Shown here: positions 1 through 64,000 of the stretch, piece after piece
How positions within the stretch are numbered: the first letter of the stretch is position 1
How the letters are laid out: each line of letters begins with the position of its first letter
Source: a virus
Length of the DNA stretch: 64,000 nt
Virus record (IMG/VR): IMGVR_UViG_3300037479_000183
Direction: 5' to 3' (one strand)
Position numbers and translations under genes: made by a program
Notes under the pieces: generated by a model
What the model saw: the letters and a program-made list of their open reading frames with translations, nothing else
Database searches by the model: none
What the model was told of the DNA's origin: nothing

Positions 1-10
1 AGGTGTGCAT

Positions 11-415
11 ATGAATGGGAAGAATCGCCACTTGACAAGAAGTTGGACAAGGCTGGGCCATAGGCATCGATATTGCTGGCTGGCCTATATTATTTTGGCG
101 GGCCTCTTGGCGGCCAGCCTGCTGGGAGTTTGGCAGGCCAAGCCTGACACCGCGCCCGCAGAGAACTCCATTACGCTAAAGTATAAGGAGGTTTGGTGGA
201 TTAGCACCCTGCGCCACAACGAAACGCTTTACTTTATTGATGGTTATGAGGAATCTTCGGGGCGGCAGGGTAGCACCACAGCACCCCTTTCCCAAACAAC
301 ATGGACGCGCAGCCCATTCACGCGGTTGGAAATCATCCACGTTGCGTTCGCAACCGCCAGCGGGTTATCGATAACCGAAACCTACTACGACCTCTACACG
401 CCCGACTTACCGTGA
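11..415 (+). CDS. Hypothetical membrane-anchored protein, convergent with the tail operon
   Basis: AGGTG RBS at 1-5 before ATG 11; hydrophobic segment WLAYIILAGLLAASLLGVW; 3' end overlaps the stop of the minus-strand tail gene at 407-415. Confidence 0.55.
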   Translation: MNGKNRHLTRSWTRLGHRHRYCWLAYIILAGLLAASLLGVWQAKPDTAPAENSITLKYKEVWWISTLRHNETLYFIDGYEESSGRQGSTTAPLSQTTWTRSPFTRLEIIHVAFATASGLSITETYYDLYTPDLP

Positions 416-3400
416 ATCGGCCCGGACTTGCGTAATTAGGCGCTTTATGGGAGTCTTTTCGATACCCACCACTGTGTCAACATATAGTTTGTGGACATCC
501 CACGTTGAACCGCTTCCACTCCCCTTTGAAGAAGTCCAGAGTCCATAATCGCGGACTTCGAAACTGAATTGAGAGCCATAGCTAGTAACGCGTTGGGCAG
601 AATCAAGATGTCGATGTTTCATAATCATTGTTGTTTGATTTGAAAAACTATTTGAGTCAAAGACTTGAGTGAAGTCTTCCCCAATGTCATCCGCCACCGC
701 ACTTTCTGGTAGATAGAGGTCAATAAGTTGACTGAATGGTTTATATTTATAGACAACAGAGAATCTTGTAATCCTTCCGTGGTGCACTCTAAGCGATGCC
801 CATGCTCCTGCATCAATAACTCCCATTGCGACAACATCTCCCCAGTTTCCTTCGCGGGGTTTTGGCAATCCTATGATATTAACTGGCAGTTCAAGGATAT
901 CTCCACCCTTTAGAGTGCCGTTTTGGAACACAGCGCCGTCGTCATTTGCAGTAAGACTGACCACAACTGGCACATTTACATTTACGGTTTTAGTCTCACT
1001 CAAAGTTGCTGGATTGCCAATACGGTCTTCCACTCGGGATGAGACATATTCAATTTTGGTAATCTCTGTTGGGATAGCTCTAAATGGAATTGGATATTTC
1101 CCTTTTAGAATATTCCAAATAGTATCTTTAGAAACCTCCGCAAACGGGTCGGCAATACTTGCGGTTAAGCTATACGTTTCTTCAATTTCGGGAATATCGA
1201 AGAAACTAAACGTCGCAAGGTCTGGTTTTTCGTGATGAATGGAAACATCAACATATGAAATTGTGAATTGGCTGGTAATAATAGACACCGTGGAATCGGT
1301 GGGACGCGTAGAGAGAACGACTACCATTAATTGCGTTGCGTCCAATTCGCTTGGCGAACCGCTTACAGTATGGACAACCTCTCTTACTGTGCTGAACGAA
1401 CCAGTCCACTCTGCCCAACCATTCGACAAAACATTTCGCTTTGCCAAACTTCCGATTGGGATAAAATGCCCAGCCGTCACGCTGGCTGTATCAAGTGTCC
1501 AAACGGTAATTATTTCGCTACCAGTTGGAGAACCAGCGCCACTAACTGAATAAGACGTTGTTGCTTTTGCAACACAAGTAATATTAAATCCTTTCATTAT
1601 GCTTGTGGTGCTGTTGGTTAGGCCGGCACGATATAAGCGGAATTCCATGGCAAGATGGCCACCACTCAGAACTGATATAGTATTTGAAGTGCTTTCTGTG
1701 CCGGGGTCGTAAACATCATCAATGGATATTTTTTCTCTTAGAGATGGAGACAGTGTTATCCAAAGAGAAGCAGAAGAGGTTTCGCCATGCCAGCCGGGCA
1801 TATCACTGTTGCTATTTGTCGCCACTTTGTTCATGCCAGAATGAACAGGTTTCCAATTCTTATAGAAATTTCTCCCCACCCGTGTAACACCCTTTAATAC
1901 CGGCATCGAGACGAACACAGGCGCGTTGGGAAGCAACATTTCGAACCCGTTGGTAAAGAGAGAGGGAGAAAGAGCGCGGCGGAAAATTGTGCTGCTTTGG
2001 CTAAGCGTCGTATCTGATGCAGAGCTTTGATACACTTGTCCAAACAACGTCAGCTGACCATTTGCGAATGGAGCGTCGATGGGATAAATTCTTGCTCCAT
2101 CTGATAAAGTTTCCTGAGCGAAGGGTGTTAGATATATAATACCCATCGAAGTGCTAGATGAGCCAGTTCCTACCAAAAGGAATGTAGCAGTGCGCGAGGA
2201 AGAGAAGGTGGATGGGTCACTCATCTCTTGCGACCAAGTTTCTATCGTAAAGTAAGTTGAAGCAATTTCTCTTTCAACTGGGTCTTCATTTTTTCGTGGC
2301 GTAACTCGCGTCTGTTCTGCCAATCTGTCAGCAACCAGGTCTGGCACAGTAAACATTCTATTCTCTAAGTCGAGTGTGATTGTGTATCGCCCATCGGCAG
2401 AAAAATTGTGTCTCTCTCGAACGACATCTCCAACTCCAACCATATCAGAAGATAGGTTTGTTCCATCAATTGTAATCTTCTTCCCAACTAAAATCTCGCC
2501 GTGAATAAGGCCGGGCAATTTTATAGAACCTTTTAGTTGTTTCTTTTTGCTATCACGATACACCGCACTAGCGCGCCACATTGCGTCGTTATAACCTTTC
2601 ACGCCCGGTGCCTGGTCAAGCTTAAAGAAGTTTGTGCTGACGGTTTTATTAATATCCTTGTCAATAATATACTCGTAGATTATTGGAACAGTGTCGTTTG
2701 AGGCAATTGTAACAACGCCGCGAATTCGGGCCGCCTCAGTTGCTTCCAACTGGAAGTCCATAATATCACGGCCTAGAGAGAAGGTTGGGGCGTAGTCGTC
2801 AAAGGCGTTGTGGAATGTTATGATAGAGCCCGTAGTTGGGGGAATGAAGAACACTGAAAGTTTGTCGGTATAAAACTTTAGGGCGTCAAAGACCGTGTGC
2901 CTGTCTAGAATGTCTAACACAGCATCCTTGCTTGCCGTTGCGCTGGCTGGGTCAACAAGACTGAATGTGCTAATGGTGATACCAGAACCCGAGGGTGTGA
3001 TTTCCACAACGTGCTTTACTGAAGGGTCAAGGTCGGTTTTTTGTTCAAACGTATATGTTCCAGCACCAGTAATTGTAGCCGTAGCGGAGGATAGCTCCTC
3101 ACCAGTTCGCTCATTAAACAACTTAACAACAGTAACAGCAGTTCCGCCCGATGATGCCGAGAATCGAATTTCGGGGAAAGCGAGGGGAGAGACGCCGCTT
3201 TTGGATAACGTAATAAAGAAGCTTGATTGGTCTGAAATACTAGATGTTATGCTTCCCGTATTTAGATAGAAACTTGGCGAACCACGAGTAAGTCCGGCAA
3301 ACGTTAAATCGCTTGCGTATAGAATACCATTTGGATAATTGGCATTTGAATCCGCCGACCAGCTATAACTATAAGTAGAAAGGGTCGTCCCCTTCATGAT

Positions 3401-3832
3401 GTCGCCGAGGTCTTTCTCTCGCATGACACACTGATTCGGCCCGATGACGTGGTATTTCAACGGAAACATTTTGCCAGTTCCGCGCACCGCTGCCCGCTGC
3501 CGCCCCTGTGAATCTATCGACCAGTTAATATCCTGGACGAATCCCTGAATCATAGAAGTTGTAAAAAGGGGCCAAGCTGAGCCGCTTCCAGCGTCAAGCG
3601 CAATTTCAATTCTATCCATGATGTTAAGTTTTGTAGATGAGGTCGCGGCTGTATATTTAAAACTTGGGTTGATAAGGTTGATTGTAAAGGCGTGGTCGCG
3701 GTCGGTGTTATATTCTATATCTACATCCATAACATCGGATGAAATAGTCTGGCTAAAGCTGCTCCAATCTGAGATAGTTGAAACGTAAATGTTTACGTTG
3801 AATGCCTTTTTAATACTATAATCAGTTGTCAA
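407..3832 (-). CDS. Large tail-tip protein (baseplate hub/Tal-like scaffold with Ser/Thr-rich beta-rich extensions, likely receptor binding)
   Basis: 1141 aa, last gene of the tail operon. The N-terminal (FTINLINP..DRIEI..QGFVQDI) and mid (KGSIKLPG..GKKITID..RHNFSADGRYTITLDL) segments resemble gp27/Tal-type hub architecture. Confidence 0.7.
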   Translation of the reverse strand: MTTDYSIKKAFNVNIYVSTISDWSSFSQTISSDVMDVDIEYNTDRDHAFTINLINPSFKYTAATSSTKLNIMDRIEIALDAGSGSAWPLFTTSMIQGFVQDINWSIDSQGRQRAAVRGTGKMFPLKYHVIGPNQCVMREKDLGDIMKGTTLSTYSYSWSADSNANYPNGILYASDLTFAGLTRGSPSFYLNTGSITSSISDQSSFFITLSKSGVSPLAFPEIRFSASSGGTAVTVVKLFNERTGEELSSATATITGAGTYTFEQKTDLDPSVKHVVEITPSGSGITISTFSLVDPASATASKDAVLDILDRHTVFDALKFYTDKLSVFFIPPTTGSIITFHNAFDDYAPTFSLGRDIMDFQLEATEAARIRGVVTIASNDTVPIIYEYIIDKDINKTVSTNFFKLDQAPGVKGYNDAMWRASAVYRDSKKKQLKGSIKLPGLIHGEILVGKKITIDGTNLSSDMVGVGDVVRERHNFSADGRYTITLDLENRMFTVPDLVADRLAEQTRVTPRKNEDPVEREIASTYFTIETWSQEMSDPSTFSSSRTATFLLVGTGSSSTSMGIIYLTPFAQETLSDGARIYPIDAPFANGQLTLFGQVYQSSASDTTLSQSSTIFRRALSPSLFTNGFEMLLPNAPVFVSMPVLKGVTRVGRNFYKNWKPVHSGMNKVATNSNSDMPGWHGETSSASLWITLSPSLREKISIDDVYDPGTESTSNTISVLSGGHLAMEFRLYRAGLTNSTTSIMKGFNITCVAKATTSYSVSGAGSPTGSEIITVWTLDTASVTAGHFIPIGSLAKRNVLSNGWAEWTGSFSTVREVVHTVSGSPSELDATQLMVVVLSTRPTDSTVSIITSQFTISYVDVSIHHEKPDLATFSFFDIPEIEETYSLTASIADPFAEVSKDTIWNILKGKYPIPFRAIPTEITKIEYVSSRVEDRIGNPATLSETKTVNVNVPVVVSLTANDDGAVFQNGTLKGGDILELPVNIIGLPKPREGNWGDVVAMGVIDAGAWASLRVHHGRITRFSVVYKYKPFSQLIDLYLPESAVADDIGEDFTQVFDSNSFSNQTTMIMKHRHLDSAQRVTSYGSQFSFEVRDYGLWTSSKGSGSGSTWDVHKLYVDTVVGIEKTPIKRLITQVRADSR

Positions 3833-4872
3833 CTCGCCGTAGCTCCTTCAACCACCCACGCATTAATCGTCAGCGGCGCGAATCCCTTTTTGCCAATAGG
3901 CTCCCATCCAACTTCATATACCGATAATGAATATGATGTGGTTGTTTTTGTTTTGTATTCCAAATAACGCATTAAGACCAATTCTTTTTGATTAAATTGT
4001 GCGTCAATATCATCTTCTATCGCCTTCCATTCTGTAGGAAGGTCTTCCACCTTTATCCACGCCCGTATTTGTAAGCCCGGATGTTGTCTTCCGGCCCAAA
4101 AATTCTTCCAGGCCTGGCTATCTGTTGTTCCCTCCCCAAATGTTTTTACAGTATCTATATCAACATTTTGCTGAACGCGAATGTCACGGAGATAACCAAA
4201 CAGTCCAAGCTGTTCTCCCAACCCGCCTTCAATTGTATAGACAATAGATAGAGACTGCTCTAACGTGGAATAAGTATCAAAGGGAGAGATGTTATCTGAA
4301 AACCGAGTAACGTTGTCATTGGACACGGATGCCGTTGTCCACCTCACCAAGCCTTGCGTCTCGACGCTGCCGGTATACATATCCATTCTAATCATGTAGC
4401 GTCCGGTAGGGCCGCGAGGCGCGATGGAATTCCAATCGCCCCCAAAACTATAAGAAACCGTAATCCTCGGCTCCCATAAGGTGTGCCCCACGGCAAACGA
4501 GGTATCGGGACTGTTTGTTGAAACGCTTCCATCCCAAATTAAAGTGCCAGGAACTAAAGAAGTCTCGTCGCCACTAACACTATAACTTGCTGTGTTAATC
4601 GAGACTTTTAATATAAAAGTTTCAGAAGGCTGAGATTCAACTACCCACAATCGAGGAATTATTACTTGCGCCGCAAAATAATCTGGGATTAGCCAATCAG
4701 TTATCACACGGCGGGGGATAGAACCCGTCGGCGGCCAGCGGGCAGATTGAAAGATTGGCAACGGGGATTCCGCCCAACGATAGGATTTGGTAGGCTCCGT
4801 GCCAGATTGAAAAATAACGCCGGCGGGCGCGAAGCGAATCTCGCGCGGCCTGTGAACCGTAATATGCGTCAT
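3829..4872 (-). CDS. Minor tail protein, C-terminal part distal-tail (Dit)-like
   Basis: Lies between tape measure and hub, with ATGA/TTGA overlaps to its neighbours; beta-rich composition. Confidence 0.55.
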   Translation of the reverse strand: MTHITVHRPREIRFAPAGVIFQSGTEPTKSYRWAESPLPIFQSARWPPTGSIPRRVITDWLIPDYFAAQVIIPRLWVVESQPSETFILKVSINTASYSVSGDETSLVPGTLIWDGSVSTNSPDTSFAVGHTLWEPRITVSYSFGGDWNSIAPRGPTGRYMIRMDMYTGSVETQGLVRWTTASVSNDNVTRFSDNISPFDTYSTLEQSLSIVYTIEGGLGEQLGLFGYLRDIRVQQNVDIDTVKTFGEGTTDSQAWKNFWAGRQHPGLQIRAWIKVEDLPTEWKAIEDDIDAQFNQKELVLMRYLEYKTKTTTSYSLSVYEVGWEPIGKKGFAPLTINAWVVEGATAS

Positions 4873-6629
4873 GCTGGTTCCTCCACCACGCTAATAGAAA
4901 AGCGCATAGCCTTTTCTGTTCCTTCTCGATTAATTGTCGAATTAATAAATCTCACAGAGTATGTGACGTAATCACTTTGTAATGTAAGCTTTTCTTTAAC
5001 TACTGAAAGAGATGCCAGATGTTTTTGTAATTCAAATCCGTCATACTCGCCCACAACCCGCGCATCAATGTTAATAATTCTTTGAGCATTATCATTGGCG
5101 TCGTTATAGAAGAAAAATCCAGAAAATGTGCTGTGTGGAACATATTGGTTTACAACGCGAAGCGGCATGCGGATGCGAAATCTTTCGGGGTGGAACATAA
5201 CAACTTGATTGTTTTGAGGAATATTTGGTAGTAGTTTGAATGAAAGCCCCGAACCCGTTCCAATAGAAACTATTGCTGACCCCGAGACCGATAGCTCGAC
5301 GCTATATGTTTTGTTTTCTATCAATAAAGAACTATAAGACATTGTAACGGTTTGCGAACTTGTGGTTCCAAACACTGTGGGAATAAAGATTGCTCCCTCA
5401 GCTTTTACCTTTTCTCCCTCAAGTATGCGAACGTTTATTGTGGATATCGTAGAGCCTGAAATGAAACTATAGGTAAAAGCCAGACGCGATGGATAATAAG
5501 TTTCGTGGGGAGCAAAAGTAGCAGAGACAGTGCCACCACCAGAACTGATAGTCTGTAATCCAGTAAATGGGGAGTTGAAAGAATCTGTAAGCTTGGTGAA
5601 GGATGTTGGATATATAATCCATCCTCGAAGAGGAAACTCTACGTTTCCATTGTCGTGTCCATTTCCCCTTGGTCGTGCTACTTCAAACCAACCAAAGTCG
5701 GTGCTGGTTTGTAGGCCTTTTATCATTGATATTGACATCGTATAGTGGCCAAATGCTAAATCTGGCACCACCCAACTAAAACTTTGAGTGCTAGTAGTGT
5801 CGGTAGAATTGCTTAACGTTTGCGAACCAATAGTGATAAAAGATTCTGTTTCATCAGCTAACGCAGATTTATAAGAAAAAATAACGGTTGCTGTTGGCTC
5901 CATTAAGTCGGCGGAATAGAGAACGCTTTCAGTTTGGCCGGGATGAAAATCTACGGGGTCAAGAAGTATTTCATCTCCCAACGTTTTCTTTCCAATCGGC
6001 CTCAATAACCTAACATCAAATGGAAGCGGAAGGTCGTCGGGGCCGAATGCGCCCTCTAATGTATAGAGAACGTAGTCTGTTCTAAGCAAAGAAAATGCAA
6101 CGGTGTTTAACTTTCTATGTTCAAATCGAATTTGATTTGTATCATCTGAACCAAGCGAAAAGGTGCTTATAGCCGTATCATCCACATATAGACTAGCCGA
6201 ACTTCCATCGTGTGTTAGGCGATATGAGTGTGTACCAGCGCTGACAGTCAAAACGGGATTTACCCCGCTCGCATCTCTATAAACAATCACTCCGGTTCCT
6301 TGCGAAGCTGGCTGATTGGCGAAGGAAATTCCAGCCTGTTTTCCAACAGTGGTTCCATTAAGCCTCACTTCGCATCGACCTGTTATTGCTCCGCTGCCCG
6401 CATTAGGTGCGATGAATGCCCGGATTATAATTGTGCCTGCCGTAATAGTAGAAGCGGTCTCTCGTGTCCATTGCACACTCTGTGCCGCGCTAGCTTGCGA
6501 AAAACTTGTGGTCATTACACCGTCAGAGACAGTATAAAGATTTGGAGAGGTTGCGTTCTTAGACCAACTAGCCGTAGTATTCTCTTCTGGCTTCTCATTC
6601 GCAAACCATCTCACCGACCAAGTTGGCAT
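4869..6629 (-). CDS. Minor tail protein: N-terminal lectin/ConA-like beta-sandwich plus C-terminal Dit-like domain
   Basis: Directly after the tape measure gene; HSYRLTHDGSSASLYVDD is typical of ConA/LamG folds. Confidence 0.55.
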   Translation of the reverse strand: MPTWSVRWFANEKPEENTTASWSKNATSPNLYTVSDGVMTTSFSQASAAQSVQWTRETASTITAGTIIIRAFIAPNAGSGAITGRCEVRLNGTTVGKQAGISFANQPASQGTGVIVYRDASGVNPVLTVSAGTHSYRLTHDGSSASLYVDDTAISTFSLGSDDTNQIRFEHRKLNTVAFSLLRTDYVLYTLEGAFGPDDLPLPFDVRLLRPIGKKTLGDEILLDPVDFHPGQTESVLYSADLMEPTATVIFSYKSALADETESFITIGSQTLSNSTDTTSTQSFSWVVPDLAFGHYTMSISMIKGLQTSTDFGWFEVARPRGNGHDNGNVEFPLRGWIIYPTSFTKLTDSFNSPFTGLQTISSGGGTVSATFAPHETYYPSRLAFTYSFISGSTISTINVRILEGEKVKAEGAIFIPTVFGTTSSQTVTMSYSSLLIENKTYSVELSVSGSAIVSIGTGSGLSFKLLPNIPQNNQVVMFHPERFRIRMPLRVVNQYVPHSTFSGFFFYNDANDNAQRIINIDARVVGEYDGFELQKHLASLSVVKEKLTLQSDYVTYSVRFINSTINREGTEKAMRFSISVVEEPA

Positions 6630-6631
6630 CT

Positions 6632-8950
6632 TTATGGCGCTCCACTTTGGTCTGGAACCTTGCGTTTGAAATCTTCGGCATCTTGAGTATAGACATTCAT
6701 ATTGTTAATATAATAGTTCCCTCCACCAGGGCCGCCGGCCCCCCACTGCCTCGCCCGTTCGCTTTCGGCGTAGAAGAAACCAAGCAAGCCTGCTACAAGG
6801 GCTACTCCAACGGCTGCGCCTGCAATTCCAAGCTGGCGAATGGCGGCTCCCAAAGTTTCGGCAACTAATGCTGAAATAATTGCGGGAATTAGAATGGTTG
6901 TAATCTGTATAGCAAGCATGACAAGCAACTGCCCCGCATCTCTGGCGGCCATTCCCATCAAGAACATCTGCCCACCAAGCATTGTCAGGCCGCGAGCGAG
7001 ATTGATGGTAGCTACGCGGAATGATTTGCTATCTCTAGCAAGCTCGCGGAGGCCGACGCCATAAGCCCTGGCGTGGCGAATTCCATTCGCAACCTGAGCA
7101 CTCCATTCGAACAAAGCTTTATAATTGATATTGAATACCTTAGAAAGTAGAGTGAACGTTATCACAGCGTTGGCGCCAGTTGCGCCGAGCATGTTGAGGA
7201 AGTTTACAAGTAGGCGGAGGATGTTTAGTCCGGCATCCATAATGCCCCAAAGCGCACTCTGTTCACTAGTTAGCATCTTAACAAGTGTGATGATTTCGGG
7301 CAACATGGCGCGGATGCGCATAAGGAAATGAAGTATCATTTGTCCAAACTGCGTGCTAATGTCTTTTCCTAACAACTCTTCATAGAATGTTTTAAAGAAA
7401 TCTCGCGCCACATCAGTAAATCCACGGAATAAGAAAGGCGCCCTGAAGGCTTCTACAATGCCTGTTATATAAGATTTGATTGATTCTAGATTTTCCTTTA
7501 CCATCAAATCTAAGTCCTCCAATGGCCCGCGTGATTTATCTACCAATTCAATAAACTTATCGAAGTTTTGAGCCAGTTGGATAATTGCGGTTGCGGAACG
7601 AATGTTCAATCCTTCTAACATTTTTTGAAGAACTGTAATATCTCCACGATTTTCTTTAATAACTTTAGATAATTGGCGAAGAACATCAACGAAATCAAGT
7701 TGTCCATTAGCGTCTAGCTTTACTTCAACACCCAATGCCTTCATCGCCGCCGTAAAGCCAGGCAAATCGCTTGCAATGTCACTAAACGCCTGTCGCATAT
7801 AACGACCAGCAATCGATGCTTCAAGACCTGTATTAGATAACACAGCGAGGGCAGCACCAAGTTCGTTGATATCGATGTTCAATAGAGCCGCCAGGCCACC
7901 AGCGTATTTGAATCCCTGCGCCATATCTTCGAAGTTGGCAATAGACTGATTGGTGAAGTATTGTAGAATCTCAGCCACCCTCGAAGCCTCTGTAAACTTC
8001 ATGTTCATGGCTGTGATAATCTTTACCAAATCTTCGGCTGCCAAACTCATATCGCGCTGGTTGGCAATCGATAGACGCAAAGCGGCGTTGAAAACATCTT
8101 GAGATTCGGCACCTCTTACACCAGCTTTTGCAATTGTAACATAAGCTCGGGCCATTTCGTCGCTGCTAGAACGGAATCGAACTGCCAGCGCGGCAAGTTC
8201 GTTTTGATATTTTCTAGTAGTCTCAAAAGTCCAACCCAATTCTTGGTTAATGGCAGCAAAGACGTGCATGGCAGCTTCTACATTTGCCCCCACAGTTGCG
8301 AATCCAATCGCCAAAGCGATTGCCGCCCCGCCGCCGATAAGTGCAAGCGTGGCGAATCCCTTTATCAATTCGCGCACCGCCGGCAGCACGCCCTGTGTCA
8401 TCTCAATCGTAACAGCTCGCAGGCCAACCTTCTCCCACCTTGCCGCCTCAGCAGCAGCCAAGGCCTTGGCCGCAGCTAGCCTTTCTACTTCTTTGCTTGC
8501 CAGGCCTGCCGAGGCTTTTAGTTTGTCCATTTGAGCCGTTACTCGGCCCATTGCCCTTTCAGCTAGAGCCATTTGATTTCTGGCCCGAACAAGGCCGGCA
8601 TTATCCTCCAAGGCTGCTGCATATTTCGATGATGCCAACGCTTTATTATAGCGCAATTGGGCCGCTGCGTGTTGCTCTTGCAACTTAGCCATTCGTGCCG
8701 TGTATGCATCAGCACCAGGCATACCTTTCAGGGCCGCGCCATATTCATCAACAAGACCACGGGCGGCCATTGCTTTTGCATTCGCAGCTTCGGTCATTGC
8801 AAAAACGCGTGATTGGAAAGCGCCCATCGAAGATTCAACTTGACGGAACACAGGCGTGGCTGCGTCGATGGCGACGATGCTAAATGCCATCTCGCTTGGT
8901 GCGCCGAGGCCATAAAGGCCGTAGCTTGCCGCTCTACCCAGACTCGGCAT
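6632..8950 (-). CDS. Tail tape measure protein (TP901-like core)
   Basis: 772 aa, Ala-rich and helical; motifs AQGFKYAGGLAALLNIDINELGAALAVLSNTGLEASIAGRYMRQ; hydrophobic C-terminal helices; follows the chaperone genes. Confidence 0.92.
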   Translation of the reverse strand: MPSLGRAASYGLYGLGAPSEMAFSIVAIDAATPVFRQVESSMGAFQSRVFAMTEAANAKAMAARGLVDEYGAALKGMPGADAYTARMAKLQEQHAAAQLRYNKALASSKYAAALEDNAGLVRARNQMALAERAMGRVTAQMDKLKASAGLASKEVERLAAAKALAAAEAARWEKVGLRAVTIEMTQGVLPAVRELIKGFATLALIGGGAAIALAIGFATVGANVEAAMHVFAAINQELGWTFETTRKYQNELAALAVRFRSSSDEMARAYVTIAKAGVRGAESQDVFNAALRLSIANQRDMSLAAEDLVKIITAMNMKFTEASRVAEILQYFTNQSIANFEDMAQGFKYAGGLAALLNIDINELGAALAVLSNTGLEASIAGRYMRQAFSDIASDLPGFTAAMKALGVEVKLDANGQLDFVDVLRQLSKVIKENRGDITVLQKMLEGLNIRSATAIIQLAQNFDKFIELVDKSRGPLEDLDLMVKENLESIKSYITGIVEAFRAPFLFRGFTDVARDFFKTFYEELLGKDISTQFGQMILHFLMRIRAMLPEIITLVKMLTSEQSALWGIMDAGLNILRLLVNFLNMLGATGANAVITFTLLSKVFNINYKALFEWSAQVANGIRHARAYGVGLRELARDSKSFRVATINLARGLTMLGGQMFLMGMAARDAGQLLVMLAIQITTILIPAIISALVAETLGAAIRQLGIAGAAVGVALVAGLLGFFYAESERARQWGAGGPGGGNYYINNMNVYTQDAEDFKRKVPDQSGAP

Positions 8951-9209
8951 GCTTCTCCCTTAACTTCTCCAACTTTTCCCTCTCTTCATCATAGGCGTCT
9001 TTCAATTCCCAAAACTCGGGGTGTTCCTTCAAAACTTCGGGAGTTAATTCGCCGCCCTTCTTCAACACTTCTGTGCGATGAATGATAGCCAACGCTACAT
9101 TAATTTGACTGCGAGTAGAATCTTTTATATCGCGCCACGTCCAGCCCCGCTCAAATAGCGGGCCGAGCTTGGCTAGGCCGATGGGGCTGTCCCTTGCCCA
9201 GACAAAAAA
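8934..9209 (-). CDS. -1 frameshift extension of the tail chaperone (gpGT-like)
   Basis: Open -1 frame continuing from the slippery heptamer TTTTTTG (minus strand 9209-9203) to the stop at 8934, overlapping the tape measure start. Confidence 0.8.
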   Translation of the reverse strand, partial: FFVWARDSPIGLAKLGPLFERGWTWRDIKDSTRSQINVALAIIHRTEVLKKGGELTPEVLKEHPEFWELKDAYDEEREKLEKLREKHAESG

Positions 9210-9580
9210 CTTTCGGTGCGTTCTTTGTCGACCGCGCTGATTCGATTCAAAACTCGTGCGCGGAGGCCTTCGGGTAGTCGTCGCCATTTTTCCTCCGACA
9301 TCTCCCACCCATCTGTCTTTCCATTGGCCTTCATTAGACGCTTTAGAATAAGTGCGTCCATATATTGTGCAATGGCAATCGGGTCTTTCGGCTTTCCCGT
9401 TTCGTCAATTAGACGTGCCATGTCGGCAATAGACGTATCTTCGCCTGTTAATTCACAAAAGTAAAACTTAATCTTAACAGGCTTGCCGTCTTTTTCCCAA
9501 TCAACAACCAACGCTCGCGGAGTTTCTGCATCCGCGATAATTTCGTCTAGAGTCGCCCACTCCGTATCCATATTCATCAC
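9173..9580 (-). CDS. Tail assembly chaperone (lambda gpG-like)
   Basis: 135 aa acidic protein between tail tube and tape measure; ends just after a T TTT TTG slippery site. Confidence 0.8.
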   Translation of the reverse strand: MMNMDTEWATLDEIIADAETPRALVVDWEKDGKPVKIKFYFCELTGEDTSIADMARLIDETGKPKDPIAIAQYMDALILKRLMKANGKTDGWEMSEEKWRRLPEGLRARVLNRISAVDKERTESFLSGQGTAPSA

Positions 9581-9608
9581 TTCCTATCGACATCACATCT
9601 CGAAGTGT

Positions 9609-10223
9609 TTACAGTTCGGTTCCACTTGTTGAAGCGGTATTTGCAGAACTGGAAACCGCCCAGAGGTTTCCTGAGAAGACTAAAGTTTCGACAGTAATCT
9701 TGTTTGGACTTGGCGCAACTTTGTGGTCACGGAATGCAGCATTACGGAACGAATAGACTGAGTTGGTTGCCACCCAAATATGGAGGCGGAATCCGTCAGT
9801 GGCCGCTCTTTGGTCAGTAGATGGTCTCCAACTGTCAGTATCCGTCGACGCATCCTCTACGCCGTGGTCGGCCTTATCGAACAATTGCGAGAAGTATGGA
9901 TTGTCCATCTTACGTGTGATTGTAACCTCGAAGGCATCACGCACCTTGGGATATTCCATCGTTACGCGACCAATGAGGTCGAAACTCTCCCTTGTTGGTT
10001 CGTTATTGATTTCAAGCGTTTCGATGTTAAGCTGCCGAAGCGCTGAGTTATAGTCATCCGAGCGCGTATCATTTAGGGTTGGTATCCAAATAAGCGCAGA
10101 GCCCGTGGCTTCTGTGCTAGATGTGCTGGTTCTGATGGAGCCCGACTCGGTGATAACTGAAGTGCCCGTCGCTTCTGTAGTAATAGTTACGCGAACGTCT
10201 TTACCGCGATATAGAACTGCCAT
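9609..10223 (-). CDS. Tail tube protein paralog 2
   Basis: Shares N-terminal LYRGKDVxVxITTE, central ETLEINNEPTRESFDLIGR and C-terminal Y(S/T)FRN..HK..NK..W..EL motifs with the adjacent gene; sits before the chaperone. Confidence 0.7.
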   Translation of the reverse strand: MAVLYRGKDVRVTITTEATGTSVITESGSIRTSTSSTEATGSALIWIPTLNDTRSDDYNSALRQLNIETLEINNEPTRESFDLIGRVTMEYPKVRDAFEVTITRKMDNPYFSQLFDKADHGVEDASTDTDSWRPSTDQRAATDGFRLHIWVATNSVYSFRNAAFRDHKVAPSPNKITVETLVFSGNLWAVSSSANTASTSGTEL

Positions 10224-10232
10224 GTTAACCAC

Positions 10233-10808
10233 CTATAGCTCGCTCTCAGAGGTCGCTGTGAAATATCCATCAGTGCCAACCTCCCATAGCGAAGAGTCGA
10301 ATGTAATCTGGTCTTGATTGGTCTTATTCGCCCCCACAACACTTTTGTGATTTCGAATGCAACAGTTGCGGAACGTATATACAAGCTCGCTGCCTCTTAC
10401 TTGAATGAAGATTCGGTATCCGTGAGTGGCTTCCTTAATCTCATCAAGCTCATTCAAGGCTGTTCCATCAATTCCACCATCTGCATTGCGGTGTAAAGCC
10501 GCCCACGCATGGTCAAGTTGTAGAAGATTTATGGTAATCTCCGCCTTATCACGATTGGTAATATAATCATCTAGGTTTCTACCTAGGTATTCAATAGTCT
10601 CCTTATCCCTCGTTGGCTCAAAAGACAGACCAACCACGTTTGTCAGCCGCGTAGCCGCAGCTAGACTTGCTCCTCGCTCTGCTATAAAATCAGGAGACGA
10701 GTTATCCGCAGAGAGGTCACCACCGCCGGTCTTACTAATACCATATGTTGGGTCTTCGGTGGTAATATAGACCACAACATCTTTTCCTCTATAAAGCTGG
10801 CCTGGCAT
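10233..10808 (-). CDS. Tail tube (major tail) protein paralog 1
   Basis: Position after neck genes; LTNVVGLSFEPTRDKETIEYLG is typical of siphovirus tube proteins. Confidence 0.72.
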   Translation of the reverse strand: MPGQLYRGKDVVVYITTEDPTYGISKTGGGDLSADNSSPDFIAERGASLAAATRLTNVVGLSFEPTRDKETIEYLGRNLDDYITNRDKAEITINLLQLDHAWAALHRNADGGIDGTALNELDEIKEATHGYRIFIQVRGSELVYTFRNCCIRNHKSVVGANKTNQDQITFDSSLWEVGTDGYFTATSESEL

Positions 10809-10861
10809 TCAAATCACTCTCTTCATATATTTTAAGTAAATATAACCCCTTATATACTACC

Positions 10862-11590
10862 TTATAAGCTCTTCATCCTACTTCCCAACAGTCCAAACTC
10901 TTGCGCTCGCCACTTTCGTGAGCTAATCCAAACCGTCATAAAATAGTTATACTGCCCCTGTGGGGTAGGGCCGGTGGCCTCAATTGCCGCTTCTACAGGC
11001 GTAGTGTCGTGCGCCCCCCAAGATTTGGTTCCTTTCCCTCTTTGGTGAGCGTAGCGAATCGCCTTGAGGCGAATCTGCTCGCTGGCATCAACGAGGGTGC
11101 CGAGTATCATCTCCTGTAAGGCCGCCTCATAGGCCGCCATATCGGGCAGATTGCTCTCTACTTGCATTGCTAGGTAAACTCGCTGCTCGCCCGCCAGCGG
11201 CCCACCAAACTTCCGCCGAGAAAACGGCGTCCGCCAAGCAATCTTGCCAATCACGCCCCCTGTGCGTTTGGTCATCCGCTTAAACGCCCGCCCGACCGTC
11301 TTCCTCCCATACATCCTGCCTCTGGTTTTGCCTTTCCCGATGGCAATCATCTCGCCGCCGGGCCGCTTAAAGGCCTGCATAAGCAAGGCAAGTTTGGCCT
11401 GCACTTGGTCGGTGATGGTAGCTGTTACTTCGCGGTAGGCATCGCGCAAAAAGTGTTTGCCTTTATAGCCTGGGCCAGGCCGCATTTTGTCCTTGAAAGG
11501 CATAAGATGCTGGCCGGGCTGGACGGGGAGGCGGAACACAGAGCCGCGCTGATGAATCGCCCATGCTGAAGACGGAGAAAGTTTGACCAT
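10862..11590 (-). CDS. Basic neck/tail-completion protein (HK97 gp10-like)
   Basis: Lys/Arg-rich; KHFLRDAY and AQEFG motifs recall gp10-like proteins; neck position. Confidence 0.55.
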   Translation of the reverse strand: MVKLSPSSAWAIHQRGSVFRLPVQPGQHLMPFKDKMRPGPGYKGKHFLRDAYREVTATITDQVQAKLALLMQAFKRPGGEMIAIGKGKTRGRMYGRKTVGRAFKRMTKRTGGVIGKIAWRTPFSRRKFGGPLAGEQRVYLAMQVESNLPDMAAYEAALQEMILGTLVDASEQIRLKAIRYAHQRGKGTKSWGAHDTTPVEAAIEATGPTPQGQYNYFMTVWISSRKWRAQEFGLLGSRMKSL

Positions 11591-12609
11591 TATTCACCTT
11601 TGTAGTTGATTGAAAATCTGCCAACACAACCATAAAGATAGTAGTTTTCGTAAGCTTCTTGGTGGTTGTCTATGCGCGCGTCGCGGCTATCCTCATTAAA
11701 CCCGCTCGATGTGAAGTCGGTATTCCATAGGATTCGTCGCAGCTCTTCTGCATACCAAAGGGCGAGAGTTTCGTCGCTAAGCGTTTCGCCATTCACCACG
11801 CGCGTGTGCCCGCCTTCTTCAAATAACAACCCGAGCTTAAAGGTTAGATTGGCGAAGTAATCCAATCCCAGCAAATAATCGTTTGGAGCGTCGTTTTCCA
11901 AATCTAGTATCACAGCGGGGGGGATGACTTCAAGGTGGCGGGGTGTGGTCTCGTAGACTTTCATGCCGCGATAGTGCCATTGAACTTGGCCAAATGGCGG
12001 CGTTATATGACTCGAAAGTGACTTATCCCACAATCGCAGGTCGTCAAAAGACACGCTTGCGTCGCCGGATGTTAGTCGCGCAGTTATAGTTCCGCTTGCC
12101 GCCGCCTCGCTAGCCGTTGCGACTGGCAATCCGTTTTCATAATGCACTATCTGACTTGGCGCCATAACCACCACGATGTGCATAAAAGACGCAGTTGGCT
12201 TGATAGAGAAGGTAAAAGCAGATGCGCCGTAGGTTAAGGAAACTTCCGAATTGGTATCTACGGAGTAGACCAAATCCGCTCCACCACGGCTAAATCGCCC
12301 AATCTCAGCCAGCGCGGTCGGCGCTGTGTCAACCTTCAACCAAAATTCCACACTATGAATAGAGGCAGAACCTATTGCGGAGACTGAATAGGTTGCGGTG
12401 TCTGAAAGCCGCAAGGCTTCGCGCGCTATACCTTCAACAAACGATTGCGTCCCGCTTGCGCTTACAAACGAAACGGAATTTCCCGAACTATCTGTAAGGT
12501 TTCCATTGAAGCGGAAATGCGCAAGCAGGTTGCTATCTGTCGCTACAGTTAACTCTTCTTGCAGAAGTTTCTGTAACTCCTGTCGGAATTTAAATCCAAT
12601 TAAACTCAT
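11590..12609 (-). CDS. Tail terminator-like protein with an inserted LamG/ConA-like domain
   Basis: Residues ~27-200 carry LamG hallmarks (HFRFNGNLTDSSGN, SVEFWLK, HIVVV, YENG, FDDLRLWDKSLS); the flanks are helical and terminator-like. Confidence 0.6.
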   Translation of the reverse strand: MSLIGFKFRQELQKLLQEELTVATDSNLLAHFRFNGNLTDSSGNSVSFVSASGTQSFVEGIAREALRLSDTATYSVSAIGSASIHSVEFWLKVDTAPTALAEIGRFSRGGADLVYSVDTNSEVSLTYGASAFTFSIKPTASFMHIVVVMAPSQIVHYENGLPVATASEAAASGTITARLTSGDASVSFDDLRLWDKSLSSHITPPFGQVQWHYRGMKVYETTPRHLEVIPPAVILDLENDAPNDYLLGLDYFANLTFKLGLLFEEGGHTRVVNGETLSDETLALWYAEELRRILWNTDFTSSGFNEDSRDARIDNHQEAYENYYLYGCVGRFSINYKGE

Positions 12610-12610
12610 A

Positions 12611-13879
12611 TCAGTTAAGGGTTATAAATTTCGGTTCTTGTGGAGTGCGTTTGTTATTATACCGCACGTTACCTTCTACTAACTTCTTCCACATTGGCAG
12701 AACAGCAGTATTCCAATCGTAGTTTTCGACGACAAATCGCCGCCCAGCGGCGGCCATAGGCCCCGTTCGTTCTGGATTTTTAACCGCCTCTATAATGGCC
12801 AACGCACCTTGGTGGATATTTGCCAACGCCCAAAGGCCGCCCGTTGGGTGATGCTCCAAGGTGTCAAAGGGAATCAAATATCCCCTTTTGCTTTCGGCTA
12901 CAGGCCTTCCATCCTTTACCCCTCTTTCGCCCAAAAATTCTGGGCCAGTGCAGTAAGCTGTGGTAATACACGGAAGCTGGCAGGCCATTGCTTCAATGAT
13001 TGGGATATCAAATCCCGCACCACCGTTAAGATGCACATAATAATCTGAAGCCTGGTAATACTTTGCCAACTCAGGCTCAGTAATGGGCGGGCAGCCTGCC
13101 ACATCAAGCATTGGCTTAGGCCAGATGATTCTGTCCGAAACCCCATAGTTCTTGGCGATTTGAATACAATCCCACCCACTTTCCCCTTTTGGATGAGAAT
13201 ACATAATCAAGAAGTTGTTAGGAATATATTTACACGATTCAGCGAAAGCCGCAATCGTCCTATCAAGCTTCTTCCTTATTTGGTTCATCCCGACGAACAG
13301 GCCAAGGGTGGCCTCTTTAGGCAGCCCGAATTCTTCCCTAATTGCTAGCTTTTCGTCGTATTTCACAGGGCGGAAGGTGTTGGTGTCGACGCCGTGCGGA
13401 ATGTATTCGTGGTTGACGCCAAGATTTCTAAGCATGCCGGAGGCAAATTTAGCGAACGCAAGAGGTAGGTCGGAACCAAATACAAGTGGGTTCCACATAT
13501 CAATATGATTCTCCGTGTCGTAGGTAATGTGGGGGATGTAGCGATAATCGCCCCCCATCTTCTGTTTGTCGAGAAGCCAATGATAGTTCCAAATGTCGCC
13601 AAGCGTGATAATGTCGTCGGGTTTGAAGCGTTTGATTAGATATGGATGCAAATCTTGGCCCCAAGGAGAATTGGCAAAGCCAACAAGCCGCAAGCCGTAG
13701 GCCGGCTCTCCCATAATCGTATTGACTTCTATCTCGCCTTGTTTTGTTAAGGCAGTGAAGTAAGTTAGGTCGTGGCCTAGCTGCTTCAAATACGTGCATA
13801 CTTTTCTTCCCACAAGGCCTTGGCCGGTTGTTGAGGCCGGACTAAAGCCGTTCCATAGTATTTTCTTCGTCTCCATCAC
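12611..13879 (-). CDS. GT-B fold glycosyltransferase (GT4 family)
   Basis: IPHGVDTNTFRP, GLFVGMNQIRKK, GAGFDIPIIEAMACQLP, NYDWN. Confidence 0.92.
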   Translation of the reverse strand: MMETKKILWNGFSPASTTGQGLVGRKVCTYLKQLGHDLTYFTALTKQGEIEVNTIMGEPAYGLRLVGFANSPWGQDLHPYLIKRFKPDDIITLGDIWNYHWLLDKQKMGGDYRYIPHITYDTENHIDMWNPLVFGSDLPLAFAKFASGMLRNLGVNHEYIPHGVDTNTFRPVKYDEKLAIREEFGLPKEATLGLFVGMNQIRKKLDRTIAAFAESCKYIPNNFLIMYSHPKGESGWDCIQIAKNYGVSDRIIWPKPMLDVAGCPPITEPELAKYYQASDYYVHLNGGAGFDIPIIEAMACQLPCITTAYCTGPEFLGERGVKDGRPVAESKRGYLIPFDTLEHHPTGGLWALANIHQGALAIIEAVKNPERTGPMAAAGRRFVVENYDWNTAVLPMWKKLVEGNVRYNNKRTPQEPKFITLN

Positions 13880-13889
13880 ATCACATCCT

Positions 13890-14743
13890 TTATGTTATCA
13901 CATATTGCACTGAATTATTAAGTATGATTTCTCCCTGCTCGCCGTGAAAGACCACTATTCCAACTGGATATATTACTGCCATAGAGCCGCGAGCGATTTT
14001 TGTGCTGCCATTGCCCGGGTCTGTCCAAACCAGTTTGAGTTGTTTATTGGAGGCAGAAATTGTGATTGGCCCATCGCTCATAGCGCATAACCTTTGTTTG
14101 TCAATTCTGTAGTAAGTTTAGCTTCGATATCTGTAGTAGAAGTAGCCAGCGGAAACATAAAGCAATGATTTACGTTTTTGCCATTTATTGTCTCAACACA
14201 AACGTGAATTAAAGTTTCTGTAGTATTATCGATGGGATTTTCCAATGTTTCGTTTTCTATTACATAAGTAAATGGCATATCAAGCCCTCTGCTTCGCTTC
14301 CCAGTCCACATCTCCAGTGAAGCTGTTCTGGAACGCGATTATGAAACCCACGTAAAGCCCGCCAACCTTTATTGGTTTATCCTTGAATGGTGGCTGTGCA
14401 CTTGCGTTACGGAGTGTTATCTGTATACTGGGCTCTAAATTGAAAGCAATTGGGTCGCCATTACTATCGTAGAAGTCGACACGACCAACCTTGGCATTCT
14501 CGAAGTGTAAAGTGCCACGAATGTAATTAACATCAATCGCTAGATGAGTGGGCATCAGGTCACCTCAATGGTAGATATAACTCCGCCATTATCTACCGTT
14601 AACTTCCACTTTGACCCATTCGGCGCCACCAACACTATAGCACTGAGAGCGCCCCCTTCAACCTCTAGTATCGGGACTTCAACGTCAATGCCTAGAGTGG
14701 TGACCGCGCCCGTCACTCCATCAACAATCCTTAGTCTACCCAT
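13890..14743 (-). CDS. Run of four small, translationally coupled ORFs (13890-14081, 14078-14311, 14280-14555, 14555-14743), probably accessory virion proteins
   Basis: Overlapping start/stop junctions; beta-strand-rich sequences within the structural operon. Confidence 0.55.
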
Positions 14744-15630
14744 TATAATGCCGCTCCGTCACCTATTGGCAATCCGTCGCCCGAAAAACCAAAAGTGCTA
14801 AAGTCTCCAGCAGTAGGAATTCCAACGTTGTTGACAACAACGAAGTGTGCCTTTTTAATTTTCTTTCCATTGGAGGCAGCCGTGTAGATATCTGTAAGAA
14901 TATCCTCGCGTGTTTTCTGAACGGTTGCGTTGGTATTGTTAGAGTAGGTGAATGTAGTGCCATCGCTAAACTCGGCAATGAACTCTCCAAATAGGTCTGC
15001 TACGACACGCTGAGGAAGATTAACACGCATTAGGAGAATGACTCCATTAGTACCAATGTCATAAGACGACAGAGTCGTTCGACCAGTCGAGTACGTAGTT
15101 AGAGCCGGGTTATCTTCTTTGCGTATAACGCCTGTAAAACCTGCTATGCTAAAAGTTCTATCAGCAGTAAGATTGCCCCCGCCTGTGAGACCGGTTCCAG
15201 CATTTATGGTTCTATCGGCAATAATAACCTCGCCGGTCGCCGTACCCTGGGTCACTCCTGTAATCTTTCCAGAATTGTTGATAACTGTAGGGCCAACTGT
15301 TAGTGCGTCTGTAGATGTATTATAAGAGAAACTAGAATCGAAAGAAAGTGAAGTTGTTGAGGCCCATATTGACACTTTCCCTGCGCTACCAAGACCACTT
15401 GGCGAATCCACTCCAACAACATTCGTTCCGCTTCTTGCAAGATGTTGCCCATCTGTTATGGAACTTACAGAAAGAGTTGTTCCCCCGCCCTCTTTAATAT
15501 GGGTAAGGTAGAAAGTTCCATCCTGCCCCTCAAGTTTTTCGGAGTTATCTACAATACTGTTAGAATTCGTGTCGTAAACACTTTTCTTCATGTCACCTAC
15601 GAAGCCAGATAAAATTAGTTGGTCGGTCAT
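14743..15630 (-). CDS. Fibre-like structural protein (collar/head fibre)
   Basis: Gly/Ser/Thr-rich; AGTGLTGGGNLTADRT is a recurrent phage fibre motif. Confidence 0.65.
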   Translation of the reverse strand: MTDQLILSGFVGDMKKSVYDTNSNSIVDNSEKLEGQDGTFYLTHIKEGGGTTLSVSSITDGQHLARSGTNVVGVDSPSGLGSAGKVSIWASTTSLSFDSSFSYNTSTDALTVGPTVINNSGKITGVTQGTATGEVIIADRTINAGTGLTGGGNLTADRTFSIAGFTGVIRKEDNPALTTYSTGRTTLSSYDIGTNGVILLMRVNLPQRVVADLFGEFIAEFSDGTTFTYSNNTNATVQKTREDILTDIYTAASNGKKIKKAHFVVVNNVGIPTAGDFSTFGFSGDGLPIGDGAAL

Positions 15631-16243
15631 GTAGTTACAATCCCCATAATAAATCCAACTATTTTGTCATTTATATCTGTCTTGGCTACAATCTTGTAAG
15701 TAGCCTTTAGATAAATGGGAGTCATTTCCAGATAGCCGCCAGGAGGTATTTCAAAATTGGGCGTTGTGATTCTATCCACATCGCCGCCTGGGCCCGAACC
15801 TGTATAGCAAAAAACATCCAGTTTTCTGTTTGAAGAAGTATCTACGTTGCTAAATCGGATTGTCAGAGCCGTCTCACTAGAAGCCGAGAAAACAACCGTG
15901 TCGGTTGTTTGTAACAATGTTCCTACTGGGGTGGCATATGAATTCGTCATAACATCATCGCATATCTCTGCACATCATATATATCGGTAATTTGACTCAG
16001 GTCTACATTAACCCGCTCGTTGCCAGAATCATCAGTAATTACTACGTCCGCCCCCGACCCCGCGATAAAATTAATCCCGCGTCGAGTGCCAACAAGTGCG
16101 CCTTCTTGACTAACACTAACACGCGCCGTGGCGTCGAGAAGGTCGCCAGAAACGAAAGCGTCTGAGCCGCCGACTTTGTGAGTGTTTTTGTGATTGGCTG
16201 ACGCGATTCCTCCGCCGCCATCCGCGCCTGTGATAATCCTCAT
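15627..16243 (-). CDS. Two small structural-type proteins (15627-15950, 15947-16243)
   Basis: ATGA-coupled; VGTRRGINFIAGSG..VVITDDSGNERVNV resembles fibre linker motifs. Confidence 0.55.
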
Positions 16244-16255
16244 CCCACCACCCCC

Positions 16256-16753
16256 TTAACTTGAAGTCTGACTTAACCCCTGTTCAATATACTTTTCCTT
16301 ATCCGCCCACGTTCTTAAACCGGATTTATTCTCGCCGCGTGTAAGCTGCGAATCAACCCGAGCGAGTTCGAAGGCAGGCCGGCTGGCCTGGATTTCGCCT
16401 GGCAGAACTTTATCGCCTTTGTAAATTAGGCCCCACACAGCGAGCATCATATCGTAGGCGGCCTTCCAATGCCTGTTTTCAATGCCGCCGGTTTCGGGGT
16501 CAACATGAACTCTGTCTTTCATGTGGTCAATGATGTAACACGATAGATGCGCGATACAGAAATTGGCAACACTGTGAGTGGTTGACGCTGTTGCATAATC
16601 GGAGATGGACATTGTATCCATGGTTAGTTCGTTGAAGATAGTCTGGGCCATTGGAATAACGGTGGTTGTCACATCCGCCTCTGTGATTCCTTTCACTGCG
16701 TCGTCTTCATAAGTTGAGAAACGACGAATTAATGTGTTAATAGAAAGCGTCAT
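16256..16753 (-). CDS. Head-tail adaptor (gp15/gp6/Mu gp36-like)
   Basis: 165 aa, helical; VANFCIAHLSCY..HWKAAYDMMLAVWG pattern; position downstream of the capsid gene. Confidence 0.6.
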   Translation of the reverse strand: MTLSINTLIRRFSTYEDDAVKGITEADVTTTVIPMAQTIFNELTMDTMSISDYATASTTHSVANFCIAHLSCYIIDHMKDRVHVDPETGGIENRHWKAAYDMMLAVWGLIYKGDKVLPGEIQASRPAFELARVDSQLTRGENKSGLRTWADKEKYIEQGLSQTSS

Positions 16754-16836
16754 GGTTTCTTAAATTTTAGCTTCTTGCGAGCTTTCTTTCGTGCAACAAC
16801 TGATACCTTTGGTGTTTCTGGAAGCGGTTCTACCAT
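16750..16836 (-). CDS. 28-aa basic peptide MVEPLPETPKVSVVARKKARKKLKFKKP (not in ORF track)
   Basis: ATG 2 nt after the upstream stop; its TGA overlaps the next ATG (ATGA), indicating translational coupling. Confidence 0.55.
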   Translation of the reverse strand: MVEPLPETPKVSVVARKKARKKLKFKKP

Positions 16837-16838
16837 AT

Positions 16839-18093
16839 TTATCGCCTTCGCCTTCCGCGCCTTCCGGGATGAGCATTCCTTCCGCGCCTCCGCGCGCTGT
16901 GAGAAACTACAACAGGCGCTTCTTCTTCTTCTTCACCTTCAATAACAAGTGTGCCATAGTAAAGTGTTGATTCGCCAGCGGATGAATAGAAGATATATCC
17001 AGTCGTCGCTGCCGAAGGCGGCTTACGCTCCATTGATATCATAATGGGCGGATTGTCTACATCATAATCCGAGCCATGTTGCGCCCAAGTTAAAGAAGAT
17101 AGAGTTAGTTTATAAACTTGAAAAGCGTTGCCCGTTGGTTTAGCAACCGACAAGTAAACATTCTCCAAGCCATCACTTAGCATAGAAGGAAGTGGCCAAC
17201 TATCGCTATGATTGACCGCCAAAGTAGAGCCCGATGTTCCATAGTTCCAACTGAAGTTGGCTAGTTGAACATTCCAATACTCGGTTAGATTGCCGGCTTC
17301 AAAAGCTACACAGACGATACGATTATCTTCGACTTCAGCCAATTCTGGATAGACCGCCATATTATGCACCGCCAGAGAGGTCAATAATTTGTGATAGACT
17401 TACTGTTGAATGAACCGCCGCCGCTGCCATCTTACCATAATAGACTTGGCTACTAGAACCAAACGCAATGTGTATGAAATTATTTGAGTCTACCACAATG
17501 GATGTTCCACCAAAAACCCCATCTGAAGCCACTGTTGCGTGTTCAATTGGGGTATCCCATCCAGAGCCGGAAGTCCACTTCGAAGTAAAGATACCATAAT
17601 CTGCCACTCCAACCGATTTGTGATTGTAAATACAGTAAACTCCTCCCAACGAATCAGCTGCCAAGCTTTGCAAATGGCCGCCTCCTGGCGCCGGGCTTGC
17701 TGTTAGAATCGCTGTTGCCCCGTTGGTTGATAGGTCGGCCTTCTTCCATGCAGAAGTGGAAGTGTATTGACTCAAATCTGTCAAAACTGTGTGATAGATT
17801 CCAAATCCTGGAGGATTGCTATCTACTTTGAAAATCATATGTAGCTTGTTTTGAACGATAGTTACACAGGGCTGGTTGGTTTGTAACCCGGCGAGGCCGG
17901 CAATTACTCCGCTTCCGCCTTCTATGGATAGGGTAGTTTCTGCTGAATAACTATCCAAAGAAGTTTTCATAAATATCCCATAACCATCCATGGGGTCGAT
18001 TGCTGAATAAATAACGTAAACATTTCCACTGGAATCCTGAACAATCTGTTGTCCGGGTTGTCCTGTTCCGTCTCTACTAGAAAGTGTTGGCAT
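16839..18093 (-). CDS. Beta-propeller (BNR-like) virion protein encoded as two adjacent ORFs (17362-18093 and about 16839-17360)
   Basis: Repeated blade motifs (IVQDSSGNVYVIY, LAADSLGGVYCIY, IVVDSNNFIHIAF) continue across the junction into the second ORF. Confidence 0.5.
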
Positions 18094-18095
18094 AT

Positions 18096-19304
18096 TTACA
18101 CCGCCACAGCGGCATATGTTACGCCGCTGCTTCTAAACTTAAACGCGCGAGTGGTTCCATTATCGAAAATCCACACATCGCCATTTGCTGGCGAAGCTGG
18201 GTCGGCGGCGAGAACTGGAACGTTAAGAGGCGCAGAAGTTGTTGGAGTGAAGATTGAAAATTTCCCAACATCGCTTAGTTTTGCTCGTTCTGTAAGACTT
18301 GACCCCGAACCAGTGGGACGTGTTTGAAATAATATCTCTCCACTTACATCATCTGTGCCAGTAAAGGTGCCAACCTGTCCCTGAATACGAGTGGTTTCTA
18401 TCCAATTGCTTCCATCCCAACCCTGAGCCGAGAAGATGGCAAGAAGGTTGCCGCTAGCAACTGCGGTTTTTGAAGCTAAAGTGCCTTTAGCTCGCCGCCC
18501 TGCAAAGCTTGGAGCTATAAGTGAGACGTTTGATGCGCCATCAAGAAGCACAGTAGTGCCACCACTTGAACCAACATGTAGAAGGGATTCGGCGGCGGTT
18601 GTAAGACCAATAGAAAGAGTTCCAGAAAGGTATCCGTTTTTAAATTGCTGCGTAAGCGAACCAAGCTCTGTAAAACTATTTGAAAATGGTTTCACAGCGC
18701 CCGCAGCTAGATTACCCACCACGAGTGTTAGGTCGCCCGGGGTTTGAATTAACGAATCGGCATACTCTGTTCGTCTAACTCTAATAGTGCCCGCTAATTG
18801 AATTGGCATCTAACCACCTCAAACGGTGCGACCACGCAGAACGCTACGTCCCGATGCGGTGCTTCCGCCGCTATTGCTGATAATAAATCTGACGGTTGGC
18901 GCAACAACCTCTTCAACAATCCCCGTGTTACTACCCGAAGAAACCGTCCACAAACTAGACGCATCGATGTTGGAAAAACTATCTTGGCTCTGTTGAATTT
19001 CAATTACAACATCTTGGTTATAGCGGACAGTCATGACGAGTTTTGCAAAAGAAATGCCGCTTAGAGTTGAGCTTGTTGCTGTCGATGCTGGTGCTATACC
19101 AGATGTAATATCAACAGAAGAAGTTCCGAGAACTTCGCCGCTTGGTGTAAAACTTAAAGTAACCGTGTCGGCTCCAACAATGGTAACCGGCACTGACCAA
19201 GCATTGCTAGAAGAATCGTAAATGCCTGTAACTGGCTGCCAGCCTCGTTTTGTCCCGATGCTGGTTGTATCTTCACTCCAAACGTGCAAGCCCAGATTAA
19301 CCAC
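18096..19304 (-). CDS. Two accessory structural proteins (18096-18809 fibre-like; 18819-19304 beta-sandwich)
   Basis: G/S/T-rich; the C-terminal DPASPANGDVWI..FKFRSSG motif is common in phage fibre proteins. Confidence 0.55.
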
Positions 19305-19306
19305 CT

Positions 19307-19756
19307 TTAATAAATTGTTGCAATCCTTAATTTGCGCTCAAGTGCAATAGAACAATCAGAATACAATATCTTAACCAGTTTGTTGAAATTTCTAGAGCCA
19401 CCAAATGATATTCTATATATACTCTTCGTTGGAACAATTTTGGTTTTAGAATTAATATTCTTAAGAGCAAAAATTCTAAACCCTTCAACTAGCTTCTTGG
19501 AGCAAAGATTAATATATGAGGCGGGCACGTCTTTAGCCTCAGTAATGGGCGCGTTTGAATTCAACGCATCTCTAAACTTTTCTACATGTGTTTTATCTCT
19601 ATTGTGTAGTTTAAGAATTATTGCTTTGTCAGAAATGTGTCCATCTGCCGCAAGAAAATCGAGCCAATAAGCTTTAGCTTCGCTATCGATGGTCTCGAAA
19701 AAATCCTCGTTTAGACTATACTTTCGAGGATGATTTGTTTTATTTCCTTGGCCCAT
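19307..19756 (-). mobile_element. LAGLIDADG-type homing endonuclease, probably degenerate
   Basis: KAYWLDFLAADG first motif (Gly normally at the Asp position); no second RGYFDGDG-type motif; visibly AT-richer than the flanks. Confidence 0.7.
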
Positions 19757-19789
19757 CTTTTGTTCACCTTCCTTGGGGGGAATGCGATT

Positions 19790-19825
19790 AAGAAGGAAAG
19801 GGGCCCTAAGGCCCGCTTGTCGGGC
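19790..19825 (-). terminator. Putative terminator after the capsid gene: GC hairpins followed by TTTCCTTCTT
   Basis: GGGCC-CTAA-GGCCC and GCCCG-CTTGT-CGGGC stems, then a pyrimidine tract. Confidence 0.5.
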
Positions 19826-19833
19826 TAACCTAT

Positions 19834-20811
19834 TTAGGTTGTTCCGTCTAGAAGGATTACGCCACGCGGCTCGCGATTGACGTAAACTTCCTCGAACCAG
19901 AACTGATAGGTCAGTTTGTGGTTGAGGTCGTTGAAGAAGCTGTGAACGAACAGCCCGTCGCCCGCCTGCGTGTAGCCTCCCGACTCTGGAACGTCGCCTT
20001 GGTTCTGGCTGAAGTAGCGAGTTACGGCCTGCTTGCCTGCTCGCATATCCATACCCAGCGCGACTTCTCCGTTTGTTGAAACGAAGGTGTCGCTTGGGGC
20101 CGCCAGCACCTTGTGGAAGTTAACTCCACCAATGGCCGGGACGGTTAGAGGCCCGAATGGGCTGCCCTGCCATACTGCGGCGTCATTATCCACGACATAC
20201 TTCACAAACGCGAAGTAAGTGGTGGGCTTCATCCAAAGGTCAGTGAGGGTATAGGCATATCCAGTCTGGTCTTCAATGCGCTTAATCGCATCGATAACAT
20301 CAGACACCGGATTTGCGCCCGAAGCCGTCCAAGCAGTGCCGATTTCCAGCACGCGAGGCCCGGTAACCGCGTCGGTGGGGTCGTTTGCCGCCCCCCAAGT
20401 CCGCTTAACGATTGCATCGGTCGCAATCTTGTTTCGGAATGCCGCTAGCCAGTATCCAACTCGGTCGCGTGTGCGAACGATTTCGTCAAGGCGGTCAGCG
20501 TAGCGCCGAACATCCTCATCGAACTGGATGGCCAGACCATACTTTAGCAATCCAGCGAACTTCTCGCTGATGCTAGACACCTTCACAGTTGGGAACTCGG
20601 CTGAGCTACCAAGTAGAATGGGGTCAAGCTTTAGCGGGTCGCTTGAGTCGCTATATAGGTCTTCGTAATATCTAATCGACGGAGCATCCGCAGCGAATGA
20701 AGGAAGACTTCCCGGAGGGAAAAGTAGAGTCTCGTTCAAAATTTTCGCCACGTCTTCCGCAAAGAACTCCTTACGGAGGATATCAAGGTTTGATAGAACT
20801 GTGTCTGGCAT
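19834..20811 (-). CDS. Major capsid protein (HK97-fold)
   Basis: 325 aa after protease-scaffold and decoration genes; LKYGLAIQFDED, NPVSDVIDAIKRIEDQTG, LWMKPTTY, EPRGVILLDG follow the HK97 layout. Confidence 0.88.
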   Translation of the reverse strand: MPDTVLSNLDILRKEFFAEDVAKILNETLLFPPGSLPSFAADAPSIRYYEDLYSDSSDPLKLDPILLGSSAEFPTVKVSSISEKFAGLLKYGLAIQFDEDVRRYADRLDEIVRTRDRVGYWLAAFRNKIATDAIVKRTWGAANDPTDAVTGPRVLEIGTAWTASGANPVSDVIDAIKRIEDQTGYAYTLTDLWMKPTTYFAFVKYVVDNDAAVWQGSPFGPLTVPAIGGVNFHKVLAAPSDTFVSTNGEVALGMDMRAGKQAVTRYFSQNQGDVPESGGYTQAGDGLFVHSFFNDLNHKLTYQFWFEEVYVNREPRGVILLDGTT

Positions 20812-20823
20812 TTTACATCACCT

Positions 20824-21315
20824 TCAATACACTATAACACTGACAGTGCTGCCAGATGACGCAGACTCCATTAGAACACCAATCTTGGTGCCCGAGCCAG
20901 TCGTAACCTCGTCTCTGTCCTTAACCTGAACCTCAACACCCGGGTCTGCTGTAACATCGATTAGGAATCGTCTTACACACTTACCCTTATACCACTCAAC
21001 AGTGGCGTGTCGCGCACCAGCACCAGGGGAAGCACTCCACGTCCACACTCCACCATCGGTTCCGACTTCTGGAATGGGGCCCTTTGGGGTCTCCACAATA
21101 CGTCCAATTACAGACGCGCCTGCTGATGCAGTAGTAACTGTCTTGTTCGCTCCGTCGTAAAGTTCTACAAAATCTCCAACACGGAGCGGGGCTGCGTAAG
21201 TTCCCCCAAACTGATACAGTCCACCAGGGGTTTCAATGTCAGTTCGAGTAAAATTCCCCTCGAACAGAATCATCGTAATCTGGAGGACATCACCAATATC
21301 GCCTGCTTCTGCCAT
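20824..21315 (-). CDS. Capsid decoration/cement protein
   Basis: 163 aa, Gly-rich, immediately upstream of the MCP; ends KIGVLMESASSGSTVSVIV, a typical decoration-protein C-terminus. Confidence 0.65.
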   Translation of the reverse strand: MAEAGDIGDVLQITMILFEGNFTRTDIETPGGLYQFGGTYAAPLRVGDFVELYDGANKTVTTASAGASVIGRIVETPKGPIPEVGTDGGVWTWSASPGAGARHATVEWYKGKCVRRFLIDVTADPGVEVQVKDRDEVTTGSGTKIGVLMESASSGSTVSVIVY

Positions 21316-21344
21316 ATTGCCTCACCTATTTAAGTAAATACCCT

Positions 21345-22589
21345 TTACTGATATCTGGGCTTGCCGTATTTGGCTTCCCATTTCTTCCTATATTCCTCAT
21401 ATTCGGTCTTTTTGTCGGTCTCGGCTGGCAGCCCAGCGCCCTGCGCCGTGCCCCCAACAGGCTTTTTAGCAGCCTCAGCAGTTGCCTTAATCTCTTCAAG
21501 GACTGCCGCAAAGGCCTCATTATCAAGCTTTGAAAGCTTTGCCGGGTCTCTTCCGAGCGCCTTCAAATCCTCTTCCATCTTCGTGCGAGCAGCCTTGGCC
21601 GCCTCGGCCTCCTTAGCCTTGTAGGCATCTAGGGCCGTCTTGACCTCGGCAAGCTCCTTATCTTTTGCTATAACTGCAGCATCTTTCTCTGCAATTGTAG
21701 CATCCTTTGCCGCCACAGCGGCCTCTAGTTCCTTAGTCTTACCGTCGCACATACACTTTCCTTCCTGTTCTTTAACCTCAGTTGCGGCCTCTGCCGGTTT
21801 AGCCTCCACCGGAGGCTCTACAGCTTCTTTGGCTGCTATTCCGATGTTCTTTCCACAATCCTCTGCGCCATCAAGAATGTCGCAAACGGGGTGTTTGGGA
21901 GAGAAAACGAGAGAGATTCCTTGCCCGTCAAATGCTAAAATCCCGTTTTCCTCTGAAAGAACCATTTCCTGAATGTCGATTGAAGAACCTACGGCTTCAT
22001 CTTTCTTTACATCCGCAGATACTTCAAGACCGAAATAAACGTATGGGTCGGCATAGATAAGGTCTTTAATGCTTCCCTTAACTGCCGCCTCCCCTTCCTT
22101 GTCGTGATTAAGAAACACAGGCTTTCCAAGCCAGGTCTTATGACAATTCTCCAACCCTTCGCGGGTGAAGGTGACAATACGACCGTCCGCCGCAAAGGCG
22201 GCTCCACCAACTTTCGTCCCCACCGTCCAGAATAGACCGTCTTGGGGAACATCGTCGCGGATTGCTTCACGCTGAACCAAAACATCTGCGCCCTGTGCAG
22301 ACTTTGCCGAGCTGACTTTAATACCAAACCGCGAAGCGCGCCGCTTTAGGCAGGCAAAAGTTTTTGACTTCGCCGCGGGTGAGAGGTCAGATTGTGGCAG
22401 GCGTGCGAGACCATTCCTAACATGCGCGGCGTCGTGAGCGGGAAATTTGCGAACCTTTTTCCCATCTACGACAGCCACATAACAGAATGACGAATCTGGC
22501 AGCTTCTGCCTTTCGGCAAAAGAAATCCTAGCGCCTTCGGCCGAAAGCGGCCAATCGGCCTCATCATAGATGACTTCATCTTCGGGCAT
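21345..22589 (-). CDS. Prohead protease-scaffold fusion with an extra N-terminal basic domain
   Basis: Central FTREGLENCHKTWLGKPVFLNH..VGSSID protease-like segment; C-terminal Ala/Glu/Lys coiled coil; N-terminal KFPAHDAAHVRNGLARLPQ motif. Confidence 0.8.
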   Translation of the reverse strand: MPEDEVIYDEADWPLSAEGARISFAERQKLPDSSFCYVAVVDGKKVRKFPAHDAAHVRNGLARLPQSDLSPAAKSKTFACLKRRASRFGIKVSSAKSAQGADVLVQREAIRDDVPQDGLFWTVGTKVGGAAFAADGRIVTFTREGLENCHKTWLGKPVFLNHDKEGEAAVKGSIKDLIYADPYVYFGLEVSADVKKDEAVGSSIDIQEMVLSEENGILAFDGQGISLVFSPKHPVCDILDGAEDCGKNIGIAAKEAVEPPVEAKPAEAATEVKEQEGKCMCDGKTKELEAAVAAKDATIAEKDAAVIAKDKELAEVKTALDAYKAKEAEAAKAARTKMEEDLKALGRDPAKLSKLDNEAFAAVLEEIKATAEAAKKPVGGTAQGAGLPAETDKKTEYEEYRKKWEAKYGKPRYQ

Positions 22590-22630
22590 GGTCTCATTAA
22601 GTTTAAGTAAATACACTATTTAAAGGGAGT

Positions 22631-23178
22631 TTATAAAGGCCCGTAAATCGGGTCGCAAGCTGGGCACCAATGCCCCGATACCCCCGGGCCAGGCCCGTCA
22701 TATGGCCCCGCCTTCCTTGTGCCGGCTTGGCCTTTCTTTGCCTTGAACACAGCGCTGGCTTCGTCAAGTTCGGAATTGATATCACGCGCCGGCGGGTTGG
22801 TGATGTCGCCGATTTTAAACTCCAATTCGGCGGGCTTCTTCTTCGGCTTCGGCGCTTTCTTAACTTCCTGCTCGGTCATTTTATCCGCCCCTCCTTTACT
22901 TTTTCTTTTATATACTCATCTATATGGTAGAAACTATCTTGCCAGAAAGAGACTAAACCATAGCCCCATAGTAACAAGCTTAAATATATACTATGTTCAT
23001 AAACTATCCCACCAACTAGGATAAATATAAGGCCCAACCAATGATGATGGAATAGCTTGGTTATTTTACTTGGCAGCGGCCTCTCGTCTACAAAGTGAAT
23101 ATATGCCCAAACGTTGATTAAAGCCAAGAGCGAACCAACAACAAAGAGCCAAAAGTATATTACTATCTCATTGAACAT
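22631..23178 (-). CDS. Small basic protein with CPAC (22631-22879) and a multi-pass membrane protein (22876-23178)
   Basis: About three hydrophobic helices in the 100-aa ORF; coupled junctions. Confidence 0.65.
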
Positions 23179-23263
23179 AGATTCCTCATATCTTCTTCAA
23201 ATTTTGGATGCCCTTTCCAAAAACTTGAGAGGGGAAGAATTTGAAAACACTTCGTGCATTTCT

Positions 23264-25483
23264 TTAAAGAATACATCGTTGGGCCATCTCCTCTTTCTCG
23301 ACTAGCATAATCTTCAATACATCTTCAAGCGTTGTCACTCCAATAATGTGCGCTTTGAAATCGGTTGCGTTAACACAGGCGAGGCGGTTTTCTTCGGGGA
23401 GGATGATGGTGGGGATGTCGAACATCTCGGCCCCGCGAATCTTCGCTGTGATGCCACCAACTGGGCCGACTTCGATGCGGCCAGACTGGTTTAGCAATAT
23501 CTCGCCCGTAATGGCTATGTCTTGGCGAATGTATTTATTCTCAAATATGCTAGCTAGGGCGACGGCCATGGCCATGCCGGCCGATGGGCCATCGACGCCG
23601 TGTGTTTGTGAGAAGTCAACGTGAAGATACCACTCGCGCGGGTTAAGCTCGTAGCGATGGAACATTCCGGTGATTACCTTATCAACCGACTCCTTTGCCA
23701 TCGTTTGTAGATTGCCGGTATATTTCACGGTGCCGGATTTGTCCTTTACCTTATAGGCCATGACGCGAATGGGCATCACACTACCCACCTCTTCGTCTGC
23801 CGAAGTTGTAATGACTCCCAAACCATTGATACAGCCCTGTAGGCTGCCTCGGTTATAAACGTGTTTGTAAAGATTCCTCACTTCCGCCATCTGTTTAAGA
23901 CGTTGTAATTCAACGGAAATGGCCTTTTCAATTCCTTTCTTTACATCTTGAACGAGAACAACAGTTCTGCCCATCTTCCTTGCCCACTCACTGGCCTTGC
24001 TAAGCACTGCCAGAAGGGGCCGAAGCTGGATGGTAAGGCGGTTGCGGAAAGTGGCTCGACGCCTGCATTCCTCTACCACCTCAACAGCCGCCTCTCTTGA
24101 AAAGGGCAAAAGCTGTAGGCGGTCAGATTCATTCACGATGAATTTCACAATGCGGCGACGATTGAAGGCGGTGTTATCAACATGGCCATCCATCCAAACG
24201 TCGCTTCCATATCCCCTAAAGCGCTGCCGTAGAGCGGGGTGCATGCGCTGAATCGCATCCTCATTACCACAACCTATAAAGAAGAACGTGCAAGGGATGG
24301 GTTCTGTAGCTACGTTTAAGGCCGAAGTGCCAAGACGGCTTTTAGAGCGCGAAGTAATGGCGTATTGGCCCTCTTCAAGAACGGTTAGCAGGTCGGGAAC
24401 ATCGTCTTCGCCAATCTGATTAACTTCGTCGTAGAACAACACCCCCCAGTGCGCCCTGTGAATCGCCCCGGCCTTTACTCTAGTGTGGGGCGGTTCTCCC
24501 CCTGCCGCGCGAGTTTGAAGAGCGTCCCACTTGATATCACCCAACAGCGCTGCGCCAGATTGGCCCGAAGCGTCAATAAACTTGGGTTTGTTGTCACTAT
24601 TGTCTAAAAGAATCACAGGCGGGTCATTATCTGAACCTCTTATAATATTTTTAAAGAAGTAATACATCATCGGTGTTGTCATCATCACCCCAAGCCCGGC
24701 CGCTGTGATTAAGAACCCAAAAAACATTACTCCATTGAATAGTAAATATAAGCCATAAAGTAGCATACAGATGCCTAAAACGATTGCAAAGACAATAAAC
24801 ACTTTAATGAGTTTTTCTCGCACGAACTTTTGATATCCGCGCTGCTTTTCTGTGGCGTCGATAATCTCCTGACCAAGACCGCCGGGGACGGTGATGTGGC
24901 GGGGCCGGTTTTCATCAACGACGTTTGGAAGCATTAGGACATCGGGCGGCGAGATGCCCTCCCTTTCCAGCTTCTCCCTATAGCCTTTGGCAATTAGGGA
25001 TTTACCTGTGCCGGGTGGGCCGATAAGAAGACAATACACACCGACGTTGTTTAGCCTATCGCGGTCGGCGTTGCTTTTGGGGTCTTTCTTTGCCTGTTCT
25101 CCAATATGTTTTTGAGCGTGATAGATTTTCTCTCCGACGGTAAGCTTGTTCCACCAACCGCGTGTTTTCTTATCTTTCTTTCCTTCTCCATCATTATAAT
25201 ACTCATTCCAGTTCAAGACAAGGCGTTTGGTTCTATTCCAAAACTTTTCAAAGTCTTCCTTCTGCTTCTTCACTTTCCGAAGAAACTTCTGGAAGTTTAG
25301 GTCAAGGTCTTCAAGGCATTGTTCTTGACCAACAATCTGTTCTAAAATTGTCCTATCGGGTATGACTTCATCTGTAGTATCGAATTTTTGCCAACGAGAA
25401 TTGTCGTGGGCGCCATCGATAGTAAAGTAATCTGGGTCGTTTGGCTCAGGTATCCTTACGTCCGCTGTTACCTTTGTTGGCAT
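23264..25483 (-). CDS. lonB: ATP-dependent Lon protease, archaeal membrane-anchored LonB type
   Basis: Walker A GPPGTGKS, two TM helices inserted in the AAA+ domain, Walker B VLFYDEV, catalytic Ser in GVDGPSAGMA and Lys in GGITAK. Confidence 0.95.
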   Translation of the reverse strand: MPTKVTADVRIPEPNDPDYFTIDGAHDNSRWQKFDTTDEVIPDRTILEQIVGQEQCLEDLDLNFQKFLRKVKKQKEDFEKFWNRTKRLVLNWNEYYNDGEGKKDKKTRGWWNKLTVGEKIYHAQKHIGEQAKKDPKSNADRDRLNNVGVYCLLIGPPGTGKSLIAKGYREKLEREGISPPDVLMLPNVVDENRPRHITVPGGLGQEIIDATEKQRGYQKFVREKLIKVFIVFAIVLGICMLLYGLYLLFNGVMFFGFLITAAGLGVMMTTPMMYYFFKNIIRGSDNDPPVILLDNSDNKPKFIDASGQSGAALLGDIKWDALQTRAAGGEPPHTRVKAGAIHRAHWGVLFYDEVNQIGEDDVPDLLTVLEEGQYAITSRSKSRLGTSALNVATEPIPCTFFFIGCGNEDAIQRMHPALRQRFRGYGSDVWMDGHVDNTAFNRRRIVKFIVNESDRLQLLPFSREAAVEVVEECRRRATFRNRLTIQLRPLLAVLSKASEWARKMGRTVVLVQDVKKGIEKAISVELQRLKQMAEVRNLYKHVYNRGSLQGCINGLGVITTSADEEVGSVMPIRVMAYKVKDKSGTVKYTGNLQTMAKESVDKVITGMFHRYELNPREWYLHVDFSQTHGVDGPSAGMAMAVALASIFENKYIRQDIAITGEILLNQSGRIEVGPVGGITAKIRGAEMFDIPTIILPEENRLACVNATDFKAHIIGVTTLEDVLKIMLVEKEEMAQRCIL

Positions 25484-26071
25484 TTTGAGCCTTCCATTTG
25501 TTGTATGAGTTGGTAAACATACCAACAATTCCACCGACTGCTAAAGCTACCAGATAATTACCGGTAATGGCCAGAACTACAAGCCACAAAATTGTGCCCG
25601 TGGCAATTGAGACTATCCATCCCTTAAAGCTAGCAAATAGGTGCCCAACAAAAGTTTTTGGAGGCTCCTTTGATTCTATCTCCTTCTCATCCACATCGAT
25701 TCCAGGCATGCCTAACCCTCTTTTGGTGCCCACCGCTTTATCGCATACCAAACGATTCCGAGGCCAATTAGGCCAAATCCGGCCGCTAGCATTACAAGGT
25801 TATTCATTGCGGCCGCCGTTGTGACAAGACCAAGGCCAGTTGTAACCAAAGTCACTTCACCAACATGCTCCTTTGCTGTATCCATTAGTCCCATTTTTTC
25901 CACCTTTTTGTCTATGTTTTTATCTTCACGGGTAAGTTCGCCAATCTTTACACTAATATCTAGTAGAGCGTCCCAGATGTGAGCGAGGTGATTTTTCTCA
26001 ATTGTGTCGAGACGGCCATTAATAGATGCTACATCTTTACGAATTTCTTTAATGTCGTCTTCGACCGCCAT
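25446..26071 (-). CDS. Two small membrane proteins (25446-25751, 25712-26071), holin-like topology
   Basis: Each has two C-terminal TM helices; 25712-26071 begins with a coiled coil containing IEKNHLAHI. Confidence 0.6.
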
Positions 26072-27319
26072 TTACTCACCCGGCAAACCGCCTCCAATCC
26101 TACCTGGAACTGGGATGAAGTTTTGTCCTTCATCTTCGATATCCAATTCGTCTTGGAAGAACTCGCGGCTGATTGCGCCACCGCTATACATTTCAAGAAG
26201 GAGCCGGGCGCGGAAGCGATATTCGGAGTCGGAGAGGTTCCATACAAACTCCACATCGGCGTCGTCGCCTAGTAACATAGGCAAAAGCTCGGTATCAATC
26301 AAGTATTTGATTTTGTTCTTTAGACGCTTCAGCCCCCGGCTTACGAACAAATCCTGAACTTCTGGCTCAACACCACCCTCTGCCCCATAGACAGAAGTGG
26401 CTATGTTGAAGTTAAGCATAATGATGGACATAAGTGGAGAGATGAGGTCGATAACGGGGAGGTTCAAACCCGAACCCCTTCCTCCACCCGCGCTGAGCAT
26501 TTCAACTCTGTGGCGATTGTCCAACACATAGTTAGTTGACGCGCTTACAATTGAATGTAACATATCGCTAAATTCGCGGATGGTGTTTTCCTTTTCTGTA
26601 TCGTTTGGAACAGATTCAAGGTCAAGGTAGGCGACCACGGGGGCGTAGGCGGCACGCTTGATAGCTTGGAGAATATCTCCCGCTGCGTCAAACAGCCCCC
26701 AAATCAGGGGTAGGTTAGGTCTAAAGAGCGAGATTCCGTAATAGCTGCTGCCCAAATCTAGAAGTTTGAAGTGAACAACATCGTCTGCATTTAGGTTAGT
26801 TTTCTGGCGCTGGGCGGGAGTTTTATAGGCATCCTGATACATCTTGCCATCTTGATAGAAGAACACAGTCGCGCCGTGGAGGTCTTGAATTTCGAGATTG
26901 TCGCCCGAGCCGGTTCGGTGGAGGTAGCCGTTGCCATAGATAATGGCGTGACCAACAGCGCGTTCAAGTTTAGGTTCTATTTTGTGCTGCCGCCACATTA
27001 GTTTTGCCTTAGCAATAGCATTTTTATCACCTTCAAAATGATAGCCGGGGCCAAATATTGCATCGTCCAATCCCTTAAAGAGGAAATTGGCGATGGCGTT
27101 TGTAAGCATTAGTTTAGAATATTCTTGATAAAGCTCTGGTTCCGCAAGTTTCCACATCTTGCGAAAGCGTTCTGTATCGTAAACCGAAAAATAATCACTC
27201 CAGGTTTTTTGAAGATTAATGGGGAACTTCTTCTCCCGAAGCTCCATTGACTTACTATCAACATTGGCCGCGCCAATAGCAAAACTTGGCGGCCTGTTGA
27301 CCTCTCTAAAACCTAGCAT
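26072..27319 (-). CDS. Portal protein
   Basis: 415 aa; AIIYGNGYLH, DDVVHFKL..SYYGISLFRP and final GAISREFFQDELDI are typical portal features; position downstream of terminase. Confidence 0.88.
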   Translation of the reverse strand: MLGFREVNRPPSFAIGAANVDSKSMELREKKFPINLQKTWSDYFSVYDTERFRKMWKLAEPELYQEYSKLMLTNAIANFLFKGLDDAIFGPGYHFEGDKNAIAKAKLMWRQHKIEPKLERAVGHAIIYGNGYLHRTGSGDNLEIQDLHGATVFFYQDGKMYQDAYKTPAQRQKTNLNADDVVHFKLLDLGSSYYGISLFRPNLPLIWGLFDAAGDILQAIKRAAYAPVVAYLDLESVPNDTEKENTIREFSDMLHSIVSASTNYVLDNRHRVEMLSAGGGRGSGLNLPVIDLISPLMSIIMLNFNIATSVYGAEGGVEPEVQDLFVSRGLKRLKNKIKYLIDTELLPMLLGDDADVEFVWNLSDSEYRFRARLLLEMYSGGAISREFFQDELDIEDEGQNFIPVPGRIGGGLPGE

Positions 27320-27338
27320 TATAAACCTCTCATAGTAT

Positions 27339-27782
27339 TTAAGTAAAGGAATCCTCGTCTAGGTTTTCATCCGCAGAGTTTTGAAGAGTATATATAAGAG
27401 GGAGAGAGATGCGCTGGACAACTATGCGCTGTCCTGGCTTTCCTACAAATCGGACGCTTAATCCCATGTGTAGCCCCGTCCCTACCAAAACGTGGAAGAG
27501 GCTGACGTTGGTATAATATTTACCATCTGCAACCCGGGTTAGGTTTTCTAGTATTCGCCAATACCTTCTGGGCGCCTTCTCCCGCATAGCAAGTAAGGCC
27601 TCTTCGGTGTGCCACACCTCTAGCTTGGGGCTGGTTAGCCGATATAGCCGCATCAACGGGATGCCCAATTTTCTTGAAAGGTGTGTCATCTTATGTGGCC
27701 CGGGGTTTTCTGCAAAATAGGAAAGTAGCACGATGGCATCGTTTTCCTGGGGGCTGGTTCCTTTTAAGACCACAGCCCGCAC
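27339..27782 (-). CDS. Putative helix-turn-helix DNA-binding protein
   Basis: PHKMTHLSRKLGIPLMRLYRL resembles an HTH. Confidence 0.45.
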   Translation of the reverse strand: MRAVVLKGTSPQENDAIVLLSYFAENPGPHKMTHLSRKLGIPLMRLYRLTSPKLEVWHTEEALLAMREKAPRRYWRILENLTRVADGKYYTNVSLFHVLVGTGLHMGLSVRFVGKPGQRIVVQRISLPLIYTLQNSADENLDEDSFT

Positions 27783-28258
27783 TCCTTTGCCTCTTCACCC
27801 GGTTTTAGGGCCTTAAGGATGAAAATGTGATTTCCGCCGCTTTCCTGCTTGCTAACAATCTTCCAGCGGCGCGGTGTGTAAAGCTTCCCATTATGCCCAC
27901 CCAAAAAGGTGGTATCGTCGAAGTAATCAAAGCTATCCTTGGTAAACCCCCGCCTGTGAGTGATGTCGGTATAGTGGTTATACGTCCCAGCCTGCGGCAC
28001 CTGAATGGTCGCAAGTCCGTCCGGTTTCAACACTCTGTGCATTTCGTTCATTATAAACAGCACGTCGTCCAAATGCTCTATGACATCGATAGCAAGGATG
28101 GCGTCAATTGTGTTGGATGGAAGGGGGATGCCGTGATTAAGATTACACAGGAGGTCGATGTCGGGGCCTTCGACTATATCAAGGTGGATGACCTTTGCAT
28201 CATCGCGGTGTTGTGGGGCGGCCCCACTACCCAGTTCCAGTATTACCTTCATCGGCAA
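27764..28258 (-). CDS. Class I SAM-dependent methyltransferase (type 11-like)
   Basis: ILELGSGA motif I, IHLDI, IPLPSNTIDAILAIDVIEHL, EMHRVLKPDG. Confidence 0.92.
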   Translation of the reverse strand: MPMKVILELGSGAAPQHRDDAKVIHLDIVEGPDIDLLCNLNHGIPLPSNTIDAILAIDVIEHLDDVLFIMNEMHRVLKPDGLATIQVPQAGTYNHYTDITHRRGFTKDSFDYFDDTTFLGGHNGKLYTPRRWKIVSKQESGGNHIFILKALKPGEEAKECGLWS

Positions 28259-28632
28259 ACTCCTTTGAAAGCTGCTTTATCCGCCACGGTTCCATAATTT
28301 CATAGAAGCCGCCGCACGCAAAGCAGAGGTCGGGAAAGGGTTGGCAGCCTTTACACAGCGAGACTTTTATTTTCTTCGATGGACGACCCAGGTGACCGGG
28401 CCCGCAATTGGCGCACTCGCCTTCATTAGCCCGCATTTGCCACATCCTTCTTCCAACTATAGCCACACCTGTTACAGGTAAGCTTTAGATGTTCGGTTGT
28501 ATCGAACATGTCTGGACGACTGTCTGTTCCAGTATAATTTTCTACATATCGATAACGACATCCGGGAAAGGTGCATTTCGGACACAGGTCGGCTCCAGAA
28601 GTATAATCCGGTAGCCAAACACTCCCCGTCAT
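28227..28632 (-). CDS. Two small Zn-ribbon proteins (28227-28466, 28426-28632)
   Basis: CxxC pairs. Confidence 0.55.
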
Positions 28633-29759
28633 GCCTTCACCTTCTCCAATTCAGCAACGAACTGCTTCGCCGCCTCCTTCTGCGTCCACGCCTCTTCTAC
28701 TCGGCGGCGGGCCAGGGAGCCTTTCTTTGCGGCCTCTTCGTGGTTGTCGAAGACATACCTCATCTGCTCCGCCAACGACTTGATGCTTGGCATTTCCCAC
28801 TCACCCTGGTTGATTGTATTGCCGAAAATTGGGTCATTTGCCTTTTCCAACCCTTCGCTTTCTACAACAAATCCCACATCGGCATCGAAGAAGTCTGCCA
28901 TTCCGGTATGAGAGGGGCTAATCACGGGCAGGCCGCAAGCCATTGCTTCAAGCACGGGCCGGCCGAAGCCCTCGGCTCTTGTTCCCCAAACAAACGCATC
29001 CATGCTACAGTATAGCTGAGCCATTAGCGCGGCGGTGGGGAGGGGTTCGATTGTTTCTATCGGAATGTGAGAAGGCAGTTGCATCTTATACAACTCCATC
29101 CCTACATCAACGCGGACGAAGGGGTTATGACAGAGGAGGAACAGATTAACCTTCTCGCCTGGCTTAAAGGCCTTTGCCCAAGCCTTAAGCAGAAGGTCAT
29201 ATCCCTTCCTCTTCTCCCACTTTCCTACACAAAGGAAATTAAATGTGTCCAACTGTTCGATTACGGGGAAGGGTTTATAGGAGTAGGGATTGAAAAGGTC
29301 GGCATTGACGGGTTCCTTAACAACCGCGACCGGCTTGCTGATGCCGCTTTCCTCAAACACCTTCTTGTTGTAGGTGGTGGGGGCCCAAACCGCGTCCATT
29401 TGGTTAAGGGCGGCAGGCCAGTCGGCCGGCAGCTTATTAACCTCGATGGTGGTATAGCCAATGCGCGGCTTACCAGCGAATCGGAACATGTCGAAGGCGG
29501 TTCCGTAGGCCAGGCCGACGCCTGGGGCCGAGAAGTCCATTTTTGGCAGCTTCTCTTGAATAAGCTTTGCAATATCTTCCAACTCTTTCTCCCGCAGGGC
29601 TTGGAGGTTGTCTGGGAATGGCGTCACGTCCACTCCAAGCTCGGCCAGGCCACGAATTAGGCCAACGTAATGCCCAACATAGCCCGTTGCTGCTCCAAGA
29701 GGCCCGAAAAAATTAACTTTTGTTCCACTATAGTCTGTCATCTCATCTACACTCTCCAC
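28629..29759 (-). CDS. GT4 glycosyltransferase
   Basis: FLCVGKWEKRKGYDLLLKAW, EGFGRPVLEAMACGLPVI. Confidence 0.93.
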   Translation of the reverse strand: MESVDEMTDYSGTKVNFFGPLGAATGYVGHYVGLIRGLAELGVDVTPFPDNLQALREKELEDIAKLIQEKLPKMDFSAPGVGLAYGTAFDMFRFAGKPRIGYTTIEVNKLPADWPAALNQMDAVWAPTTYNKKVFEESGISKPVAVVKEPVNADLFNPYSYKPFPVIEQLDTFNFLCVGKWEKRKGYDLLLKAWAKAFKPGEKVNLFLLCHNPFVRVDVGMELYKMQLPSHIPIETIEPLPTAALMAQLYCSMDAFVWGTRAEGFGRPVLEAMACGLPVISPSHTGMADFFDADVGFVVESEGLEKANDPIFGNTINQGEWEMPSIKSLAEQMRYVFDNHEEAAKKGSLARRRVEEAWTQKEAAKQFVAELEKVKA

Positions 29760-29901
29760 AATTTCTCTTTTTTCCTGCTTTATCTAACAAAATAAAACAA
29801 ATTTGACACGTCCAATATGGAATATGTCGGCAACCCGAATTCATATATGCTGAGGCTTTGCAAGGCCGAAGACACACTCCGCAGACATATGGTTCTTTCA
29901 T

Positions 29902-31506
29902 CTAAAATTTCCTCACTTTAAAACTTGGCTTACTCATCTGGCGGCGGATTGTAAGCGAAAGCATCGCGCACGCGAAGGCCAAATCCTTAAAGGCGTTTTT
30001 GATTTCGTTTAATTGGATATATTGCTTATGCGTGCCGACCATTTTGGATTCAAGTTGGTTATGTTGTGTGATGAATTCAGAATAAAACTTCTGTGTCAGC
30101 TCATCCCCTTCGTCCCCTGTGCCCGTGCCACGCGGGATGATGAACTTTCCCATCGACATCACAGCGCGGTGATTTTTCCACATTTCATCGTTGGAGGCGT
30201 CGGAGGCCACATAGCCGGTCTTATCGCGGTTGTCTGGCGGGTGCCAGATTTGCGGCTTCATAATCGGATTGGCACCTTCTGTGAAATACGGCAGCAATTT
30301 ATCCTGCCCCGCCGAGAAGTCGGGTATGAGTTTCCAACACCCCGCCCTGTGAAACAACTCCTTCACGATATCAACCTGCAGGGGCCAGTCTAGAATGCCA
30401 TCCTTGGGGTCAAGACGTTTCCAATATACAACGTGAAGGCGGCCGTCGATGGGTTCGGCGATGATTATTTCGGTTCTATCATGTAATCTTGCCCAATCAA
30501 CCGCCATGACAAAACCTCTCTCTGGGGCATGAGGGAGGGTGGCGTCGGTATAGAGAGAGTAGTTACCAATTGCCCCACTAGCACAGCTTACTAGCAGGCC
30601 GTGGGGGAAGTAACGGCCAGATTCGGTGGGGAATTTGGCGTTAAACTCCATGTCGATTTCGTCAGATGTCATTCTTGACATCCATTCGATGATTTCTTCA
30701 AACTTTACACAGCCCTCGTCTACCCCTCTTTCCCAACCAAGGCGGTAAACGATGCGGTCGGCCTTGCCATCCCACTCTTCTACCATCTTTCCAAGCTCGG
30801 GATTCCATTTGAGATTGGGGGTTCCAAGAAGCATAAGGCGCTTGTCTCCGTAGGCAGAAAGCAAAAATGGGGCAACAATAACGTGGAACATCTCCCTTTC
30901 AAGGCGCTGACACTCATCAACAACCACGCTGCCGCTTCCACCACGAATCAGTTCTCCCTTAGAAGCAAGTCCGATTGTAAGATTATCAAATCTAGCGCCG
31001 TTTTTTAGCTCAATTCTATCCCAATTCACCACGCCTTCGCCCGCCACGTATTCATTATAAAGGATGGGATTGTCCTCTAGATGACGCCGCACCCTCCGAT
31101 ATACCTGGTCTTGCCCTTTTGTGGGCGAAATACAGTTCCAATGGCGGAAATTGTTGCGCAAAGCGTCCCAAAGGATGTAGGCGGCGTGAACGGTGGATTT
31201 TCCAGTCTGACGACAAGCGAAGGTCATAGATTTGCGCTTATCCTGAACTTGTTCAAACCATTCAAGCTGCCAGGGCGCTAAAAGAAGTGGGTTTCCCTCG
31301 TCATCCGTAAGATAGTAGGCACAAAATGCAGGAAAATCTTCCAAAAGCCTGCCATGAAGCTCGGCGTTGGTGGTCGAGAGGTCAAAGTGCCTCACAAGGC
31401 GGTGGTAGATTTTTAATCGCATTAGATATTGTGGTTCGGTGGTCGCGGTTTGAATGAGTTTTATGATTTGTTTCTCGCGCGCTATGGGCGAAAACTCTTC
31501 TGGCAT
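29902..31506 (-). CDS. terL: Terminase large subunit
   Basis: Walker A CRQTGKST, Walker B VVVDECQ, C-motif LLGTP, RNase H-like nuclease AVDWARLHD, final D in FKDLAFACAM. Confidence 0.95.
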   Translation of the reverse strand: MPEEFSPIAREKQIIKLIQTATTEPQYLMRLKIYHRLVRHFDLSTTNAELHGRLLEDFPAFCAYYLTDDEGNPLLLAPWQLEWFEQVQDKRKSMTFACRQTGKSTVHAAYILWDALRNNFRHWNCISPTKGQDQVYRRVRRHLEDNPILYNEYVAGEGVVNWDRIELKNGARFDNLTIGLASKGELIRGGSGSVVVDECQRLEREMFHVIVAPFLLSAYGDKRLMLLGTPNLKWNPELGKMVEEWDGKADRIVYRLGWERGVDEGCVKFEEIIEWMSRMTSDEIDMEFNAKFPTESGRYFPHGLLVSCASGAIGNYSLYTDATLPHAPERGFVMAVDWARLHDRTEIIIAEPIDGRLHVVYWKRLDPKDGILDWPLQVDIVKELFHRAGCWKLIPDFSAGQDKLLPYFTEGANPIMKPQIWHPPDNRDKTGYVASDASNDEMWKNHRAVMSMGKFIIPRGTGTGDEGDELTQKFYSEFITQHNQLESKMVGTHKQYIQLNEIKNAFKDLAFACAMLSLTIRRQMSKPSFKVRKF

Positions 31507-32117
31507 TAGACCTTCTTTCCTCCTAGGGTTTTGGGGGCTGGTTTTTTGTCTTTACTTTTTTCTTTTTGTCCCTCTTCAACCTCTTTTGCTTTCTTTAACT
31601 GCTCAGATAGCGACGAGCGTGGGCGATTTTGCCACTCAATTTCGAGGTTTTCGCCATATTCCGCCCTCGCAGCCGCAGCTCCAAGCTTAGCCTGCTCTAG
31701 GAAGTTACCAGTGGTTTGCTTAGTGCTGCGATGTTTCTGCATGGCGTCGATTATGATGTTTCGATATAACCGAGCTTGCTGTTGAAGCTCTGGATTGATG
31801 CCTTCGATGGGGGTATGGCGCTCGTATTCGTTCCATATCTCTAAATACATCGTAATCCTAGCCAATGTGTCGTATTCCGTATCTGTTAATTCACCGTTGG
31901 TATCCTCTTCTAGCTGTTTCCTCACGCGCTTGTAAGCTTTTTGCTCTTCTACCGTCTCAAGCGCTCCGCGCTCAAGTTGCGACTTGGCGCGTCGCAGCTG
32001 ACCTAGTAGGTCGGCTGGCGGCGTCTGCGTGGTCGAAGTAGTCGGCGCTTCCGCATCTTTCTTCCGTGTCGTGCCATCGTCTCCCTCCTTTTCAGACATA
32101 CATATTTCCTGTATCAT
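31506..32117 (-). CDS. Probable terminase small subunit
   Basis: Helical 203-aa gene coupled directly upstream of TerL; basic C-terminal tail. Confidence 0.5.
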   Translation of the reverse strand: MIQEICMSEKEGDDGTTRKKDAEAPTTSTTQTPPADLLGQLRRAKSQLERGALETVEEQKAYKRVRKQLEEDTNGELTDTEYDTLARITMYLEIWNEYERHTPIEGINPELQQQARLYRNIIIDAMQKHRSTKQTTGNFLEQAKLGAAAARAEYGENLEIEWQNRPRSSLSEQLKKAKEVEEGQKEKSKDKKPAPKTLGGKKV

Positions 32118-35100
32118 CAGATGTTTCTGTGGGTTGAGAAAGAATTTTTTGCAATTCGCGCATTTGATTCACTTCTTGCTCCTTTGCCTGATAAACTTGA
32201 ATTAGATTCGCCACGAGTTTGGTAAAATACTCCTTCAGCTTGTCAAGGTCGTCGACATGACAGACCATTACCACAGCTGCACCGCTGGGTAGTTCAATCC
32301 GCGTAGTCACGAAATGTGTTTCAGTCATTTTTATCTTGCCTTGCAATCTCCTCAATCGTCTGTTCCCCAGCTTCAATCGTCTTAATCAAAGCGTCGTGAA
32401 CCTCGGCGGGAGTTTTCTTCTGTTCCAGCGCCTTCGCGAGAAGGTCACGGAGAACCTGTAGCGTCTCCAACTTTGCAGCGTGAACCTTTATGGCCTTCTC
32501 ACAATCCTCCAACCTTTCACGAAGAGTGGTCTCGCTATCCTTATAGATGATGGTAAATGTCCTAGAGACCCTTCCATCCTTGCGTTTTTCCTCACCAACA
32601 ACCGAAATTACCCTTTCAGCTTCAGGAATTTGGCGTGCAATAAACTTCAAAACGCTTCGTCGCCAATCTATAAACTCATCGGCGTCAGCAGTTTCCTCGT
32701 ATTCTGCCATCAGGCTGCCTCCAACATCTGCTTAACTTCCTCTTGAGCTTCAGTTGCGCCCTGTAGCTTCGCTTTAAGGTCTTCAATAAGCCTACCGAGG
32801 CCAGAATAAGCCTCTTGAAGCGTCTCCTTATCCTCTTTGAGGGTTGTAGTGATGATAAGCTTCACCTTATCCTCTTCTTGGATTATTTTTGCTGTCGCAC
32901 TAATAATTTCGCTGGGCTGGATAGAGAAAAGAATGCGCTCGATGATATCGATTGCGCCTTCCAACTCTTCAACACGCGGTAACTCCACTTTCAGTAGTTC
33001 CATCCTTTGCCACCTTTTCTGTAAACTTAGCGACGTAGCCCATGCCTGCCATGAATCCTTCCCTTTCCTCATCTGGCATTTGGGCCAGACGATTGCCAAT
33101 CATCATCATCATGTTGATGCCGGCCAGGAAGCCTTTGGTAAAGCCGGCCGATTTTCCTTCAACTGCTTCTGTTACGCCGCCAAATAGGTCTGCACCAAGC
33201 TTCGACGCGTTTGCCATCTTCTCTAGTTCATCCACTTAACCATCTCCTGCTACATAATAAGCTTTTCTGTGGAAGCATCGTTTACATAACTTGTTTAAAG
33301 GTTGCCTCATCGGGCCTGTTACTGTTTTTAGTAGTTTACGATTAAACCAGGGAGGCAAAGCAAGATTATCCTCCCATGTGTAGCCGCATTTTGCACACAT
33401 ATAGGTAGTTATGGAATCGCCTCCAATTCATGGCCGCAGGTTTCACACCACGGATGTTCGCGCCCGAACACTTCTGACGCATTTTCACACGCGCAGCGGC
33501 ATTTTATTGTTCGACAGTAGGCACACATTTTGCGCAACCATTTTCTCGTTTGTATTCATTAATTAGCTCCGGGATATAGTAAATTTTGCAGCGCGGGCAT
33601 TGCCAAAAATCAACTTGCAAAAAGCTGGCCTCCCGTTTTATCGGGCTCCCCACCACAAAAAGCGCATCTCTTCTCTTCTGGTAGCAGCAGATATCCACAA
33701 TCTCGGCAGACAAAATACTTTACCTTGTAATCATCAGGCATAACCGGGCACCTCTTCGGGTTTTTGTCCATTATAGTTAACCCACTCAGCTCTTCCAACC
33801 CAAATGGTTGGGGATTCCTCATCTGCGTCATAGCGTAGGAACTTATCACTTTTCTTCTTTTTCAATCCTTTGATTTCTTTTTTCTTGATGTGAATATTGC
33901 CAACAAAGCAGTTGCCTGGCTCAACGTTGGCTTCCTCGTCGCTGGTTGTTAGAATTATTACAGAGTAAGCTCCAGGTTTTCCCATACAAAAGAAAACTCG
34001 TTTGCCACTTTCAAGCGCTTTAACCTCGTTGGCAGTAAGCAGAACGAACACGCCCTCCTCCCGGGCTATCATGTCGGCTTCAGGCAACTTCATCAATCCC
34101 CTTTATATCTATCATCTCTGTTCGCTTCGTAAGCAACCAACCCTCCAACTCGTATATCTGCGCCCTTGCGGCATCGAGGTCTTCTGTATCTATCGTAATG
34201 CTATATCCTGTCCGCTTTTCTTCCCCCTTCTCTTCAGTGATGAAGTAAGCGGTAATTATAATCCGGTCAGCTTCCGTATCCGACCACTCAATCTCACACC
34301 CTGTGTTATTCGCAAGGGATTCAAGTAGGTTGCGCAATTCCATTCCAAGTTCAGTCAAGAATAAGCACTCCATCTGTTAAATAATCTGAAATTTTTGCCA
34401 ATCTTTCAGCAACTTTCTCCAAATCTTCGTCTTTCTTGACGGGTTCAACCCACCCTCTTGCAAGCCTGTCACCTTCAAAGGATGTCCAAACATAGAAATA
34501 ATCTCCCTTCTCCTCCACCCTCCATTCACATCGAGTGCAGATAACGAGTTCGCAAACATCTTGAAGAGCTTCTTTATTCATCTTTCACCACAGTTACTAT
34601 CTGAACTGGTATGTCTTTCCGTCTGCGACGCAAGAATTCCTTAATCCCCAGACTAATTAGGTCTGCAATCAGCACCGCCACTACAATAATTAGAATCTGC
34701 TCCATTATACTAGTCATCGCTCATCGGCTCCTTCGCTGCGGGTATTGAGTCGAACTTTGCGGCCAGCATACCGAGGTGTAAGCGACAGAGGGATATAACA
34801 TGACATCTATAGTTTGGGGAGGGAAGATAAACTATACACTCCTGTGGGGTGTAGTTTTCTTCATCCCAACAGATGTCGCAGTCTGCCTTCTTCTTGACTA
34901 AGTTATATTTGAATGTCATAGAACCACAATAGGATGTAGAAGGCAGTCGACCGTTGATTTGCCACAAGTGCATTCGACATTAATCTTCCAAGTATTATCT
35001 CTGTCATGTATTGGGTAAACTATTGTATATTTTAGTGGCGCATCTAGTGCATTAATCTTCGCCTCAATGCGCCTCAGCGCCTCTTCTATGGCCTGCAGCC

Positions 35101-35755
35101 TGGCCTCAAAGCCCGGGCCTGGCTCGGCCAACACAGCGCGCGCGGGCGTTTTTACGATTTCAATGTCGACATCTACGTATTTTTCATCTGTCATTTTTAT
35201 TCACTCGTTTTTATAAATATCATACGCTTGTGTTTCATCAAACTTAATGTTGTGGTTTCTAAGTAGGGTTTGAAGATAGTCGAACTTGTCTTGGCCGCAG
35301 CGGACACAGAAGGGGTCAATTTCATAGTCTCTATCCCAATAATGTTCTGGGCAGTGGGCTTGACAATAAAGAACTAGATTGGGCGCTCTGACAATCCATC
35401 CGCCGCTATATCCTCCACATTCTGAACATTTGTTTTGAAGAGCGGTTTTGCATTTCTCACAGAATAGTTTGGGGGTGTGGATAACATAAGAGGTTTTCTT
35501 CAAAACTGGCTCCCCACATCTCCCACACTTCCCTACCATCTTCCCACCCTCATGGCATTCCCAGCAGATGATGTCTTTCAAATCCACATCTTCAGGCTTC
35601 CAGTTTAGATGGACGAAAATGCCCGCCCGGCTACACTGCCCGCAGGCCACTTGACCGTGCCATAGACCATCCGCGCCCTGTGTAAAATCAACCATCATTA
35701 GCCTCTTGGCTGACAAGCAACGCATCCTTACAGGCCTTACACGCCAGTGTGACAA
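32092..35755 (-). CDS. Block of about 12 small hypothetical ORFs upstream of terminase, several with Zn ribbons (e.g. 33504-33713, 34710-34973, 35201-35755)
   Basis: Contiguous, overlapping minus-strand ORFs in the track; multiple CxxC pairs. Confidence 0.6.
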
Positions 35756-35883
35756 ACTCCGCGCCTTGCCAGATGATATAGATATAGCTGGGCTTGGCCT
35801 GGCAATGCCAGCAGGTTGTTGGGCTGGGCCGCTTCTCTACGCGAAGCATTCTTTCTAATAAGTCTTAAGTATATATTCGCGGG

Positions 35884-36090
35884 CTAGTATATAAAGGTTC
35901 CGGCCGCGCCGGGCCCTAACGGACGTGGGCCTGCCAGGCCTATAGGCAGGGGGCCTAGGCCTGGCCGGGCCTTACATATGCGGGTTCCCGTATAGTTAAC
36001 ACAGCGCGCTCTTGACTGTTGTGGGAAGAACCCACTGTAGTATATTTCCAGAAGAGTATCTCCGTTAGGCGGGTTTCCTTTATATACTAG
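35884..36090. promoter_or_regulatory. Divergent TATA pair forming a perfect 14-bp inverted repeat
   Basis: CTAGTATATAAAGG at 35884-35897 and its exact reverse complement CCTTTATATACTAG at 36077-36090. Confidence 0.75.
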
Positions 36091-36983
36091 GCACAGAAAC
36101 GCGTATAAAACTACAATTTTGCAGAAATAACCACAAAAATCGCCCAAACGTCGTTTCCCTCGTGTTCGGAAAAATCCTGCGCGCCTGTGAAAAAATTCAT
36201 CTATAATCGCACAGAATGCCATTAGATGCGTTCCAGCTGACCAAACCACCAACATCCTAATAAGCTTCCGCCCCACAAAAATCTTTAAGGTGGATTGCCC
36301 CGACCCACGCTCTCAAAACGACTCGCTAGCCCCCCTAGGGGCGTTTTACAAATGTAAAGGGGAAAGGAAAGGGGGAAAGGCTAGGGTGTCCATTCCCTAG
36401 CGTCATAGGGGGTCGCAACCCACTTGCTTTTGTTCCACGGGCCACGCCGCCCCACCCGGCCACCGTCGGCTAGCGTCAGGCTTGAGCCTTCTTCCCTCGC
36501 CGGAAAGATGATTCCCGCGAAGCCCACTCCAAGCCCCGTTTCCACGGCTACCGTTTCTGGGCAGGCCCGGCCCCGATGATAGGTTCGGACGTGATAGGGG
36601 CATCGGTTGTAGCCTGTTTCGTTCCTGCGCTTCTGCCACGCATCCATATAGCAGGATGGACAAATCTTTGTAAGCCCATCCCGCCCGCACCTGTCGCACT
36701 TCACCAATTGCGTCATAGACTCCAATACTCGCCTGACCATATATAGTTTGTGTCGCCCAGCCGACACTTATATACCCCATCTACGAAAATCGTAGTCGCC
36801 CCACATATATAAACTTTTGCCTAGCCCGGCTCGGCCCTGCCGCCGTCAGACAGGCGGCTGACGAGCGTCAGACTTCATCTTCGTCGTCCCAATCGCCCGA
36901 TTCGTCGTAGGCATCGTAGTGGTCAGAGTCCTTCCCGCCCTTTTCCTGCGCCTTTGGGGTCATAGACCTTAATGGGGGTCAGG

Positions 36984-39671
36984 GTATATAAAGTTTTGTC
37001 CGATGGGTGAAACTACTCAAAAACGCGTAAGGGGGAAGGGGGGCGTCAGACAAACGTCCTACGCCTGTCTGTCAAACTCCTGCTCTAGTTCCTCCTTCAA
37101 ACTGGCTTGAAGTTCCGCCATCGCTCGGGATGCCTTCATTCGCGTTAGGTAGAAACCCAACTGGTCGGCCAGTTCCCCAAGACTCTTGAGTTCCGCCATC
37201 GCCCTTGCCATCGCCTCATTCATCAACGCCTCATCGTCCATATACCTCAATGGTCGTCAAAGTATATGAAGTTTTACCCCATCGGTGAAAGTTTGCGACC
37301 CAAAGGGGTTTACCACCACCCGCTAGACGTTCCACGCTTCACGGCAATCTCCGCGCTTACCGCCAAGCACCGTGCCATCCCGATGGCGTTAACCGCCACC
37401 GCCTTCTTCGCCTGCCACTCGGGGCAATCGCGCATCCCGCCCCAACCCAATTCCGCGTATTCGTCGCATATCTCGCACATAGACCCCAATAGGTCGGTGG
37501 GGTATATAATCTTTTGCCCTATGAGTGAAAGACTCCACCCGGCGCGCGTCTATATAAATCTTTGCCTGCTCGCAACAGCGGGCGCTGTGATAAACTTTAT
37601 GTAGTAGCGCAAATCGGCCAGCGGGCTGGGCTTATAAAACTTTCCCTGCCCGCCGTAGGTTCTCCTCTCTCGTTACCTGCTCTAAATGCTCTGGGTTGAC
37701 GCAGAAGGTTCGGCGGCATAGGTGGTCAAGAGTCAGGCCCGGCCTGATAGGCCCGGCTAGCAACTCATATATGAATCTATGCCCAATGCGAACCGCCCCG
37801 TTTGCCCAAATCGCGGCGTAGCCGTGTCTCTCCGCGCCGCCCCAAATCCAGCAAGGCGTAGCCAGAGAGCCGCGATAGCGGCGTATCTTCCGCCTCACTC
37901 GCTCCGGCAATTCTCGGTAGTCCATCTTTTCACCTGCTACCCCATTCGCCTCAAGGCATATAAAGATTTGCTCGATGAGTGAAAGTAACATCGATTGGCA
38001 AAACTTGATATAGTTACACAGCGCGGCGCTGGGCGGGCGTGGGGTATATAAAACTTTGCTCGTCGGCCTGTCGGCTGACGGAAGATGGAAGCGGCGTCGG
38101 ACGGGCGTCCGACTAGTGGAGAATACCCAACCGAAGCAGGTTGTCCAGAATGAGTCCCCGCGTTCCGAACAGCAACTCCAACTTCCTCTGCTGGACGTAT
38201 TGCCTGTATTGCGGAAGCGACTTCATTTCGTCGATAATCTCCTGAAGTTTCGCTTCCTCTGCCGCCGCCTTTGCCTTTGCGAATTGCTCCTCGGTTATTC
38301 CGCTCATACTACCCCATACCCATCGGGGCACATATACTTTTCCCTTCCGCGACGCCATCGCCCGCATATATAAACTTATGCGTCAAAGTCGCATTGGCCG
38401 CGTGGCTTCTGTGTTCGCCAGCAAACTTGAATTGCTCCGTTTGTATCAAAGCGCAGACTGATAGGCGCACCACAAACACAATGCCCATAGGCGCATCGCC
38501 AGCCTTGTGTGAGATACGCGCCGCATAGGTCGCATCGCATAGGTGCTAATGGCTCTGTGGGTATATAAAATTATGCTTCAAGGCGAAGGCGCTCCGGGCG
38601 CTATATAAAGTTATGCTCCCGCGCCGCTGTGAAAACTTTTATATAGAAACGCAAAACGGAAATGGGAGGAAGGATATAAAGGTTTGCCTCACAAGCCCGC
38701 CGCCTTCAACACTAAGGCGACGATTGGCCCGGCCAGCAGGCACAGAAGAAGGTATATAAAGATTTGTCTCTCAAACTCCTCGGGCGGCGCTCGGGTGAAC
38801 ACGGTTACCACCCTTCCGCGTATCGCTCGCGCCACGCCGCGAAGTCGCTATCCTCACCGTCGCCGCGCCACTCCGACGTATCGACCGCGAACAACTCGCC
38901 CGCCGGGTCGCGCACCTGCGACCCTGCGTAGTGTATCATTCCCGCCGCCGTCTTGCCCTTCGCGTCTATCACCAGCATTGGTTTCACCTACCCCTTAATG
39001 GTCGCCGTAGTATATCAACTTTTCCCCAATGAGTGAAAGTTTGATAGGCATATAAAAGTTTGCCTACCAGCCGTCGCGGGCGATACATTCGCCGCACCCA
39101 AAGGTGCGGGAAGGGTGTTTCTCGGCGTGAAGGCGGCGCTTCAACTCCTTCTTGGTTTCCGCCATCAGCCGGGCCGCGTCATCGGCGCATACGTCGCAAA
39201 GCGCCACCTTTAGAACCTCAACATCCTCCTCAATCGAGGTTTCCATCGGGTTCCTTGGCGCGATGCTTGGCGCAACCGGATTGACGTAAAGCGCCCTCAA
39301 CTCACCGCACTCCGCGCAGGTTCCGTAGCCCTTTATCACGTTCAATTCCACTTTCATCTTTTTACACCTCACCCTGCTATGGTCGTCGCGGTATATGAAG
39401 TTATGCTCCATTGGTGAAAGTAAAAAAAGGCCCGCCACCGTTCTACTTCTTCTTCGGCGGCGGCACCAACTCTCGCGCGGGCGGCGCGTTTCGCGTCCAG
39501 AACGAAACGTAGTGGTCGAACCGCGCGGCTATCTCCGCTTGCGTTCCGCCCTTCTTTTCGCACCACTCGCGCAACTCTCGAAGTCGTCTTTCGTAGGCAC
39601 TCTCTCCTATGGGGCTCACCATACCACCTCAACAACATCGAAGTATATAAAGTTTTACACAATGAGTGAAA
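36984..39671 (-). promoter_or_regulatory. Seven archaeal-type promoters, each with an upstream TTTCAC(T/C)(C/G/A)AT motif at fixed spacing
   Basis: Plus-strand AT(G/C/T)(A/G)GTGAAA at 37003, 37281, 37521, 37975, 39029, 39410 and 39662, each 19 bp from the G preceding (T/C)ATAT(A/G/C)A. Confidence 0.8.
37632..37925 (-). CDS. HNH endonuclease (HNH_3-like)
   Basis: CWIW..GY..HRFIYELLAGPI..LDHLCRRTFCVNPEHLEQVTREENLRR. Confidence 0.92.
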   Translation of the reverse strand: MDYRELPERVRRKIRRYRGSLATPCWIWGGAERHGYAAIWANGAVRIGHRFIYELLAGPIRPGLTLDHLCRRTFCVNPEHLEQVTREENLRRAGKVL

Positions 39672-39680
39672 CTACTCAAA

Positions 39681-39706
39681 AATGAAAAATGGGGGCCGAA
39701 GCCCCC
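39681..39706 (-). terminator. Hairpin terminator with a cUUCGg tetraloop
   Basis: Minus strand GGGGGC-TTCG-GCCCCC followed by ATTTTTCATTTTT, just after the stop at 39719. Confidence 0.7.
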
Positions 39707-40405
39707 TTGCCGCCCGGCCTAGCCGGTGGCCCGCTTGATGGCTTTTAGGATGGCGGCCTGCTTTGCCTTCTTGCTCGCCTTCTTTGGCAAGCCTAGCGAA
39801 GCGGGCCAAAGGCCCGACTCCTTGGCCCGCCTGCCAATCCCCGCGACGGGGACGATAGGCGCGGCGGCCTGCTCCTTCCGCCTTCCGTCCTCAACTCCGG
39901 TCGTCCGAAGGTCGTCATCGCTGATGTCGTGTTCGGCGTTGAAGTCGGGCAACTCGCCCGTCGCCTGCGGCCCGCGCCCGGCCCGGCCCTTGGGGGCCGC
40001 CTCTAGCCACGGCTTCAACTCCGGCGCGAAGGTGTCCGTTGGCTTCGGCGCTCGCTTCACGACATAGGCAATCAACTCCTTCTCCTGCTTGGTTGTCATA
40101 GACCCCAGTAGGCGTCCCAACTATAAATAGTTTTACACAGCGCGCCCTTCGCCCCGGACGGTATATAAAGATTTGCCCTATATGAACTTTTGCCCGCCCG
40201 CCGCCCGGCCCGCATATATAAACTTATGCCCAGCCCGGCCTGCCGCAAGCCTTATATAGAAGGGCAAATCGGTTTTCCGGGCCGATATATAAAGCTTTGC
40301 CCAGCCCATCCGTCCGCCCGCCGTCAGACACTCGCCGCGCCTGTGTCAGACAAACATAAGACGCAGAAGAATTAAAGGGAAGAAGGAAAAGTCGGCTTAG
40401 ACTCG

Positions 40406-41824
40406 CTACTTTCGAGTCTTTTTCGACTTGCGGGCCTTGGGCTTGCCCTTCCCGCGCTTCGGCTTCTTTTGTGCTCGCACGGCTTCGCACTTGGCGCAAC
40501 AACACCAAAGCTTAGGCCGCCTGACGTGAAGCCCCAAGACGGCGAAGCATCCTTCCGGCTTCTGTGGGTTCGGCTTCGACGGAAGGCACCACTCCACGCC
40601 GGGGCAATGGGCCGCCTGATGCTTGCGGTTTCTCGCCCGCAACTTGGTGATGCTTCCCGGTTTCTCCCGTTCAAGCACCAACCAAGACGTCGGTATCTTC
40701 CGGTCGATTGGCGAGAGGACGCCGTGAAGGGTTCCGCGCTTCCCTTCCACGTCATACGCGATGCTCCCATCCTCTAGGTTGATGGCAGATACCCTTACTT
40801 GCCCCCAGAGGTCGCGTAGTCCCTTCGGGCCGGGCGAAGGCATCCGACTTAGGGCGGCGTCATAGACGATTTGCCTTCCCGTCTTGTTTGCGTTTCGTGC
40901 GCGGTGAAGGTTCGCCACAATCCACGCCGGAACGTCGGTAAGGCGCACCTTACGCAACTCCGCCGCTATCTTAGGGTGTCCAATCCTCTCAAGCCACCCT
41001 TCGACCTTCCGCCCCGTTTGGGTCGCATCGACGCCCGCAAGCACTCGCCGGAACCTCTTGATGCTTCCCGCCGCCGCCACCTTGGGGATGGGTTGGCCCG
41101 CAAGATAGGCGAGGGGTCGCCCTTGAGGGGCGGCGATTGCGTAGATGCGTCGGTCTGCTTGCTGGCCCGCCAAGCCTTCGGCCAAGGCCGCCGCTTCTTC
41201 GGCGTCAAAGTCGCCTTCATTGTCGGCTAGGATGGCTTTGGCCCTCTCGCCCGCCGCGTCTAGGCCGCGTTCCGCCAAGTAATCGACGGTTCCATCATCG
41301 GCACTAGCGTGTATGTTGGCGGTTTCTTCCCACTCCACGCCAAGCACTTTACCGCCGTTCATCGGCACGTCAGCCGAGCACCTGACGACACTTCGACGCC
41401 CGACGCTTACCGAATGGTCACAACCGGGGCGAGAGCATTTCGTCATATCGTCCTTACTCTCTAGCCGAGAGCAACGGCTAACGACAAACGACTCCGTGCT
41501 TCGCACTTCGCGGTTAGTGTTGATGCTAACCCACTTGCCATCTACTAGCTTCCCGCCCTTCTTGGCGTCCTTTACCGCCTTCGCGTAGATGGCGGCGAAA
41601 GGCACCGTTTCATCTTTCGGGATGCGGGCCTTGGCCTGAAGCACCGTCGCCTTCCAGCCTTCGGGGCTTGGCGTGATTATCACGCGGCCCTCTCGCGCAA
41701 GGGCGGCGGCGGTTCGCGGGAACCACTCGCCCGATTTCGCTTTCGACGTAGCCGCTACCAACACAGCCACTAGCAAGCACAGCGGCCCGAGTCCTGCTAG
41801 CGCGCTTCCGATTTCTGCCGACAT
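40406..41824 (-). CDS. 472-aa basic hypothetical protein with Cys/His clusters
   Basis: Long ORF with an AGGTG RBS, upstream TATA cluster and downstream TTTCCTTCTT tract. Confidence 0.7.
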   Translation of the reverse strand: MSAEIGSALAGLGPLCLLVAVLVAATSKAKSGEWFPRTAAALAREGRVIITPSPEGWKATVLQAKARIPKDETVPFAAIYAKAVKDAKKGGKLVDGKWVSINTNREVRSTESFVVSRCSRLESKDDMTKCSRPGCDHSVSVGRRSVVRCSADVPMNGGKVLGVEWEETANIHASADDGTVDYLAERGLDAAGERAKAILADNEGDFDAEEAAALAEGLAGQQADRRIYAIAAPQGRPLAYLAGQPIPKVAAAGSIKRFRRVLAGVDATQTGRKVEGWLERIGHPKIAAELRKVRLTDVPAWIVANLHRARNANKTGRQIVYDAALSRMPSPGPKGLRDLWGQVRVSAINLEDGSIAYDVEGKRGTLHGVLSPIDRKIPTSWLVLEREKPGSITKLRARNRKHQAAHCPGVEWCLPSKPNPQKPEGCFAVLGLHVRRPKLWCCCAKCEAVRAQKKPKRGKGKPKARKSKKTRK

Positions 41825-42084
41825 ACTTAGGCACCTCTGACGACGATAGGCGGTATGAGTATAAATAGATTTGCCCGCCGCCCGACGTAGGCCCGCAGGC
41901 CGCCTTCGCCCGCGCCGATATATAAACTTCTCCCCTATATAAACTTATGCCTGCCTGCCCGTCGTCCATTTGTGAGAACAACGCTTACGAATATAAACTT
42001 TTGCCCGTCCGACACTCGCCCGCGCTGTGTCCGACACCCATCAGCCAAGCCCGGCCTGCCTGTCAGACAAATGGCGGCCCGGCC

Positions 42085-42180
42085 TGTTATATAAACTTAT
42101 GCTCTTTACATTTGTAAAGTTATATTCAAATGGTTTTTATAAAAATGTTACAATATTAATTTTACAATTGTAAAGTTGGA
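42085..42180. promoter_or_regulatory. AT-rich island with palindromes; candidate replication origin or operator cluster
   Basis: TTTACATTTGTAAA 42105-42118, TTTTTATAAAAA 42134-42145 and TTTACAATTGTAAA 42161-42174, inside GC-rich flanks. Confidence 0.5.
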
Positions 42181-43475
42181 GCGTCAGACAATCGTCAGAA
42201 TAAGCGACTTTTATAATAATCACAGAATCCGACTAACTGCGTTCCGGGATTTTACGTCAAGACTTGACGATTCGGTATTTAAACCAATCGGCGGGCCTTT
42301 TCGTCGCCGCTAGAGATGTCTGACAGTGAAAATCGTTTTTCCACAGTCTTTCGACGGTCGCCGCCAAGGGCTAGGGCTTCCCCTAGTCAGGGGCGGGCCG
42401 CCCGTTAGTCGTCGGGCGCTTCAGGCCCATTCCCGTTAGGGGGCAAATGACTCTGACGGAAGCCTTCGGCTTCTGCTGAAACAGTCCCCCGAGGGAATCC
42501 GTAGCGATGCGGATTCGGCGCTTCCGAAAGAAAACGGATTCGTCGGAATCGACCTGAAGGTAAACAAAGGTATAGGCTGGAAATGAGCCAGCCTGCCATC
42601 CCGCAAGAGAGGTGCGAAATGTCGCCCAATCTTGGCCTTGACGATTCATTTTCGTGGCTAGAGGGATTACCAGAACGCCACCATATCCCCCGGAACGGAA
42701 AGGCCCGGCCTCGGACTCGGAGGCCGCAAGCGTTCCGTTCTGAGCAGTATACCATTTTGGGGATACTGCTGGCCCAATAGTAGAGAGGCCCGGCAATACT
42801 GCCCGGCCAATGGGCCTGATTGGGGGTCAGCGGAGCATTGACCGGCCCCGCCATCGCGCAAGCCCGTAAGGGCTGGCCGGCCAATTGTAAGAGCGCCCTA
42901 TCAGGACTCGGCGGCTAGGCAGGCCGGAAGCAGGCAACCGGGCCGAGCGTTTTTTGGTGGGCAGGCGTGGGTGTTTATAAAGGCTTAGACCCCACCCTAA
43001 CGGATTCGGAAGTAAACAGGGTATTTAAACTACCCGCCCGCCTAGGCACCTCGCCGGGCCTTGCCCAACAGGGCTTGCCCGGCCTTTCCTTTTATGGCAA
43101 GCATAAATGAAATCGTCGAGGCCATCCACGCGGCTTGCCGTCAGGCGGCCATACCGGAGGCCAAAGGCGGGCTTGGCGAGGACTTGGCATACCAAGTCTT
43201 GCTTCGCTTGCTTGGGGACTTCGGCAAAGCGGCCAAAAGGCGGTATGCCGCGATGGAGTGGGAGAGGCCGATTATCGTCGGCCTTGGGTTGGAAGCCTGT
43301 ATCGGTTGAAACCGGGCTCGGCTACTAACGGACACAGCACGGTGATTTACTCTTACCGTTAGGCGGCTAAGGCCGCCAAAAGTCGCAGACTTTATGCTTA
43401 ACGATGGGCCGGGTCGGTTCTTCGTTAAGAAAGTCCCCGGTGGGGACTTAGTGCCAAAACACGGAGCGTGCGAAA

Positions 43476-43958
43476 ATGGCGAAGGAAGCGGAGAATCTGC
43501 TGGCGATGTCCAGCGGTGTAAAGCGCGTGGAAACGAAGAATGTGCGGAAGGAGGACGAGTTCGAGGCCAAGATGAAGGCCGCCGGAGTCCTTGAGGTCGG
43601 CTACCGCCGAACCAACAAGGGCAAGGAGGACAAGTCCACCGCCTATCTGACCCTCTCGCAAGAGGTGCTTCAGGAGGAGGAGGACAACGGTGGCAACGCC
43701 AACCAGCTCGTTCTGAAGGCGGTTGCGACGGTGCGGAAGGACAAGCAGGGGGACTACAAGATGTCGTCCTTCGGCTTCGGGATTTCCGGTCGCCGCAAGG
43801 ACAAGGACGAGAAGGAGTGGGTCTGGACTCGGGGAATAGTGTTGCGCCCCGAGCAGATGCGGCTCCTCATCGCCGAGGGCGGGGAAAGCGTGGCGGTCAA
43901 GAAGGTCGCCACGGACGCCGTGAAGCCCCTCAAGGCGATTCAGGCCGTCCTCGCATAG
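43476..43958 (+). CDS. First gene of the rightward unit; possible PC4/whirly-like ssDNA-binding protein
   Basis: FGFGISGRRK..WVWTRGIVLRPEQMRLLI resembles PC4-like folds; hairpin plus TTTCCTTCTT downstream. Confidence 0.4.
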   Translation: MAKEAENLLAMSSGVKRVETKNVRKEDEFEAKMKAAGVLEVGYRRTNKGKEDKSTAYLTLSQEVLQEEEDNGGNANQLVLKAVATVRKDKQGDYKMSSFGFGISGRRKDKDEKEWVWTRGIVLRPEQMRLLIAEGGESVAVKKVATDAVKPLKAIQAVLA

Positions 43959-43994
43959 ACGCGTCGGCGTCTTAACGATTTTTCCTTCTTACCT

Positions 43995-44085
43995 ATGCCT
44001 CTGGTTGTGGGTCATACCACCGTGAGGCAACCGTATGTCGGTGTATTACCAGCCCGGTGAGGGACATACCCAAGTAGACGGGCAT
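43995..44085 (+). ncRNA. Candidate structured RNA with tandem three-way junctions
   Basis: Closing helix ATGCC/GGCAT; inner helices GGTTG/CAACC and GTATGTC/GACATAC, each enclosing two short hairpins, one GTGA-capped. Confidence 0.45.
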
Positions 44086-44119
44086 CATTCCTTAGCGGAG
44101 TGGGGAGCCACCTTTAGCC

Positions 44120-44155
44120 GCGCCGCGTGTATCCGGGTTCAAATCCGGCGGCGCA
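44120..44155 (+). ncRNA. tRNA-like minihelix (acceptor-like stem plus T-loop only)
   Basis: GCGCCGC/GCGGCGC 7-bp stem enclosing CCGG-GTTCAAAT-CCGG; no D or anticodon arm. Confidence 0.45.
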
Positions 44156-44157
44156 CT

Positions 44158-44639
44158 ATGCCGTTTGACTACAAACGCGACAACAGGCATACGGGAATGG
44201 ATGGATTCCCACCCGATAATGATTGTGGTTGTTGGGATTGTGCGGCGATGGGTTGCGGAATGGGAGTCATACCTGACGACAATTCCTGTCAAGAGAATTG
44301 TAGAATCTGTAATCCCAAGGAGAAATGAACGTGGGGCTTTACGACACCTTCATAGATGGCGAGCAAGAGGAGCAGGTAAAGGCGTTCAACCCCTCTTTGC
44401 GCGTCTATCGCATTGGGGATGTGGTTGATACCGCAGGCCTGCCCAAAACGTGCGTGATTGCGATTCCCGATTACTCCAAACCAGCGGCGGAAGGAATCGA
44501 AGGCTTGCTACCGGGAAAGCGGTATGCGGTGAAGTGTTTTGTCATTATCGAAAATGGCATCTTCATTGGAATCAAAAAGTATGGCCCCGATGGGATTATC
44601 GTGTTTGATAAATGGGGCGGCACAATTCCGAAGAATTGA
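44158..44639 (+). CDS. Cys-rich 56-aa ORF (44158-44328) and a 104-aa hypothetical protein (44325-44639)
   Basis: ATGA coupling; CGCWDC..C..C..CxxC. Confidence 0.6.
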
Positions 44640-44904
44640 TGCCCTGCCGTAAGGCGGCGAGCCGAGAGGCCGCCGCGTGATATTACTGTGGGGTTTCCGT
44701 GCGGCGCAGACCTTAAAGATTGGGTGGAAAGCGCTAAGGCTGGAACAGAGTCCCAACAAAATCCAGCTCCCTCTCCGTGGCTTTACCACAGGATTCCAAA
44801 CTTACCACCCCATCCGTTGCCGTGGATTCGGTTGGATGAAGGACAGGGATATATTGGAAATGTGAAGCCGCCTCACCTCGGCGGCTTTCACAGAACGGGG
44901 CATC
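44638..44904 (+). ncRNA. Candidate ~265-nt multi-hairpin ncRNA
   Basis: Closing helix GATGCCC/GGGCATC; GCC-GTAA-GGC and GCC-GAGA-GGC GNRA hairpins; CCTTA/TAAGG, GCTGGA/TCCAGC, CATCC/GGATG and GAAGCCGCC/GGCGGCTT stems. Confidence 0.5.
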
Positions 44905-45041
44905 CCTGCTTTCCATTTAGCAAAAGGTGAAAGGATGGACACTTGCCGGATTTGCGGACTTGAACACCTGCTTACGGACTATCTCTATTTTCCCGAAGCC
45001 TGTATTGCCACGCTTGGAAAGAGGTTGAAGGAATTAGAGAA

Positions 45042-45114
45042 GGGCGCATAGTATAGTTGGTCAGTATGCCGGACTGTCTATCCGGCGACGAGGGTTCGAA
45101 TCCCTTTGCGCCCG
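45042..45114 (+). tRNA. tRNA-Asp(GTC)
   Basis: Acceptor GGGCGCA/TGCGCCC, anticodon arm CCGGA-CTGTCTA-TCCGG, T arm GAGGG-TTCGAAT-CCCTT, G73; no CCA. Confidence 0.93.
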
Positions 45115-45544
45115 TATGTCCGTGTCGAAACCACAAATAGAGGAGCCGCTATACTGCCGAGCTTGCGGGCGATATGGGACTTTCAATCCTTATTGTAATC
45201 GGTGCTATGAATCCTCTCCAAGAGGGGGTTGGTTCAGCCTTCCTAATATCTTCTGCCCCCATTGTGGAATGAAGAAAACAGGAGTGGAAACGTGTCCGAA
45301 AACTGTGAAGCCCCACTAGGATTCTTCAGAAAACTTGCTATCAGGACTCGCATCAGGCTAACAGAGCGCCGCTTTGAGCGCGCAATCCTACGAGGCGACC
45401 CGCGAGCAGGTGAGCATTTCGCGGCGTGGAATGAAGCCCTTACGCTACTGAGGTTATTCAAATGACGCCGCCTAAAGGCGCACTCATTTTGGTCGTTGCG
45501 ACAATCGCCGCCGCCATTATCATCCATCTAATCAGGTGAAAGAA

Positions 45545-45682
45545 ATGCCCGGCGCACTGTGTTCAGCCTGCCAGCAAGCCCAAGGCAGGCAGGCTTGCCC
45601 GCATCTGCCCGGCTTTGCCTGCCAGCGAATCGCCGGGCAAAAAGGATTCATTCCAATTCTATGCTGTTGCCGAGGCAACTAG
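45545..45682 (+). CDS. 45-aa Cys-rich peptide (not in ORF track)
   Basis: AGGTGA RBS; MPGALCSACQQ..C..C..ILCCCRGN. Confidence 0.5.
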   Translation: MPGALCSACQQAQGRQACPHLPGFACQRIAGQKGFIPILCCCRGN

Positions 45683-45689
45683 CGAGCCT

Positions 45690-45762
45690 GCCAGCGTAGC
45701 TCAACGGTAGAGCGTCCGGCTGTTAACCGGAAAGTTATAAGGTTCGACTCCTATCGCTGGCG
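45690..45762 (+). tRNA. tRNA-Asn(GTT), T-stem with a 1-nt bulge
   Basis: Acceptor GCCAGCG/CGCTGGC, D arm GCTC/GAGC, anticodon arm TCCGG-CTGTTAA-CCGGA, T loop TTCGACT; no CCA. Confidence 0.88.
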
Positions 45763-46756
45763 TAACGGCTGATGTATTATGGGTAGAATCTACAATAGGA
45801 AAAGCGGAGATTCGGGCTACTATAACAACAACCGTAAGCCGCATCACTTTTCACCAAGCCGTGGCAAAACGAAAAGCCGCCGGCCCGGCCCGGCCAAACT
45901 CAAAAGGGGGAAGGGGTGGAAAGAAGTGTTTGTTGCGACGAAAGAGGGATACATTGACATCAGAATACGACGGACACAGCGGCGCGTGTAGATGCGGCGC
46001 TTGCTTAGAGGCGTGGAGCGCGATTGGGCGGTTTGCCCAAACGATGGGGGATTACCGCCGCGCGTGGCGGGCGTTTGTAGCGGCCAAAGGAATCACCGAA
46101 GCGGGAAGGTATGTTCAGGAGAGGATGATTTGACCGCAACTTGGAGAGTCGCGGCTAGCTTCGTTGGGGGCATTGCCATATTTGTTGGCGTGGTTGCTGA
46201 TAGCTGGAAGATTGCCCTAATGGGAATAATGTTACAAATGTGGTCAGCCTACGATTTAGCATATGAGGCGCGATATGGGCGATGAATACCTTTACTTCAT
46301 TCAGCAAGGACTTGGCCACGATGAAGCGGAATGGGCGGCGGCTTTGGTCGCCGAGTTGGTTGAAGGGTTAACGTCGATGGAAGGGGTGGTAAATGCTGCC
46401 AAGCTGGATATGCGACCCTAATTGCCTTAACTGCGGTGGGAAGGGGAAGATTCCATACGAAAGTTATGGTATCAAAAGCAACTACCTTTGCCCCGTCTGT
46501 GTCAAGTTTCCCCCGAGAATCAACTACGAGGCTTACGATGAAAACGATTGAGCAATTCTACTTCGCCAAGTGGCGGCCTATCGGATTCTTCACCGGAAGT
46601 GCGGAGTGGTATTATGGAGAAGTGGAAAGATTCCCCGAACATAGTTGAATATAGAGGTCAAATCCTGACTGTGCCGGATGTAACGGTCATTACGCTTGAC
46701 GAGTTGACACAGGGCGAGATTGAGTTTCTACTACAAAATGAAAAGGGCGAGGAAGA

Positions 46757-47197
46757 ATGACCTGTAAAATTGAAGTGTTCAACGGGTTGAAGTATCAGTA
46801 TCACTCATCGTGCCGGGGAAGGTGTTTCCCAACAGCGCAAGAGGTGGCGGCCTGCCTAAGCGATGCTGGCCCACAAAGGGAGATAGATTTGGCCCGGCTA
46901 ACGCTCTGTGTGGAGAACAGCGGGGTATTTATCACGGTTCGCAACAAACGAAAGCGGTTGGTGGGATTCCTGCGAGCCATCACCGATTGGACTTACTGTG
47001 CTTATGCTTGTAGCGCGGCTGTTCTGCCTCGCTATCGAAGGCGGGGAGTGTGGCGCAAGATGAATGACGAGTTGCGCCGGATTCTAGGGCCGGGAGTTAC
47101 AATCCTAGCCCTCAGTCGCACAGAAAGCGCTCCATATTTCCCGGCTATTGGATTTCAGCAAGCCAAACGAGCGTGGATAATTCCAAGGGTGAGATGA
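46757..47197 (+). CDS. GNAT-family N-acetyltransferase
   Basis: LVGFLRA..AAVLPRYRRRGVWRKM (acetyl-CoA motif A)..YFPAIGF. Confidence 0.88.
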   Translation: MTCKIEVFNGLKYQYHSSCRGRCFPTAQEVAACLSDAGPQREIDLARLTLCVENSGVFITVRNKRKRLVGFLRAITDWTYCAYACSAAVLPRYRRRGVWRKMNDELRRILGPGVTILALSRTESAPYFPAIGFQQAKRAWIIPRVR

Positions 47198-47662
47198 ACG
47201 ATGAAGCCAAATCTGCCAGCGATTGAAGCGTTTGTATTGGAAAAGCACAAAGTTGTGGGCCACGACGCGGCGTTGCGGTGGATAGCCGCGCCCGCTGTGA
47301 TAACCAACATCGACAACGAACCTTTGCGGCTGGCCTTTATCGCCGAAGTGGAACACAAAACTTCATACGGATTTGAAGTAGAAGTGGCGAGCCATCAGGT
47401 TTCGATTGAGTTGGCAAAGGCAAGAGGTTGGATATGACACATACGCTAGCATCCATCAAGTTCGCCGTGTGGTGTGATGATTGTTCGGGTGGTGGTTACG
47501 AGCCGTATTGTATAGTCAATACGCTTGAAGAAGCGGAAAGGGAGAAGAAACAACACGACAAATGGCATAGGAAGTGAAATATGTTTTGCGAACAATGTTG
47601 GGATGACCACATCCCAATTCTGTCCAGCGGAACGTGTAAGTGTCGCTGTCATAGAGGTGGAT

Positions 47663-47739
47663 GAGGGTTTTAGTGTATTGGTAATGAAGCACGGGAGTCT
47701 GTGGAACTCTCAGCGGGGGTTCGATTCCCCCAGACCCTC
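47663..47739 (+). tRNA. tRNA-His(GTG) with genome-encoded G-1:C73
   Basis: 8-bp acceptor GAGGGTTT/AGACCCTC, anticodon arm GGAGT-CTGTGGA-ACTCT, T arm GGGGG-TTCGATT-CCCCC. Confidence 0.92.
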
Positions 47740-48387
47740 CTTATGAATAAACCACAGCGCAAACCTGCCGAGCCTTACGAAACGGATTTGGATGAAAAGA
47801 ATGAAGATGAGGATTACGAACCCGTTTAACCCAAAGTTGTAAAAAGAAGGGAAGGATATGCCGAATTGCCTTGCTTGTAGTGTGGAAGTCGAAGATGAAG
47901 GCCCGGCCCTAATTGGCCACCTTGAGGATAACCCGAAGTGCGCGGAGAAGTGGAGTTGGTGGTTGGTGGAGCTTGCCAATGATACGAGGGGGGCGTAGAT
48001 GAATCCGCTAGATGAAGCAAGGCGGCAGGAATTGGAAAGGCGCATCCTTACAAATGAGGCCGCCATTGAACGCCTTTGCGACGCTATTCGCATTACGAAA
48101 GACGAAACAAAGAAGAAGGAAATGTTCTGCCGAATTGGCACTATCGTAATCGCCAATCGCACGATTAAAGAGTTTTTGAGGAGCAAAGAGGATGAAGATG
48201 TGGCGTTGCCAATCTGACCACGAACATCCCACTTTTCAAGAAAAGCTTGATTGTGATGTCGCAACCGCCCGCTGGCTGGCCAAGTTTTACGGAGTCGATA
48301 CAACCGACTTGCCTGCCTGCGGCGGCGTAGCGTTGGTTGGCGCAAAGAAATCCAGTCAAGAGGAATGGATAGAGGAGCCGGAAGTCG

Positions 48388-48789
48388 ATGAGTCTGAGGA
48401 GTCTGATTGACATAGCAATCCGGGCCGCTTCGCGCAGTAATATGCGCCAGCGCCACGGCGCGGCCTGCCTTACCTATAAAGGTAGCATAGTTTATGGGTG
48501 GAATTGGCGAGCTGAAGGCAAGTTGAATCCGCACACGGCCCGGAAGTTGGGCTATCACGATTACTCCATTCACGCAGAAGTTGCCGCAGTTATGGAAGCT
48601 ATCGCTTGTGGTGAGCATCCGAAAGAGGTTTTGGTTATCCGCCGGATGCGAAGCGGCTTGTTCGGCCTCAGTCGCCCCTGCGGAGCCTGTATGGGGGTTT
48701 TGGAGTGGGCGGGAGTAAGGCGGGTTTATTATTCCAGCGGCCCGAATACGATTGAAGAAGTTCACCTAACTAGGGAAGTGAAGAAATGA
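48388..48789 (+). CDS. Zn-dependent cytidine/CMP deaminase-fold protein
   Basis: IHAE ... SRPCGAC. Confidence 0.9.
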   Translation: MSLRSLIDIAIRAASRSNMRQRHGAACLTYKGSIVYGWNWRAEGKLNPHTARKLGYHDYSIHAEVAAVMEAIACGEHPKEVLVIRRMRSGLFGLSRPCGACMGVLEWAGVRRVYYSSGPNTIEEVHLTREVKK

Positions 48790-51167
48790 CCACCCTTTGG
48801 GACGCCAAGATTGCGACTTTGCCAAAAGACGACGCGATTGAGATGATTAACTGTGTCCAAAGGACGCAAGAGATTTTTCACAACATCATCTACGAGAGGA
48901 TAAAGGGTTGGTTCCTTACCCATTCGGTCGATGACTTTGAGAACGGGCTTGATGGCGTGGAGATAGAACTAATTGTATATGTGATGGCTTGGCTTAAAGA
49001 CGCCTATTCAATGCCCGAAGAAATCGCGCGCCCTGTGTCCTATTGGTATGCGAAGAATTGGGTTGAAGGATTGCGCGGGAAGGTGGAAAGGTGAAGTGGA
49101 TAAGCGATAATGTTAGAACAGTTTTCCTCGACAGGGATGACAATCTAGTAGATGATGGGGCGTGTCGAGAAGGATTGCTTGGTAGTGAGAGGGAGAAGTG
49201 GTTTGCGCTGGAGATTGCTACCGTTAAGATGTTTGAGAAAGGCCCGCGAAAGGATGAAATGGGCGACCTTGCTCATAGATTTCTCTTTGAGCTTGTTCCG
49301 ATTGAATATTCGTTTGACGGCAGGATAGAGGGATGGGATGGCAGAAAGACTAAGCCGCAAAACACCCTTACCATTCCCCTTTCACCCGCAAGGCGGAATC
49401 CGCTTCAAATCTCCACAATTATTGGTATAGCAAGAACGGCCTTCTACCTAACTCGCTCGAAATCTAAGGATGTGGAGAAGGACGCAAAGCATATCCTTCG
49501 TGCTTGGAATATAAGGGATTTGCGGAAGAAAATGTGGAGGCTTGCGAGCATATGGGTGAGAAGCATTGAGGAGATTGGTTATGAGTCAAACATTTTCAAC
49601 AAACTTCAATTACCCATAGCTGAGTATGTCCTAACGGAAGCCTTCCCAGCGAAGGAACTGTTTGGCGAATACTCCAAAGGCAGGTTTGTTAATTGGAATG
49701 GTGTGGCAAGCAGGCCGCTGGCTAAGTTTGTGAAGGGCCGCTGGCCGAAATGGGAAAGGGTTGTAAAGGCCCTAGTTAATTACTGTGATTGCGGTTGCTG
49801 TAATGGGTGTAATGGAGATTTGGATGAGGGTGATTTTGAATGAGGCTAAAGGCCGCCATATTTGTAGATGGTGAAGTTGCTTGGAAAGACCCCGGAGAAG
49901 GGGGCTGTGGGGCGGTGTCCTGCCGGGGGCAGTTTGTCCCCCACCTTTTTGGTCGAGAACCGTATCGCCGCCGGAATGACTTTGGTTGGTGTATCAGGGA
50001 GCCGATTCGTAAAGTCATAAAGGAGAAAAAGAATTGGACTTTGGGAGTTTTGGCAGAGCCAAATACTTATAATTCATTTCACTTTGAACATCTCAATGCT
50101 ATCAACTCTGCGCTAGGCGGGGCGGCAAACGTCAAGCAAAGAGTAACCGATGGTAGATATGTTGGTTGGGATGGAGTTAGCAAAGGGAAAGTAACTGTCG
50201 AGGCGGAGATTGTATTTGCCCATCCTATTTCATATCTTCCAAATTACGTCGGCGGTATCATTGGATTTGTTCGAGATGTTCTACAGAGAAAGAATCAACC
50301 GTTTGGTTCTTTGGAGAATTATTCGCAGGGGGCGAGGGCGGGTATGGCCGACCCCCATTGTATGGAAATCGTTGGGTGTTGCGAGCCACCATATTTGGAA
50401 TGGCTCCTAACGCAAACGAATTGGAACCTCCCGCGCGGCGGCAGTTTTAAGGAGTGGTGGTCGGCAACAAAAGGAGTTTACTATCAATCTGACCGCCTCT
50501 TTCATCACGAATACGCCAAGCACGGTTTGCGAAAATCTGAATTTAGGGCGTGGGTGAGGGAGAAATATCCTGAGTGGTGGGAAAAGATGGCAAAGAGGAA
50601 CGGAGTTGAAGTCTAATGGGCAAATCACTATTTGATACTTGGAGAGAGAAGTGGCCCACGTTAGAGGAAGCTAAGGAAAGAATAGAGAAAGCGATTCAGA
50701 AAACTCAAGAAAAAGAGGAGATGGTAAAGAAAGCGAAAACGGTTACAACTACCGCCACGACAGCCGTTAAGCCTTCCTCAGTTGGCGATGCCAACCTTCA
50801 GGCGCTTGCGGAGTTGGTTGGAGAGGCGGCACTAGAACCCGACAAACCCGAAAGGAATACGCCGCAGGGTGTCAAGGATTTATATGATGCGGTGATGGAG
50901 TTTATCAAAACTGACGTTACTCCACCTATTACTGCCGATGCCAAAACGGTTCAAGACAATATGATTCTTGCTGAAATTGAAGGAGTTTGGGACATAGCCA
51001 ACTCAAAGAACAATGCGTGGGAGTATTTTACACAGCGCGTTGTGGAGGAGATAGACCAGATTCAGGAAATAAACATTACGTCGGGACTTCAATGTTCTTG
51101 GAATCATCTATACAGACGTTTGCGACAGCTTGCGATTGAAGCAGGAATGAGTGCGGTGAAAGTATGA
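48786..51167 (+). CDS. Four coupled hypothetical proteins (48786-49094, 49091-49843, 49840-50616, 50616-51167) leading into the ligase cluster
   Basis: Overlapping start/stop junctions; no recognisable family. Confidence 0.7.
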
Positions 51168-52102
51168 AGGTTACGTTGGGGACAGACCCGGAAGTATTTG
51201 TGAGCGATGGGGATAAGATTATCCCGGCGGATTGGGTCGTGCCGCCAAAGGACAAAGCGATGGCCCTGCCAAGCGGCGCGAAGATTTTCTTCGACGGCAT
51301 CGGATTGGAGCTAAACGTGGCCCCCACCGATACGCCCACCTCTTTCGCGCGCGCTGTGATGCTCGCAAAGAAGGAAGCCGAGGCTTACTTGGTAAAGAAG
51401 GGTTATAAGATGGTGGTTCTGCCCGCTGTTCCAATCGCTTTGGATACGATTAAGCGGGCGCATAAAGACGCACAGATTTTCGGATGCGACCCCGACCAAG
51501 TAGTGTATGAAATGGGCAAGCTTCGCAAGCCAACGGTTGACGCAAGGAATCATCCGTGGAGATATGCGGGTGGCCACATTCACGTCGGCCTGCCTAGCCT
51601 TTTGCCGGGCCTTCACTCTTGCGGCGAAAAGACAATCTACACCAATAGTTTCGACGGCTGGAAATGCTCGAAGTGTAAGGCGCAGGCGGATATGAGTGCG
51701 CTGATGCGAGTTATCGTAGCGCTTGACCTGCTTGGTGGTGAGAAGCTTCTTGCCGTTGAACGGGGCGTTCAGGATTCTTGGAGAAGGCGGAAGTATTACG
51801 GTGTTCCCGGCTCCTTCCGCTTCCAGCCGTGGGGGGTAGAGTGGCGCTTCCCAAGCAATCTGTGGCTAAGGAGCGAAGATGAGGCGAGGATGATGGGAGA
51901 GATGGCGATGAAGGCGGCTGAATTAAGCGCCGCCCTGCCCGCCTTGCTTAAGATTCCCGGGACGCGAGAGGCCATCAGCAACTTCAGAACTAGCCTAACC
52001 GATATGGCACTAACCGATAGAACATTTGATTGGGTTAGAGAGGAAGGAGAAAGGATATGTGCGGTATTGGCGGAATTGTCAAACTCGAAGGCGACGCAAT
52101 AG
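51164..52102 (+). CDS. phiEco32-like COOH-NH2 ligase (glutamine synthetase-fold amidoligase)
   Basis: LGTDPEVF, FFDGIGLELN, FGCDPD, RYAGGHIHVG, RRKYYGVPGSFRFQPWGVEWRFPSNLWL. Confidence 0.9.
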   Translation: MKVTLGTDPEVFVSDGDKIIPADWVVPPKDKAMALPSGAKIFFDGIGLELNVAPTDTPTSFARAVMLAKKEAEAYLVKKGYKMVVLPAVPIALDTIKRAHKDAQIFGCDPDQVVYEMGKLRKPTVDARNHPWRYAGGHIHVGLPSLLPGLHSCGEKTIYTNSFDGWKCSKCKAQADMSALMRVIVALDLLGGEKLLAVERGVQDSWRRRKYYGVPGSFRFQPWGVEWRFPSNLWLRSEDEARMMGEMAMKAAELSAALPALLKIPGTREAISNFRTSLTDMALTDRTFDWVREEGERICAVLAELSNSKATQ

Positions 52103-52950
52103 ACCCAAACCTATTGATTTCGCTACTAAATAAGCTAGATGGTAGCGGGCCAAAGGCGGTTGGTATTATTCTTGTTGGCAAAGAGGGCGGAGTGCTGACA
52201 ATCAAGACAACAAAAGGTTGGAGCGAGTGGGGGAAGGAGGAAAAGGAAAGCCTGAAGAACCGCGCTGGTGCGGCAAAAGCGGTGCTTGTTCACACACGCG
52301 CCCCAACTACCGGCCCCAACACCCTTGAAAACACTCATCCGTTTGAGGACTACGAAACCGGCCTATGGCTGGCCCACAATGGCGGGATTTTCAACCACGA
52401 TTCTATCTTCCAACTTCACGATTACAAAGGCCCTGTTGAGTGCGACTCGATGGCGGTTCTGTTGGAGTTTCTAACGCTTATAAAAGATAGCGGAACGGTT
52501 CAACACATCGCCGACTTAGAGGCAATAATGAGTGGTTGGTGGAATTGTTGGGCCTATCTTGCCAAGACCAACGACATCGTTCTGTTTACCAATATGGAAG
52601 GATTCAGGGCGGCGCAGAAGGATGGACATTTCATCTTTGCCAACCTCTCTTATGCTTTTGAGGGCGAACAACTACCAAGTGTGGTGAAGATTAATCTTGG
52701 ACAGGGAACGGACAAGCCGACCTTTACCTATTACCCCCTCGCCCCCGTGAAAACAGAAGTTGAAGAAGCGTTTAAGAAACTAATTGTTGCCGAAGATGAT
52801 AGACATTACCATCTTAAAATCCCTGAAGATGCTCAGAAAAGATTCCAAGGTTGGAAGTTGGCGGATAATGGCATCTTGATAGTGAGAAAGTATCAATGCG
52901 ATAAGGTAAAGAAAAATCGTATTTTGGGCATCATAAGAGGTGTGGGATGA
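52057..52950 (+). CDS. Class II (Ntn) glutamine amidotransferase 1
   Basis: N-terminal MCG, HTRAPT, NTHPF, HNG, CDS. Confidence 0.9.
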   Translation: MCGIGGIVKLEGDAIDPNLLISLLNKLDGSGPKAVGIILVGKEGGVLTIKTTKGWSEWGKEEKESLKNRAGAAKAVLVHTRAPTTGPNTLENTHPFEDYETGLWLAHNGGIFNHDSIFQLHDYKGPVECDSMAVLLEFLTLIKDSGTVQHIADLEAIMSGWWNCWAYLAKTNDIVLFTNMEGFRAAQKDGHFIFANLSYAFEGEQLPSVVKINLGQGTDKPTFTYYPLAPVKTEVEEAFKKLIVAEDDRHYHLKIPEDAQKRFQGWKLADNGILIVRKYQCDKVKKNRILGIIRGVG

Positions 52951-54356
52951 ATCCAGAGGAAATTGCGCGGCTAATGGATGCCGAGCCAAAACCAAAGCAT
53001 AACATCGCAGGCATCTACAACGAGTGGGATGCGGTGCCGGGCGGCCATACCCTTGACATTGGAGTTGAAATCGAAATCTACATTGGACGCAGAAGGGGAA
53101 GATTTTTTGCGCCATTCGGCGAGAATACGGATGACGGCTACATCCTCCACACTATTCTATCCAGATGTAAGGATAAGGTATTCCGCGACTATTATCCTCA
53201 TCAATTGGAAATCAGAGCTGGCCCCGGCAAAGCGCCGCAGGTAATAGAGGAGCTACAAACAACTCTTAAGGAAATTGGAGAGCTTCTTAGACCTTTCAAG
53301 TGTGGACTTCTATTTCGGTCGCGGTTTGGCGACTTCCAAACGTGCGGTCTTCACATTCACGCTGACGTATCCCTTTTTAATGACCGCCTAGATACTTTGG
53401 GAACGGCGATGGCCGTTTCCTACCTTCCCATCCTAATGAATTACGAGGCGCATCGGGATACAGAAACCAAACACTCAAGGATTGTAGATAATAAGTTTTC
53501 ACAGGCGGTCTATGATGTGGCCGATACGCTGGACAAATATCACGACCTTCACCTCAGCCCGGCGCGTGAAAATCCCGAAGGCCGCCATCGCTTAGTTAAA
53601 CCGATAACTTGGGAAACGCGCATATATGATACAGCGCCGCCGGAATCAATGTGGCACGGCATCTTGAAACATTCAGAAATCCTAAGCAGAAGCCTTCAAT
53701 TGGTGGAAAGCAATTCCGATTGTTTAAAGATTCCCGCCCGGCAAATCTTTGCGGCGGCGGTTAGATATAGAGGCAAGTTTTTCAACCAAGCCCCCGCTAT
53801 CTACAACTATCATAAGAAGATGTGGGCGTGGGTTGGGGCAGAGCCGGTGCCATCGGAGCAGGCAATCTGGACACGGTGGATACACTCGCTTGACATTTTC
53901 TCCAATGCTATTGTCCGAGAAATCAATGGGATTGATGAGCTAATTACCCACGTATTGCCATACAATCGCTGGCGGAAGCCGATGGCGGGCGATTGGGTCT
54001 TGAACGTGCTTACGCACGAATTGGGAAGATTCGATGAGATGGGAGAAGTAAGGTTACAAAATGGAGATATGCGTCCTTTTGACGTAAAGTTTTGGTATAA
54101 GGTGTTTACCTTTGAACCCGGACAGTATTATATAGCGCGGGTTATGAAGAGTGGGGTGGTGGAGTGGACACCACAAAACGTTAAAACGCCCGCAAAGGCA
54201 GATTTTGAAGGACTTGCTCCAAGCACAGAGCTAAAAATCATCAGCCAAGAGGTTCAGGACACGGTTCAGCTTGGCTTTATCGACCAAGTATCTAAGCCCG
54301 CCTTTGGGATTGTGAGGGCGGCTTATTCGGCGAATCCAAATCGTTGCCCGTTGTGA
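52947..54356 (+). CDS. Second GS-fold ligase (glutamate-cysteine ligase GCS2/amidoligase-like) with a C-terminal extension
   Basis: IGVEIEI, QLEIRAGP, TCGLHIHAD, TWETRIYD. Confidence 0.78.
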   Translation: MNPEEIARLMDAEPKPKHNIAGIYNEWDAVPGGHTLDIGVEIEIYIGRRRGRFFAPFGENTDDGYILHTILSRCKDKVFRDYYPHQLEIRAGPGKAPQVIEELQTTLKEIGELLRPFKCGLLFRSRFGDFQTCGLHIHADVSLFNDRLDTLGTAMAVSYLPILMNYEAHRDTETKHSRIVDNKFSQAVYDVADTLDKYHDLHLSPARENPEGRHRLVKPITWETRIYDTAPPESMWHGILKHSEILSRSLQLVESNSDCLKIPARQIFAAAVRYRGKFFNQAPAIYNYHKKMWAWVGAEPVPSEQAIWTRWIHSLDIFSNAIVREINGIDELITHVLPYNRWRKPMAGDWVLNVLTHELGRFDEMGEVRLQNGDMRPFDVKFWYKVFTFEPGQYYIARVMKSGVVEWTPQNVKTPAKADFEGLAPSTELKIISQEVQDTVQLGFIDQVSKPAFGIVRAAYSANPNRCPL

Positions 54357-54360
54357 GAAA

Positions 54361-55578
54361 ATGTGTGGTATAACTATATACGCAGGGAAGGAGCCTATAA
54401 CCTTCTATGAGGCGTTAAAGAGGACGCCTTATTGGAGAGGGGGCGATGGGCTAGGCGTGATGTGGCTTGAAGATGGAAAGATTCGCGTCCAGAAAAGCGC
54501 GGGCGCGGTTGAAAACTATCTTAAGGTTATCCTCGGAACAAGAGAAACCTTCTACTCAACTGATAAGTTTACCCTTCCCCCACTTGAAGCAACTAGCACG
54601 TTTTGGCTTATCCACAACCGAAAGGGAACGGTGGGTTCTTCCTATGATACAAAGAACAACCATCCCCACTTCCTTAAGGAGTATGGGGTGTGGGTGTTAC
54701 AGAATGGAACGGTTGTGGGTTTGGACTTCTATCGTGGCCTTCTAGAAATGGCAGGCGTGAAGTTTAACTCCGCCACGGATACAGAAGTGTTGGGCCACGC
54801 GGCTGTTCAACATATCATTCCAAAAATCCAAGAGATTTGTGGGAAAGCGGAAGATAAGTATAAGGCAGTAGAGGAGTTTCTGGAGCCATTCGCAAAAGCA
54901 ACGGCTGGCTTCGGCGTGTTTGTTGTTGTTGACCCCGAGAATAAACAAGTCCACGTTTTGAAGGATGATGATAGAACGCTGTGGCTGTCAAGGGATAATA
55001 CAGGGGGCGTGTGGCTCACATCGGAGATAGTCGTGCCGATTCAAAATGGAAAACTTTTTTCCACAGAAATCTACAATGGCTACATCAGACTTGACCTCAA
55101 CCAAGCAGACTTTACAGAAACAGCATATTACTATGCTCAAAGGTGTGAGGATTTGTGGAAGGTAATTCGCCAAGCAAAGCCCGTGGAGATGACCCACACT
55201 TCTTGCGACGCCTGCCGAGAAGAAAGATTGGTTTTCAAATGTGCGGAGTTTGATATTTGTTGGGAATGTATTGCCGATAACAAAAACAAGCCGGATTTTG
55301 GTGTAAGTTTTCGGGGGACAAGCGAGTGGGATGGGGGGAAGTGGAGCGACCCCACTCTAGCATACCACAAGACCCACTCGAAAGATGGCGCAACTCCATC
55401 TATCATTGATTTCAGCGGAGCAAAGAAGTTTACAGATTACAAAACGGGGAAGCCCGACGACCCCATTATCTCTCCTGTTAAAGAATTGGATATTTGGACA
55501 AGAAGTGTGGAGCAGATGGCGAACAAGATGGAGTTACTAATTCAGCGCGGTTGCGAAGAGGAAAGGGATTGTGAATGA
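54361..55578 (+). CDS. Class II (Ntn) glutamine amidotransferase 2 with a C-terminal Zn-ribbon extension
   Basis: MCG, WRGGDGLG, HNRKGT, NNHPH, QNGT, TDTE; later CDAC..C..CWEC. Confidence 0.88.
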   Translation: MCGITIYAGKEPITFYEALKRTPYWRGGDGLGVMWLEDGKIRVQKSAGAVENYLKVILGTRETFYSTDKFTLPPLEATSTFWLIHNRKGTVGSSYDTKNNHPHFLKEYGVWVLQNGTVVGLDFYRGLLEMAGVKFNSATDTEVLGHAAVQHIIPKIQEICGKAEDKYKAVEEFLEPFAKATAGFGVFVVVDPENKQVHVLKDDDRTLWLSRDNTGGVWLTSEIVVPIQNGKLFSTEIYNGYIRLDLNQADFTETAYYYAQRCEDLWKVIRQAKPVEMTHTSCDACREERLVFKCAEFDICWECIADNKNKPDFGVSFRGTSEWDGGKWSDPTLAYHKTHSKDGATPSIIDFSGAKKFTDYKTGKPDDPIISPVKELDIWTRSVEQMANKMELLIQRGCEEERDCE

Positions 55579-56279
55579 ATAAGAACTGTCGTATAGCGGC
55601 AGAAGCGGCTGTGGGCAACCTTCCGCCTTCCTGCGCCATCAACATTGAAGCGCATAGGATAACCGGCTGCGCCCCGGCCTGCTATGAGGATTGTTTGGGC
55701 TATGACGAAACAGCGGGAATGTGCGCCAATTCCGCACTAGTGTATCCTATTCAAATCTTCAAACCCGTTTTTCTTGAACCAAAGAAGAGCCGCCAATGGC
55801 TCGCTATGCTTGACCACCCCGCCCTAACTATGATGCTAGATACGATGCTAAATGTGGTATTTGAAAGTGAAGGTTATGCCTGTATGGACTGTTCACTATT
55901 TCAGGAGAGCAAATGCCAACTGCTTGCTTGGGTAAGGGAGCATGCTTATGGTTATATTGAAAAACTTATCCCGCTTCGTGAACAACAGCCGCCGCCTGTG
56001 AAACAACTTACCGATAATAACATTCGGCACCTAAGCATAATTGTGGAGAAGATTCGCGCCTATGAATCATTCATTAGTAAAGGCAAAGAAGTCGGCCCAA
56101 CGCCCGAAAAGATTTCCGACTTCATCAAACTTGCTCCGGTTCCGGGGCCGGGCGGGCCTGCTGGCGGGGGCGGATTTGAAGTGGCAGAAGAAGATGAAGG
56201 TGGCGATGTGTGCGATGAGTGCGGCCACGATTGGGAGGATGTAGTAGAGGGATGCGGCCATTGTGTTAATGAGCATTGA
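55575..56279 (+). CDS. Cys-rich protein with a Gly/Pro linker and acidic Zn-ribbon tail
   Basis: Multiple Cys clusters; GPGGPAGGGGFEVAEEDEGGDVCDEC..CGHC. Confidence 0.65.
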   Translation: MNKNCRIAAEAAVGNLPPSCAINIEAHRITGCAPACYEDCLGYDETAGMCANSALVYPIQIFKPVFLEPKKSRQWLAMLDHPALTMMLDTMLNVVFESEGYACMDCSLFQESKCQLLAWVREHAYGYIEKLIPLREQQPPPVKQLTDNNIRHLSIIVEKIRAYESFISKGKEVGPTPEKISDFIKLAPVPGPGGPAGGGGFEVAEEDEGGDVCDECGHDWEDVVEGCGHCVNEH

Positions 56280-56397
56280 GGGTGAAGGATGAAGCTCTGT
56301 AAGGAACATACGATATCACAGCGCTGGCGGGCGTGGCAGGTCGATATTGTTTCGCACGCTGAGTGTGCGGCGTGTGAAGATGAAAGGGGTTGGTAAG

Positions 56398-57282
56398 ATG
56401 ATAATTCTAGAACAGCGAGAGGAAACTCTTGGGAGTTTTAAGCGGCATTTGTGGGAAGCGGCGAATAGGATTGCGCCCGAAGATTGTTTCCATTCAAGTG
56501 AAGTGGAGATGGAGGATGGATGGATTTATCTTCACGATAGCAAAACGCCAGCAAAGGCGCTTATCCTGACTCCCAGCAAAGCGTCTCGCCCTCACACTCC
56601 TCTAACTCTTGGGGCGCGGAGTTGCTATCCGCTTCTCAATCCTCCGCGCTCCTCCTTAACAAGTAAACCGGAGTGGCAAAAGATTCTGCGAGATTTGGAA
56701 ATCCCAACGCCAACCTATTATATCCACACCACAAAACCGGGGATTGCGAAGCCTGTTTATGGGCAGGGTGGTAAGGGAATCAAGAAGGGAAAAGGTGTCT
56801 ACACTCAAGATGGCATTTTTAACCCGTTCACAGAGAAGGGGATTGGGTGGGATATTAGGGTAGTGATGTTTATGGGAGGGGCGATTGGCGCGATGCTTCG
56901 CATCAACCCATTCGACTTCCGCAGCAACATCCACCAAGGCGGCCATCCCGTAACCTTTTGGGAAGGAAAGACAAATCCAATTGTCAATCACGAAATCCGC
57001 GATGTGTATCCGCAAATCGTAAAGTGGCTCGGAATGACCGCCCCCGACAAGAGTTGGTTTGTGTGGGGAAAGAAGTTAACGGAAGCAACCCGCTGTGCTT
57101 ACTTTGGGATGGATATTATCTTCGACGAAGCTCGCAAGCCTTTTGTAATCGACATCAATCCCACCGCCGGGCAGGACGCCAACGAAAGAAACATCATCAG
57201 AGTAGCAAGAAGTTTAAGACTACTAAGAGATAAAGAGTATATAAACAAAGAGGCTAAGATAAAAGTAGAAGCACTAACGTAA
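56398..57282 (+). CDS. RimK-like ATP-grasp ligase
   Basis: IAKPVYGQGGKGI, WDIRVVM, FRSNIHQGG, YFGMDII, VIDINPTAG. Confidence 0.88.
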   Translation: MIILEQREETLGSFKRHLWEAANRIAPEDCFHSSEVEMEDGWIYLHDSKTPAKALILTPSKASRPHTPLTLGARSCYPLLNPPRSSLTSKPEWQKILRDLEIPTPTYYIHTTKPGIAKPVYGQGGKGIKKGKGVYTQDGIFNPFTEKGIGWDIRVVMFMGGAIGAMLRINPFDFRSNIHQGGHPVTFWEGKTNPIVNHEIRDVYPQIVKWLGMTAPDKSWFVWGKKLTEATRCAYFGMDIIFDEARKPFVIDINPTAGQDANERNIIRVARSLRLLRDKEYINKEAKIKVEALT

Positions 57283-57958
57283 TAGTAATCACTTCGCTGT
57301 GTTCCGTTAGGTGATAGAATGATTTGCTATCTAACAAAAGGAAAGTTTGGGGGCGCTCTTAAGCTGATGATGTGGAATAGATGGGGAAGAAGGGAGGAGG
57401 AAGTGGCGATTCGCTGTCCGTGGGGACACGTTACGGAGATGCCGTGGCTATCAGATGGTATCAAACTTCAAGTTTTGGAAGGAGCGTCAAAGGGGTTTGA
57501 GTGTCAAGGATACACCATCAATCCTGTTAGCGGAAGGCAGACTAAATGCCCATTTAAAGGCGACCTCATTCTAATAGGGTGGAAGGAATGAAAACATTCA
57601 TTATCAAAGCGATTGACAAATACGATGAAAGGGCGCTAACTTGGGATTGTCCAGAGACCGGTGGGTTGGGATTTCACTGTCCCTTCAAACATTGGAATAC
57701 GATGCTTAAACTCCAAATACATTTAAAACTACTCGATGCTCCCTATCCAGATGCCGATGGAGTGTTCCCATTTGTTTTGGGCTGCGCTTATCCAGCCTGT
57801 AAGTGGCAAGATAAGGAGGTTGTTCTTCTTGGATATAAGGAGTGGAAGAAAAAACTAGGTAGGGTGGCCAACAAACCTAAATGGGGAGGATGGGGATTGG
57901 TCTTTGATGACTATACAAACCTTTAAATACCACCCCGCCAATCAGATGTTGATGCTCT

Positions 57959-58735
57959 GTGTTAGCAAAACCAACCAACCGTTTTCAGACCGACCTTAGT
58001 GAATACTCTGCGGGCCTTTCGGACTTAATGAGGCAGTTGCCTCCGCAAAGACGATTTTATTGGTATGCTACCGACGCTTTCTCTTGTGAAAGAAAGATGG
58101 CAATTGAGTGGCTTGCCCTTGCTCCGCAAAAGGCATACTCCGAAGAATCGGGCGTGGCGTTTGCGCAAGGAGATGCGCTGGAAGAAGAGTTTATCACACG
58201 ACTGATTTCGGCTGGGCTGATTATTGCCCGCCAAGTGGGAGTGTTTATTCCCTCTCACGGAATCTCAGGAAGGGTGGATGCCATCGTTTTCCGGCCCGAA
58301 CCAGAGATTTTGGAAATCAAAACGGTTAAAGGTTATCCCTTCAAGAAGCTAATGGAAGCGCCGTGGGATGCGGGATATGATGCCATCTTCGCTTATATGA
58401 AGCGAAATTGGATGGACAAGATTCTTATCAACTACACTCAACTTCAACTTTATTTGTTTGCCTTAGAGCAGGAAAAGGGATTTCTGATTTATTTCGACAA
58501 AAATACAGGCAAGCGATTGGATTTAGAAATAAGGCGCGACGATACTGCGGTTGCCAAAGCCTTGACTTGGTTTAGCCAAACGAAAGGCGCAATAGATAAA
58601 GCCCGCCTAGGCTTGGAGCAAGGCAGGCCAGCCGATGAAGTGTTGCCACCAACTCTAGATAAGAAAAAATTCCCATGCGCGTGGGAAGCCGACCGCTGTG
58701 CGTTTTGGGAGTTTTGTTACGGGGAAAAGAAATAG
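57959..58735 (+). CDS. Cas4-like PD-(D/E)XK exonuclease
   Basis: CERK..G...E..GRVDAI..LEIKT..QLQLY..C..CxFxxFC (four Fe-S-type Cys). Confidence 0.85.
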   Translation: MLAKPTNRFQTDLSEYSAGLSDLMRQLPPQRRFYWYATDAFSCERKMAIEWLALAPQKAYSEESGVAFAQGDALEEEFITRLISAGLIIARQVGVFIPSHGISGRVDAIVFRPEPEILEIKTVKGYPFKKLMEAPWDAGYDAIFAYMKRNWMDKILINYTQLQLYLFALEQEKGFLIYFDKNTGKRLDLEIRRDDTAVAKALTWFSQTKGAIDKARLGLEQGRPADEVLPPTLDKKKFPCAWEADRCAFWEFCYGEKK

Positions 58736-58806
58736 AATGAATCTTTCAGAAACTCAAAAAGTATATCTCGCCGCTCTACTAGAGCTTGCCATAAAGGAGT
58801 TGAATC

Positions 58807-59160
58807 ATGGTGGAACCACCGCCAAAGCCCGGCCAGCAGGCCGTTTGGCCGTTGATGCGGGAGTGGATGGAGCAGAGGATTAAGGCAGGCAAAGAAAAGT
58901 ATGGAACTTTGCTTGAAACGTGGAATGGTAGGAATCCCATTCAAGATGCTTTAGAGGAGTGGTTCGATAAGGGGACGTATTTGACACAGGCGGCGCGGGA
59001 AAGGGTGGATATGCTGGCGCTGCTGCGGGAATACTATTATACCTGCGTGTGTTCCGTTAAGATTCCGCTATGGCGCAGGCTTCTTAAACCTCAAGATAGA
59101 TTCTGTCCTCAATGTTTGAAATATCGGAAGATGGTGGAAAATGGAACCCGATTGGAATAG
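58807..59160 (+). CDS. All-alpha nucleotide pyrophosphatase-like phage protein
   Basis: RIKAGKEKYGTLLETWNGRNPIQDALEEWFDKGTYL pattern. Confidence 0.55.
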   Translation: MVEPPPKPGQQAVWPLMREWMEQRIKAGKEKYGTLLETWNGRNPIQDALEEWFDKGTYLTQAARERVDMLALLREYYYTCVCSVKIPLWRRLLKPQDRFCPQCLKYRKMVENGTRLE

Positions 59161-59501
59161 GCTTAAAGAGTTTAAAGAGTGTGTTGGAAAGGGCTGGTGG
59201 CCCCTTGTCGAAACGCTTGTCGATTTCGCAAAGAATGGTTATAAATCTTATGAAGAAGACATGAAGCTTCTGGCAAAATGGGAGGCGGAGGAGAATTACT
59301 GTGCTGGCTGGAAGCGAGTGAAGGAGCTTAAAGAGGAATCTCCTACAAATCCCTATACTTGTGTTGAAACAAAACTTAAGAAGGGGCGGAAGCTGGTTGA
59401 AGCGCCCCAGCGATGAGTGTTGGTGGTGCGGCAGCCCCCTCGTGCTGTGTAAGCGTTTTCACGACGACTGCTGCGATATGTGTTCTCACGGAGGTTAAAG
59501 T

Positions 59502-60464
59502 ATGAGATTTGTAATGCCTGAATATCCCCATATCCGCCGAATTGGAGATAGGGAGAATGAGGGAGTTTTGCGGTGCGATGCGTTGGCAATTGAGGAGAAG
59601 GTAGACGGTGCGAACTTTAGGTTTGCGCGCTTTGATGACGACCAAGAAGCGCCCCGCATTATCTTTGGAAGTCGTGAGCGGGTGCTTGGCCCCTTCCGGG
59701 GAAATGTATGGGTGAATAATAGTAGGCAATTCAAGAAGGTTATAGACTTTCTTTCTTCACGCTTAAAAGTTGAAGATTTGAATCCTTCTTTTGTTTACTT
59801 CGGGGAAGACCTCTCCCACCCACATACGGTCAAATACGATTCTGCGCCGCAGTTTGTAGGCTTTGATATAATGGCCATCGCACCCGAAGGGAGTGTTGTG
59901 GAGAGGAAAGGCGGGGCGGCATTTCTATCTACCGACGCTAAGCGCAAGGAGTTTGAAAGGCTCAGCCTAGATTTCATCGAACCTTGGAGTGTGTTGAAGA
60001 ATCCTCAGCCAGAAGAGTTGGAGGCGTTTCTAAAGCAAACAAGGTATCAAACTAAAATGCCAGAAGGCATTGTGATTAAAAACTATCAACGCCTTAATCG
60101 ATGGGGCAGACCGCTATTCGCCAAGATTGTAAATGAAGACTTTAAAGAAGTTAACAAAGCAGTTTGGCGTGGCATAAAGCGCGATAGGAATTGTGAAATG
60201 GAAATAGCAGAGGCATTTGTAACACAGCCGCGCGTAAGAAAAATCGCATTGAAGATGGTTGAGCAAGGAGATGCTGCGGCGTTGGAGATGGCGATGATGC
60301 CAACCCTCTATGCGAATGTAGTTTATAACGTGCTTCAAGAGGAGATTCATACGATTGCCGATAAGTGGCCGAGTATCGACTTCGGCCAGCTTAATAGAGA
60401 AGTCGCCAAGCAAACCGCCCGCCATTTGGAGGAGTTGATAGCGGAAAATGCTAAAGGAGAATAA
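59502..60464 (+). CDS. ATP-dependent RNA ligase, Rnl2-like
   Basis: Motif I EEKVDGANF, FGE, FVGFDI, motif IV EGIVIK, motif V FAK. Confidence 0.88.
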   Translation: MRFVMPEYPHIRRIGDRENEGVLRCDALAIEEKVDGANFRFARFDDDQEAPRIIFGSRERVLGPFRGNVWVNNSRQFKKVIDFLSSRLKVEDLNPSFVYFGEDLSHPHTVKYDSAPQFVGFDIMAIAPEGSVVERKGGAAFLSTDAKRKEFERLSLDFIEPWSVLKNPQPEELEAFLKQTRYQTKMPEGIVIKNYQRLNRWGRPLFAKIVNEDFKEVNKAVWRGIKRDRNCEMEIAEAFVTQPRVRKIALKMVEQGDAAALEMAMMPTLYANVVYNVLQEEIHTIADKWPSIDFGQLNREVAKQTARHLEELIAENAKGE

Positions 60465-60708
60465 CGCCCGCGCCGCTGTGAATCGCCTCTTGTGGGATGA
60501 GGCGTTTGTGGGGAAAAGTATAATCATCTTTTATTTGGATAGAAATCTTTTTGGCGAAGCTAAGCTTAAACCCCTTCCCCTCCACCACGTTGAGGGGGTC
60601 GGAAAACTTTTCCTTTATCTAACGGGCGATGAAGAATTTGGGATGTTGCCACTTCACCGAATACGAACAATTACTGTGGACGGAGATATGGTATGGCAGC
60701 GCGTATGA
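60448..60708 (+). CDS. MJ1316/DUF504-like RNA-repair domain protein
   Basis: IIFYLDR ... LPLHRIRTITVDGDMVWQR matches the family's P-HRI..I...G...W-R signature; overlaps the ligase stop. Confidence 0.75.
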   Translation: MLKENNARAAVNRLLWDEAFVGKSIIIFYLDRNLFGEAKLKPLPLHHVEGVGKLFLYLTGDEEFGMLPLHRIRTITVDGDMVWQRV

Positions 60709-60790
60709 GTTGTGTGAATGAGGAGCATTATAACTGCCCGAACATAGCAAGGAATGAAATGTCTGCGTGTTGCTGTTGGAGGCCAAGCTG

Positions 60791-61600
60791 ATGGGGAAGT
60801 GGAAGGTGAAAGAGTGGTGGTCAAAGGCTTATCGCCTTAATGAAATATACACTTCTGGAATGGAATTCGCTTTTGTTAGTCAAGATGGCCGACAAGTTCA
60901 TCCTTTCGCATTTTGTAAAGACTTCCTTCAAGACGTAGTTCACGCATTTGTAAATAACAAATCCCTATCCATCTACGGGCTTAACTATAAGCCCGAAAGA
61001 GACCCGCCCCCCGACCTTCACCGCACTAGAATTGTAGTGAGGAATGTGGAGTGGGAGGCTGCTGAGGCAGCTGAAAAGGCCATCAATGCGGGAAGGTTTC
61101 TAAACGCAATTGAAAGAGAAGCGGGGATTAAAAGAACGAAAGTGAAGTTTGTTGGGAATAATGAAGTTGGTGGAGGGATTGCCTGGGATGGGGCACAAAC
61201 GGAGAAAAAGACCGCCCCTGTATTCGCCTTCTTAGGAAGTTCGATATGGATGAAAGCGCCGCCGCTTCTATCCTTCTACACTTTTGCTATTCGCGCTGGT
61301 GGAAGTTATAAAGGCGGTGCGTGGAGGGAATGGCTGCGGCCTAACAATCCAGAGATTACCCTTAACGACCGAAGCTACCTTAAAGCAAGCAATAAGTTTT
61401 GGGATAGATTCCTAACAAAAGATAGGGTAAGGTGGTATTCCGCCTTATCTATGAAGAAGGCATACCCCGCCAATCTTGGCACCCACGATGTCCACGACCA
61501 AACCGGGTTTAGCACAGTTGGCGGCCTAACCGCCCCCCACGTGAAAACCTATTCCGGCCCTCTTGGAGATTGGTATAGGATGTTTATAGAAGGAGGATAA
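60791..61600 (+). CDS. Hypothetical protein (HPFAFCKDFLQD motif)
   Basis: Long ORF with an RBS; function not recognised. Confidence 0.7.
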   Translation: MGKWKVKEWWSKAYRLNEIYTSGMEFAFVSQDGRQVHPFAFCKDFLQDVVHAFVNNKSLSIYGLNYKPERDPPPDLHRTRIVVRNVEWEAAEAAEKAINAGRFLNAIEREAGIKRTKVKFVGNNEVGGGIAWDGAQTEKKTAPVFAFLGSSIWMKAPPLLSFYTFAIRAGGSYKGGAWREWLRPNNPEITLNDRSYLKASNKFWDRFLTKDRVRWYSALSMKKAYPANLGTHDVHDQTGFSTVGGLTAPHVKTYSGPLGDWYRMFIEGG

Positions 61601-61601
61601 A

Positions 61602-63397
61602 ATGACTGACAAGTGCCCCAAGTGCGGCGGAAGAGGAAAGGATTTCGTGTGCTGTTCAGACCCTACTTGCCCCCCCAACGATTGTGATGATTGTGGAGCG
61701 ACCGGCAAGGCCCGAGTCGGTGGCGGAGAGGCTGGTTCAGATGGCAAAAATGAGGAAACCCAAACGAATAAGAAAGCACAAGAGACGGCTACCGAGCAGG
61801 CAGACACTCGCGGACGAGTTATGGATGACAGTAGGAGATTGACCCCCGCGAACCCCGGCCCTGGCGAGAAGCCGCTGACGGAGGAGGAGTTGCGAGGGGT
61901 AGAACGAGGATGGCCTCTAGCAGAGAGAGCCGCCCGCGAGATTCGCTCCCTCCGCACCCGCTTGGAGCAGGCCGAGGCCCGAGTGAAGGAATTACTGACG
62001 GTGCTATCTCGCTCTACAAAAAGCGAGCAGATGGAGATGGTTCTCAGGGAGCGCGACCAAGCCCGCGCTGAGGTGGAGAGGTTCAAGAGCATCTCAGATA
62101 GTTGGATGTTGACGGCCACCGAGAGATTGCGCCGCGCCGAGGAGTTGCAGGCTCAGGTCAAGGTCTTGCGCGAGGCGCTGCGCCCATTGCTGCCCGAATG
62201 TGAGAGGTGCCCAGAGAAGAACCGGAAACCTGCTTGGTGGTTGAGCGAAGTAGCATACGAAGACGAGCCGCTGTGGACCTGCGAAGAACACCGTCTTAGG
62301 GGGTCCGGCGCTGCTGGTAGGATGCCATCTACGGAGGAAACCGCGCAAAAGACAGGATGGGCCGCGCTCGCCAAGTCAGGCAAGGAGGCGAAGCGATGAA
62401 GTGCTACTCCGAATACTGCAAGGGTTCGAGAGAGATGGAACTCATGTGGGTCTGCGAGCATTGCGGTGAGCGCAAAGACTCGACTGGCACTCTTGCTCCA
62501 GGTTACAGGGATTACTCAGGCAAGGAGGATGAGACGAAATGACCCACTACTGCCCGGCCTGCGAACTGACCTTCGATGAGGGTCCATCATCCTACCAATA
62601 CATCGACCATCTTGAGTGGCATTTGCGTCAGGATAGCGGGACGGTGATGCCCGGCCAGTTCCCCGGTCAAAGCACGACCGGCCCAGGACCGCAGTTCATC
62701 CCGACGGGATACCAGCAGGGCAACGAAGGCGCCGCCGCCAAGCCCGCGCCCCGTGAGGAGAGGCGTGAGGGGTGCGTGAGATGCGCCCTCCTCGGTCGAG
62801 AGGGACGCTTACCTGGGGGCACTCATCTCCCAGCGCACACCTGCGGAGGCACCGGGAAGCGAGCCGGGGGTGGGGAGTGATGCTAGATGTCCGGCCAGTG
62901 GTCGACACCAAGCAGACCGACCTCTATGGCAAGCGCATCTTTCTTGTCCCCCATGCCCTCGGATGGGCCATCTATCGGGTCGAGCGCCGCGCTGAAGGAA
63001 AGTAGGTGAAGGATGAATCATATCTGTTACGGCCCTGAAGGGAGACACGATTTCAAATGTCCGGGACATCCAAATGGCCACTATCTTATAATGCCATGTT
63101 GCGAGGAGCATCACAAATATATGGTTGCCGAGATGCGTTGTTGGAATTGCGCCCGTGGATACTTTGATTGCGTGAATAGCGAGCATGACTGTTGTCCCAA
63201 GTGTAAGCATGATACATTGTAAACTATGTGAGGGAACCGGGCCCGGCCTACGAATCCGTTGCCTGCTTTGTAACACCATAATTCAAAGCAAATACAGACA
63301 TGACTATGTAAAGTGTAATTGTGGACAGGCAGCCATTGATGGCGGCGACGCCTATACTCGTATTATAGGAGATAAAAGATGGTTGGAAATGTTATAG
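61602..63397 (+). CDS. Run of small hypothetical and Zn-finger ORFs (61602-62399 coiled coil, 62539-62880, 63013-63222, about 63209-63397)
   Basis: Coupled ORFs; IRCLLC..HDYVKCNCGQAAIDGG is a recurrent phage Zn-binding family. Confidence 0.6.
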
Positions 63398-63840
63398 ATA
63401 GATTTGATGGAGAACATCGGTTTCTTTCTAACTTCTACTCACACTTTCTGGGCTGGCTAGGCAGGCTTTGGCCCTCAGCCGAACACGCTTATCAATGGAG
63501 TAAGACGGACAACTTTCAATGGAAAGAACGAATCCGCCTAGCCGCCTCGCCCGGCCAGGCCAAGATATTAGGCAGGCAGGCCCCGCTGCGGCCGGGCTTT
63601 CACGAAATTAAAGTGGGAATAATGGAGGATATCATCTTTGCTAAGTTTGCCGATAAAGATTTGGCAAAGAAGTTGATTAACACAGGCGGGGCGTGGTTGA
63701 TTGAGGGCAACGATTGGGGCGATACGTTTTGGGGGGCGGTGAGGGTTGATGGGAAATGGCGCGGACAGAATCATCTCGGTAAGACGTTAATGTTAGTGCG
63801 GAATTGGTTGATGGAAAATGAGAACAGCAGATTGGTATAG
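63379..63840 (+). CDS. NADAR (YbiA-like) hydrolase
   Basis: FLSNFY, WPSAEHAYQ..K, AKF..LINTG..LIE..DTFWG..GQNHLGKTLMLVR. Confidence 0.93.
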   Translation: MVGNVIDRFDGEHRFLSNFYSHFLGWLGRLWPSAEHAYQWSKTDNFQWKERIRLAASPGQAKILGRQAPLRPGFHEIKVGIMEDIIFAKFADKDLAKKLINTGGAWLIEGNDWGDTFWGAVRVDGKWRGQNHLGKTLMLVRNWLMENENSRLV

Positions 63841-64000
63841 GGCAATTCTAGAAGAGATTAATCGCCAAGAATACAACGGGCTGCTAACCATCCCCGACGT
63901 GTTCTTTGCGAAAAGGTTGGTTGGCACGAAGATTATGGCGGCGGTGGAGTGGGGAATGGAGACAAGCAATTTCATACCAGTCGTCAAGCAGGTCATACTA
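63818..64000 (+). CDS. Hypothetical protein, truncated by the window end
   Basis: Open frame MRTADWYRAILEE... runs to position 64000. Confidence 0.5.
   Translation, partial: MRTADWYRAILEEINRQEYNGLLTIPDVFFAKRLVGTKIMAAVEWGMETSNFIPVVKQVIL

Follow-up and report, generated by a model that had tools for sequence, protein, structure and literature searches.

Stacked BRE-TATA-type boxes ahead of small genes as candidate early promoters of an uncultured tailed archaeal virus

Introduction

Repeated promoter sequences have been described for several archaeal viruses. For SIRV2 and 56 other archaeal viruses, a conserved strong BRE/TATA motif is established before small early genes, which are thought to be shut off later by a regulator (Bhoobalan-Chitty et al., 2024, PMC11065993). 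In the case of HGTV-1, a promoter motif precedes the majority of the small ORFs (Sencilo et al., 2013, after the summary in PMC3950731). The intergenic repeats of HF2 were identified as promoters by reporter assays and primer extension; BRE and TATA lie where they would be expected in such promoters, some of the repeats are bidirectional, and counter-transcripts occur (Russ, Pfeiffer and Dyall-Smith, 2021, PMC8707807). T4-type phages have PeSL units, repeated composites of an early promoter and a terminator that lie beside small variable early genes (PMC2839356, PMC4122927).

The locus described here is located at positions 35884-42100 of a 64-kb window, i.e., the whole stretch of 64,000 nucleotides that was analyzed (IMG/VR record IMGVR_UViG_3300037479_000183), which stems from an uncultured tailed archaeal virus. 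It probably belongs to the same known kind as the early-promoter cassettes of SIRV2, HF2 and HGTV-1, and what is new is the stacking, an arrangement known from this one genome. With the SIRV2 type it shares a very similar strong BRE and TATA (TTTAWATA) before many small, mostly single, unrelated ORFans; however, one motif per gene is described in the accessible part of that report and two to five stacked boxes per unit were found here, and, with the same limit on the source, pairs of boxes facing each other and two promoter classes are present only here (PMC11065993). In addition, the virus is tailed and its host is no crenarchaeal thermophile. The repeated intergenic promoter sequences of HF2 are a further likeness, but its 77-kb genome has nine repeats of 29 or 58 bp, which are unstacked and each head a transcript (PMC8707807). 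Like the composite units of T4-type phages, regulatory sequence is common to unrelated genes, but those units combine a stem-loop with early promoters of the bacterial sigma-70 type, a recombination role has been proposed for them, and stacking is no hallmark (PMC2839356, PMC4122927). HGTV-1, likewise a tailed virus of archaea, carries tRNA genes, and its BRE-plus-TATA motif has the same layout and a fixed short distance to small genes. Its genome (KC292026) contains about 35 motifs in 100 kb, compared to about 5 boxes per kb here; neighbouring motifs are separated by at least 184 nt, each unit has a single one, and same-direction stacks are absent. Strong promoters in series that serve one transcription unit are represented by the early promoters A1-A2-A3 of T7 and by the tandem rRNA promoters of Halobacterium, which feed units that must win host polymerase quickly. 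In these cases a single stack is present per genome or operon, in contrast to seven multi-promoter units within 5 kb here.

Results

An initial annotation had counted about 30 BRE-TATA elements by eye in about 6 kb of otherwise GC-rich DNA. The boxes were quantified with a position weight matrix (PWM) of 20 columns, which was derived from the window's own boxes. On the strand of the genes, positions 35884-42100 contained 28, 26 and 22 matches at thresholds of at least 14, 17 and 20 bits, respectively, versus 3, 1 and 0 on the opposite strand, and first-order Markov simulations of the region gave means of 0.04, 0.01 and 0.0. All 28 strong matches shared the orientation of the genes, and the number of leftward boxes rose to 30 when a weaker box at 35886 was counted, which gives 28-30 co-oriented boxes within 35886-42103 at a chance expectation of about zero. 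The IUPAC pattern GCAWANNTTTATATA matched 25 times in the 64-kb window with at most one mismatch (0.2 expected), including 12 exact copies, and 24 of the 25 matches fell into 36806-42102. The stretch with boxes measures 5.3 kb, and about 30 of them accompany only 12-13 small genes. Thus, the count made by eye was confirmed, all its clusters (38560/38601/38673/38752, 40161/40179/40213/40286 and 41857/41917/41936/41991/42087) coincided with PWM matches, and the GC content of the box region is indeed elevated (53-60% versus 44-50% in most of the window).

The minus-strand box sequence is GGCAWANNTTTATATA, and the consensus derived from the PWM of the window is GGGCAAAAG+TTTATATA. The TATA part has the consensus TTTATATA and is of the TTTAWATA type, and all of its eight positions carry 0.7-1.6 bits. 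Two nucleotides upstream of it, at the purine-rich position of the TFB-recognition element, a G-C-A-w-A block is conserved, while the "GGGC" portion reaches past a minimal BRE. The strongest TBP/TFB-binding consensus that was selected from DNA of the methanogen M. jannaschii is MRCCGAAAAG+TWTATATA, in which 19-24 bp separate the TATA from the initiator; the viral box closely resembles it, and its BRE part is like the extended BRE of that consensus (PMC2602779) and like the HGTV-1 motif. Consensus and counts together support the claim of the initial annotation that BRE-TATA-type elements far outnumber the genes.

Eleven leftward small genes span 36868-41824. They comprise ORFs of 31 aa (36868-36963), 60 aa (37059-37241), 56 aa (37310-37480), 64 aa (38113-38307), 54 aa (38376-38540), 57 aa (38805-38978), 97 aa (39064-39357), 59 aa (39443-39622), 126 aa (39719-40099) and 472 aa (40406-41824) and an HNH endonuclease gene (37632-37925). 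The latter is the only box-led gene with a family match, and the others are ORFans. The 59-aa ORF appeared helix-turn-helix-like by eye; a Pfam match was not obtained for it.

Twelve to thirteen boxes are located 21-36 nt ahead of a start codon, and the estimate of about 12 genes was borne out by 12 boxes with an ATG ORF of 31-472 aa that starts 21-35 nt downstream. In seven genes the sequence T|ATG follows exactly 21-22 nt after the TATA, and in four genes a ribosome-binding site begins about 22 nt after it. These distances are compatible with the start expected of an archaeal promoter, at a pyrimidine-purine step some 22-27 nt past the TATA centre. Seven of the boxes, designated class A, are slightly weaker and have an upstream element, TTTCACYNAT, which occurs exactly seven times and has the same box offset each time. 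These leftward cassettes are found 21 nt before the ATG of the 31-aa ORF (36985-37012, with the upstream element at 37003-37012), the 60-aa ORF (37263-37290) and the 59-aa ORF (39644-39671), 22 nt before that of the 56-aa ORF (37503-37530), 31 nt before that of the HNH endonuclease gene (37957-37984, with a ribosome-binding site in the short leader), 32 nt before that of the 57-aa ORF (39011-39038), and 34 nt before that of the 97-aa ORF (39392-39419). A run of five to seven T lies directly ahead of three of the seven cassettes and at the same time downstream of three genes: a terminator-like T5 run after the 60-aa gene (37019-37023), a T7 run after the 59-aa gene (39422-39428), and, after the 126-aa gene, a GC hairpin of 6 bp with two T5 runs behind it (39678-39706, all minus strand), which is the only hairpin associated with a class A cassette.

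About 20 consensus boxes, designated class B, are near-ideal and lack the upstream element. They are often stacked, and neither a T run nor a stem-loop terminator is attached to them. Two leftward class B boxes are gene-proximal, i.e., 36806-36821 (25 nt before the ATG of ORF 36403-36780, the coding status of which is doubtful) and 38562-38577 (21 nt before that of the 54-aa ORF). The remaining gene-proximal boxes deviate from the consensus: 35886-35901 has a good TATA and a poor BRE and precedes a 53-aa ORF (35688-35849) by about 36 nt, 38329-38344 is weak and lies 21 nt before the ATG of the 64-aa ORF, and variant TATA sequences are present at 40122-40137 (22 nt before the ATG of the 126-aa ORF) and 41860-41875 (35 nt before that of the 472-aa ORF).

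The other 16-17 boxes are surplus in the sense that they have no ORF of their own, in agreement with the earlier observation that many boxes lack a downstream ORF; a micro-ORF behind each box was thus not found for this group, and the sole ORF behind any of them, at 41990, is out-of-frame and implausible. Each has another box 17-98 nt downstream of it, points in the direction of a real gene and reads into that gene. Single surplus class B boxes were found on the minus strand at 37551-37566 (48 nt upstream of box 37503), 37631-37646, 38045-38060, 38367-38382 (38 nt upstream of 38329), 38602-38617 (40 nt upstream of 38562), 38673-38688, 38753-38768, 39049-39064 (38 nt upstream of 39011), 40215-40230, 40286-40301, 41990-42005 and, outermost, 42088-42103. 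Doublets with a distance of 17 nt are present at 40162-40194 (boxes 40162 and 40179) and 41919-41951 (boxes 41919 and 41936). The PWM also recognized a leftward box-like site within the HNH gene (37768-37783). The mean score of the surplus boxes was about 22.7 bits versus about 22.0 bits for the gene-proximal boxes. Runs of at least five T were found between none of the surplus boxes and its gene, and a conserved sequence downstream of the surplus boxes was not found outside the five face-to-face pairs described below. TRF detected no tandem repeat with box periodicity; therefore the spacers are unrelated, and thus the stacks are not recent duplications.

Five leftward boxes are confronted by an oppositely oriented box at a distance of 27-32 nt. 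The rightward partners are a TATA at 36767-36774 (31 nt from box 36806) and boxes at 37586-37603 (27 nt from 37631), 37998-38012 (32 nt from 38045), 38631-38645 (27 nt from 38673) and 40243-40258 (27 nt from 40286), and the pairs share a composite repeat, about 75 nt long, in which short T runs occur. Another rightward TATA (36077-36090) is a perfect 14-nt inverted copy of 35884-35897, to which it is arranged back-to-back at a distance of 179 nt.

The leftward regulatory regions of the 126-aa gene (40100-40360) and the 472-aa gene (41825-42050) are paralogous, the doublet 41919/41936 corresponding to 40162/40179 and box 41990 to 40286. Their alignment contained 84 gap columns in spacers versus 10 in boxes, and the identity was 81% in boxes versus 74% in spacers. 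The genes behind these two regions, the one pair compared, are unrelated to each other. A 15-nt palindrome (36345-36359) marks the left boundary of the box-rich module, and two further copies (42105-42119 and 42161-42175) lie within an AT-rich divergent region, which adjoins the outermost box. The GC skew changes its sign in this palindrome region, coincident with a switch in gene orientation.

The LonB protein of the virus has the archaeal LonB lid domain, its best 80 matches among species genomes are nearly all from Bathyarchaeia, and every named database match is archaeal. Judged indirectly from these similarities the host is archaeal, and the LonB gene, the one gene used for host assignment, groups with Bathyarchaeia. 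In Bathyarchaeal genomes the spacing from TATA to TATG is 20-21 nt, the same geometry as that of the viral boxes, and the distance from TATA to the 5' end of tRNAs is 25-26 nt. Exact copies of the box were not found in five Bathyarchaeia genomes of the candidate host lineage (8.7 Mb), and therefore the box is not simply the usual host promoter. The tRNA promoters of these genomes have another TATA variant.

Discussion

The boxes are probably archaeal core promoters of host type for early genes, stacked two to five per unit. TBP, TFB and RNA polymerase of the host would read the TFB-recognition element followed by the TATA box, and the leftward boxes would drive the early small-gene module. Boxes with a spacing of 21-22 nt are predicted to yield leaderless mRNAs that initiate at the A of the conserved T|ATG, and other proximal boxes would yield leaders of 10-13 nt that open with a ribosome-binding site. 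A purely leaderless model leaves unexplained a GGT-containing element, which resembles a ribosome-binding site and precedes the "leaderless" start codons by 3-4 nt; it holds a constant distance to the TATA (18-21 nt) and not to the ATG, and longer leaders bear a second, proper ribosome-binding site besides it. The 16-17 surplus boxes would be extra promoters that transcribe into the same genes from 17-98 nt further upstream and may let limiting initiation factors enter a unit at several points of high affinity. Class A is probably under the control of a regulator and class B is probably constitutive and active right after genome entry, so some genes would gain one unregulated and one regulated promoter. 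Boxes 36-40 nt apart have no room for two full initiation complexes simultaneously, and the 17-nt doublets are probably too tight even for two TBP/TFB pairs. Since close boxes exclude simultaneous complexes, stacking is not a simple multiplier of firing. In this account, the binding of TBP and TFB, the start sites, the timing and any gain from stacking are deduced from the sequence.

Alternatively, the surplus high-affinity boxes could be decoys that soak up or hold host TBP/TFB and depress early host transcription. Such a sponge would fit to 12 exact copies in 5.3 kb of virus versus none in 8.7 Mb of the five Bathyarchaeia, to viral boxes nearer the ideal consensus than anything in these genomes, to the many boxes without own gene, and to boxes that are kept while spacers drift; according to the M. 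jannaschii study, maximal binding is not what natural sites are normally selected for (PMC2602779). However, all surplus boxes are co-oriented with a gene and read into it, whereas a pure decoy would need neither orientation nor exclusive placement upstream of genes; 28 sites per genome make the effect dependent on copy number, as for every strong-promoter virus, and a precedent was not found in the literature. Sequestration is regarded as rather improbable, and stacked promoters explain the surplus boxes more simply, given their co-orientation and their reading into genes. The two ideas are not exclusive alternatives: any strong promoter titrates factors, and titration would be a by-product of the stacked promoters. 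It is also unlikely that stacks and facing pairs form a purpose-built trap and switch, which would concentrate TBP/TFB on the viral genome, starve the host and insulate units by the facing pairs; the convergent pairs, unable to both carry an initiation complex, would then act as interference switches or roadblocks. Unlikely, too, is a role as recombination cassettes of the PeSL type, in which promoter(-terminator) repeats shuffle small early genes and surplus boxes are neutral leftovers. T-run terminators directly before three class A cassettes (one with hairpin), paralogous regulatory regions that lead unrelated genes, the ORFan nature of the genes, the composites of T4-type phages, and such an interpretation of the similar HGTV-1 motif (PMC3950731) are consistent with it, but homologous exchange between two boxes would leave one box and no stack, the surplus boxes are undegraded and score equal to gene-proximal boxes, and unrelated spacers speak against recent duplication. 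It is compatible with stacked promoters, and both may be true.

The cassettes could also be promoters of a bacterial phage, with the upstream element as -35, the end of the TATA as -10, a 17-nt spacer between them and, further downstream, a ribosome-binding site in a short leader. Indeed, a sigma-70 scan flagged three class A cassettes (TTCACT or TTCACC, 17 nt, TATACT), purine-rich GGT motifs precede start codons, and one hairpin-plus-T terminator is present. Yet the scan flagged only these three, each with 9 of 12 positions, the last -10 position is C and not T in four of the seven cassettes, and the class B boxes, about 20 in number, lack a -35-like element; the archaeal pattern is seen in the conservation of all eight positions of the TATA and of a block that lies 2 nt upstream, the GGT element is spaced from the TATA, with separate ribosome-binding sites in longer leaders, and LonB is of the archaeal type. 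Bacterial promoters are thus very unlikely. The short non-coding RNAs suggested by the initial annotation would be produced one from each surplus box, with antisense or interfering transcripts from the facing pairs. This idea could build on the shared composite repeat of these five pairs and on the long counter-transcripts known in HF2 (PMC8707807), but it was not upheld and appears highly improbable: T runs of at least five before the genes are missing, the predicted long leaders had no unusual structure (z -0.5 to -1.5), an Rfam search gave no match, and sequence conservation downstream of surplus boxes is confined to the pairs. There is an equally slim chance that the boxes are iterons or other sites for a viral protein in replication origin, partition or packaging. 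The position of the outermost stack beside the AT-rich palindromic region where the GC skew flips and the "GGGC" part, which exceeds a minimal BRE, would agree with such sites; however, the boxes occur throughout 5.3 kb and keep a fixed distance to start codons, an Orc1/Cdc6 or Rep domain was not found in the ORFs neighbouring the box region, and the skew switch falls together with the switch in gene orientation.

Should the boxes be ordinary promoters only, they would provide a useful annotation and nothing beyond. Almost nothing is known about transcription takeover by tailed viruses of uncultured archaea, e.g., Bathyarchaeia, and the locus is a compact natural series with one to five near-ideal promoters per gene, with or without an upstream control element. 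It makes accessible to archaeal in vitro systems, which already exist, the questions whether promoter multiplicity raises output, whether neighbouring sites compete or cooperate for TBP/TFB, and whether such an array can depress host transcription. In practice, the box consensus also allows early genes, some of them possibly anti-defence genes, to be searched for in related viruses from metagenomes.

Gene layout of the window

The gene content of the window reads as that of a tailed virus. Its structural genes form a leftward module at about 0.4–32 kb, which includes the terminase (29902–31506), the portal (26072–27319) and a LonB-type protease (23264–25534). It is followed by leftward small genes up to about 42.1 kb, by an AT-rich divergent region and by a rightward module that encodes three tRNAs, an amidoligase, a glutaminase, an RNA ligase and a NADAR protein. 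The GC3 of the early small genes (36868–41824) was 0.64–0.83, with the exception of 38376–38540 (0.47), compared with 0.48–0.55 in five large reference genes (terminase, portal, LonB and two of the rightward module). This unlike composition could reflect a separate origin of the module or a different codon adaptation.

Promoter-type boxes outnumber the genes behind them

A word of 16–20 nt, the minus-strand reading of which is GGCAWANNTTTATATA, recurs in the region of the early small genes. An iterated position weight matrix (PWM) gave 28 matches of at least 14 bits on the minus strand between 36806 and 42088 and three on the opposite strand, while Markov simulations of the box region yielded a mean of at most 0.04 matches. 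An IUPAC pattern with at most one mismatch had 25 matches in the window, of which 12 were exact, versus 0.2 expected, and 24 of the 25 were inside 36.8–42.1 kb. Counting a weaker box at 35886, the leftward boxes number 30. The count of about 30, the coordinates and the clusters of the initial annotation were borne out. At 35884–36090, two TATA boxes that point outward and lie 179 nt apart are perfect inverted copies of each other over 14 nt, and the very GC-rich stretch between them has its own 16-nt hairpin arms (35927–35942 and 35956–35971).

For 12 boxes, an ATG ORF of 31–472 aa starts 21–35 nt past the TATA, and most of these ORFs have the GC-by-codon-position skew expected of coding; by this measure the coding status of 36403–36780 and 38376–38540 is doubtful. 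No plausible ORF at promoter distance was found for the other 16–17 boxes. This ruled out a micro-ORF behind every box, and therefore the proposed surplus of boxes over genes is real. The HNH endonuclease gene (37632–37925) is the one box-linked gene with a family match, and Pfam and PHROGs gave no match for any other small ORF. A good box of about 20 bits lies within the HNH gene in the same orientation (37768–37783); it may act as an internal promoter or match by chance. Among 5.8 billion clustered proteins, the 472-aa protein (40406–41824) had no homologue besides itself, with the one occurrence on a 69,261-bp contig. Its ORF has a hydrophobic segment at the N terminus, clusters of cysteines and a tail rich in lysine and arginine.

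In seven genes T|ATG is conserved and the start lies exactly 21–22 nt past the TATA, as in leaderless archaeal mRNAs. In four genes the start is at 31–35 nt and a canonical ribosome-binding site begins about 22 nt past the TATA, implying leaders of 10–13 nt. A GGT-containing element is present 18–21 nt past the TATA in both groups. Because its position is tied to the promoter and not to the start codon, we infer that it belongs to the initiation region or to a duplicated cassette and does not serve the leaderless genes as their working ribosome-binding site.

Two classes of boxes, stacks and face-to-face pairs

Two classes of boxes were distinguished. In the seven class A cassettes, each directly followed by a gene, the element TTTCACYNAT precedes, always at the same offset, a box that falls slightly short of the consensus, and all of its exactly seven copies in the window belong to these cassettes. 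The about 20 class B boxes are devoid of the element and are nearer to the consensus than class A. The multi-box units number seven: five boxes each precede the 472-aa gene and the 126-aa gene (39719–40099), four the 54-aa gene and two the 64-aa gene, and the 56-aa, HNH and 57-aa genes each have class B upstream of the class A cassette. Preferred box spacings are 36–40 nt (six cases), 71–80 nt (four) and 17 nt (two doublets). Of the surplus boxes, that is, boxes upstream of another box and without an ORF of their own, five face an oppositely oriented box at 27–32 nt, and each of these face-to-face pairs sits in a common composite repeat of about 75 nt.

Two further repeated elements were observed. 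The 15-nt palindrome TTTACAWWTGTAAAG has only three copies in the window (36345–36359, 42105–42119 and 42161–42175), versus 0.09 expected; they flank the box-rich, GC-rich module, two of them inside the AT-rich divergent region. The palindrome has the look of a dimeric regulator's operator, and its half-site is similar to the class A upstream element. GTCAGAC/GTCCGAC words are repeated at 36844–36873, 37044–37071, 40322–40351, 42006–42036, 42061–42068 and 42182–42200, often paired 22–23 nt apart, at the distal end of promoter stacks just past the preceding gene. The copies at 40321–40360 and 42005–42044 are 78% identical over 40 nt. A regulator may bind these repeats, or they may form a terminator structure.

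Archaeal layout of the boxes and probable host domain

Conservation of the boxes extends over every one of the eight positions of the TATA and over a G-C-A-w-A block that lies two bases upstream, and by its sequence this layout is archaeal BRE-plus-TATA. The strongest TBP/TFB binders of M. jannaschii have the extended BRE MRCCGAAAAG, the TATA TWTATATA and 19–24 bp to the initiator, and the viral box consensus is close to them (PMC2602779). It is very improbable that the class A cassettes are bacterial sigma-70 promoters. A sigma-70 scan does flag three of them as a −35-like and a −10-like hexamer spaced by 17 nt; however, about 20 boxes have no −35 at all, the key last T is often missing from the −10 candidate, the conservation pattern is archaeal, and the sole lineage-informative gene points to archaea.

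The viral LonB protein contains the archaeal LonB lid domain, and its named database relatives are all archaeal. In a search of 185,579 species genomes, nearly all of the best 80 LonB matches were Bathyarchaeia, with 30–35% identity. A LonB relative at 71% (protein P0002) sits on a 7-kb contig. At the Bathyarchaeal LonB-match loci, the TATG of a conserved gene is preceded by a TATA at 20–21 nt, a geometry suggestive of leaderless transcription in this archaeal class. The orthologous gene near LonB keeps this promoter in four Bathyarchaeal genomes (L112, L115, L125 and L146). In front of Bathyarchaeal tRNA genes, an AGAAA-type BRE is separated by two to three bases from a CTTAAATA-type TATA, which lies 25–26 nt before the mature 5′ end; the architecture is therefore the same as in the viral box, although with a different TATA variant. 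Structural-module genes of the virus (21334, 22624 and 27343, minus strand) have a TATA variant upstream that differs from that of the boxes, TTACTTAAATA, which resembles the Bathyarchaeia tRNA promoters, yet lies only about 11–20 nt before the start codons.

Five Bathyarchaeal genomes (8.7 Mb) contained 25 one-mismatch box matches and no exact match, not more than the reversed-pattern control; the box is thus not enriched in these genomes and not a common cellular word there. The viral early boxes would thus be "better than host" promoters, as described for early genes of other archaeal viruses (PMC11065993).

Possible roles of the surplus boxes

The PWM scores of the surplus boxes were equal to those of the gene-proximal boxes, which lie 21–36 nt before a start codon. 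Tandem Repeats Finder detected no repeat with the box period; the stacks are thus not recent tandem duplications, and their spacers are unrelated. The 126-aa and 472-aa genes have paralogous regulatory regions, both with a distal repeat element, a distal box, a 17-nt doublet, a conserved spacer block and a proximal variant box. The two proteins are unrelated. In the alignment of these regions, which lies within one genome and supplies all the conservation evidence, 84 gap columns fell into spacers and 10 into boxes.

Inside the array, minus-strand runs of at least five T occur at three intergenic places only, each just past a gene and just before a class A cassette, one with a GC hairpin. No surplus box is followed by such a run, the usual archaeal signal, before the next gene begins, and surplus boxes would therefore read into the downstream gene and not yield short RNAs of their own. 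The long leaders predicted for them were not unusual in stability and Rfam gave no match in the region, ruling out structured leaders or known RNA families. The short non-coding RNAs of the initial annotation are thus not supported.

Judged from the sequence, the boxes are probably real host-type early promoters, with the surplus representing promoter stacking. That the surplus boxes are neutral leftovers of recombination seems unlikely. A dedicated TBP/TFB sponge, also suggested initially from the box excess, appears quite unlikely; no description of such a DNA sponge in archaeal viruses was found in the literature searched. These and the other readings are partly compatible with one another. 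All functional statements are inferences drawn from one genome, and no relative with the early region was retrieved.

Relatives and comparison with known archaeal virus promoters

Terminase-based searches yielded no relative in IMG/VR or species genomes. Against phages, tblastn gave two remote matches only and blastn of the region none. The class A cassette pattern had no match in IMG/VR and 23 single matches without an array in metagenomes, consistent with chance. The tandem-box pattern gave 78 single IMG/VR matches, mostly on AT-rich contigs, with at most four PWM matches in any one locus, and the array was present in none of the LonB-bearing IMG/VR contigs. Among the loci retrieved, the one with most PWM matches, four on one strand, was the contig L022 (IMGVR_UViG_3300035205_000413; 8 kb, 40% GC).

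Conserved strong promoters ahead of many small early genes are established for SIRV2 and other archaeal viruses (PMC11065993), for HF2, the intergenic repeats of which are proven promoters (PMC8707807), and for HGTV-1, the motif of which has been likened to the PeSL cassettes of T4 (PMC3950731). In the 100 kb of HGTV-1 examined, about 35 motifs were found, one per unit, with same-direction gaps never below 184 nt. New in the window virus are the density of its boxes, at about 5 per kb, their stacking, their division into two classes and the pairs of boxes that face each other.

Follow-up and report, generated by a model that had tools for sequence, protein, structure and literature searches.

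Facing TATA-box pairs within an evenly spaced promoter array among the early genes of an uncultured archaeal tailed virus

An uncultured tailed virus of archaea carries five pairs of face-to-face TATA boxes in its early-gene block. They are real and non-random, yet they are part of a wider, evenly spaced array of ~30 boxes, and rightward firing from them is predicted only. The window, meaning the whole 64-kb stretch of DNA analysed here, contains these pairs between 36.7 and 40.4 kb. We tentatively favour, at somewhat less than an even chance, the reading that the facing pairs are crossed bidirectional promoter modules, whose rightward RNA would be non-coding and would enter the upstream early gene in antisense direction.

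Terminase, portal and tape-measure proteins are encoded in the window together with an archaeal-type LonB, and the promoters of this uncultured archaeal tailed virus are of the archaeal type. The early-gene block is read leftward (35800-42150, minus strand) and comprises ~13 tiny ORFs, all of them orphans except one HNH endonuclease gene (37632-37925). It also comprises ~30 consensus BRE/TATA boxes, many of which have no gene, and the consensus box is nearly missing from the window outside this block. The logo of 29 minus-strand boxes confines the information to positions -9 to +7 (G-7, A-5, A-3 and TTTATATA), which we take to be the classical methanogen consensus AAANNTTTATATA; the virus-specific upstream signature reads AAANN-TTTATATA. 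The leaderless genes (n = 9) have their ATG at +28 to +30 from the first T of the box. Gene-proximal promoters include TTGATATA with an AAAAC BRE at 39018 and CGCTGTG-TAAAAC-TATTTATAG at 40129, whose ATG lies at +30. As candidate bacterial sigma-70 promoters, the class-1 cassettes do match TTCACT-17-TATACT, but the 29-box logo has no conserved -35 position, and this reading was dropped because all logo information sits in the contiguous BRE and TATA. Repeat families D1-D12 were detected, as intergenic repeated units with blocks around the BRE/TATA and the start region, and an RNA family search of the window returned three tRNAs as its sole matches.

All five face-to-face pairs listed in an earlier note on this DNA are present. 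The plus-strand 8-mers start at 36767/8, 37596, 38005, 38638 and 40251/2, and the minus boxes that face them are located at 36806-36813, 37631-37638, 38045-38052, 38673-38680 and 40286-40293. The inner gaps measure 26-32 bp, with centre-to-centre distances of 39, 35, 40, 35 and 35 bp for pairs 1 to 5. The plus box of pair 1, CTTATATAC (36767-36775), is intergenic, upstream of a zinc-ribbon ORF (36381-36716), and consists of a TATA only, without BRE. It faces a minus-strand 'orphan' promoter, AGGCAAAAG-TTTATATA (36806-36822, 25 bits), with no credible ORF behind it, and the palindrome that had been noted in this gap was found as CTACGAAAATCGTAG at 36781-36795, its centre 2 bp off the pair midpoint. 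The plus box of pair 2, TTTATGTA (37596-37603), is preceded by CGCTGTGATAAAC and has a marginal BRE; its partner is the minus orphan promoter AGGGAAAGT-TTTATAAG (37631-37647), which extends over the HNH stop codon. In pair 3, the plus box GGCAAAAC-TTGATATA (38005-38012) equals the gene-proximal promoter at 39018 in quality and stands opposite the minus promoter GAGCAAAGT-TTTATATA (38045-38061, 23 bits). Pair 4 combines CGCTGTG-AAAACT-TTTATATA on the plus strand (38638-38645), an exact fit to AAANN-TTTATATA, with the minus orphan promoter AGGCAAACC-TTTATATC (38673-38689, 21 bits). Pair 5 consists of the plus box CTTATATAG (40251-40259), whose BRE is weak or partial (CGCAAGCC), and the minus orphan promoter GGGCAAAGC-TTTATATA (40286-40302, 25 bits).

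Back-to-back with each plus box lies a further, left-hand minus box (first T at 36745, 37558, 37964, 38609 and 40222; total span 36738-40222), at 29-48 bp centre to centre. Each of the plus boxes points at the 3' end of a minus-strand gene lying upstream. Plus boxes are confined to the five longest spacers, all of which are free of T5+ runs, and the three spacers with T5-T7 runs have no plus box; across the 11 junctions this association is weak (hypergeometric P ~0.12).

The shuffling comparison that the earlier note had called for bears out the pairs: with the minus boxes held fixed and the intergenic spacers shuffled, five independent plus boxes were found versus 0.09 ± 0.30 expected. Beyond these five, no facing pair at 25-47 bp occurs in the 64-kb window. 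The spacing is tight compared with a random placement of five boxes within the spacers (P ~2.5e-4); this figure makes the boxes look more independent than they are, since modules 2, 4 and 5 are in-register copies. The 27-32 bp gap to which the note had drawn attention is, however, not peculiar to facing pairs. In the stacks at 36.7-40.4 kb, 12 of the 18 neighbour spacings are 35-40 bp in any orientation, versus 1.5 ± 1.2 expected, and 35-40 bp is the general pitch of neighbouring boxes here. This independence from orientation suggests that factor binding, and not transcription direction, is what is constrained. The stacks contain 2-6 promoter boxes between genes, with six boxes within 40100-40310, and two neighbour pairs in the block are spaced at 17 bp (40169/40186 and 41926/41943). 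TIGR-type guide-RNA arrays with 36-nt units (PMC12045711) were considered and rejected, as stacks of 2-6 intergenic promoter boxes are not long dual-repeat arrays.

Modules 2, 4 and 5 are copies of one ~75-bp module in perfect register, so the five pairs are not five independent events. Identity among these three copies amounts to 0.93 for CCGWTTTGC, 0.80 for the central box, 0.79 for the TATA and 0.70 for the BRE, and is at the random level (0.28) in the spacer. CCGWTTTGC, the best-conserved block, is located between the boxes and has exactly three copies in the window, all on the minus strand: CCGATTTGC at 37609-37617 in module 2 (positions +21 to +29 relative to its minus orphan promoter), CCGTTTTGC at 38651-38659 in module 4 and CCGATTTGC again at 40264-40272 in module 5. 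Another motif, CGCTGTG, occurs 36 times versus 6.5 expected, and its extended form CGCTGTGWWAA eight times versus 0.06. It abuts the BRE of plus box 4 (38625-38631, plus strand), overlaps the palindrome CAGCGGGCGCTG directly upstream of plus box 2 (37576-37589, plus strand) and, on the minus strand, lies with the palindrome CAGCGCGGCGCTG between the boxes of pair 3 (38017-38031). Palindromes with arms of at least 5 bp are found in three of the five inter-box spacers, versus 0.5 expected (P = 0.005). In module 3, the motifs on either side of the central element run opposite to those of modules 2 and 4, which makes the orientation of this element ambiguous. At 36175-36215 lies a sixth copy of the element, which lacks a facing box and whose AT core is degenerate. 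Central elements in opposite orientation lie on either side of the HNH gene, as do the window's only two CAGCG..CGCTG palindromes.

The TATA cores in this block are near-palindromic, so only the BRE can tell their direction; it is clear at 38005 and 38638 and absent at 36767 and 40251. Bell et al. reportedly found in 1999 that the BRE directs the orientation of the archaeal initiation complex. Scored with a matrix trained on the 29 minus boxes only, all five plus boxes reach 8.0-13.8 bits in the TATA half. The BRE-like purine runs that had been described on the outer sides of most pairs hold for the minus side, where all five facing boxes have a strong BRE (6.9-12.3 bits), but on the plus side a strong BRE is found at 38005 alone (8.0 bits). 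Box 38638 keeps the key A-5, A-3 and G-7 at a BRE score of 0.4 bits, and the other three plus boxes score -1.2, -6.1 and -8.5 bits; box 37596 has a T at -5. With the full matrix, 38005 reaches 17.8 bits and 38638 reaches 14.2 bits, and just one match of at least 13 bits occurs outside the block in 115 kb of strand positions. Judged by these scores, the virus's own upstream signature is carried by 38005 and 38638 only, 37596 is marginal, and 36767 and 40251 are TATA only. By sequence, 38005 and 38638 should be able to fire rightward, whereas 36767 and 40251 probably have little or no activity, and a promoter-competent look is seen in only two or three of the five plus boxes.

Between +28 and +43 of the plus boxes, no ORF of at least 35 aa begins. 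The nearest start codons past the plus boxes are TTG at +46 and +51, which open shadow ORFs, and neither a plus-strand ORF nor a recognisable RNA was found downstream. A role of the plus boxes as promoters of plus-strand genes was dropped, as a suitably placed ORF is absent. The placement of box 36767 inside a coding region was likewise rejected: ORF 36403-36780 is a low-complexity translation that overlaps ORF 36381-36716, and the latter encodes a CxxC zinc-ribbon protein and starts at +29 of its own box.

When the +29/30 rule of the leaderless genes is applied, each predicted start falls 4-11 bp short of the opposing box. The proposal of the earlier note that each promoter initiates on top of the opposing TATA is thus contradicted by the virus's own TATA-to-start distance. 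The predicted starts of a pair point outward, 11-19 bp apart, and have already passed each other; given this rule, a facing pair is predicted to be a crossed divergent promoter. In pairs 2, 3 and 4 the rightward starts are predicted near 37625, 38034 and 38667, and the leftward ones near 37609, 38023 and 38651. Mutual exclusion of the paired promoters, also proposed in the note, is upheld by geometry alone: the complexes overlap, and since both need the same ~60 bp, they should exclude each other.

In the favoured reading, the plus boxes would be the central AT-rich cores of a repeated intergenic module of 70-110 bp. Read along the minus strand, this module would start with a strong consensus orphan promoter, a variable 13-nt spacer and CCGWTTTGC, and continue with the plus box, often beside CGCTGTG, at least one further minus promoter and the next small gene. 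It would represent one configuration of a lattice of ~30 BRE/TATA boxes that keeps a 35-40 bp pitch whatever the orientation. Each TATA box of a pair would sit just downstream of the start of the other, and because the starts point outward at 11-19 bp and the boxes are crossed, TBP, TFB and RNA polymerase would be expected to assemble in one direction at a time. The rightward RNA, without an ORF, would read in antisense direction into the early gene upstream, at its 3' end, and the likely effect would be that leftward early transcription is damped or insulated through promoter competition and head-on antisense transcription. Several features of the sequence speak against crossed promoters. Two or three of the five plus boxes have no BRE, the central element of module 3 is ambiguous in orientation, the 35-40 bp pitch is kept in any orientation, and neither an ORF nor a recognisable RNA follows on the plus strand. 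CCGWTTTGC also surpasses the box in conservation, which would fit binding by a site-specific factor, or a role in initiation at the orphan promoter, at least equally well.

The boxes may instead function mainly as putative TBP/TFB sites at the closest packing that can be co-occupied, thereby concentrating or sequestering host initiation factors on the viral genome as it enters the cell, with orientation being irrelevant and the plus boxes being ordinary sites of the lattice. We consider this unlikely, even though there are ~30 consensus boxes for ~13 genes with many boxes geneless, the consensus is nearly missing elsewhere in the window, and the plus boxes share the pitch of the tandem minus boxes within the 12 of 18 spacings at 35-40 bp. 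The members of the two 17-bp pairs cannot both be occupied, the two plus boxes without BRE would be poor TFB sites, and the conserved non-TATA blocks CCGWTTTGC and CGCTGTG are left unaccounted for. A related view, in which no neighbouring pair of the lattice has steric room for two full initiation complexes and the crossed pairs act as multi-state promoter-choice devices or as a sink for host TBP/TFB, is decidedly unlikely. The non-TATA blocks are at the core of another, doubtful explanation, namely an operator or leader element of the form CCGWTTTGC - N4 - AT-rich core - (N) - CACAGCG, of which the TATA likeness is incidental. A viral or host regulator would bind it across the region where the orphan promoter initiates, or it would form the conserved 5' leader of the orphan RNA. 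This would agree with the restriction of the best-conserved block (0.93) to just these three places in the window, with the excess of CGCTGTG (36 versus 6.5) and CGCTGTGWWAA (8 versus 0.06), with the inter-box palindromes and with the sixth copy, whose AT core is degenerate and which has no facing box. It sits poorly with a good TATA score of the AT core in all five copies and a canonical BRE in one or two of them; moreover, the element has no dyad symmetry and the orphan ORFs gave no candidate regulator.

It is also improbable that the plus boxes are functionless, decayed or inverted copies of promoter repeats, generated by cassette recombination and insertion of the HNH gene, with a spacing inherited by duplication. 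The common register of modules 2, 4 and 5, the lost BRE at 36767 and 40251, and the position of the HNH gene between opposed central elements and the two palindromes are what such a history would leave behind, but a spacer at random identity (0.28) next to a central box at 0.80 argues for selection and against recent duplication, and five boxes were found where 0.09 were expected. The ideas of the earlier note that convergent pairs act as bistable switches, or through pairing of sense and antisense RNA, are highly improbable. The boxes do face each other and their complexes must overlap. However, with the predicted starts already past each other, the two RNAs would have no sequence in common and would not be complementary; the antisense-RNA generator thus fails for the pair itself, and could still hold against read-through from the upstream gene. 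Bistability needs feedback and is unsupported because no feedback regulator was identified, and only two or three plus boxes look active.

In coliphage 186 (pR/pL) and IS10 (pIN/pOUT), the starts face each other and the transcripts overlap by ~62 and 36 nt, an overlap that leads to elongation collisions or antisense pairing. The pairs described here resemble these systems in that two promoters are opposed over a few tens of bp and the use of one would hinder the other, and differ in that the predicted starts are past each other, the RNAs would not overlap, and the machinery is TBP/TFB instead of a sigma factor. The earlier note knew of no described element of this form; HF2, however, has mapped outward starts with closely spaced TATA boxes, and intergenic repeat promoters that are active in either orientation (PMC8707807). 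By analogy, the closest precedent is formed by the intergenic repeat promoters of halovirus HF2 and its start pair T-17022/T-17064. These outward starts are separated by 42 bp, their TATA boxes lie at -24 and -28, and the boxes are crossed by ~10 bp as read from the Figure 4 legend (PMC8707807). Besides BRE/TATA promoters, the HF2 intergenic repeats have additional conserved blocks, upstream as well as at the start site (PMC8707807), and class II repeats have about half of their activity when reversed (PMC8707807; Russ, Pfeiffer and Dyall-Smith 2021). Like HF2, the virus studied here is an archaeal tailed virus with repeated intergenic units that carry conserved blocks around the BRE/TATA; there is no DNA match between them, and neither membership of Haloferacalesvirus nor homology to the HF2 repeats was found. 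In contrast to HF2, the crossing goes much further (predicted starts 11-19 bp and boxes 35-40 bp apart) and occurs five times over, and the pairs, which are known from sequence alone, belong to stacks of as many as six boxes with a fixed pitch. A near-symmetric TATA box is used bidirectionally at HF2 T-40936/T-40979 (PMC8707807); such cases have one shared box with outward starts ~43-52 bp apart, whereas two separate boxes face each other here. Antisense control of early lytic transcripts has been described for halovirus phiH, according to the account of Stolt and Zillig (1993) as cited in PMC8707807, and the rightward RNAs proposed here, a sequence-based prediction, would similarly be antisense to upstream early genes.

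Relatives carrying this region were not found in searches of deposited viruses, viral contigs and metagenomes. A blastn search with 36000-41000 against 50,697 phage and archaeal virus records gave no match, and neither did a LonB search of reference genomes. The terminase retrieved two distant phages and nothing else by tblastn, and the contigs of terminase homologues (2.4-7.3 kb) are too short to reach the early block. A 472-aa early protein had no match among viral contigs and retrieved itself only in a search of 5.8 billion proteins and in an exhaustive representative search. Among contigs encoding this protein, an identical 3.9-kb copy (L002) was found, along with a second contig in which the 472-aa protein is identical and the gene order is unchanged. 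The same virus is also present in sequencing run SRR12687952, and the JGI sample of the source site is 3300043179. The class-1 cassette pattern is absent from viral contigs and gave one chance match among metagenome contigs, on the eukaryotic-looking L001.

To our knowledge, no archaeal virus has its own RNA polymerase, so archaeal viruses must win the TBP, TFB and polymerase of the host; as far as we know, little has been learned about how they capture host transcription early in infection. If the plus boxes are silent, the present finding shrinks to dense promoter repeats, as already known from HF2. The pairs and the lattice would provide compact templates of ~100 bp for existing in vitro systems, which could probe BRE strength versus direction, competition between overlapping archaeal promoters, and arrays as factor sinks. 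A sterically exclusive lattice, if true, would be an undescribed mode of viral take-over of archaeal transcription.

The window codes for a large terminase, a portal protein, a tape-measure protein and an archaeal-type LonB protease and carries three tRNAs; no resemblance to it at the DNA level was found in the deposited phage collection. At ~42 kb, both the GC skew and the direction of the genes change over. A GC-richer early block (54-59% GC) extends from 42.1 kb leftward to ~35.8 kb and holds ~13 very small minus-strand ORFs, all orphans except an HNH endonuclease (37632-37925). The 472-aa early protein (40406-41824, minus strand) is a complete orphan: neither Pfam nor PHROG assigns it to a family, and a search of 1.84 billion representative proteins yielded no homologue.

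The inter-ORF spacers of the early block are crowded with copies of a single motif, GGGCAAAAC-TTTATATAC, that is nearly absent from the window outside the block. In a logo of 29 minus-strand copies, the information is restricted to positions -9 to +7, counted from the first T, with G at -7, an invariant A at -5 and -3 and then TTTATATA, and no conservation is seen at the position of a bacterial -35 element. This motif equals the classical methanogen promoter consensus AAANNTTTATATA. The start codon lies 28-30 nt past the first T in nine gene-proximal copies, implying leaderless messages; four others have a GGTGA-type ribosome-binding site, and the codon follows it at +39 to +43. These positions give an internal ruler from TATA box to start site. 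Seven 'class-1' cassettes (minus strand, first T at 36992, 37270, 37510, 37964, 39018, 39399 and 39651) share a TTTCACYNAT whose distance to the BRE downstream of it is constant, and a T5-T7 run immediately precedes three of them, e.g. TTTTTGAGTAGTTTCAC.

Five face-to-face TATA pairs had been proposed in the earlier note, and they are confirmed: rightward boxes starting at 36767, 37596, 38005, 38638 and 40251 (pairs 1-5) each oppose a leftward promoter, mostly an orphan with no gene behind it, across inner gaps of 26-32 bp. Within 36.7-40.35 kb there is no other independent plus-strand box, the remaining plus-strand matches being palindromic shadows of minus boxes, and the whole window holds no other facing pair 25-47 bp apart. 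The pairs are not due to chance, as spacer shuffles with the minus boxes fixed yielded 0.09 plus boxes vs the five observed. Their centre-to-centre distances are 39, 35, 40, 35 and 35 bp, a range as narrow as this having P ~2.5e-4 when five boxes are placed randomly in the spacers, for pairs that are not independent. The 35-40 bp spacing is general to the box stacks and not peculiar to facing pairs: it is found in 12 of 18 neighbour distances in the stacks of 36.7-40.4 kb (1.5 +/- 1.2 by random placement), a count that pools tandem, back-to-back and facing neighbours, and the boxes themselves span 35800-42150. On the other side of each plus box, too, stands a minus box, 29-48 bp away. With this fixed pitch tandem promoters overlap too, the predicted start of the upstream promoter falling inside the BRE of the next box, and two pairs of neighbouring boxes (40169/40186 and 41926/41943) are only 17 bp apart.

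With the +29/30 ruler, neither predicted start reaches the opposing box: 4-11 bp would remain between the rightward start and the facing minus box, and as many between the leftward start and the plus box. The predicted starts thus lie past each other, 11-19 bp apart and pointing outward, and on this geometry the promoters of a pair are divergent rather than convergent, with their TATA boxes crossed. A full initiation complex covers roughly -40 to +20, so that both complexes of a pair would compete for the same DNA. From this geometry the mutual exclusion claimed earlier can soundly be inferred as steric; the sense/antisense duplex falls, since partner RNAs with predicted outward starts would share no sequence, and bistability is not upheld. 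When the scoring matrix is built from minus boxes alone, which themselves range from 15 to 27 bits, box 38005 obtains 17.8 bits, with a BRE equal in quality to those of real gene promoters, box 38638 14.2 bits, with an exact fit to AAANN-TTTATATA, and box 37596 8.5 bits; boxes 36767 and 40251 (1-2 bits) are a TATA core without BRE. Judged by sequence, the candidate active plus boxes would be limited to 38005, 38638 and perhaps 37596.

The pairs belong to a repeated intergenic module, composed of a minus-strand orphan promoter, a 13-nt spacer, CCGWTTTGC, an AT-rich, plus-oriented central box and further minus promoter(s). Modules 2, 4 and 5 repeat a single unit in perfect register, which is why the pairs are not independent. 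Identity among these three is 0.70 for the BRE, 0.79 for the TATA box, 0.80 for the central box and 0.93 for CCGWTTTGC (+21 to +29), and 0.28 for the 13-nt spacer; conservation on both sides of a spacer that has become random indicates selection acting on the blocks. The most constrained of them, CCGWTTTGC, is not a TATA box, and its only three copies in the window lie in modules 2, 4 and 5. The central element of module 3 has reversed flanks, with CGCTGTG on its far side and GCCAATCG on its near side, and allows two readings, a canonical plus promoter or a copy in minus orientation. A stretch without convincing ORF (35860-36400) holds odd boxes: a plus-strand TTTATATAC without BRE at 36079, a sixth, degenerate central element (36175-36215) and TATAATCGCACAGAAT, similar to TATAATAATCACAGAAT at 42211. 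This stretch could be a source of non-coding RNA.

CGCTGTG directly adjoins a BRE at plus boxes 37596 and 38638 and at minus promoter 40129, which is gene-proximal. The window has 36 copies of CGCTGTG (6.5 +/- 2.5 expected) and eight of CGCTGTGWWAA (0.06 expected), examples of one or the other lying at 7159-7169, 28350-28360, 35996-36006, 40132-40142, 47293-47303 and 51027-51037. CGCTGTG often follows CGCG, many copies sit at gene junctions, and 25 of the 36 share the orientation of the local genes; a regulatory or polarity role across the genome may be considered for it. Palindromes with arms of 5-6 bp are present in three of the five inter-box spacers (0.5 expected, P = 0.005). The HNH gene (minus strand) has its own class-1 promoter, is flanked (37576-38031) by the only two CAGCG..CGCTG palindromes of the window and has oppositely oriented central-element copies on either side, an arrangement that suggests a mobile insertion into a module.

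No ORF begins at a usable distance from any of the five plus boxes, and no Rfam match was found downstream of them. Each is located just past the end of a minus-strand gene, beyond its stop codon, and points towards that gene, so that a rightward RNA would be antisense to the gene or to its read-through. The plus boxes are confined to the five longest spacers, which have no minus-strand T5+ run, and the three spacers that do contain such a run (T5-T7, in one case preceded by a perfect GC hairpin) lack a plus box; over 11 junctions this complementarity is only suggestive. A bacterial-style intrinsic terminator (39691-39706, minus strand; GGGGGC-TTCG-GCCCCC, then ATTTTTCATTTTT) lies between two early genes of this probably archaeal virus. 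GTCAGACA, with seven copies vs ~1 expected, may be a terminator, stability element or factor site: four plus-strand copies (36845, 37045, 40323 and 40345) closely follow the 3' ends of minus-strand ORFs, often within short hairpins, and the other three (42062 and 42183, plus; 42317-42324, minus), at ~42.06-42.32 kb, are close to the strand-switch region. The perfect palindrome TTTACAWWTGTAAA has three copies vs 0 expected (36345-36358, 42105-42118 and 42161-42174), two of them within the AT-rich strand-switch region 42100-42240, which is likely an origin or master-operator region.

The bacterial face-to-face promoters 186 pR/pL and IS10 pIN/pOUT act via overlapping transcripts, which are not predicted for the present pairs. 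Full-text literature searches yielded no description of face-to-face or convergent promoters for archaea. The nearest described case is halovirus HF2, in which BRE/TATA promoters lie in intergenic repeats with extra conserved blocks, class II repeats show about half the activity when reversed, and the outward-pointing starts T-17022 and T-17064, whose boxes lie at -24 and -28, are separated by 42 bp (PMC8707807). The arrangement here, as known from sequence, would be of the same kind and much more extreme, five times over and inside a regular lattice; DNA comparison gave no sequence relationship with HF2.

With neither bistability nor antisense pairing of partner RNAs upheld, the switch put forward in the earlier note is very improbable. 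Decayed repeat copies are a doubtful explanation of the pairs, and a lattice capturing TBP/TFB is slightly less so, if still unlikely. We give about the same low weight to an operator or leader element, a reading of the central element with which the enrichment of CGCTGTG, the inter-box palindromes and the CAGCG..CGCTG pair are compatible. Our best reading, held tentatively, is that the pairs are crossed bidirectional promoter modules, the rightward arm of which would be a non-coding, antisense or competing transcription unit.

Follow-up and report, generated by a model that had tools for sequence, protein, structure and literature searches.

Consensus regulatory sequences at early and anti-defense genes have been described in SIRV2 and in other rudi-, lipothrix-, bicauda- and fuselloviruses (Bhoobalan-Chitty et al. 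2024, PMC11065993). For the class I intergenic repeats of the halovirus HF2, Russ, Pfeiffer and Dyall-Smith (2021, PMC8707807) suggested that the virus encodes factors specific for these sequences and named CxxC proteins as candidates. The repeated motif of HGTV-1, in the part of PMC3950731 that cites Sencilo et al. 2013, and the PeSLs of T4-type phages (Arbiol et al. 2010, PMC2839356) have been proposed to serve regulation and gene shuffling alike, an idea also raised in an earlier note on the locus described here. At cellular promoters, archaeal activators bind immediately upstream of the BRE (PMC5512572).

We analyzed a 64-kb window, by which we mean the whole 64,000-nucleotide stretch of viral DNA. 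LonB, terminase, portal, capsid and tape measure genes give it an archaeal viral setting, and the look-alikes of LonB are archaeal, scattered over several phyla; the source is an uncultured tailed virus of archaea. The archaeal core promoter comprises an 8-bp TATA box of the TTTATATA type and, directly upstream, a purine/A-rich BRE that sets direction, and TFB-DNA structures show that TFB reads a BRE of 6-8 bp. All strong consensus promoters of the window lie in a single array, and about 20 of them, within the same 5 kb, are without the additional conserved element described below, which makes the seven promoters that carry it a discrete class (class A).

Each class-A promoter is built from three contiguous elements on the minus (coding) strand, an asymmetric 12-nt box (TTTCACYNATNG), an 8-nt BRE and an 8-nt TATA box, and this order holds at all seven sites. 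The box ends at the base preceding the BRE in every case, as in activator UAS elements of the Ptr2/EarA/TFB-RF1 type. Downstream of the TATA box is a conserved 22-nt stretch, C..cGACGACCATT..GG, followed by the ATG of a short open reading frame (ORF). The reverse-complement pattern TTTCACYNATNG-N3-AWA-N2-TTNATATA has exactly seven matches in the 64-kb window with up to three mismatches allowed (none expected), all for promoters on one strand and within a span of 2.7 kb. On the array's own 16-nt BRE+TATA matrix, for which about 2.7 matches of at least 11 bits are expected per shuffled window, all seven cores score 20-23 bits.

These counts bear out most of what the earlier note had claimed. Its composite pattern has six exact matches, against none in 100 shuffles, and the seventh site (37975) departs by one base (AT for TT); the 10-mer ATBRGTGAAA has seven matches against 0.87 expected, all on the plus strand (37003, 37281, 37521, 37975, 39029, 39410 and 39662). 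The spacing described as invariant is indeed 19 bp, measured from G to ATG, at all seven sites, and the two copies it had compared (36984-37023 and 39643-39682) agree, as stated, at 35 of 40 nt. Leader stretches resembling GACGACCAT, claimed as common to several copies, are present at four to five of the seven. The tiny ORF reported after most sites is found after all of them, on the minus strand, 31-97 codons long and with its ATG 21-34 nt past the TATA box, so that each of the seven ORFs has its own promoter, as in the single-gene units of PMC11065993. The proposed co-regulated class likewise holds in its layout, an extra box at a fixed position upstream of the BRE before seven unrelated one-gene units. 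Considered together, these patterns support the assignment of the seven sites as putative BRE/TATA promoters of archaeal type that have a further conserved box, in an arrangement typical of a co-regulated class.

Table 1. Positions of the class-A promoters, their cassette genes and neighboring elements in the window
Feature	Position	Strand	Details
Promoter array	36806-42102	minus	about 27 consensus BRE/TATA promoters (GGCAWAAGTTTATATA), about 20 without box
Terminator-like element before promoter 1	39678-39706	minus	GC hairpin GGGGGCTTCGGCCCCC 39691-39706, then two T5 runs, 39685-39689 and 39678-39682
Class-A promoter 1	39644-39671	minus	box 39660-39671 (TTTCACTCATTG), BRE 39652-39659, TATA 39644-39651; predicted start 39622 = A of ATG, leaderless
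Cassette gene A1	39443-39622	minus	59 aa, basic, pI 9.6, predicted two-helix, without family
T-run before promoter 2	39422-39428	minus	T7
Class-A promoter 2	39392-39419	minus	box 39408-39419, BRE 39400-39407, TATA 39392-39399; predicted start near 39370
Cassette gene A2	39064-39357	minus	97 aa, six Cys (CxxC pairs), without homologs
Class-A promoter 3	39011-39038	minus	box 39027-39038, BRE 39019-39026, TATA 39011-39018; predicted start near 38989 at AGGTGA, ATG 38978
Cassette gene A3	38805-38978	minus	57 aa, acidic, pI 4.5, without family
Class-A promoter 4	37957-37984	minus	box 37973-37984, BRE 37965-37972, TATA 37957-37964 (TTTATATG); predicted start near 37935 at AGGTGA, ATG 37925
Cassette gene A4	37632-37925	minus	97-aa HNH endonuclease; Pfam HNH_3 E=7e-9, phrog_826 E=5e-28
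Class-A promoter 5	37503-37530	minus	box 37519-37530, BRE 37511-37518, TATA 37503-37510 (ATTATATA); ATG 37480, 23 nt past TATA, leaderless type
Cassette gene A5	37310-37480	minus	56 aa, four Cys, without family
Class-A promoter 6	37263-37290	minus	box 37279-37290, BRE 37271-37278, TATA 37263-37270; ATG 37241, 22 nt past TATA, leaderless type
Cassette gene A6	37059-37241	minus	60 aa, acidic, pI 4.4, Ala/Glu/Leu-rich, helical look (by eye), without family
T-run before promoter 7	37019-37023	minus	T5
Class-A promoter 7	36985-37012	minus	box 37001-37012, BRE 36993-37000, TATA 36985-36992; ATG 36963, 22 nt past TATA, leaderless type
Cassette gene A7	36868-36963	minus	31 aa, 12 Asp/Glu, pI 4.1, very acidic

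Conservation is confined to the promoter elements. Pairwise identity within the box is 0.84 for class A versus 0.31 at the corresponding positions of the box-less promoters, and over nt 1-24 past the TATA box it is 0.49 versus 0.28; for class A the downstream stretch reaches 8.7 bits by leave-one-out scoring, versus -11 bits in orphan promoters (p = 4e-5). Identity in the flanks falls to 0.27-0.31, which is background, and the cassette proteins are mutually unrelated (all E > 0.1). This restriction to the box, the core and the TATA-to-start stretch, in front of unrelated proteins, argues for selection on a regulatory element rather than recent duplication. A second copy of the box downstream of the TATA box was considered and not adopted, the best candidates reaching 1.5-3.2 bits versus 15 for the true box (p ~0.02, uncorrected), a weak likeness.

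Archaeal transcription starts about 22-27 bp downstream of the TATA center. A pyrimidine-purine step lies at nt 21/22 past the TATA box at six class-A promoters and at 22/23 at the seventh, and the start position so predicted coincides with the ATG at four sites and with AGGTGA at three. At promoter 2 the GAGGTG that lies 7 nt ahead of the ATG has its 5' edge at the predicted start. We infer that transcription starting about 22 nt past the TATA box would make four of the messages leaderless and place an AGGTGA Shine-Dalgarno sequence at the beginning of the other three. The AGGT/GGGGT motif assigned earlier as a ribosome-binding site probably lacks that role in four cassettes, where by distance it lies upstream of the predicted transcription start and is therefore more likely promoter DNA.

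All seven ORFs are coding-like, with GC3 of 0.64-0.83, higher than GC2; this includes A5 (GC3 0.77), which database gene callers missed. Five of the products are acidic, one is basic and one is the HNH nuclease A4, the sole cassette protein with a recognizable family. CxxC proteins are encoded by A2 and A5 and by two further ORFs, at 38376-38540 and 36381-36740. Small, mostly acidic orphan products together with one HNH nuclease would fit early host-takeover or anti-defense genes. Class-A promoter 3 is itself directly preceded by a promoter without the box (TATA 39049-39056).

The layout has already been described in other archaeal viruses, and the array is a clean new example rather than a new kind of system. 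With the Sulfolobales viruses (PMC11065993) it shares the clustering of small genes that stand singly and encode unrelated proteins, most of them orphans, and a strong BRE/TATA promoter inside a virus-specific conserved sequence reaching upstream and downstream; the strong promoter with a common regulatory sequence around it in one genome, by which those elements are recognized, is seen here in the conserved box and downstream stretch and the near-consensus cores. We also count as a likeness the expectation that one of the genes with the motif encodes a small regulator. In contrast, those viruses are non-tailed and have Thermoproteota hosts, whereas this one is tailed; their motifs have other sequences, some being inverted repeats that overlap the BRE, whereas the present box is asymmetric and wholly upstream of it; and early timing and anti-defense activity, which have been shown for them, would be candidate traits here.

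HF2 is, like the present source, a tailed archaeal virus with seven promoter-bearing repeats and a second promoter class in the same genome, and its repeats have a similar layout, with an upstream alpha motif, a TATA-containing beta motif and a gamma motif around the start (PMC8707807). The HF2 repeats, however, are 58 bp long, have other sequences and head long multi-gene early-middle transcripts, whereas here they head one-gene cassettes; they are also experimentally active and kept across the genus. Repeated promoter modules before many small ORFs in one region of a tailed-virus genome are common to this array, the HGTV-1 motif as treated in PMC3950731 and the T4-type PeSLs (PMC2839356). 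[quoted passage not shown]

We lean, tentatively and with not quite even confidence, toward a single class of promoters for the host RNA polymerase whose firing would be timed by a protein bound to the box beside TFB, acting as an activator or timing switch. The box occupies an invariant position before seven unrelated single genes and occurs nowhere else in the window, and both its position and its spacing fit the binding mode of archaeal activators (PMC5512572). A sequence-specific DNA-binding protein, viral or host, would occupy the box and set the firing time of the class, separating it in time from the array's 20 or so box-less promoters. The latter would fire first, on host factors alone; a product of a box-less promoter, or a host factor, would then help TFB/TBP onto the box promoters. 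A more elaborate two-tier temporal program appears rather unlikely to us: here the roughly 20 box-less promoters, many of them tandem-stacked and lacking a gene of their own, would immediately draw in host TBP/TFB, and a virus-made factor on the TTTCAC box would then redirect TFB to the seven box promoters. If true, such a program would be an archaeal counterpart of the early-to-middle switch of phage T4 (MotA box), run on eukaryote-like transcription machinery.

The strength of the cores bears directly on the activator version. The activators TFB-RF1, EarA and the ara-box factor work at promoters whose BRE is weak (PMC5512572), whereas class-A cores are not clearly weak: they are near consensus and only marginally weaker than box-less ones (20.7 versus 22.9 bits, p = 0.06; BRE 7.2 versus 7.8 bits, p = 0.46; TATA 13.5 versus 15.1 bits, p = 0.23), which counts against activation. 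The exact TTTATATA TATA box is present in 2 of 7 class-A and 13 of 18 box-less promoters, leaving 5 of 7 and 5 of 18 that deviate (p = 0.075), a difference that is marginal but in the direction expected of activator dependence.

The same near-consensus cores favor a different reading, possible if doubtful, in which the box is the operator of an Aca-type repressor. Seven strong immediate-early promoters would then fire on host factors alone and be shut off later by a small DNA-binding protein of the virus whose own gene has the box; this protein would clash with TFB at the BRE and/or hold the TATA-to-start stretch. Conservation on both sides of the TATA box resembles the regulatory sequences of PMC11065993, in which the predicted repressor Aca8 always carries the motif itself, and in HF2 the class I repeats show activity in the absence of viral factors, with no drop in the basal level when the upstream alpha motif is mutated (PMC8707807). 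A passage of PMC5569661 adds that the characterized regulators of archaeal viruses chiefly downregulate transcription. Against repression, archaeal repressor sites usually overlap the BRE/TATA or lie downstream (PMC5512572), whereas the box is wholly upstream, and occlusion needs no spacing exact to the base, yet the spacing is exact at all seven sites.

The obvious candidate for such a repressor is A1, which is basic, helical and the first gene of the class. The earlier note had listed A1 as HTH-like, which our searches do not confirm: it has no Pfam or PHROG match and no detectable HTH, RHH or zinc motif, a point that also weighs against its role as repressor. Modeled by AlphaFold from its single sequence, A1 is a two-helix hairpin (pLDDT 69) for which the PDB offers no significant match, and a search of the Atlas with it was empty. 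The second HTH-like candidate, ORF 27339-27782, fares no better, with a sub-threshold HTH_IclR match (E = 0.006) and an unusable model (pLDDT 42). Pfam/PHROG family searches and structure models identified no transcription factor in the window, which weighs against the activator reading as well, and A1 is, by analogy, our best guess as a candidate autoregulating DNA-binding factor.

Improbable, in our assessment, is the view that the repeats are T4 PeSL-type mobile modules, each a promoter or a promoter with a terminator, which spread by duplication and recombination and act chiefly as substrates for the shuffling of orphan genes, without a dedicated binding factor. The 35/40-nt likeness of two copies extends to the upstream T-run, one copy has a hairpin terminator, and the genes are orphans in a small-gene region; motifs of HGTV-1 have been so interpreted in the relevant part of PMC3950731, and T4-type phages provide documented PeSLs (PMC2839356). 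In both the HGTV-1 modules, as that part presents them, and the PeSLs, the promoter is joined to an inverted repeat or a stem-loop, whereas here a hairpin with a T-run is found at one of seven copies, a T-run alone at two and neither at four. Identity is at background immediately outside the box and core, and fixed positions of the box alternate with freely varying ones, a signature of purifying selection on a binding site that argues against shared descent. No indel variant was seen: the one other copy of the array compared at the DNA level is 100% identical, and a second contig, compared at the level of protein and gene order, has the same protein and the same gene order. It is very improbable that the box is an extended recognition element of an alternative host general factor (a TFB or TBP paralog) with no separate regulator since, although the box is contiguous with the BRE at a fixed register and a passage of PMC2396416 reports promoter selection by general factors at a haloarchaeal heat-shock promoter, the box reaches 20 bp upstream of the TATA box, past the BRE read by TFB, and no TFB or TBP gene was recognized among the roughly 50 window proteins scanned.

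Searches of IMG/VR, GTDB and protein databases and by blastn found no diverged relative spanning the array. The terminase and a 472-aa protein had no match in IMG/VR by single-sequence or profile search; GTDB genomes yielded one terminase, 31% identical, on a 5.3-kb contig without such promoters; and in protein searches the terminase had only four relatives, on contigs of 2.4-7.3 kb, none of which yielded sequence across the array. A terminase from SRR11849544 is 62% identical. In these protein searches the 472-aa, 174-aa and 97-aa (A2) proteins are orphans, and a blastn search with the array as query matched none of 50,697 phage records. The box+promoter pattern has no match in IMG/VR and 25 single matches in JGI metagenomes, approximately the number estimated for chance. 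Four of these 25 represent one conserved locus, which was rejected as a relative because its ORFs (an IHF-like protein and a large secreted protease) are bacterial. The box-less consensus has 78 single matches in IMG/VR, none with a dense array, and the box pattern has no match in HGTV-1.

Because the concept has already been published, the value of the array is that of a well-defined test case rather than a new principle. It offers an unusually clean, discrete promoter class and a 12-nt candidate factor site that could be used as bait for the regulator. To our knowledge, almost nothing is known about the timing of gene expression in tailed archaeal viruses outside the haloarchaea. By the logic of PMC11065993, the seven orphan genes would be candidate early host-takeover or anti-defense genes in a lineage without a cultured member.

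The minus-strand pattern TTTCACYNATNG-N3-AWA-N2-TTNATATA matches exactly seven sites at up to 3 mismatches, with zero expected, so these promoters, each ahead of a small ORF, form a discrete class (class A) without degenerate extra members. The composite pattern of an earlier note, an activator-like motif followed at 19 bp by ATBRGTGAAA, gives 6 exact matches versus 0 in 100 shuffles, and the seventh site, one base off the composite, keeps the 19-bp spacing. The 10-mer itself has 7 matches versus 0.87 expected, on a single strand within a 2.7-kb span, and the claimed 35/40 match between 36984–37023 and 39643–39682 is correct. The seven sites lie at the head of the minus-strand arm, which is why the motif is properly read in reverse complement. 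Each unit then comprises a 12-nt box, (a)C-TTTCAC-Y-N-AT-N-G, an 8-nt BRE (consensus gGcAAAAc), an 8-nt TATA element, a conserved stretch (C..cGACGACCATT..GGggt) and the ATG.

The window covers the greater part of a 69-kb contig from an uncultured tailed virus, and encodes terminase, portal, capsid and tape measure proteins together with an archaeal LonB-type protease, whose look-alikes are archaeal or viral. Genes occupy the minus strand from 0.4 to 42 kb and the plus strand from 43 to 64 kb, with the turning point of the cumulative GC skew at ∼42 kb. The small-gene array and strand-switch region differ in composition from the structural module (GC 54–59% at 36000–44000 versus 44–50% in the remaining window). 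A 17-nt palindromic motif occurs twice at the strand switch and GC-skew minimum, a short way upstream of the array's first promoter; the copies are 56 bp apart with an AT-rich stretch between them, and the pair (42105–42177) may be an operator or a replication origin.

Features in and just upstream of the promoter array, with conservation given as pairwise identity
Feature	Position	Strand	Class A	Box-less
Short units, ATG 22 nt (23 in one) past TATA box	39622, 37480, 37241, 36963	-		
Long units, ATG 32–35 nt past TATA box	39357, 38978, 37925	-		
Box			0.84	0.31
BRE			0.67	0.67
TATA			0.85	0.92
First 24 nt past TATA			0.49	0.28
Flanks, both sides			0.27–0.31	0.26–0.27
Palindromic motif TTTACA(T/A)TTGTAAAGTT	42105–42121, 42161–42177			
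Tandem box-less cluster	42095/41997/41943/41926			
Tandem box-less cluster	40293/40222/40186/40169			
Tandem box-less cluster	38760/38680/38609/38569			

Scanning with a matrix derived from the core promoters of the array itself gives 27 strong minus-strand matches across 36806–42102 (36.8–42.1 kb) and a single plus-strand match at 38005; over the remainder of the 64 kb no match exceeds chance level. Approximately 20 of the 27 (GGCAWAAGTTTATATA) have no box and lie in GC-rich, unconserved flanks, making the seven box promoters a subclass of a larger array. Many of the box-less promoters lack a dedicated ORF and occur in tandem in front of genes, three class-A promoters also being preceded in this way; they may be stacked promoters, sources of short RNAs or a TBP/TFB sink. 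In two box-less pairs the spacing is just 17 bp, which leaves too little room for a pair of initiation complexes. Recognizable promoters of the consensus BRE/TATA type are thus missing from the 36 kb of structural genes and from the whole plus-strand arm, implying that these regions are read through from the array or use another class of promoter. Two BRE/TATA elements on the plus strand, GGCAAAACTTGATATA at 37997–38012 (22.7 bits) and a weaker element (TATA box at 38638), point towards minus-strand promoters located 27–32 bp away, and these convergent arrangements (37997–38060 and 38630–38680) would yield overlapping antisense starts. ORF 38309–38488, the choice of database gene callers, has an internal consensus promoter; promoter position favors the overlapping Cys-rich ORF 38376–38540, with its ATG 22 nt past a TATA box, although its GC3 is low (0.47).

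A pyrimidine-purine step falls at nt 21/22 after the TATA box in six of the seven units and at nt 22/23 in the seventh. With a TATA centre placed near −25.5, nucleotide 22 is the expected start, and the distance mapped for halovirus HF2 promoters agrees (PMC8707807). Four of the seven messages are accordingly predicted to be leaderless, so the "AGGT/GGGGT RBS" of the earlier note, where it falls in the four short units, probably belongs to promoter DNA that is not transcribed, judging from these distances. The other three messages would have their 5′ ends at the upstream edge of (G)AGGTGA, which matches the archaeal Shine-Dalgarno sequence, 5–7 nt before the ATG.

The stretch past the TATA box reaches 8.7 bits in class A under leave-one-out scoring, versus −11 bits for orphan promoters (p = 4e-5). 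Of the box-less promoters close to a gene, that of ORF 39719–40099 is alone in having a similar stretch. As read from the sequences, class-A conservation is the product of selection, not recent duplication. The gene-proximal promoters of ORF 39719–40099 (40106–40136) and ORF 40406–41824 (41860–41875) carry a TATTTATA variant; the former has the class-A downstream stretch GACGCCTACTGGGGTCTATG, lacks the box and is apparently leaderless.

The box is likely where a sequence-specific factor acts to place the seven promoters under common regulation. We tentatively favor activation, or a timing switch, over repression, because the box lies wholly upstream of the BRE and touches it, where archaeal activators act (PMC5512572), because the spacing is exact at all seven sites, and because deviations from TTTATATA are more frequent among class-A TATA boxes (5/7 versus 5/18, p = 0.075) and class-A cores score slightly lower than box-less ones (20.7 versus 22.9 bits, p = 0.06). 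Those cores are nevertheless still near consensus, with BRE strength no different from box-less promoters (p = 0.46), and the TATA box is bracketed by conservation on both sides, as would suit repression through the box, the somewhat less favored reading. Repression is also what the most similar published cases propose, through Aca-like proteins whose own genes bear the motif (PMC11065993), and it would fit with the activity of HF2 repeats in the absence of viral factors (PMC8707807). The search for a factor acting through the box gave no named protein. Of the two HTH-like proteins proposed earlier, A1 (39443–39622, minus strand) belongs to no family and is modeled from its single sequence as a two-helix hairpin without significant structural match, and ORF 27339–27782 has only a sub-threshold HTH_IclR match and an unusable model. 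HF2 and known archaeal-virus regulators suggest, by analogy, several small CxxC proteins of the array as candidates (PMC8707807, PMC5569661).

The seven cassette proteins show no similarity to each other, and a family, HNH endonuclease, could be assigned to only one. Five are acidic (pI 4.1–5.7) and A1 (59 aa) is basic; GC3 exceeds GC2, as in coding sequence, in all seven ORFs. Three proteins encoded in the array or beside it are orphans. The sole other copy whose DNA could be read shows 100% identity across 3.9 kb, a second contig has the same protein and gene order, and the terminase has only four relatives, all on short contigs that do not extend to the array. Blastn against phage records gave no match, and motif scans of IMG/VR and JGI metagenomes gave single matches only, at chance level. 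Four of these (L014, L015, L022 and L023) represent one locus with bacterial-looking ORFs (an IHF-like protein and a large secreted protease), in which a conserved intergenic TTTCACTAATTGAG(T/C)ATAAGTTTATATA fits the box and TATA pattern by chance, a caution for searches by motif alone.

Three published arrangements are of the same kind. In Sulfolobales viruses, regulatory sequences particular to each virus surround the strong promoters of single early or anti-defence genes (PMC11065993); HF2 has its seven class I promoter repeats, with upstream, TATA and start-site motifs (PMC8707807); and HGTV-1 has conserved promoter motifs ahead of many ORFs, likened before to PeSLs (PMC3950731). The motif sequences are unrelated to those of all three, and the box pattern is absent from HGTV-1. 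T4 PeSLs are defined by a promoter-plus-stem-loop form (PMC2839356), which only one of the seven copies here has. The arrangement is thus already known in kind, and the present virus is a further example, notable for its clean class definition and for its tailed-virus setting with TTTATATA promoters. Such a box is typical of methanogens (PMC5512572), which is no more than a hint as to the host.

Follow-up and report, generated by a model that had tools for sequence, protein, structure and literature searches.

There is no settled answer as to why tRNA genes occur in viruses; codon supply and the replacement of cleaved host tRNAs are those usually given. For the tRNAs of the halovirus HGTV-1 codon supply is a poor fit (PMC13532342). 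In IMGVR_UViG_3300037479_000183, analysed here over a window of 64,000 nt, two tRNA genes and one tRNA-like hairpin end 1 to 3 nt before an ATG, and we ask whether such elements could release mRNAs when they are cut. If true, a role as mRNA-processing signal would add to these answers and amount to a mitochondrion-like mechanism in prokaryotic viruses. An archaeal type of LonB and TATA promoters in this tailed virus are signs of an archaeal host.

Elements directly upstream of start codons

The features are summarized in Table 1. The positions of tRNAs, hairpin and ATGs given in the original prediction all hold upon re-check of the sequence. The gap to the downstream ATG consists of 1 nt (T) for tRNA-Asp, 2 nt (CT) for the hairpin and 3 nt (CTT) for tRNA-His, and tRNA-Asn ends 16 nt before the next ATG. 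CCA is not encoded in any of the three tRNAs, and upstream stop codons overlap the tRNAs or sit 7 nt 5' of them. CCA-less tRNAs directly abutting coding sequence are the layout of tRNA punctuation. At a random position an ATG follows within 0-3 nt with p=0.073-0.076; three of four elements abutting an ATG have a chance of 1.5e-3, or of 1-2e-4 for ORFs of at least 28 codons, whereby these values are post hoc and the overall range is about 1e-4 to 2e-3.

Table 1. Features in and upstream of the tRNA region (positions within the window).
Feature	Position	Strand	Description
TATA boxes	42974..43031	+	the clear archaeal TATA boxes (42974, 43024) nearest upstream of the tRNA region
Hairpin	44120..44155	+	tRNA top-half mimic, 36 nt; 7-bp GC acceptor-like stem, 7-nt linker, short bulged T-stem, discriminator-like A44155
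56-aa ORF	44158..44328	+	Cys-rich; 2 nt past hairpin; stop overlaps next start (ATGA at 44325)
38-aa ORF	44935..45051	+	SD-led, CxxC; stop TAG = tRNA-Asp nt 8-10
tRNA-Asp(GUC)	45042..45114	+	64.9 bits; no CCA, G73, U37 in anticodon loop
67-aa ORF	45116..45319	+	zinc-ribbon-like, four CxxC pairs; 1 nt past tRNA-Asp; no SD
tRNA-Asn(GUU)	45690..45762	+	68.4 bits; no CCA, bulged T-stem; TATA-like word 45735-45742
70-aa ORF	45779..45991	+	basic; 16 nt past tRNA-Asn; anti-SD -5.3 kcal/mol
27-aa ORF	47581..47664	+	SD-led, Cys-rich; TGA overlaps G-1 and A1 of tRNA-His
tRNA-His(GUG)	47663..47739	+	51.8 bits; body 47664-47739, encoded G-1 at 47663, G-1:C73, no CCA
28-aa ORF	47743..47829	+	acidic; 3 nt past tRNA-His; no SD; absent from protein collection

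Independent assemblies match positions 40035-45085 and 45696-49530 by 100%, with the junction of tRNA-Asp and ATG (45086-45695) outside this coverage, and 43852-44848 by 99.9%. No relatives covering the tRNA region were found among viral and genome contigs using the terminase, the 160-aa ORF, the hairpin and tRNA patterns; related terminases and LonB occur only on contigs of 2-7 kb, away from tRNAs. The U37 of tRNA-Asp was rejected as the mark of a dead tRNA, the same loop being present in 4 of 17 viral and in several bacterial tRNA-Asp genes. A stop codon at tRNA nt 8-10 was not accepted as a design either, TAG being located there in all three tRNAs. By eye, ARAGORN or Rfam no matching 5' half of a split, permuted or intron-containing tRNA was found.

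The hairpin is called by neither Rfam (no family) nor ARAGORN. It folds with -18.6 kcal/mol (z -2.2) and exposes the T-loop TTCAAAT (44138-44144). Outside the three tRNAs it holds the only exact match to GGTTCRANTCC (44136-44146), and simulated windows contain this motif together with a 6-bp closing helix close by 0.007 times on average. With the T-loop motif GGTTCRANYCC within a stem and an acceptor-like stem of 7 GC pairs followed by the unpaired A44155, the predicted fold resembles a t-element, with 10 stacked pairs (7 + 3 with a bulged G, or 6 + 4) and not the 12 of an acceptor plus T-stem stack. The 12-bp stack is a tRNA feature; we know of no strict requirement of it in t-elements. U8 is missing after the acceptor strand. 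The 5' stem sequence is not common to the 26 metagenome matches to the 3' part of the hairpin, and the copies found for a covariation check are all near-identical, with no relatives among them.

No homologues were found for the three junction ORFs (56, 67 and 28 aa). Gene callers chose a 97-codon frame that begins at 44035 and in which the ATG at 44158 is codon 42. A natural variant, G44103A, places a stop in frame upstream of the hairpin and breaks the 97-aa frame while ATG 44158 onward stays intact. Moreover the extension upstream of this ATG scores non-coding; the 56-aa ORF itself is borderline in codon score (5% of null). The 67-aa ORF matches Zn_ribbon_3 below the cut-off (E=2e-4; recognition 2324) and its codon score is low, within the null range. 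The 28-aa ORF scores above all 207 null ORFs, partly owing to its richness in Glu/Asp.

Start codons in the window are mostly led by Shine-Dalgarno (SD) sites. Anti-SD pairing of the Asp and His starts (-0.5 and +0.1 kcal/mol) is the weakest of 34 scored, two of 36 having been left out as mis-indexed; the other 32 are at -3.8 or better, and for these two starts the claim of a lacking ribosome-binding site is thereby borne out. In Haloferax transcripts with 0-5 nt before the AUG are defined as leaderless (PMC4983044). The predicted leaders of 1, 3 and 0-2 nt behind tRNA-Asp, tRNA-His and the hairpin fall, on paper, into this range, and the Asp and His starts are SD-less as well. The 70-aa ORF would have a short leader and not a leaderless start.

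Within 43100-48500 no virus-type promoter was detected, the best site scoring 6.7 bits while 29 of the 30 training sites reach at least 9; at the positions expected for a leaderless promoter the scores are negative. Promoters inside the elements driving leaderless transcription were rejected for the hairpin, tRNA-Asp and tRNA-His, which score -4.7 to -9.8; inside tRNA-Asn one is conceivable, if weak (3.6). Judged by promoter scoring, the TATA boxes at 42974 and 43024 are the likely source of a long rightward transcript. A single transcript agrees with the lack of virus-type TATA boxes in 43100-48500, although transcription may end at a T5 tract at 43979 and late promoters of a non-TATA kind are conceivable.

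The same layout in other viruses

In HGTV-1 (KC292026) 6 of 16 free tRNAs, i.e. those whose next gene is not a tRNA, are followed by an ATG 1-5 nt downstream with no TATA box. They are the tRNAs for Val(GAC), Arg(UCU), Arg(UCG), Ile, Glu and Ala. The respective ORFs comprise 32-150 aa, four are annotated at that start and one encodes an HNH endonuclease. After five of the other 10 free tRNAs a fresh TATA box is found within 45 nt. Three archaeal cell genomes show an ATG at 1-5 nt after only 4 of 78 tRNAs (p=0.001 versus HGTV-1). On a further IMG/VR contig (L075) the layout is shared by 5 of 7 tRNAs, and it is absent from the tRNAs of HF2, HVTV-1, HCTV-1, HSTV-2 and HRTV-7. In a broad viral sample there is little excess, as starts at a gap of 0-5 nt (14 of 197) are no commoner than at 12-17 or 18-23 nt, which speaks against punctuation. 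The IMG/VR sample is biased, its loci having been picked by an ATG. We found no paper noting the layout; a 2026 paper on the HGTV-1 tRNAs mentions neither leaderless starts nor processing (PMC13532342).

Excision of tRNAs as a possible source of near-leaderless mRNAs

With SD site and promoter missing and tRNAs abutting the ATG, excision of the tRNAs would leave fragments that begin almost at the AUG. A viral variant of tRNA punctuation, whereby tRNA cuts yield near-leaderless mRNAs for ORFs devoid of SD site and promoter, appears somewhat probable to us from the sequence. The tRNAs would be embedded in a single long transcript together with small genes. Their 5' ends would be cut by the host's RNase P, followed by a cut of its tRNase Z after the discriminator. 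Both cuts are established enzymology and apply provided that these tRNAs mature. The 3' fragments would carry 1 nt (tRNA-Asp) or 3 nt (tRNA-His) in front of the AUG, and leaderless initiation on them would substitute for the absent promoter or SD site. The hairpin may serve as a t-element-like stand-in for the 56-aa ORF and the coupled next gene, and may also define the 3' end of the upstream structured RNA; that it has both roles is quite possible, if less so than punctuation by the tRNAs.

The tRNase Z of a methanogen cleaves behind the discriminator and also takes substrates that have no D or anticodon arm (PMC7479834). Against punctuation, tRNA-His and the hairpin have a C behind the discriminator, a context that slows some RNase Z enzymes, and the tRNase Z product carries a 5' monophosphate; no paper showing archaeal translation of 5'-monophosphate leaderless RNA was found. 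Leaderless initiation may also be weak, because most starts here are SD-led. The premise that archaea translate leaderless mRNAs efficiently applies to Haloferax, with 72% leaderless transcripts, and is lineage-dependent, as the share is 11-16% in methanogens and 12% in Thermococcus (PMC4983044).

The core of the original prediction, a tRNase Z cut after which the downstream RNA would begin 1-3 nt before its AUG, fits the missing SD sites (Asp, His), the missing promoter, the signs of an archaeal host and the recurrence in HGTV-1. Its notion of a licensing step, by which processing would control translation and which would explain the retention of the hairpin, is conjecture, and regulation of this kind found no support. 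Going further, archaeal viruses might keep tRNA genes and minimal mimics partly as cut signals, turning a silent polycistronic RNA into leaderless mRNAs, whereby the cut would remove the stop of the upstream gene and switch expression from upstream to downstream. This remains doubtful. If true, viral tRNAs would have a function not described so far, and HGTV-1 would show it too.

For the hairpin a different origin or role is a lesser, still serious possibility. It may be what is left of a decayed tRNA or of an attP-like site, or only an RNase P signal for the 3' end of the structured RNA (~43995-44119), and its ATG may have no role of its own or encode a Met within the 97-aa frame. The 10-bp stack and the missing U8 would agree with this, the longer frame is the gene callers' choice, and truncated tRNAs serve as attP in HF2-like viruses (PMC8707807, PMC7230728). 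However, a perfect 7-bp GC closure 7 nt before the T-arm is hardly expected by chance, the variant breaks the 97-aa frame, and no integrase was recognised among the ORFs scanned within the window (the contig is ~5 kb longer). Setting the 3' end of the upstream structured RNA could equally be the role of the hairpin.

Tight packing without function is unlikely. The tRNAs would be excised for themselves and the trailers degraded, and the ATGs would occur by chance or in unexpressed tiny ORFs. The p-value of about 1e-4 that counts ORF length argues against this, as do the four CxxC pairs of the Asp ORF, the ATGA coupling and nonsense variant of the 56-aa ORF, and the long, annotated junction genes of HGTV-1 including the endonuclease. 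Yet the junction ORFs have no homologues, the codon score of the Asp ORF is poor, and there are three cases only, picked after the fact; moreover trailers often begin with T, favouring ATG and TGA alike (29 versus 27 of 197).

Least probable is translation of real ORFs from the uncut transcript by SD-independent internal start or reinitiation, with genes inserted behind tRNAs and cutting ending expression: SD-less leadered initiation exists in haloarchaea (PMC3986360), mobile genes adjoin tRNAs and the HCTV-16 homologue of HGTV-1 gp102 is upstream of a tRNA instead, but a folded tRNA immediately 5' of the AUG would be expected to block 30S loading, no upstream gene ends at these ATGs, and all nine cases here and in HGTV-1 are ATGs at 1-5 nt.

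Punctuation raises the question whether initiation by archaeal ribosomes is possible on leaderless RNAs that carry a 5' monophosphate. With HGTV-1 and its sequenced host, this and the role of the tRNAs are testable now. For annotation it matters that genes at tRNA-ATG junctions get missed or mis-started.

Comparison with known systems

tRNA punctuation in animal mitochondria was reportedly described by Ojala, Montoya and Attardi in 1981. There, polycistronic transcripts contain CCA-less tRNAs directly joined to coding regions at either end, near-leaderless mRNAs are freed by RNase P together with RNase Z, and upstream stops can overlap the tRNA (PMC3790967). In contrast, the present case would concern an archaeal virus with host enzymes and only a few small genes, most genes being SD-led.

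A t-element before the 5S rRNA of Haloferax volcanii is said to have been reported by Hölzle et al. in 2008. It is likewise a small tRNA-like fold, at which tRNase Z makes the 5' end of the downstream RNA (as cited in PMC4326828). In Haloferax RNase P and tRNase Z cut t-elements in vivo, which has been used for crRNA release (PMC4326828). Here, the downstream RNA would be an mRNA from its AUG, and the predicted stack is 10 pairs long. Plant mitochondrial t-elements are GGTTCRANYCC folds as well, and their ends coincide with mRNA 5' or 3' ends, but they mostly leave leaders of 66-459 nt (PMC1920247), compared to a predicted 0-2 nt here.

Partial tRNA folds in archaeal tailed viruses include the attP tRNA fragment and a 41-nt minihelix (L029:4377-4417) of HF2. 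The minihelix shares the acceptor plus T-arm plan of our hairpin, whereas its next annotated start is 28 nt away; attP fragments differ by lacking the 5' acceptor strand and lying beside an integrase. HGTV-1 shares the promoterless tRNA-ATG junctions, six in number, yet is an unrelated virus, and its host, Halogranum roseipondis, is a haloarchaeon, where leaderless initiation dominates.

tRNA genes, a hairpin and the ATGs behind them

The original prediction had placed an ATG directly behind tRNA-Asp, tRNA-His and a hairpin of acceptor stem and T-arm, with a wider gap behind tRNA-Asn, and these coordinates hold. The layout is real and beyond chance: three of four elements abut an ATG (p=1.5e-3, or p=1-2e-4 with ORFs of at least 28 codons, both post hoc). 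Except for 45086-45695, the sequence is corroborated by independent assemblies. CCA is not encoded in any of the three tRNAs. The exact T-loop motif occurs four times in the window, namely in the three tRNAs and the hairpin, and a hairpin-type architecture is expected 0.007 times per simulated window.

Elements and genes of the viral window
Feature	Position	Strand	Remarks
Hairpin	44120-44155		T-loop motif, seven GC closing pairs; ATG 2 nt downstream
tRNA-Asp	45042-45114		ARAGORN + Rfam; ATG 1 nt downstream
tRNA-Asn	45690-45762		ARAGORN + Rfam; ATG 16 nt downstream
tRNA-His	47664-47739		ARAGORN + Rfam; encoded G-1; ATG 3 nt downstream
GNAT acetyltransferase	46757-47197		near or after tRNA region
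Cytidine-deaminase-like protein	48388-48789		near or after tRNA region
RNA ligase	59502-60464	plus	near or after tRNA region
NADAR protein	63379-63840		near or after tRNA region
Small genes, amidoligase-type cassette		plus
Terminase, portal, major head, tape-measure genes		minus

The virus is a tailed dsDNA virus, of which the window holds 64,000 of 69,261 bases. An encoded archaeal-type LonB, a DUF7501 protein and some 30 TATA boxes between 35 and 43 kb of the window point to an archaeal host. Most plus-strand genes carry Shine-Dalgarno (SD) sites of the GGAGG/GAGGTGA kind.

tRNA-Asp has U37 (loop CUGUCUA, 45073-45079); a pyrimidine at this position is found in 12 of 596 sampled viral tRNAs, yet in 4 of 17 tRNA-Asp, and in some chromosomal ones of Planctomycetota. 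The stretch 43025-48474 has a single TATA-like word (45731-45742). It is part of tRNA-Asn, the one tRNA with no abutting ATG, and produces a bulged T-stem there; its profile score is weak (3.6). Immediately upstream of the tRNA-like hairpin, 43979-44119 holds a T-rich tract that leads into a structured non-coding stretch with two predicted three-way junctions and a further hairpin (44095-44121). An RNase P cut at 44120 would define its 3' end.

Predicted translation of the downstream ORFs

The claim that none of the three starts has room for a ribosome binding site stands for tRNA-Asp and tRNA-His, where anti-SD pairing is essentially nil (-0.5 and +0.1 kcal/mol); the other 32 correctly placed starts reach -3.8 or better. 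At the hairpin ORF the pairing reaches -5.0, but the paired site is part of the hairpin stem. A search with a profile built from promoters of this virus detected no convincing promoter in 43100-48500 and none at leaderless-promoter distance before the ATGs. Lacking virus-type promoters, the tRNAs are therefore probably excised from one long transcript. With regard to coupling, these ATGs do not coincide with the end of any upstream gene.

Archaeal tRNase Z cuts after the discriminator, requires a mature 5' end and an acceptor stem, and works despite missing D and anticodon arms (PMC7479834). Cuts after tRNA-Asp and tRNA-His would generate fragments with leaders of 1 nt and 3 nt, within the leaderless class of 0-5 nt (PMC4983044). 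For the hairpin, cleavage would occur after 44155 if set by the helix end or, as we infer, after 44157 and exactly at the AUG if set by tRNA numbering from the T-loop. The proposal that host tRNA processing enables downstream translation is partly supported, by the lack of SD and promoter at the Asp and His starts, by the signs of an archaeal host and by the recurrence of the layout in HGTV-1. We modestly favour the prediction that tRNA excision yields leaderless messages; that the hairpin is a working cut signal is rated slightly less likely than not.

SD-led small ORFs upstream extend into tRNA-Asp and tRNA-His, and RNase P cleavage would strip them of their stop codons. Because nt 8-10 read TAG in all three tRNAs, the overlap at tRNA-Asp, and with it the stop-codon loss of the ORF before it, may be passive. 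tRNA cutting as a regulatory switch appears unlikely.

The evidence for the three downstream ORFs as genes is mixed. The 56-aa ORF behind the hairpin and the next start overlap at 44325 (ATGA). For its frame, gene callers choose a start at 44035, resulting in 97 aa. Since this extension is non-coding by codon score and the single difference of a 997-base variant contig is a stop codon within it, a change that might also be an assembly error, ATG 44158 is favoured as the putative true start. The 67-aa ORF behind tRNA-Asp contains four CxxC pairs with a zinc-ribbon match below threshold; its language-model recognition score is barely within the known-family range and its codon score is poor. The 28-aa ORF behind tRNA-His exceeds all 207 null ORFs in codon score, for which acidic composition accounts in part. 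Searches for homologues of the three found none.

Recurrence in other genomes

Viral and genome contig searches revealed no relative covering the tRNA region, hence unrelated genomes were taken as controls. In the halovirus HGTV-1 (KC292026), the next feature after 20 of 36 tRNAs is again a tRNA, with a gap of 1-8 nt in 19 cases. Six of the remaining 16 are followed by an ATG 1-5 nt on, with ORFs of 32-150 codons and no TATA box (p=0.004 against local background), and five by a new TATA box within 45 nt. Three archaeal cell genomes have the layout at 4 of 78 tRNAs (Fisher p=0.001 versus HGTV-1). In the 373-kb record IMGVR_UViG_3300003310_000099, an ATG follows five of the seven scattered tRNAs after 2-4 nt (ORFs of 62-195 codons), and several other IMG/VR contigs carry two junctions each. 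HF2 and four other haloviruses lack the layout; among 197 other viral tRNAs, a start 0-5 nt downstream occurs no more often than one at 12-23 nt. The layout is a trait of certain genomes and not general; this hints more at a chosen design than at packing of a universal kind. A 2026 paper on the HGTV-1 tRNAs is silent on it (PMC13532342). It is HGTV-1 that makes the idea of tRNA-cut leaderless messages testable, the main source of its interest.

Further observations concern these genomes. HGTV-1 gp56 is apparently annotated 12 nt too late, with an ATG 1 nt after tRNA-Val, and an unannotated 32-aa CxxC ORF follows tRNA-Ile, ending just before gp78. The six promoterless junctions lie within positions 41500-54500 of the HGTV-1 record (L035), where a T-arm scan revealed an unannotated tRNA-Ser-like gene (L035:5948-6030). 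Post-tRNA spacers of 85-320 nt (L035:10670-10805, 11530-11849, 8490-8608 and 4202-4286) are non-coding, partly self-complementary and candidate ncRNAs released by tRNA processing. In a Bathyarchaeia genome (L243 and L249), ORFs of 173 and 245 codons start 4 nt after tRNA-Arg and 1 nt after tRNA-Thr, counted past CCA. In HCTV-16, the HNH gene at L318:450-923 is a homologue of HGTV-1 gp102 and has its end at nt 8-10 of tRNA-Gln, just as a small ORF overlaps tRNA-Asp in the window.

Likeness to known systems

The hairpin is 2 bp shorter than a tRNA top half and resembles an unannotated 41-nt minihelix of acceptor and T-arm between early genes of HF2 (L029:4377-4417). HF2 also holds a second unannotated T-arm element between early genes (L029, about 2920-2946) and an annotated hammerhead ribozyme (L029:10292-10371), whose end lies 11 nt upstream of the helicase start and which offers a further way to obtain a short leader by RNA cutting. 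No literature on tRNA punctuation in prokaryotic viruses was found in a search mostly outside subscription journals. The hairpin is proposed to work like the t-elements of Haloferax (PMC4326828) and plant mitochondria (PMC1920247). The tRNA-ATG junctions would work like mitochondrial tRNA punctuation (PMC3790967), with the RNA ends predicted here. By this analogy the layout may be regarded as a viral variant of the already known tRNA punctuation.
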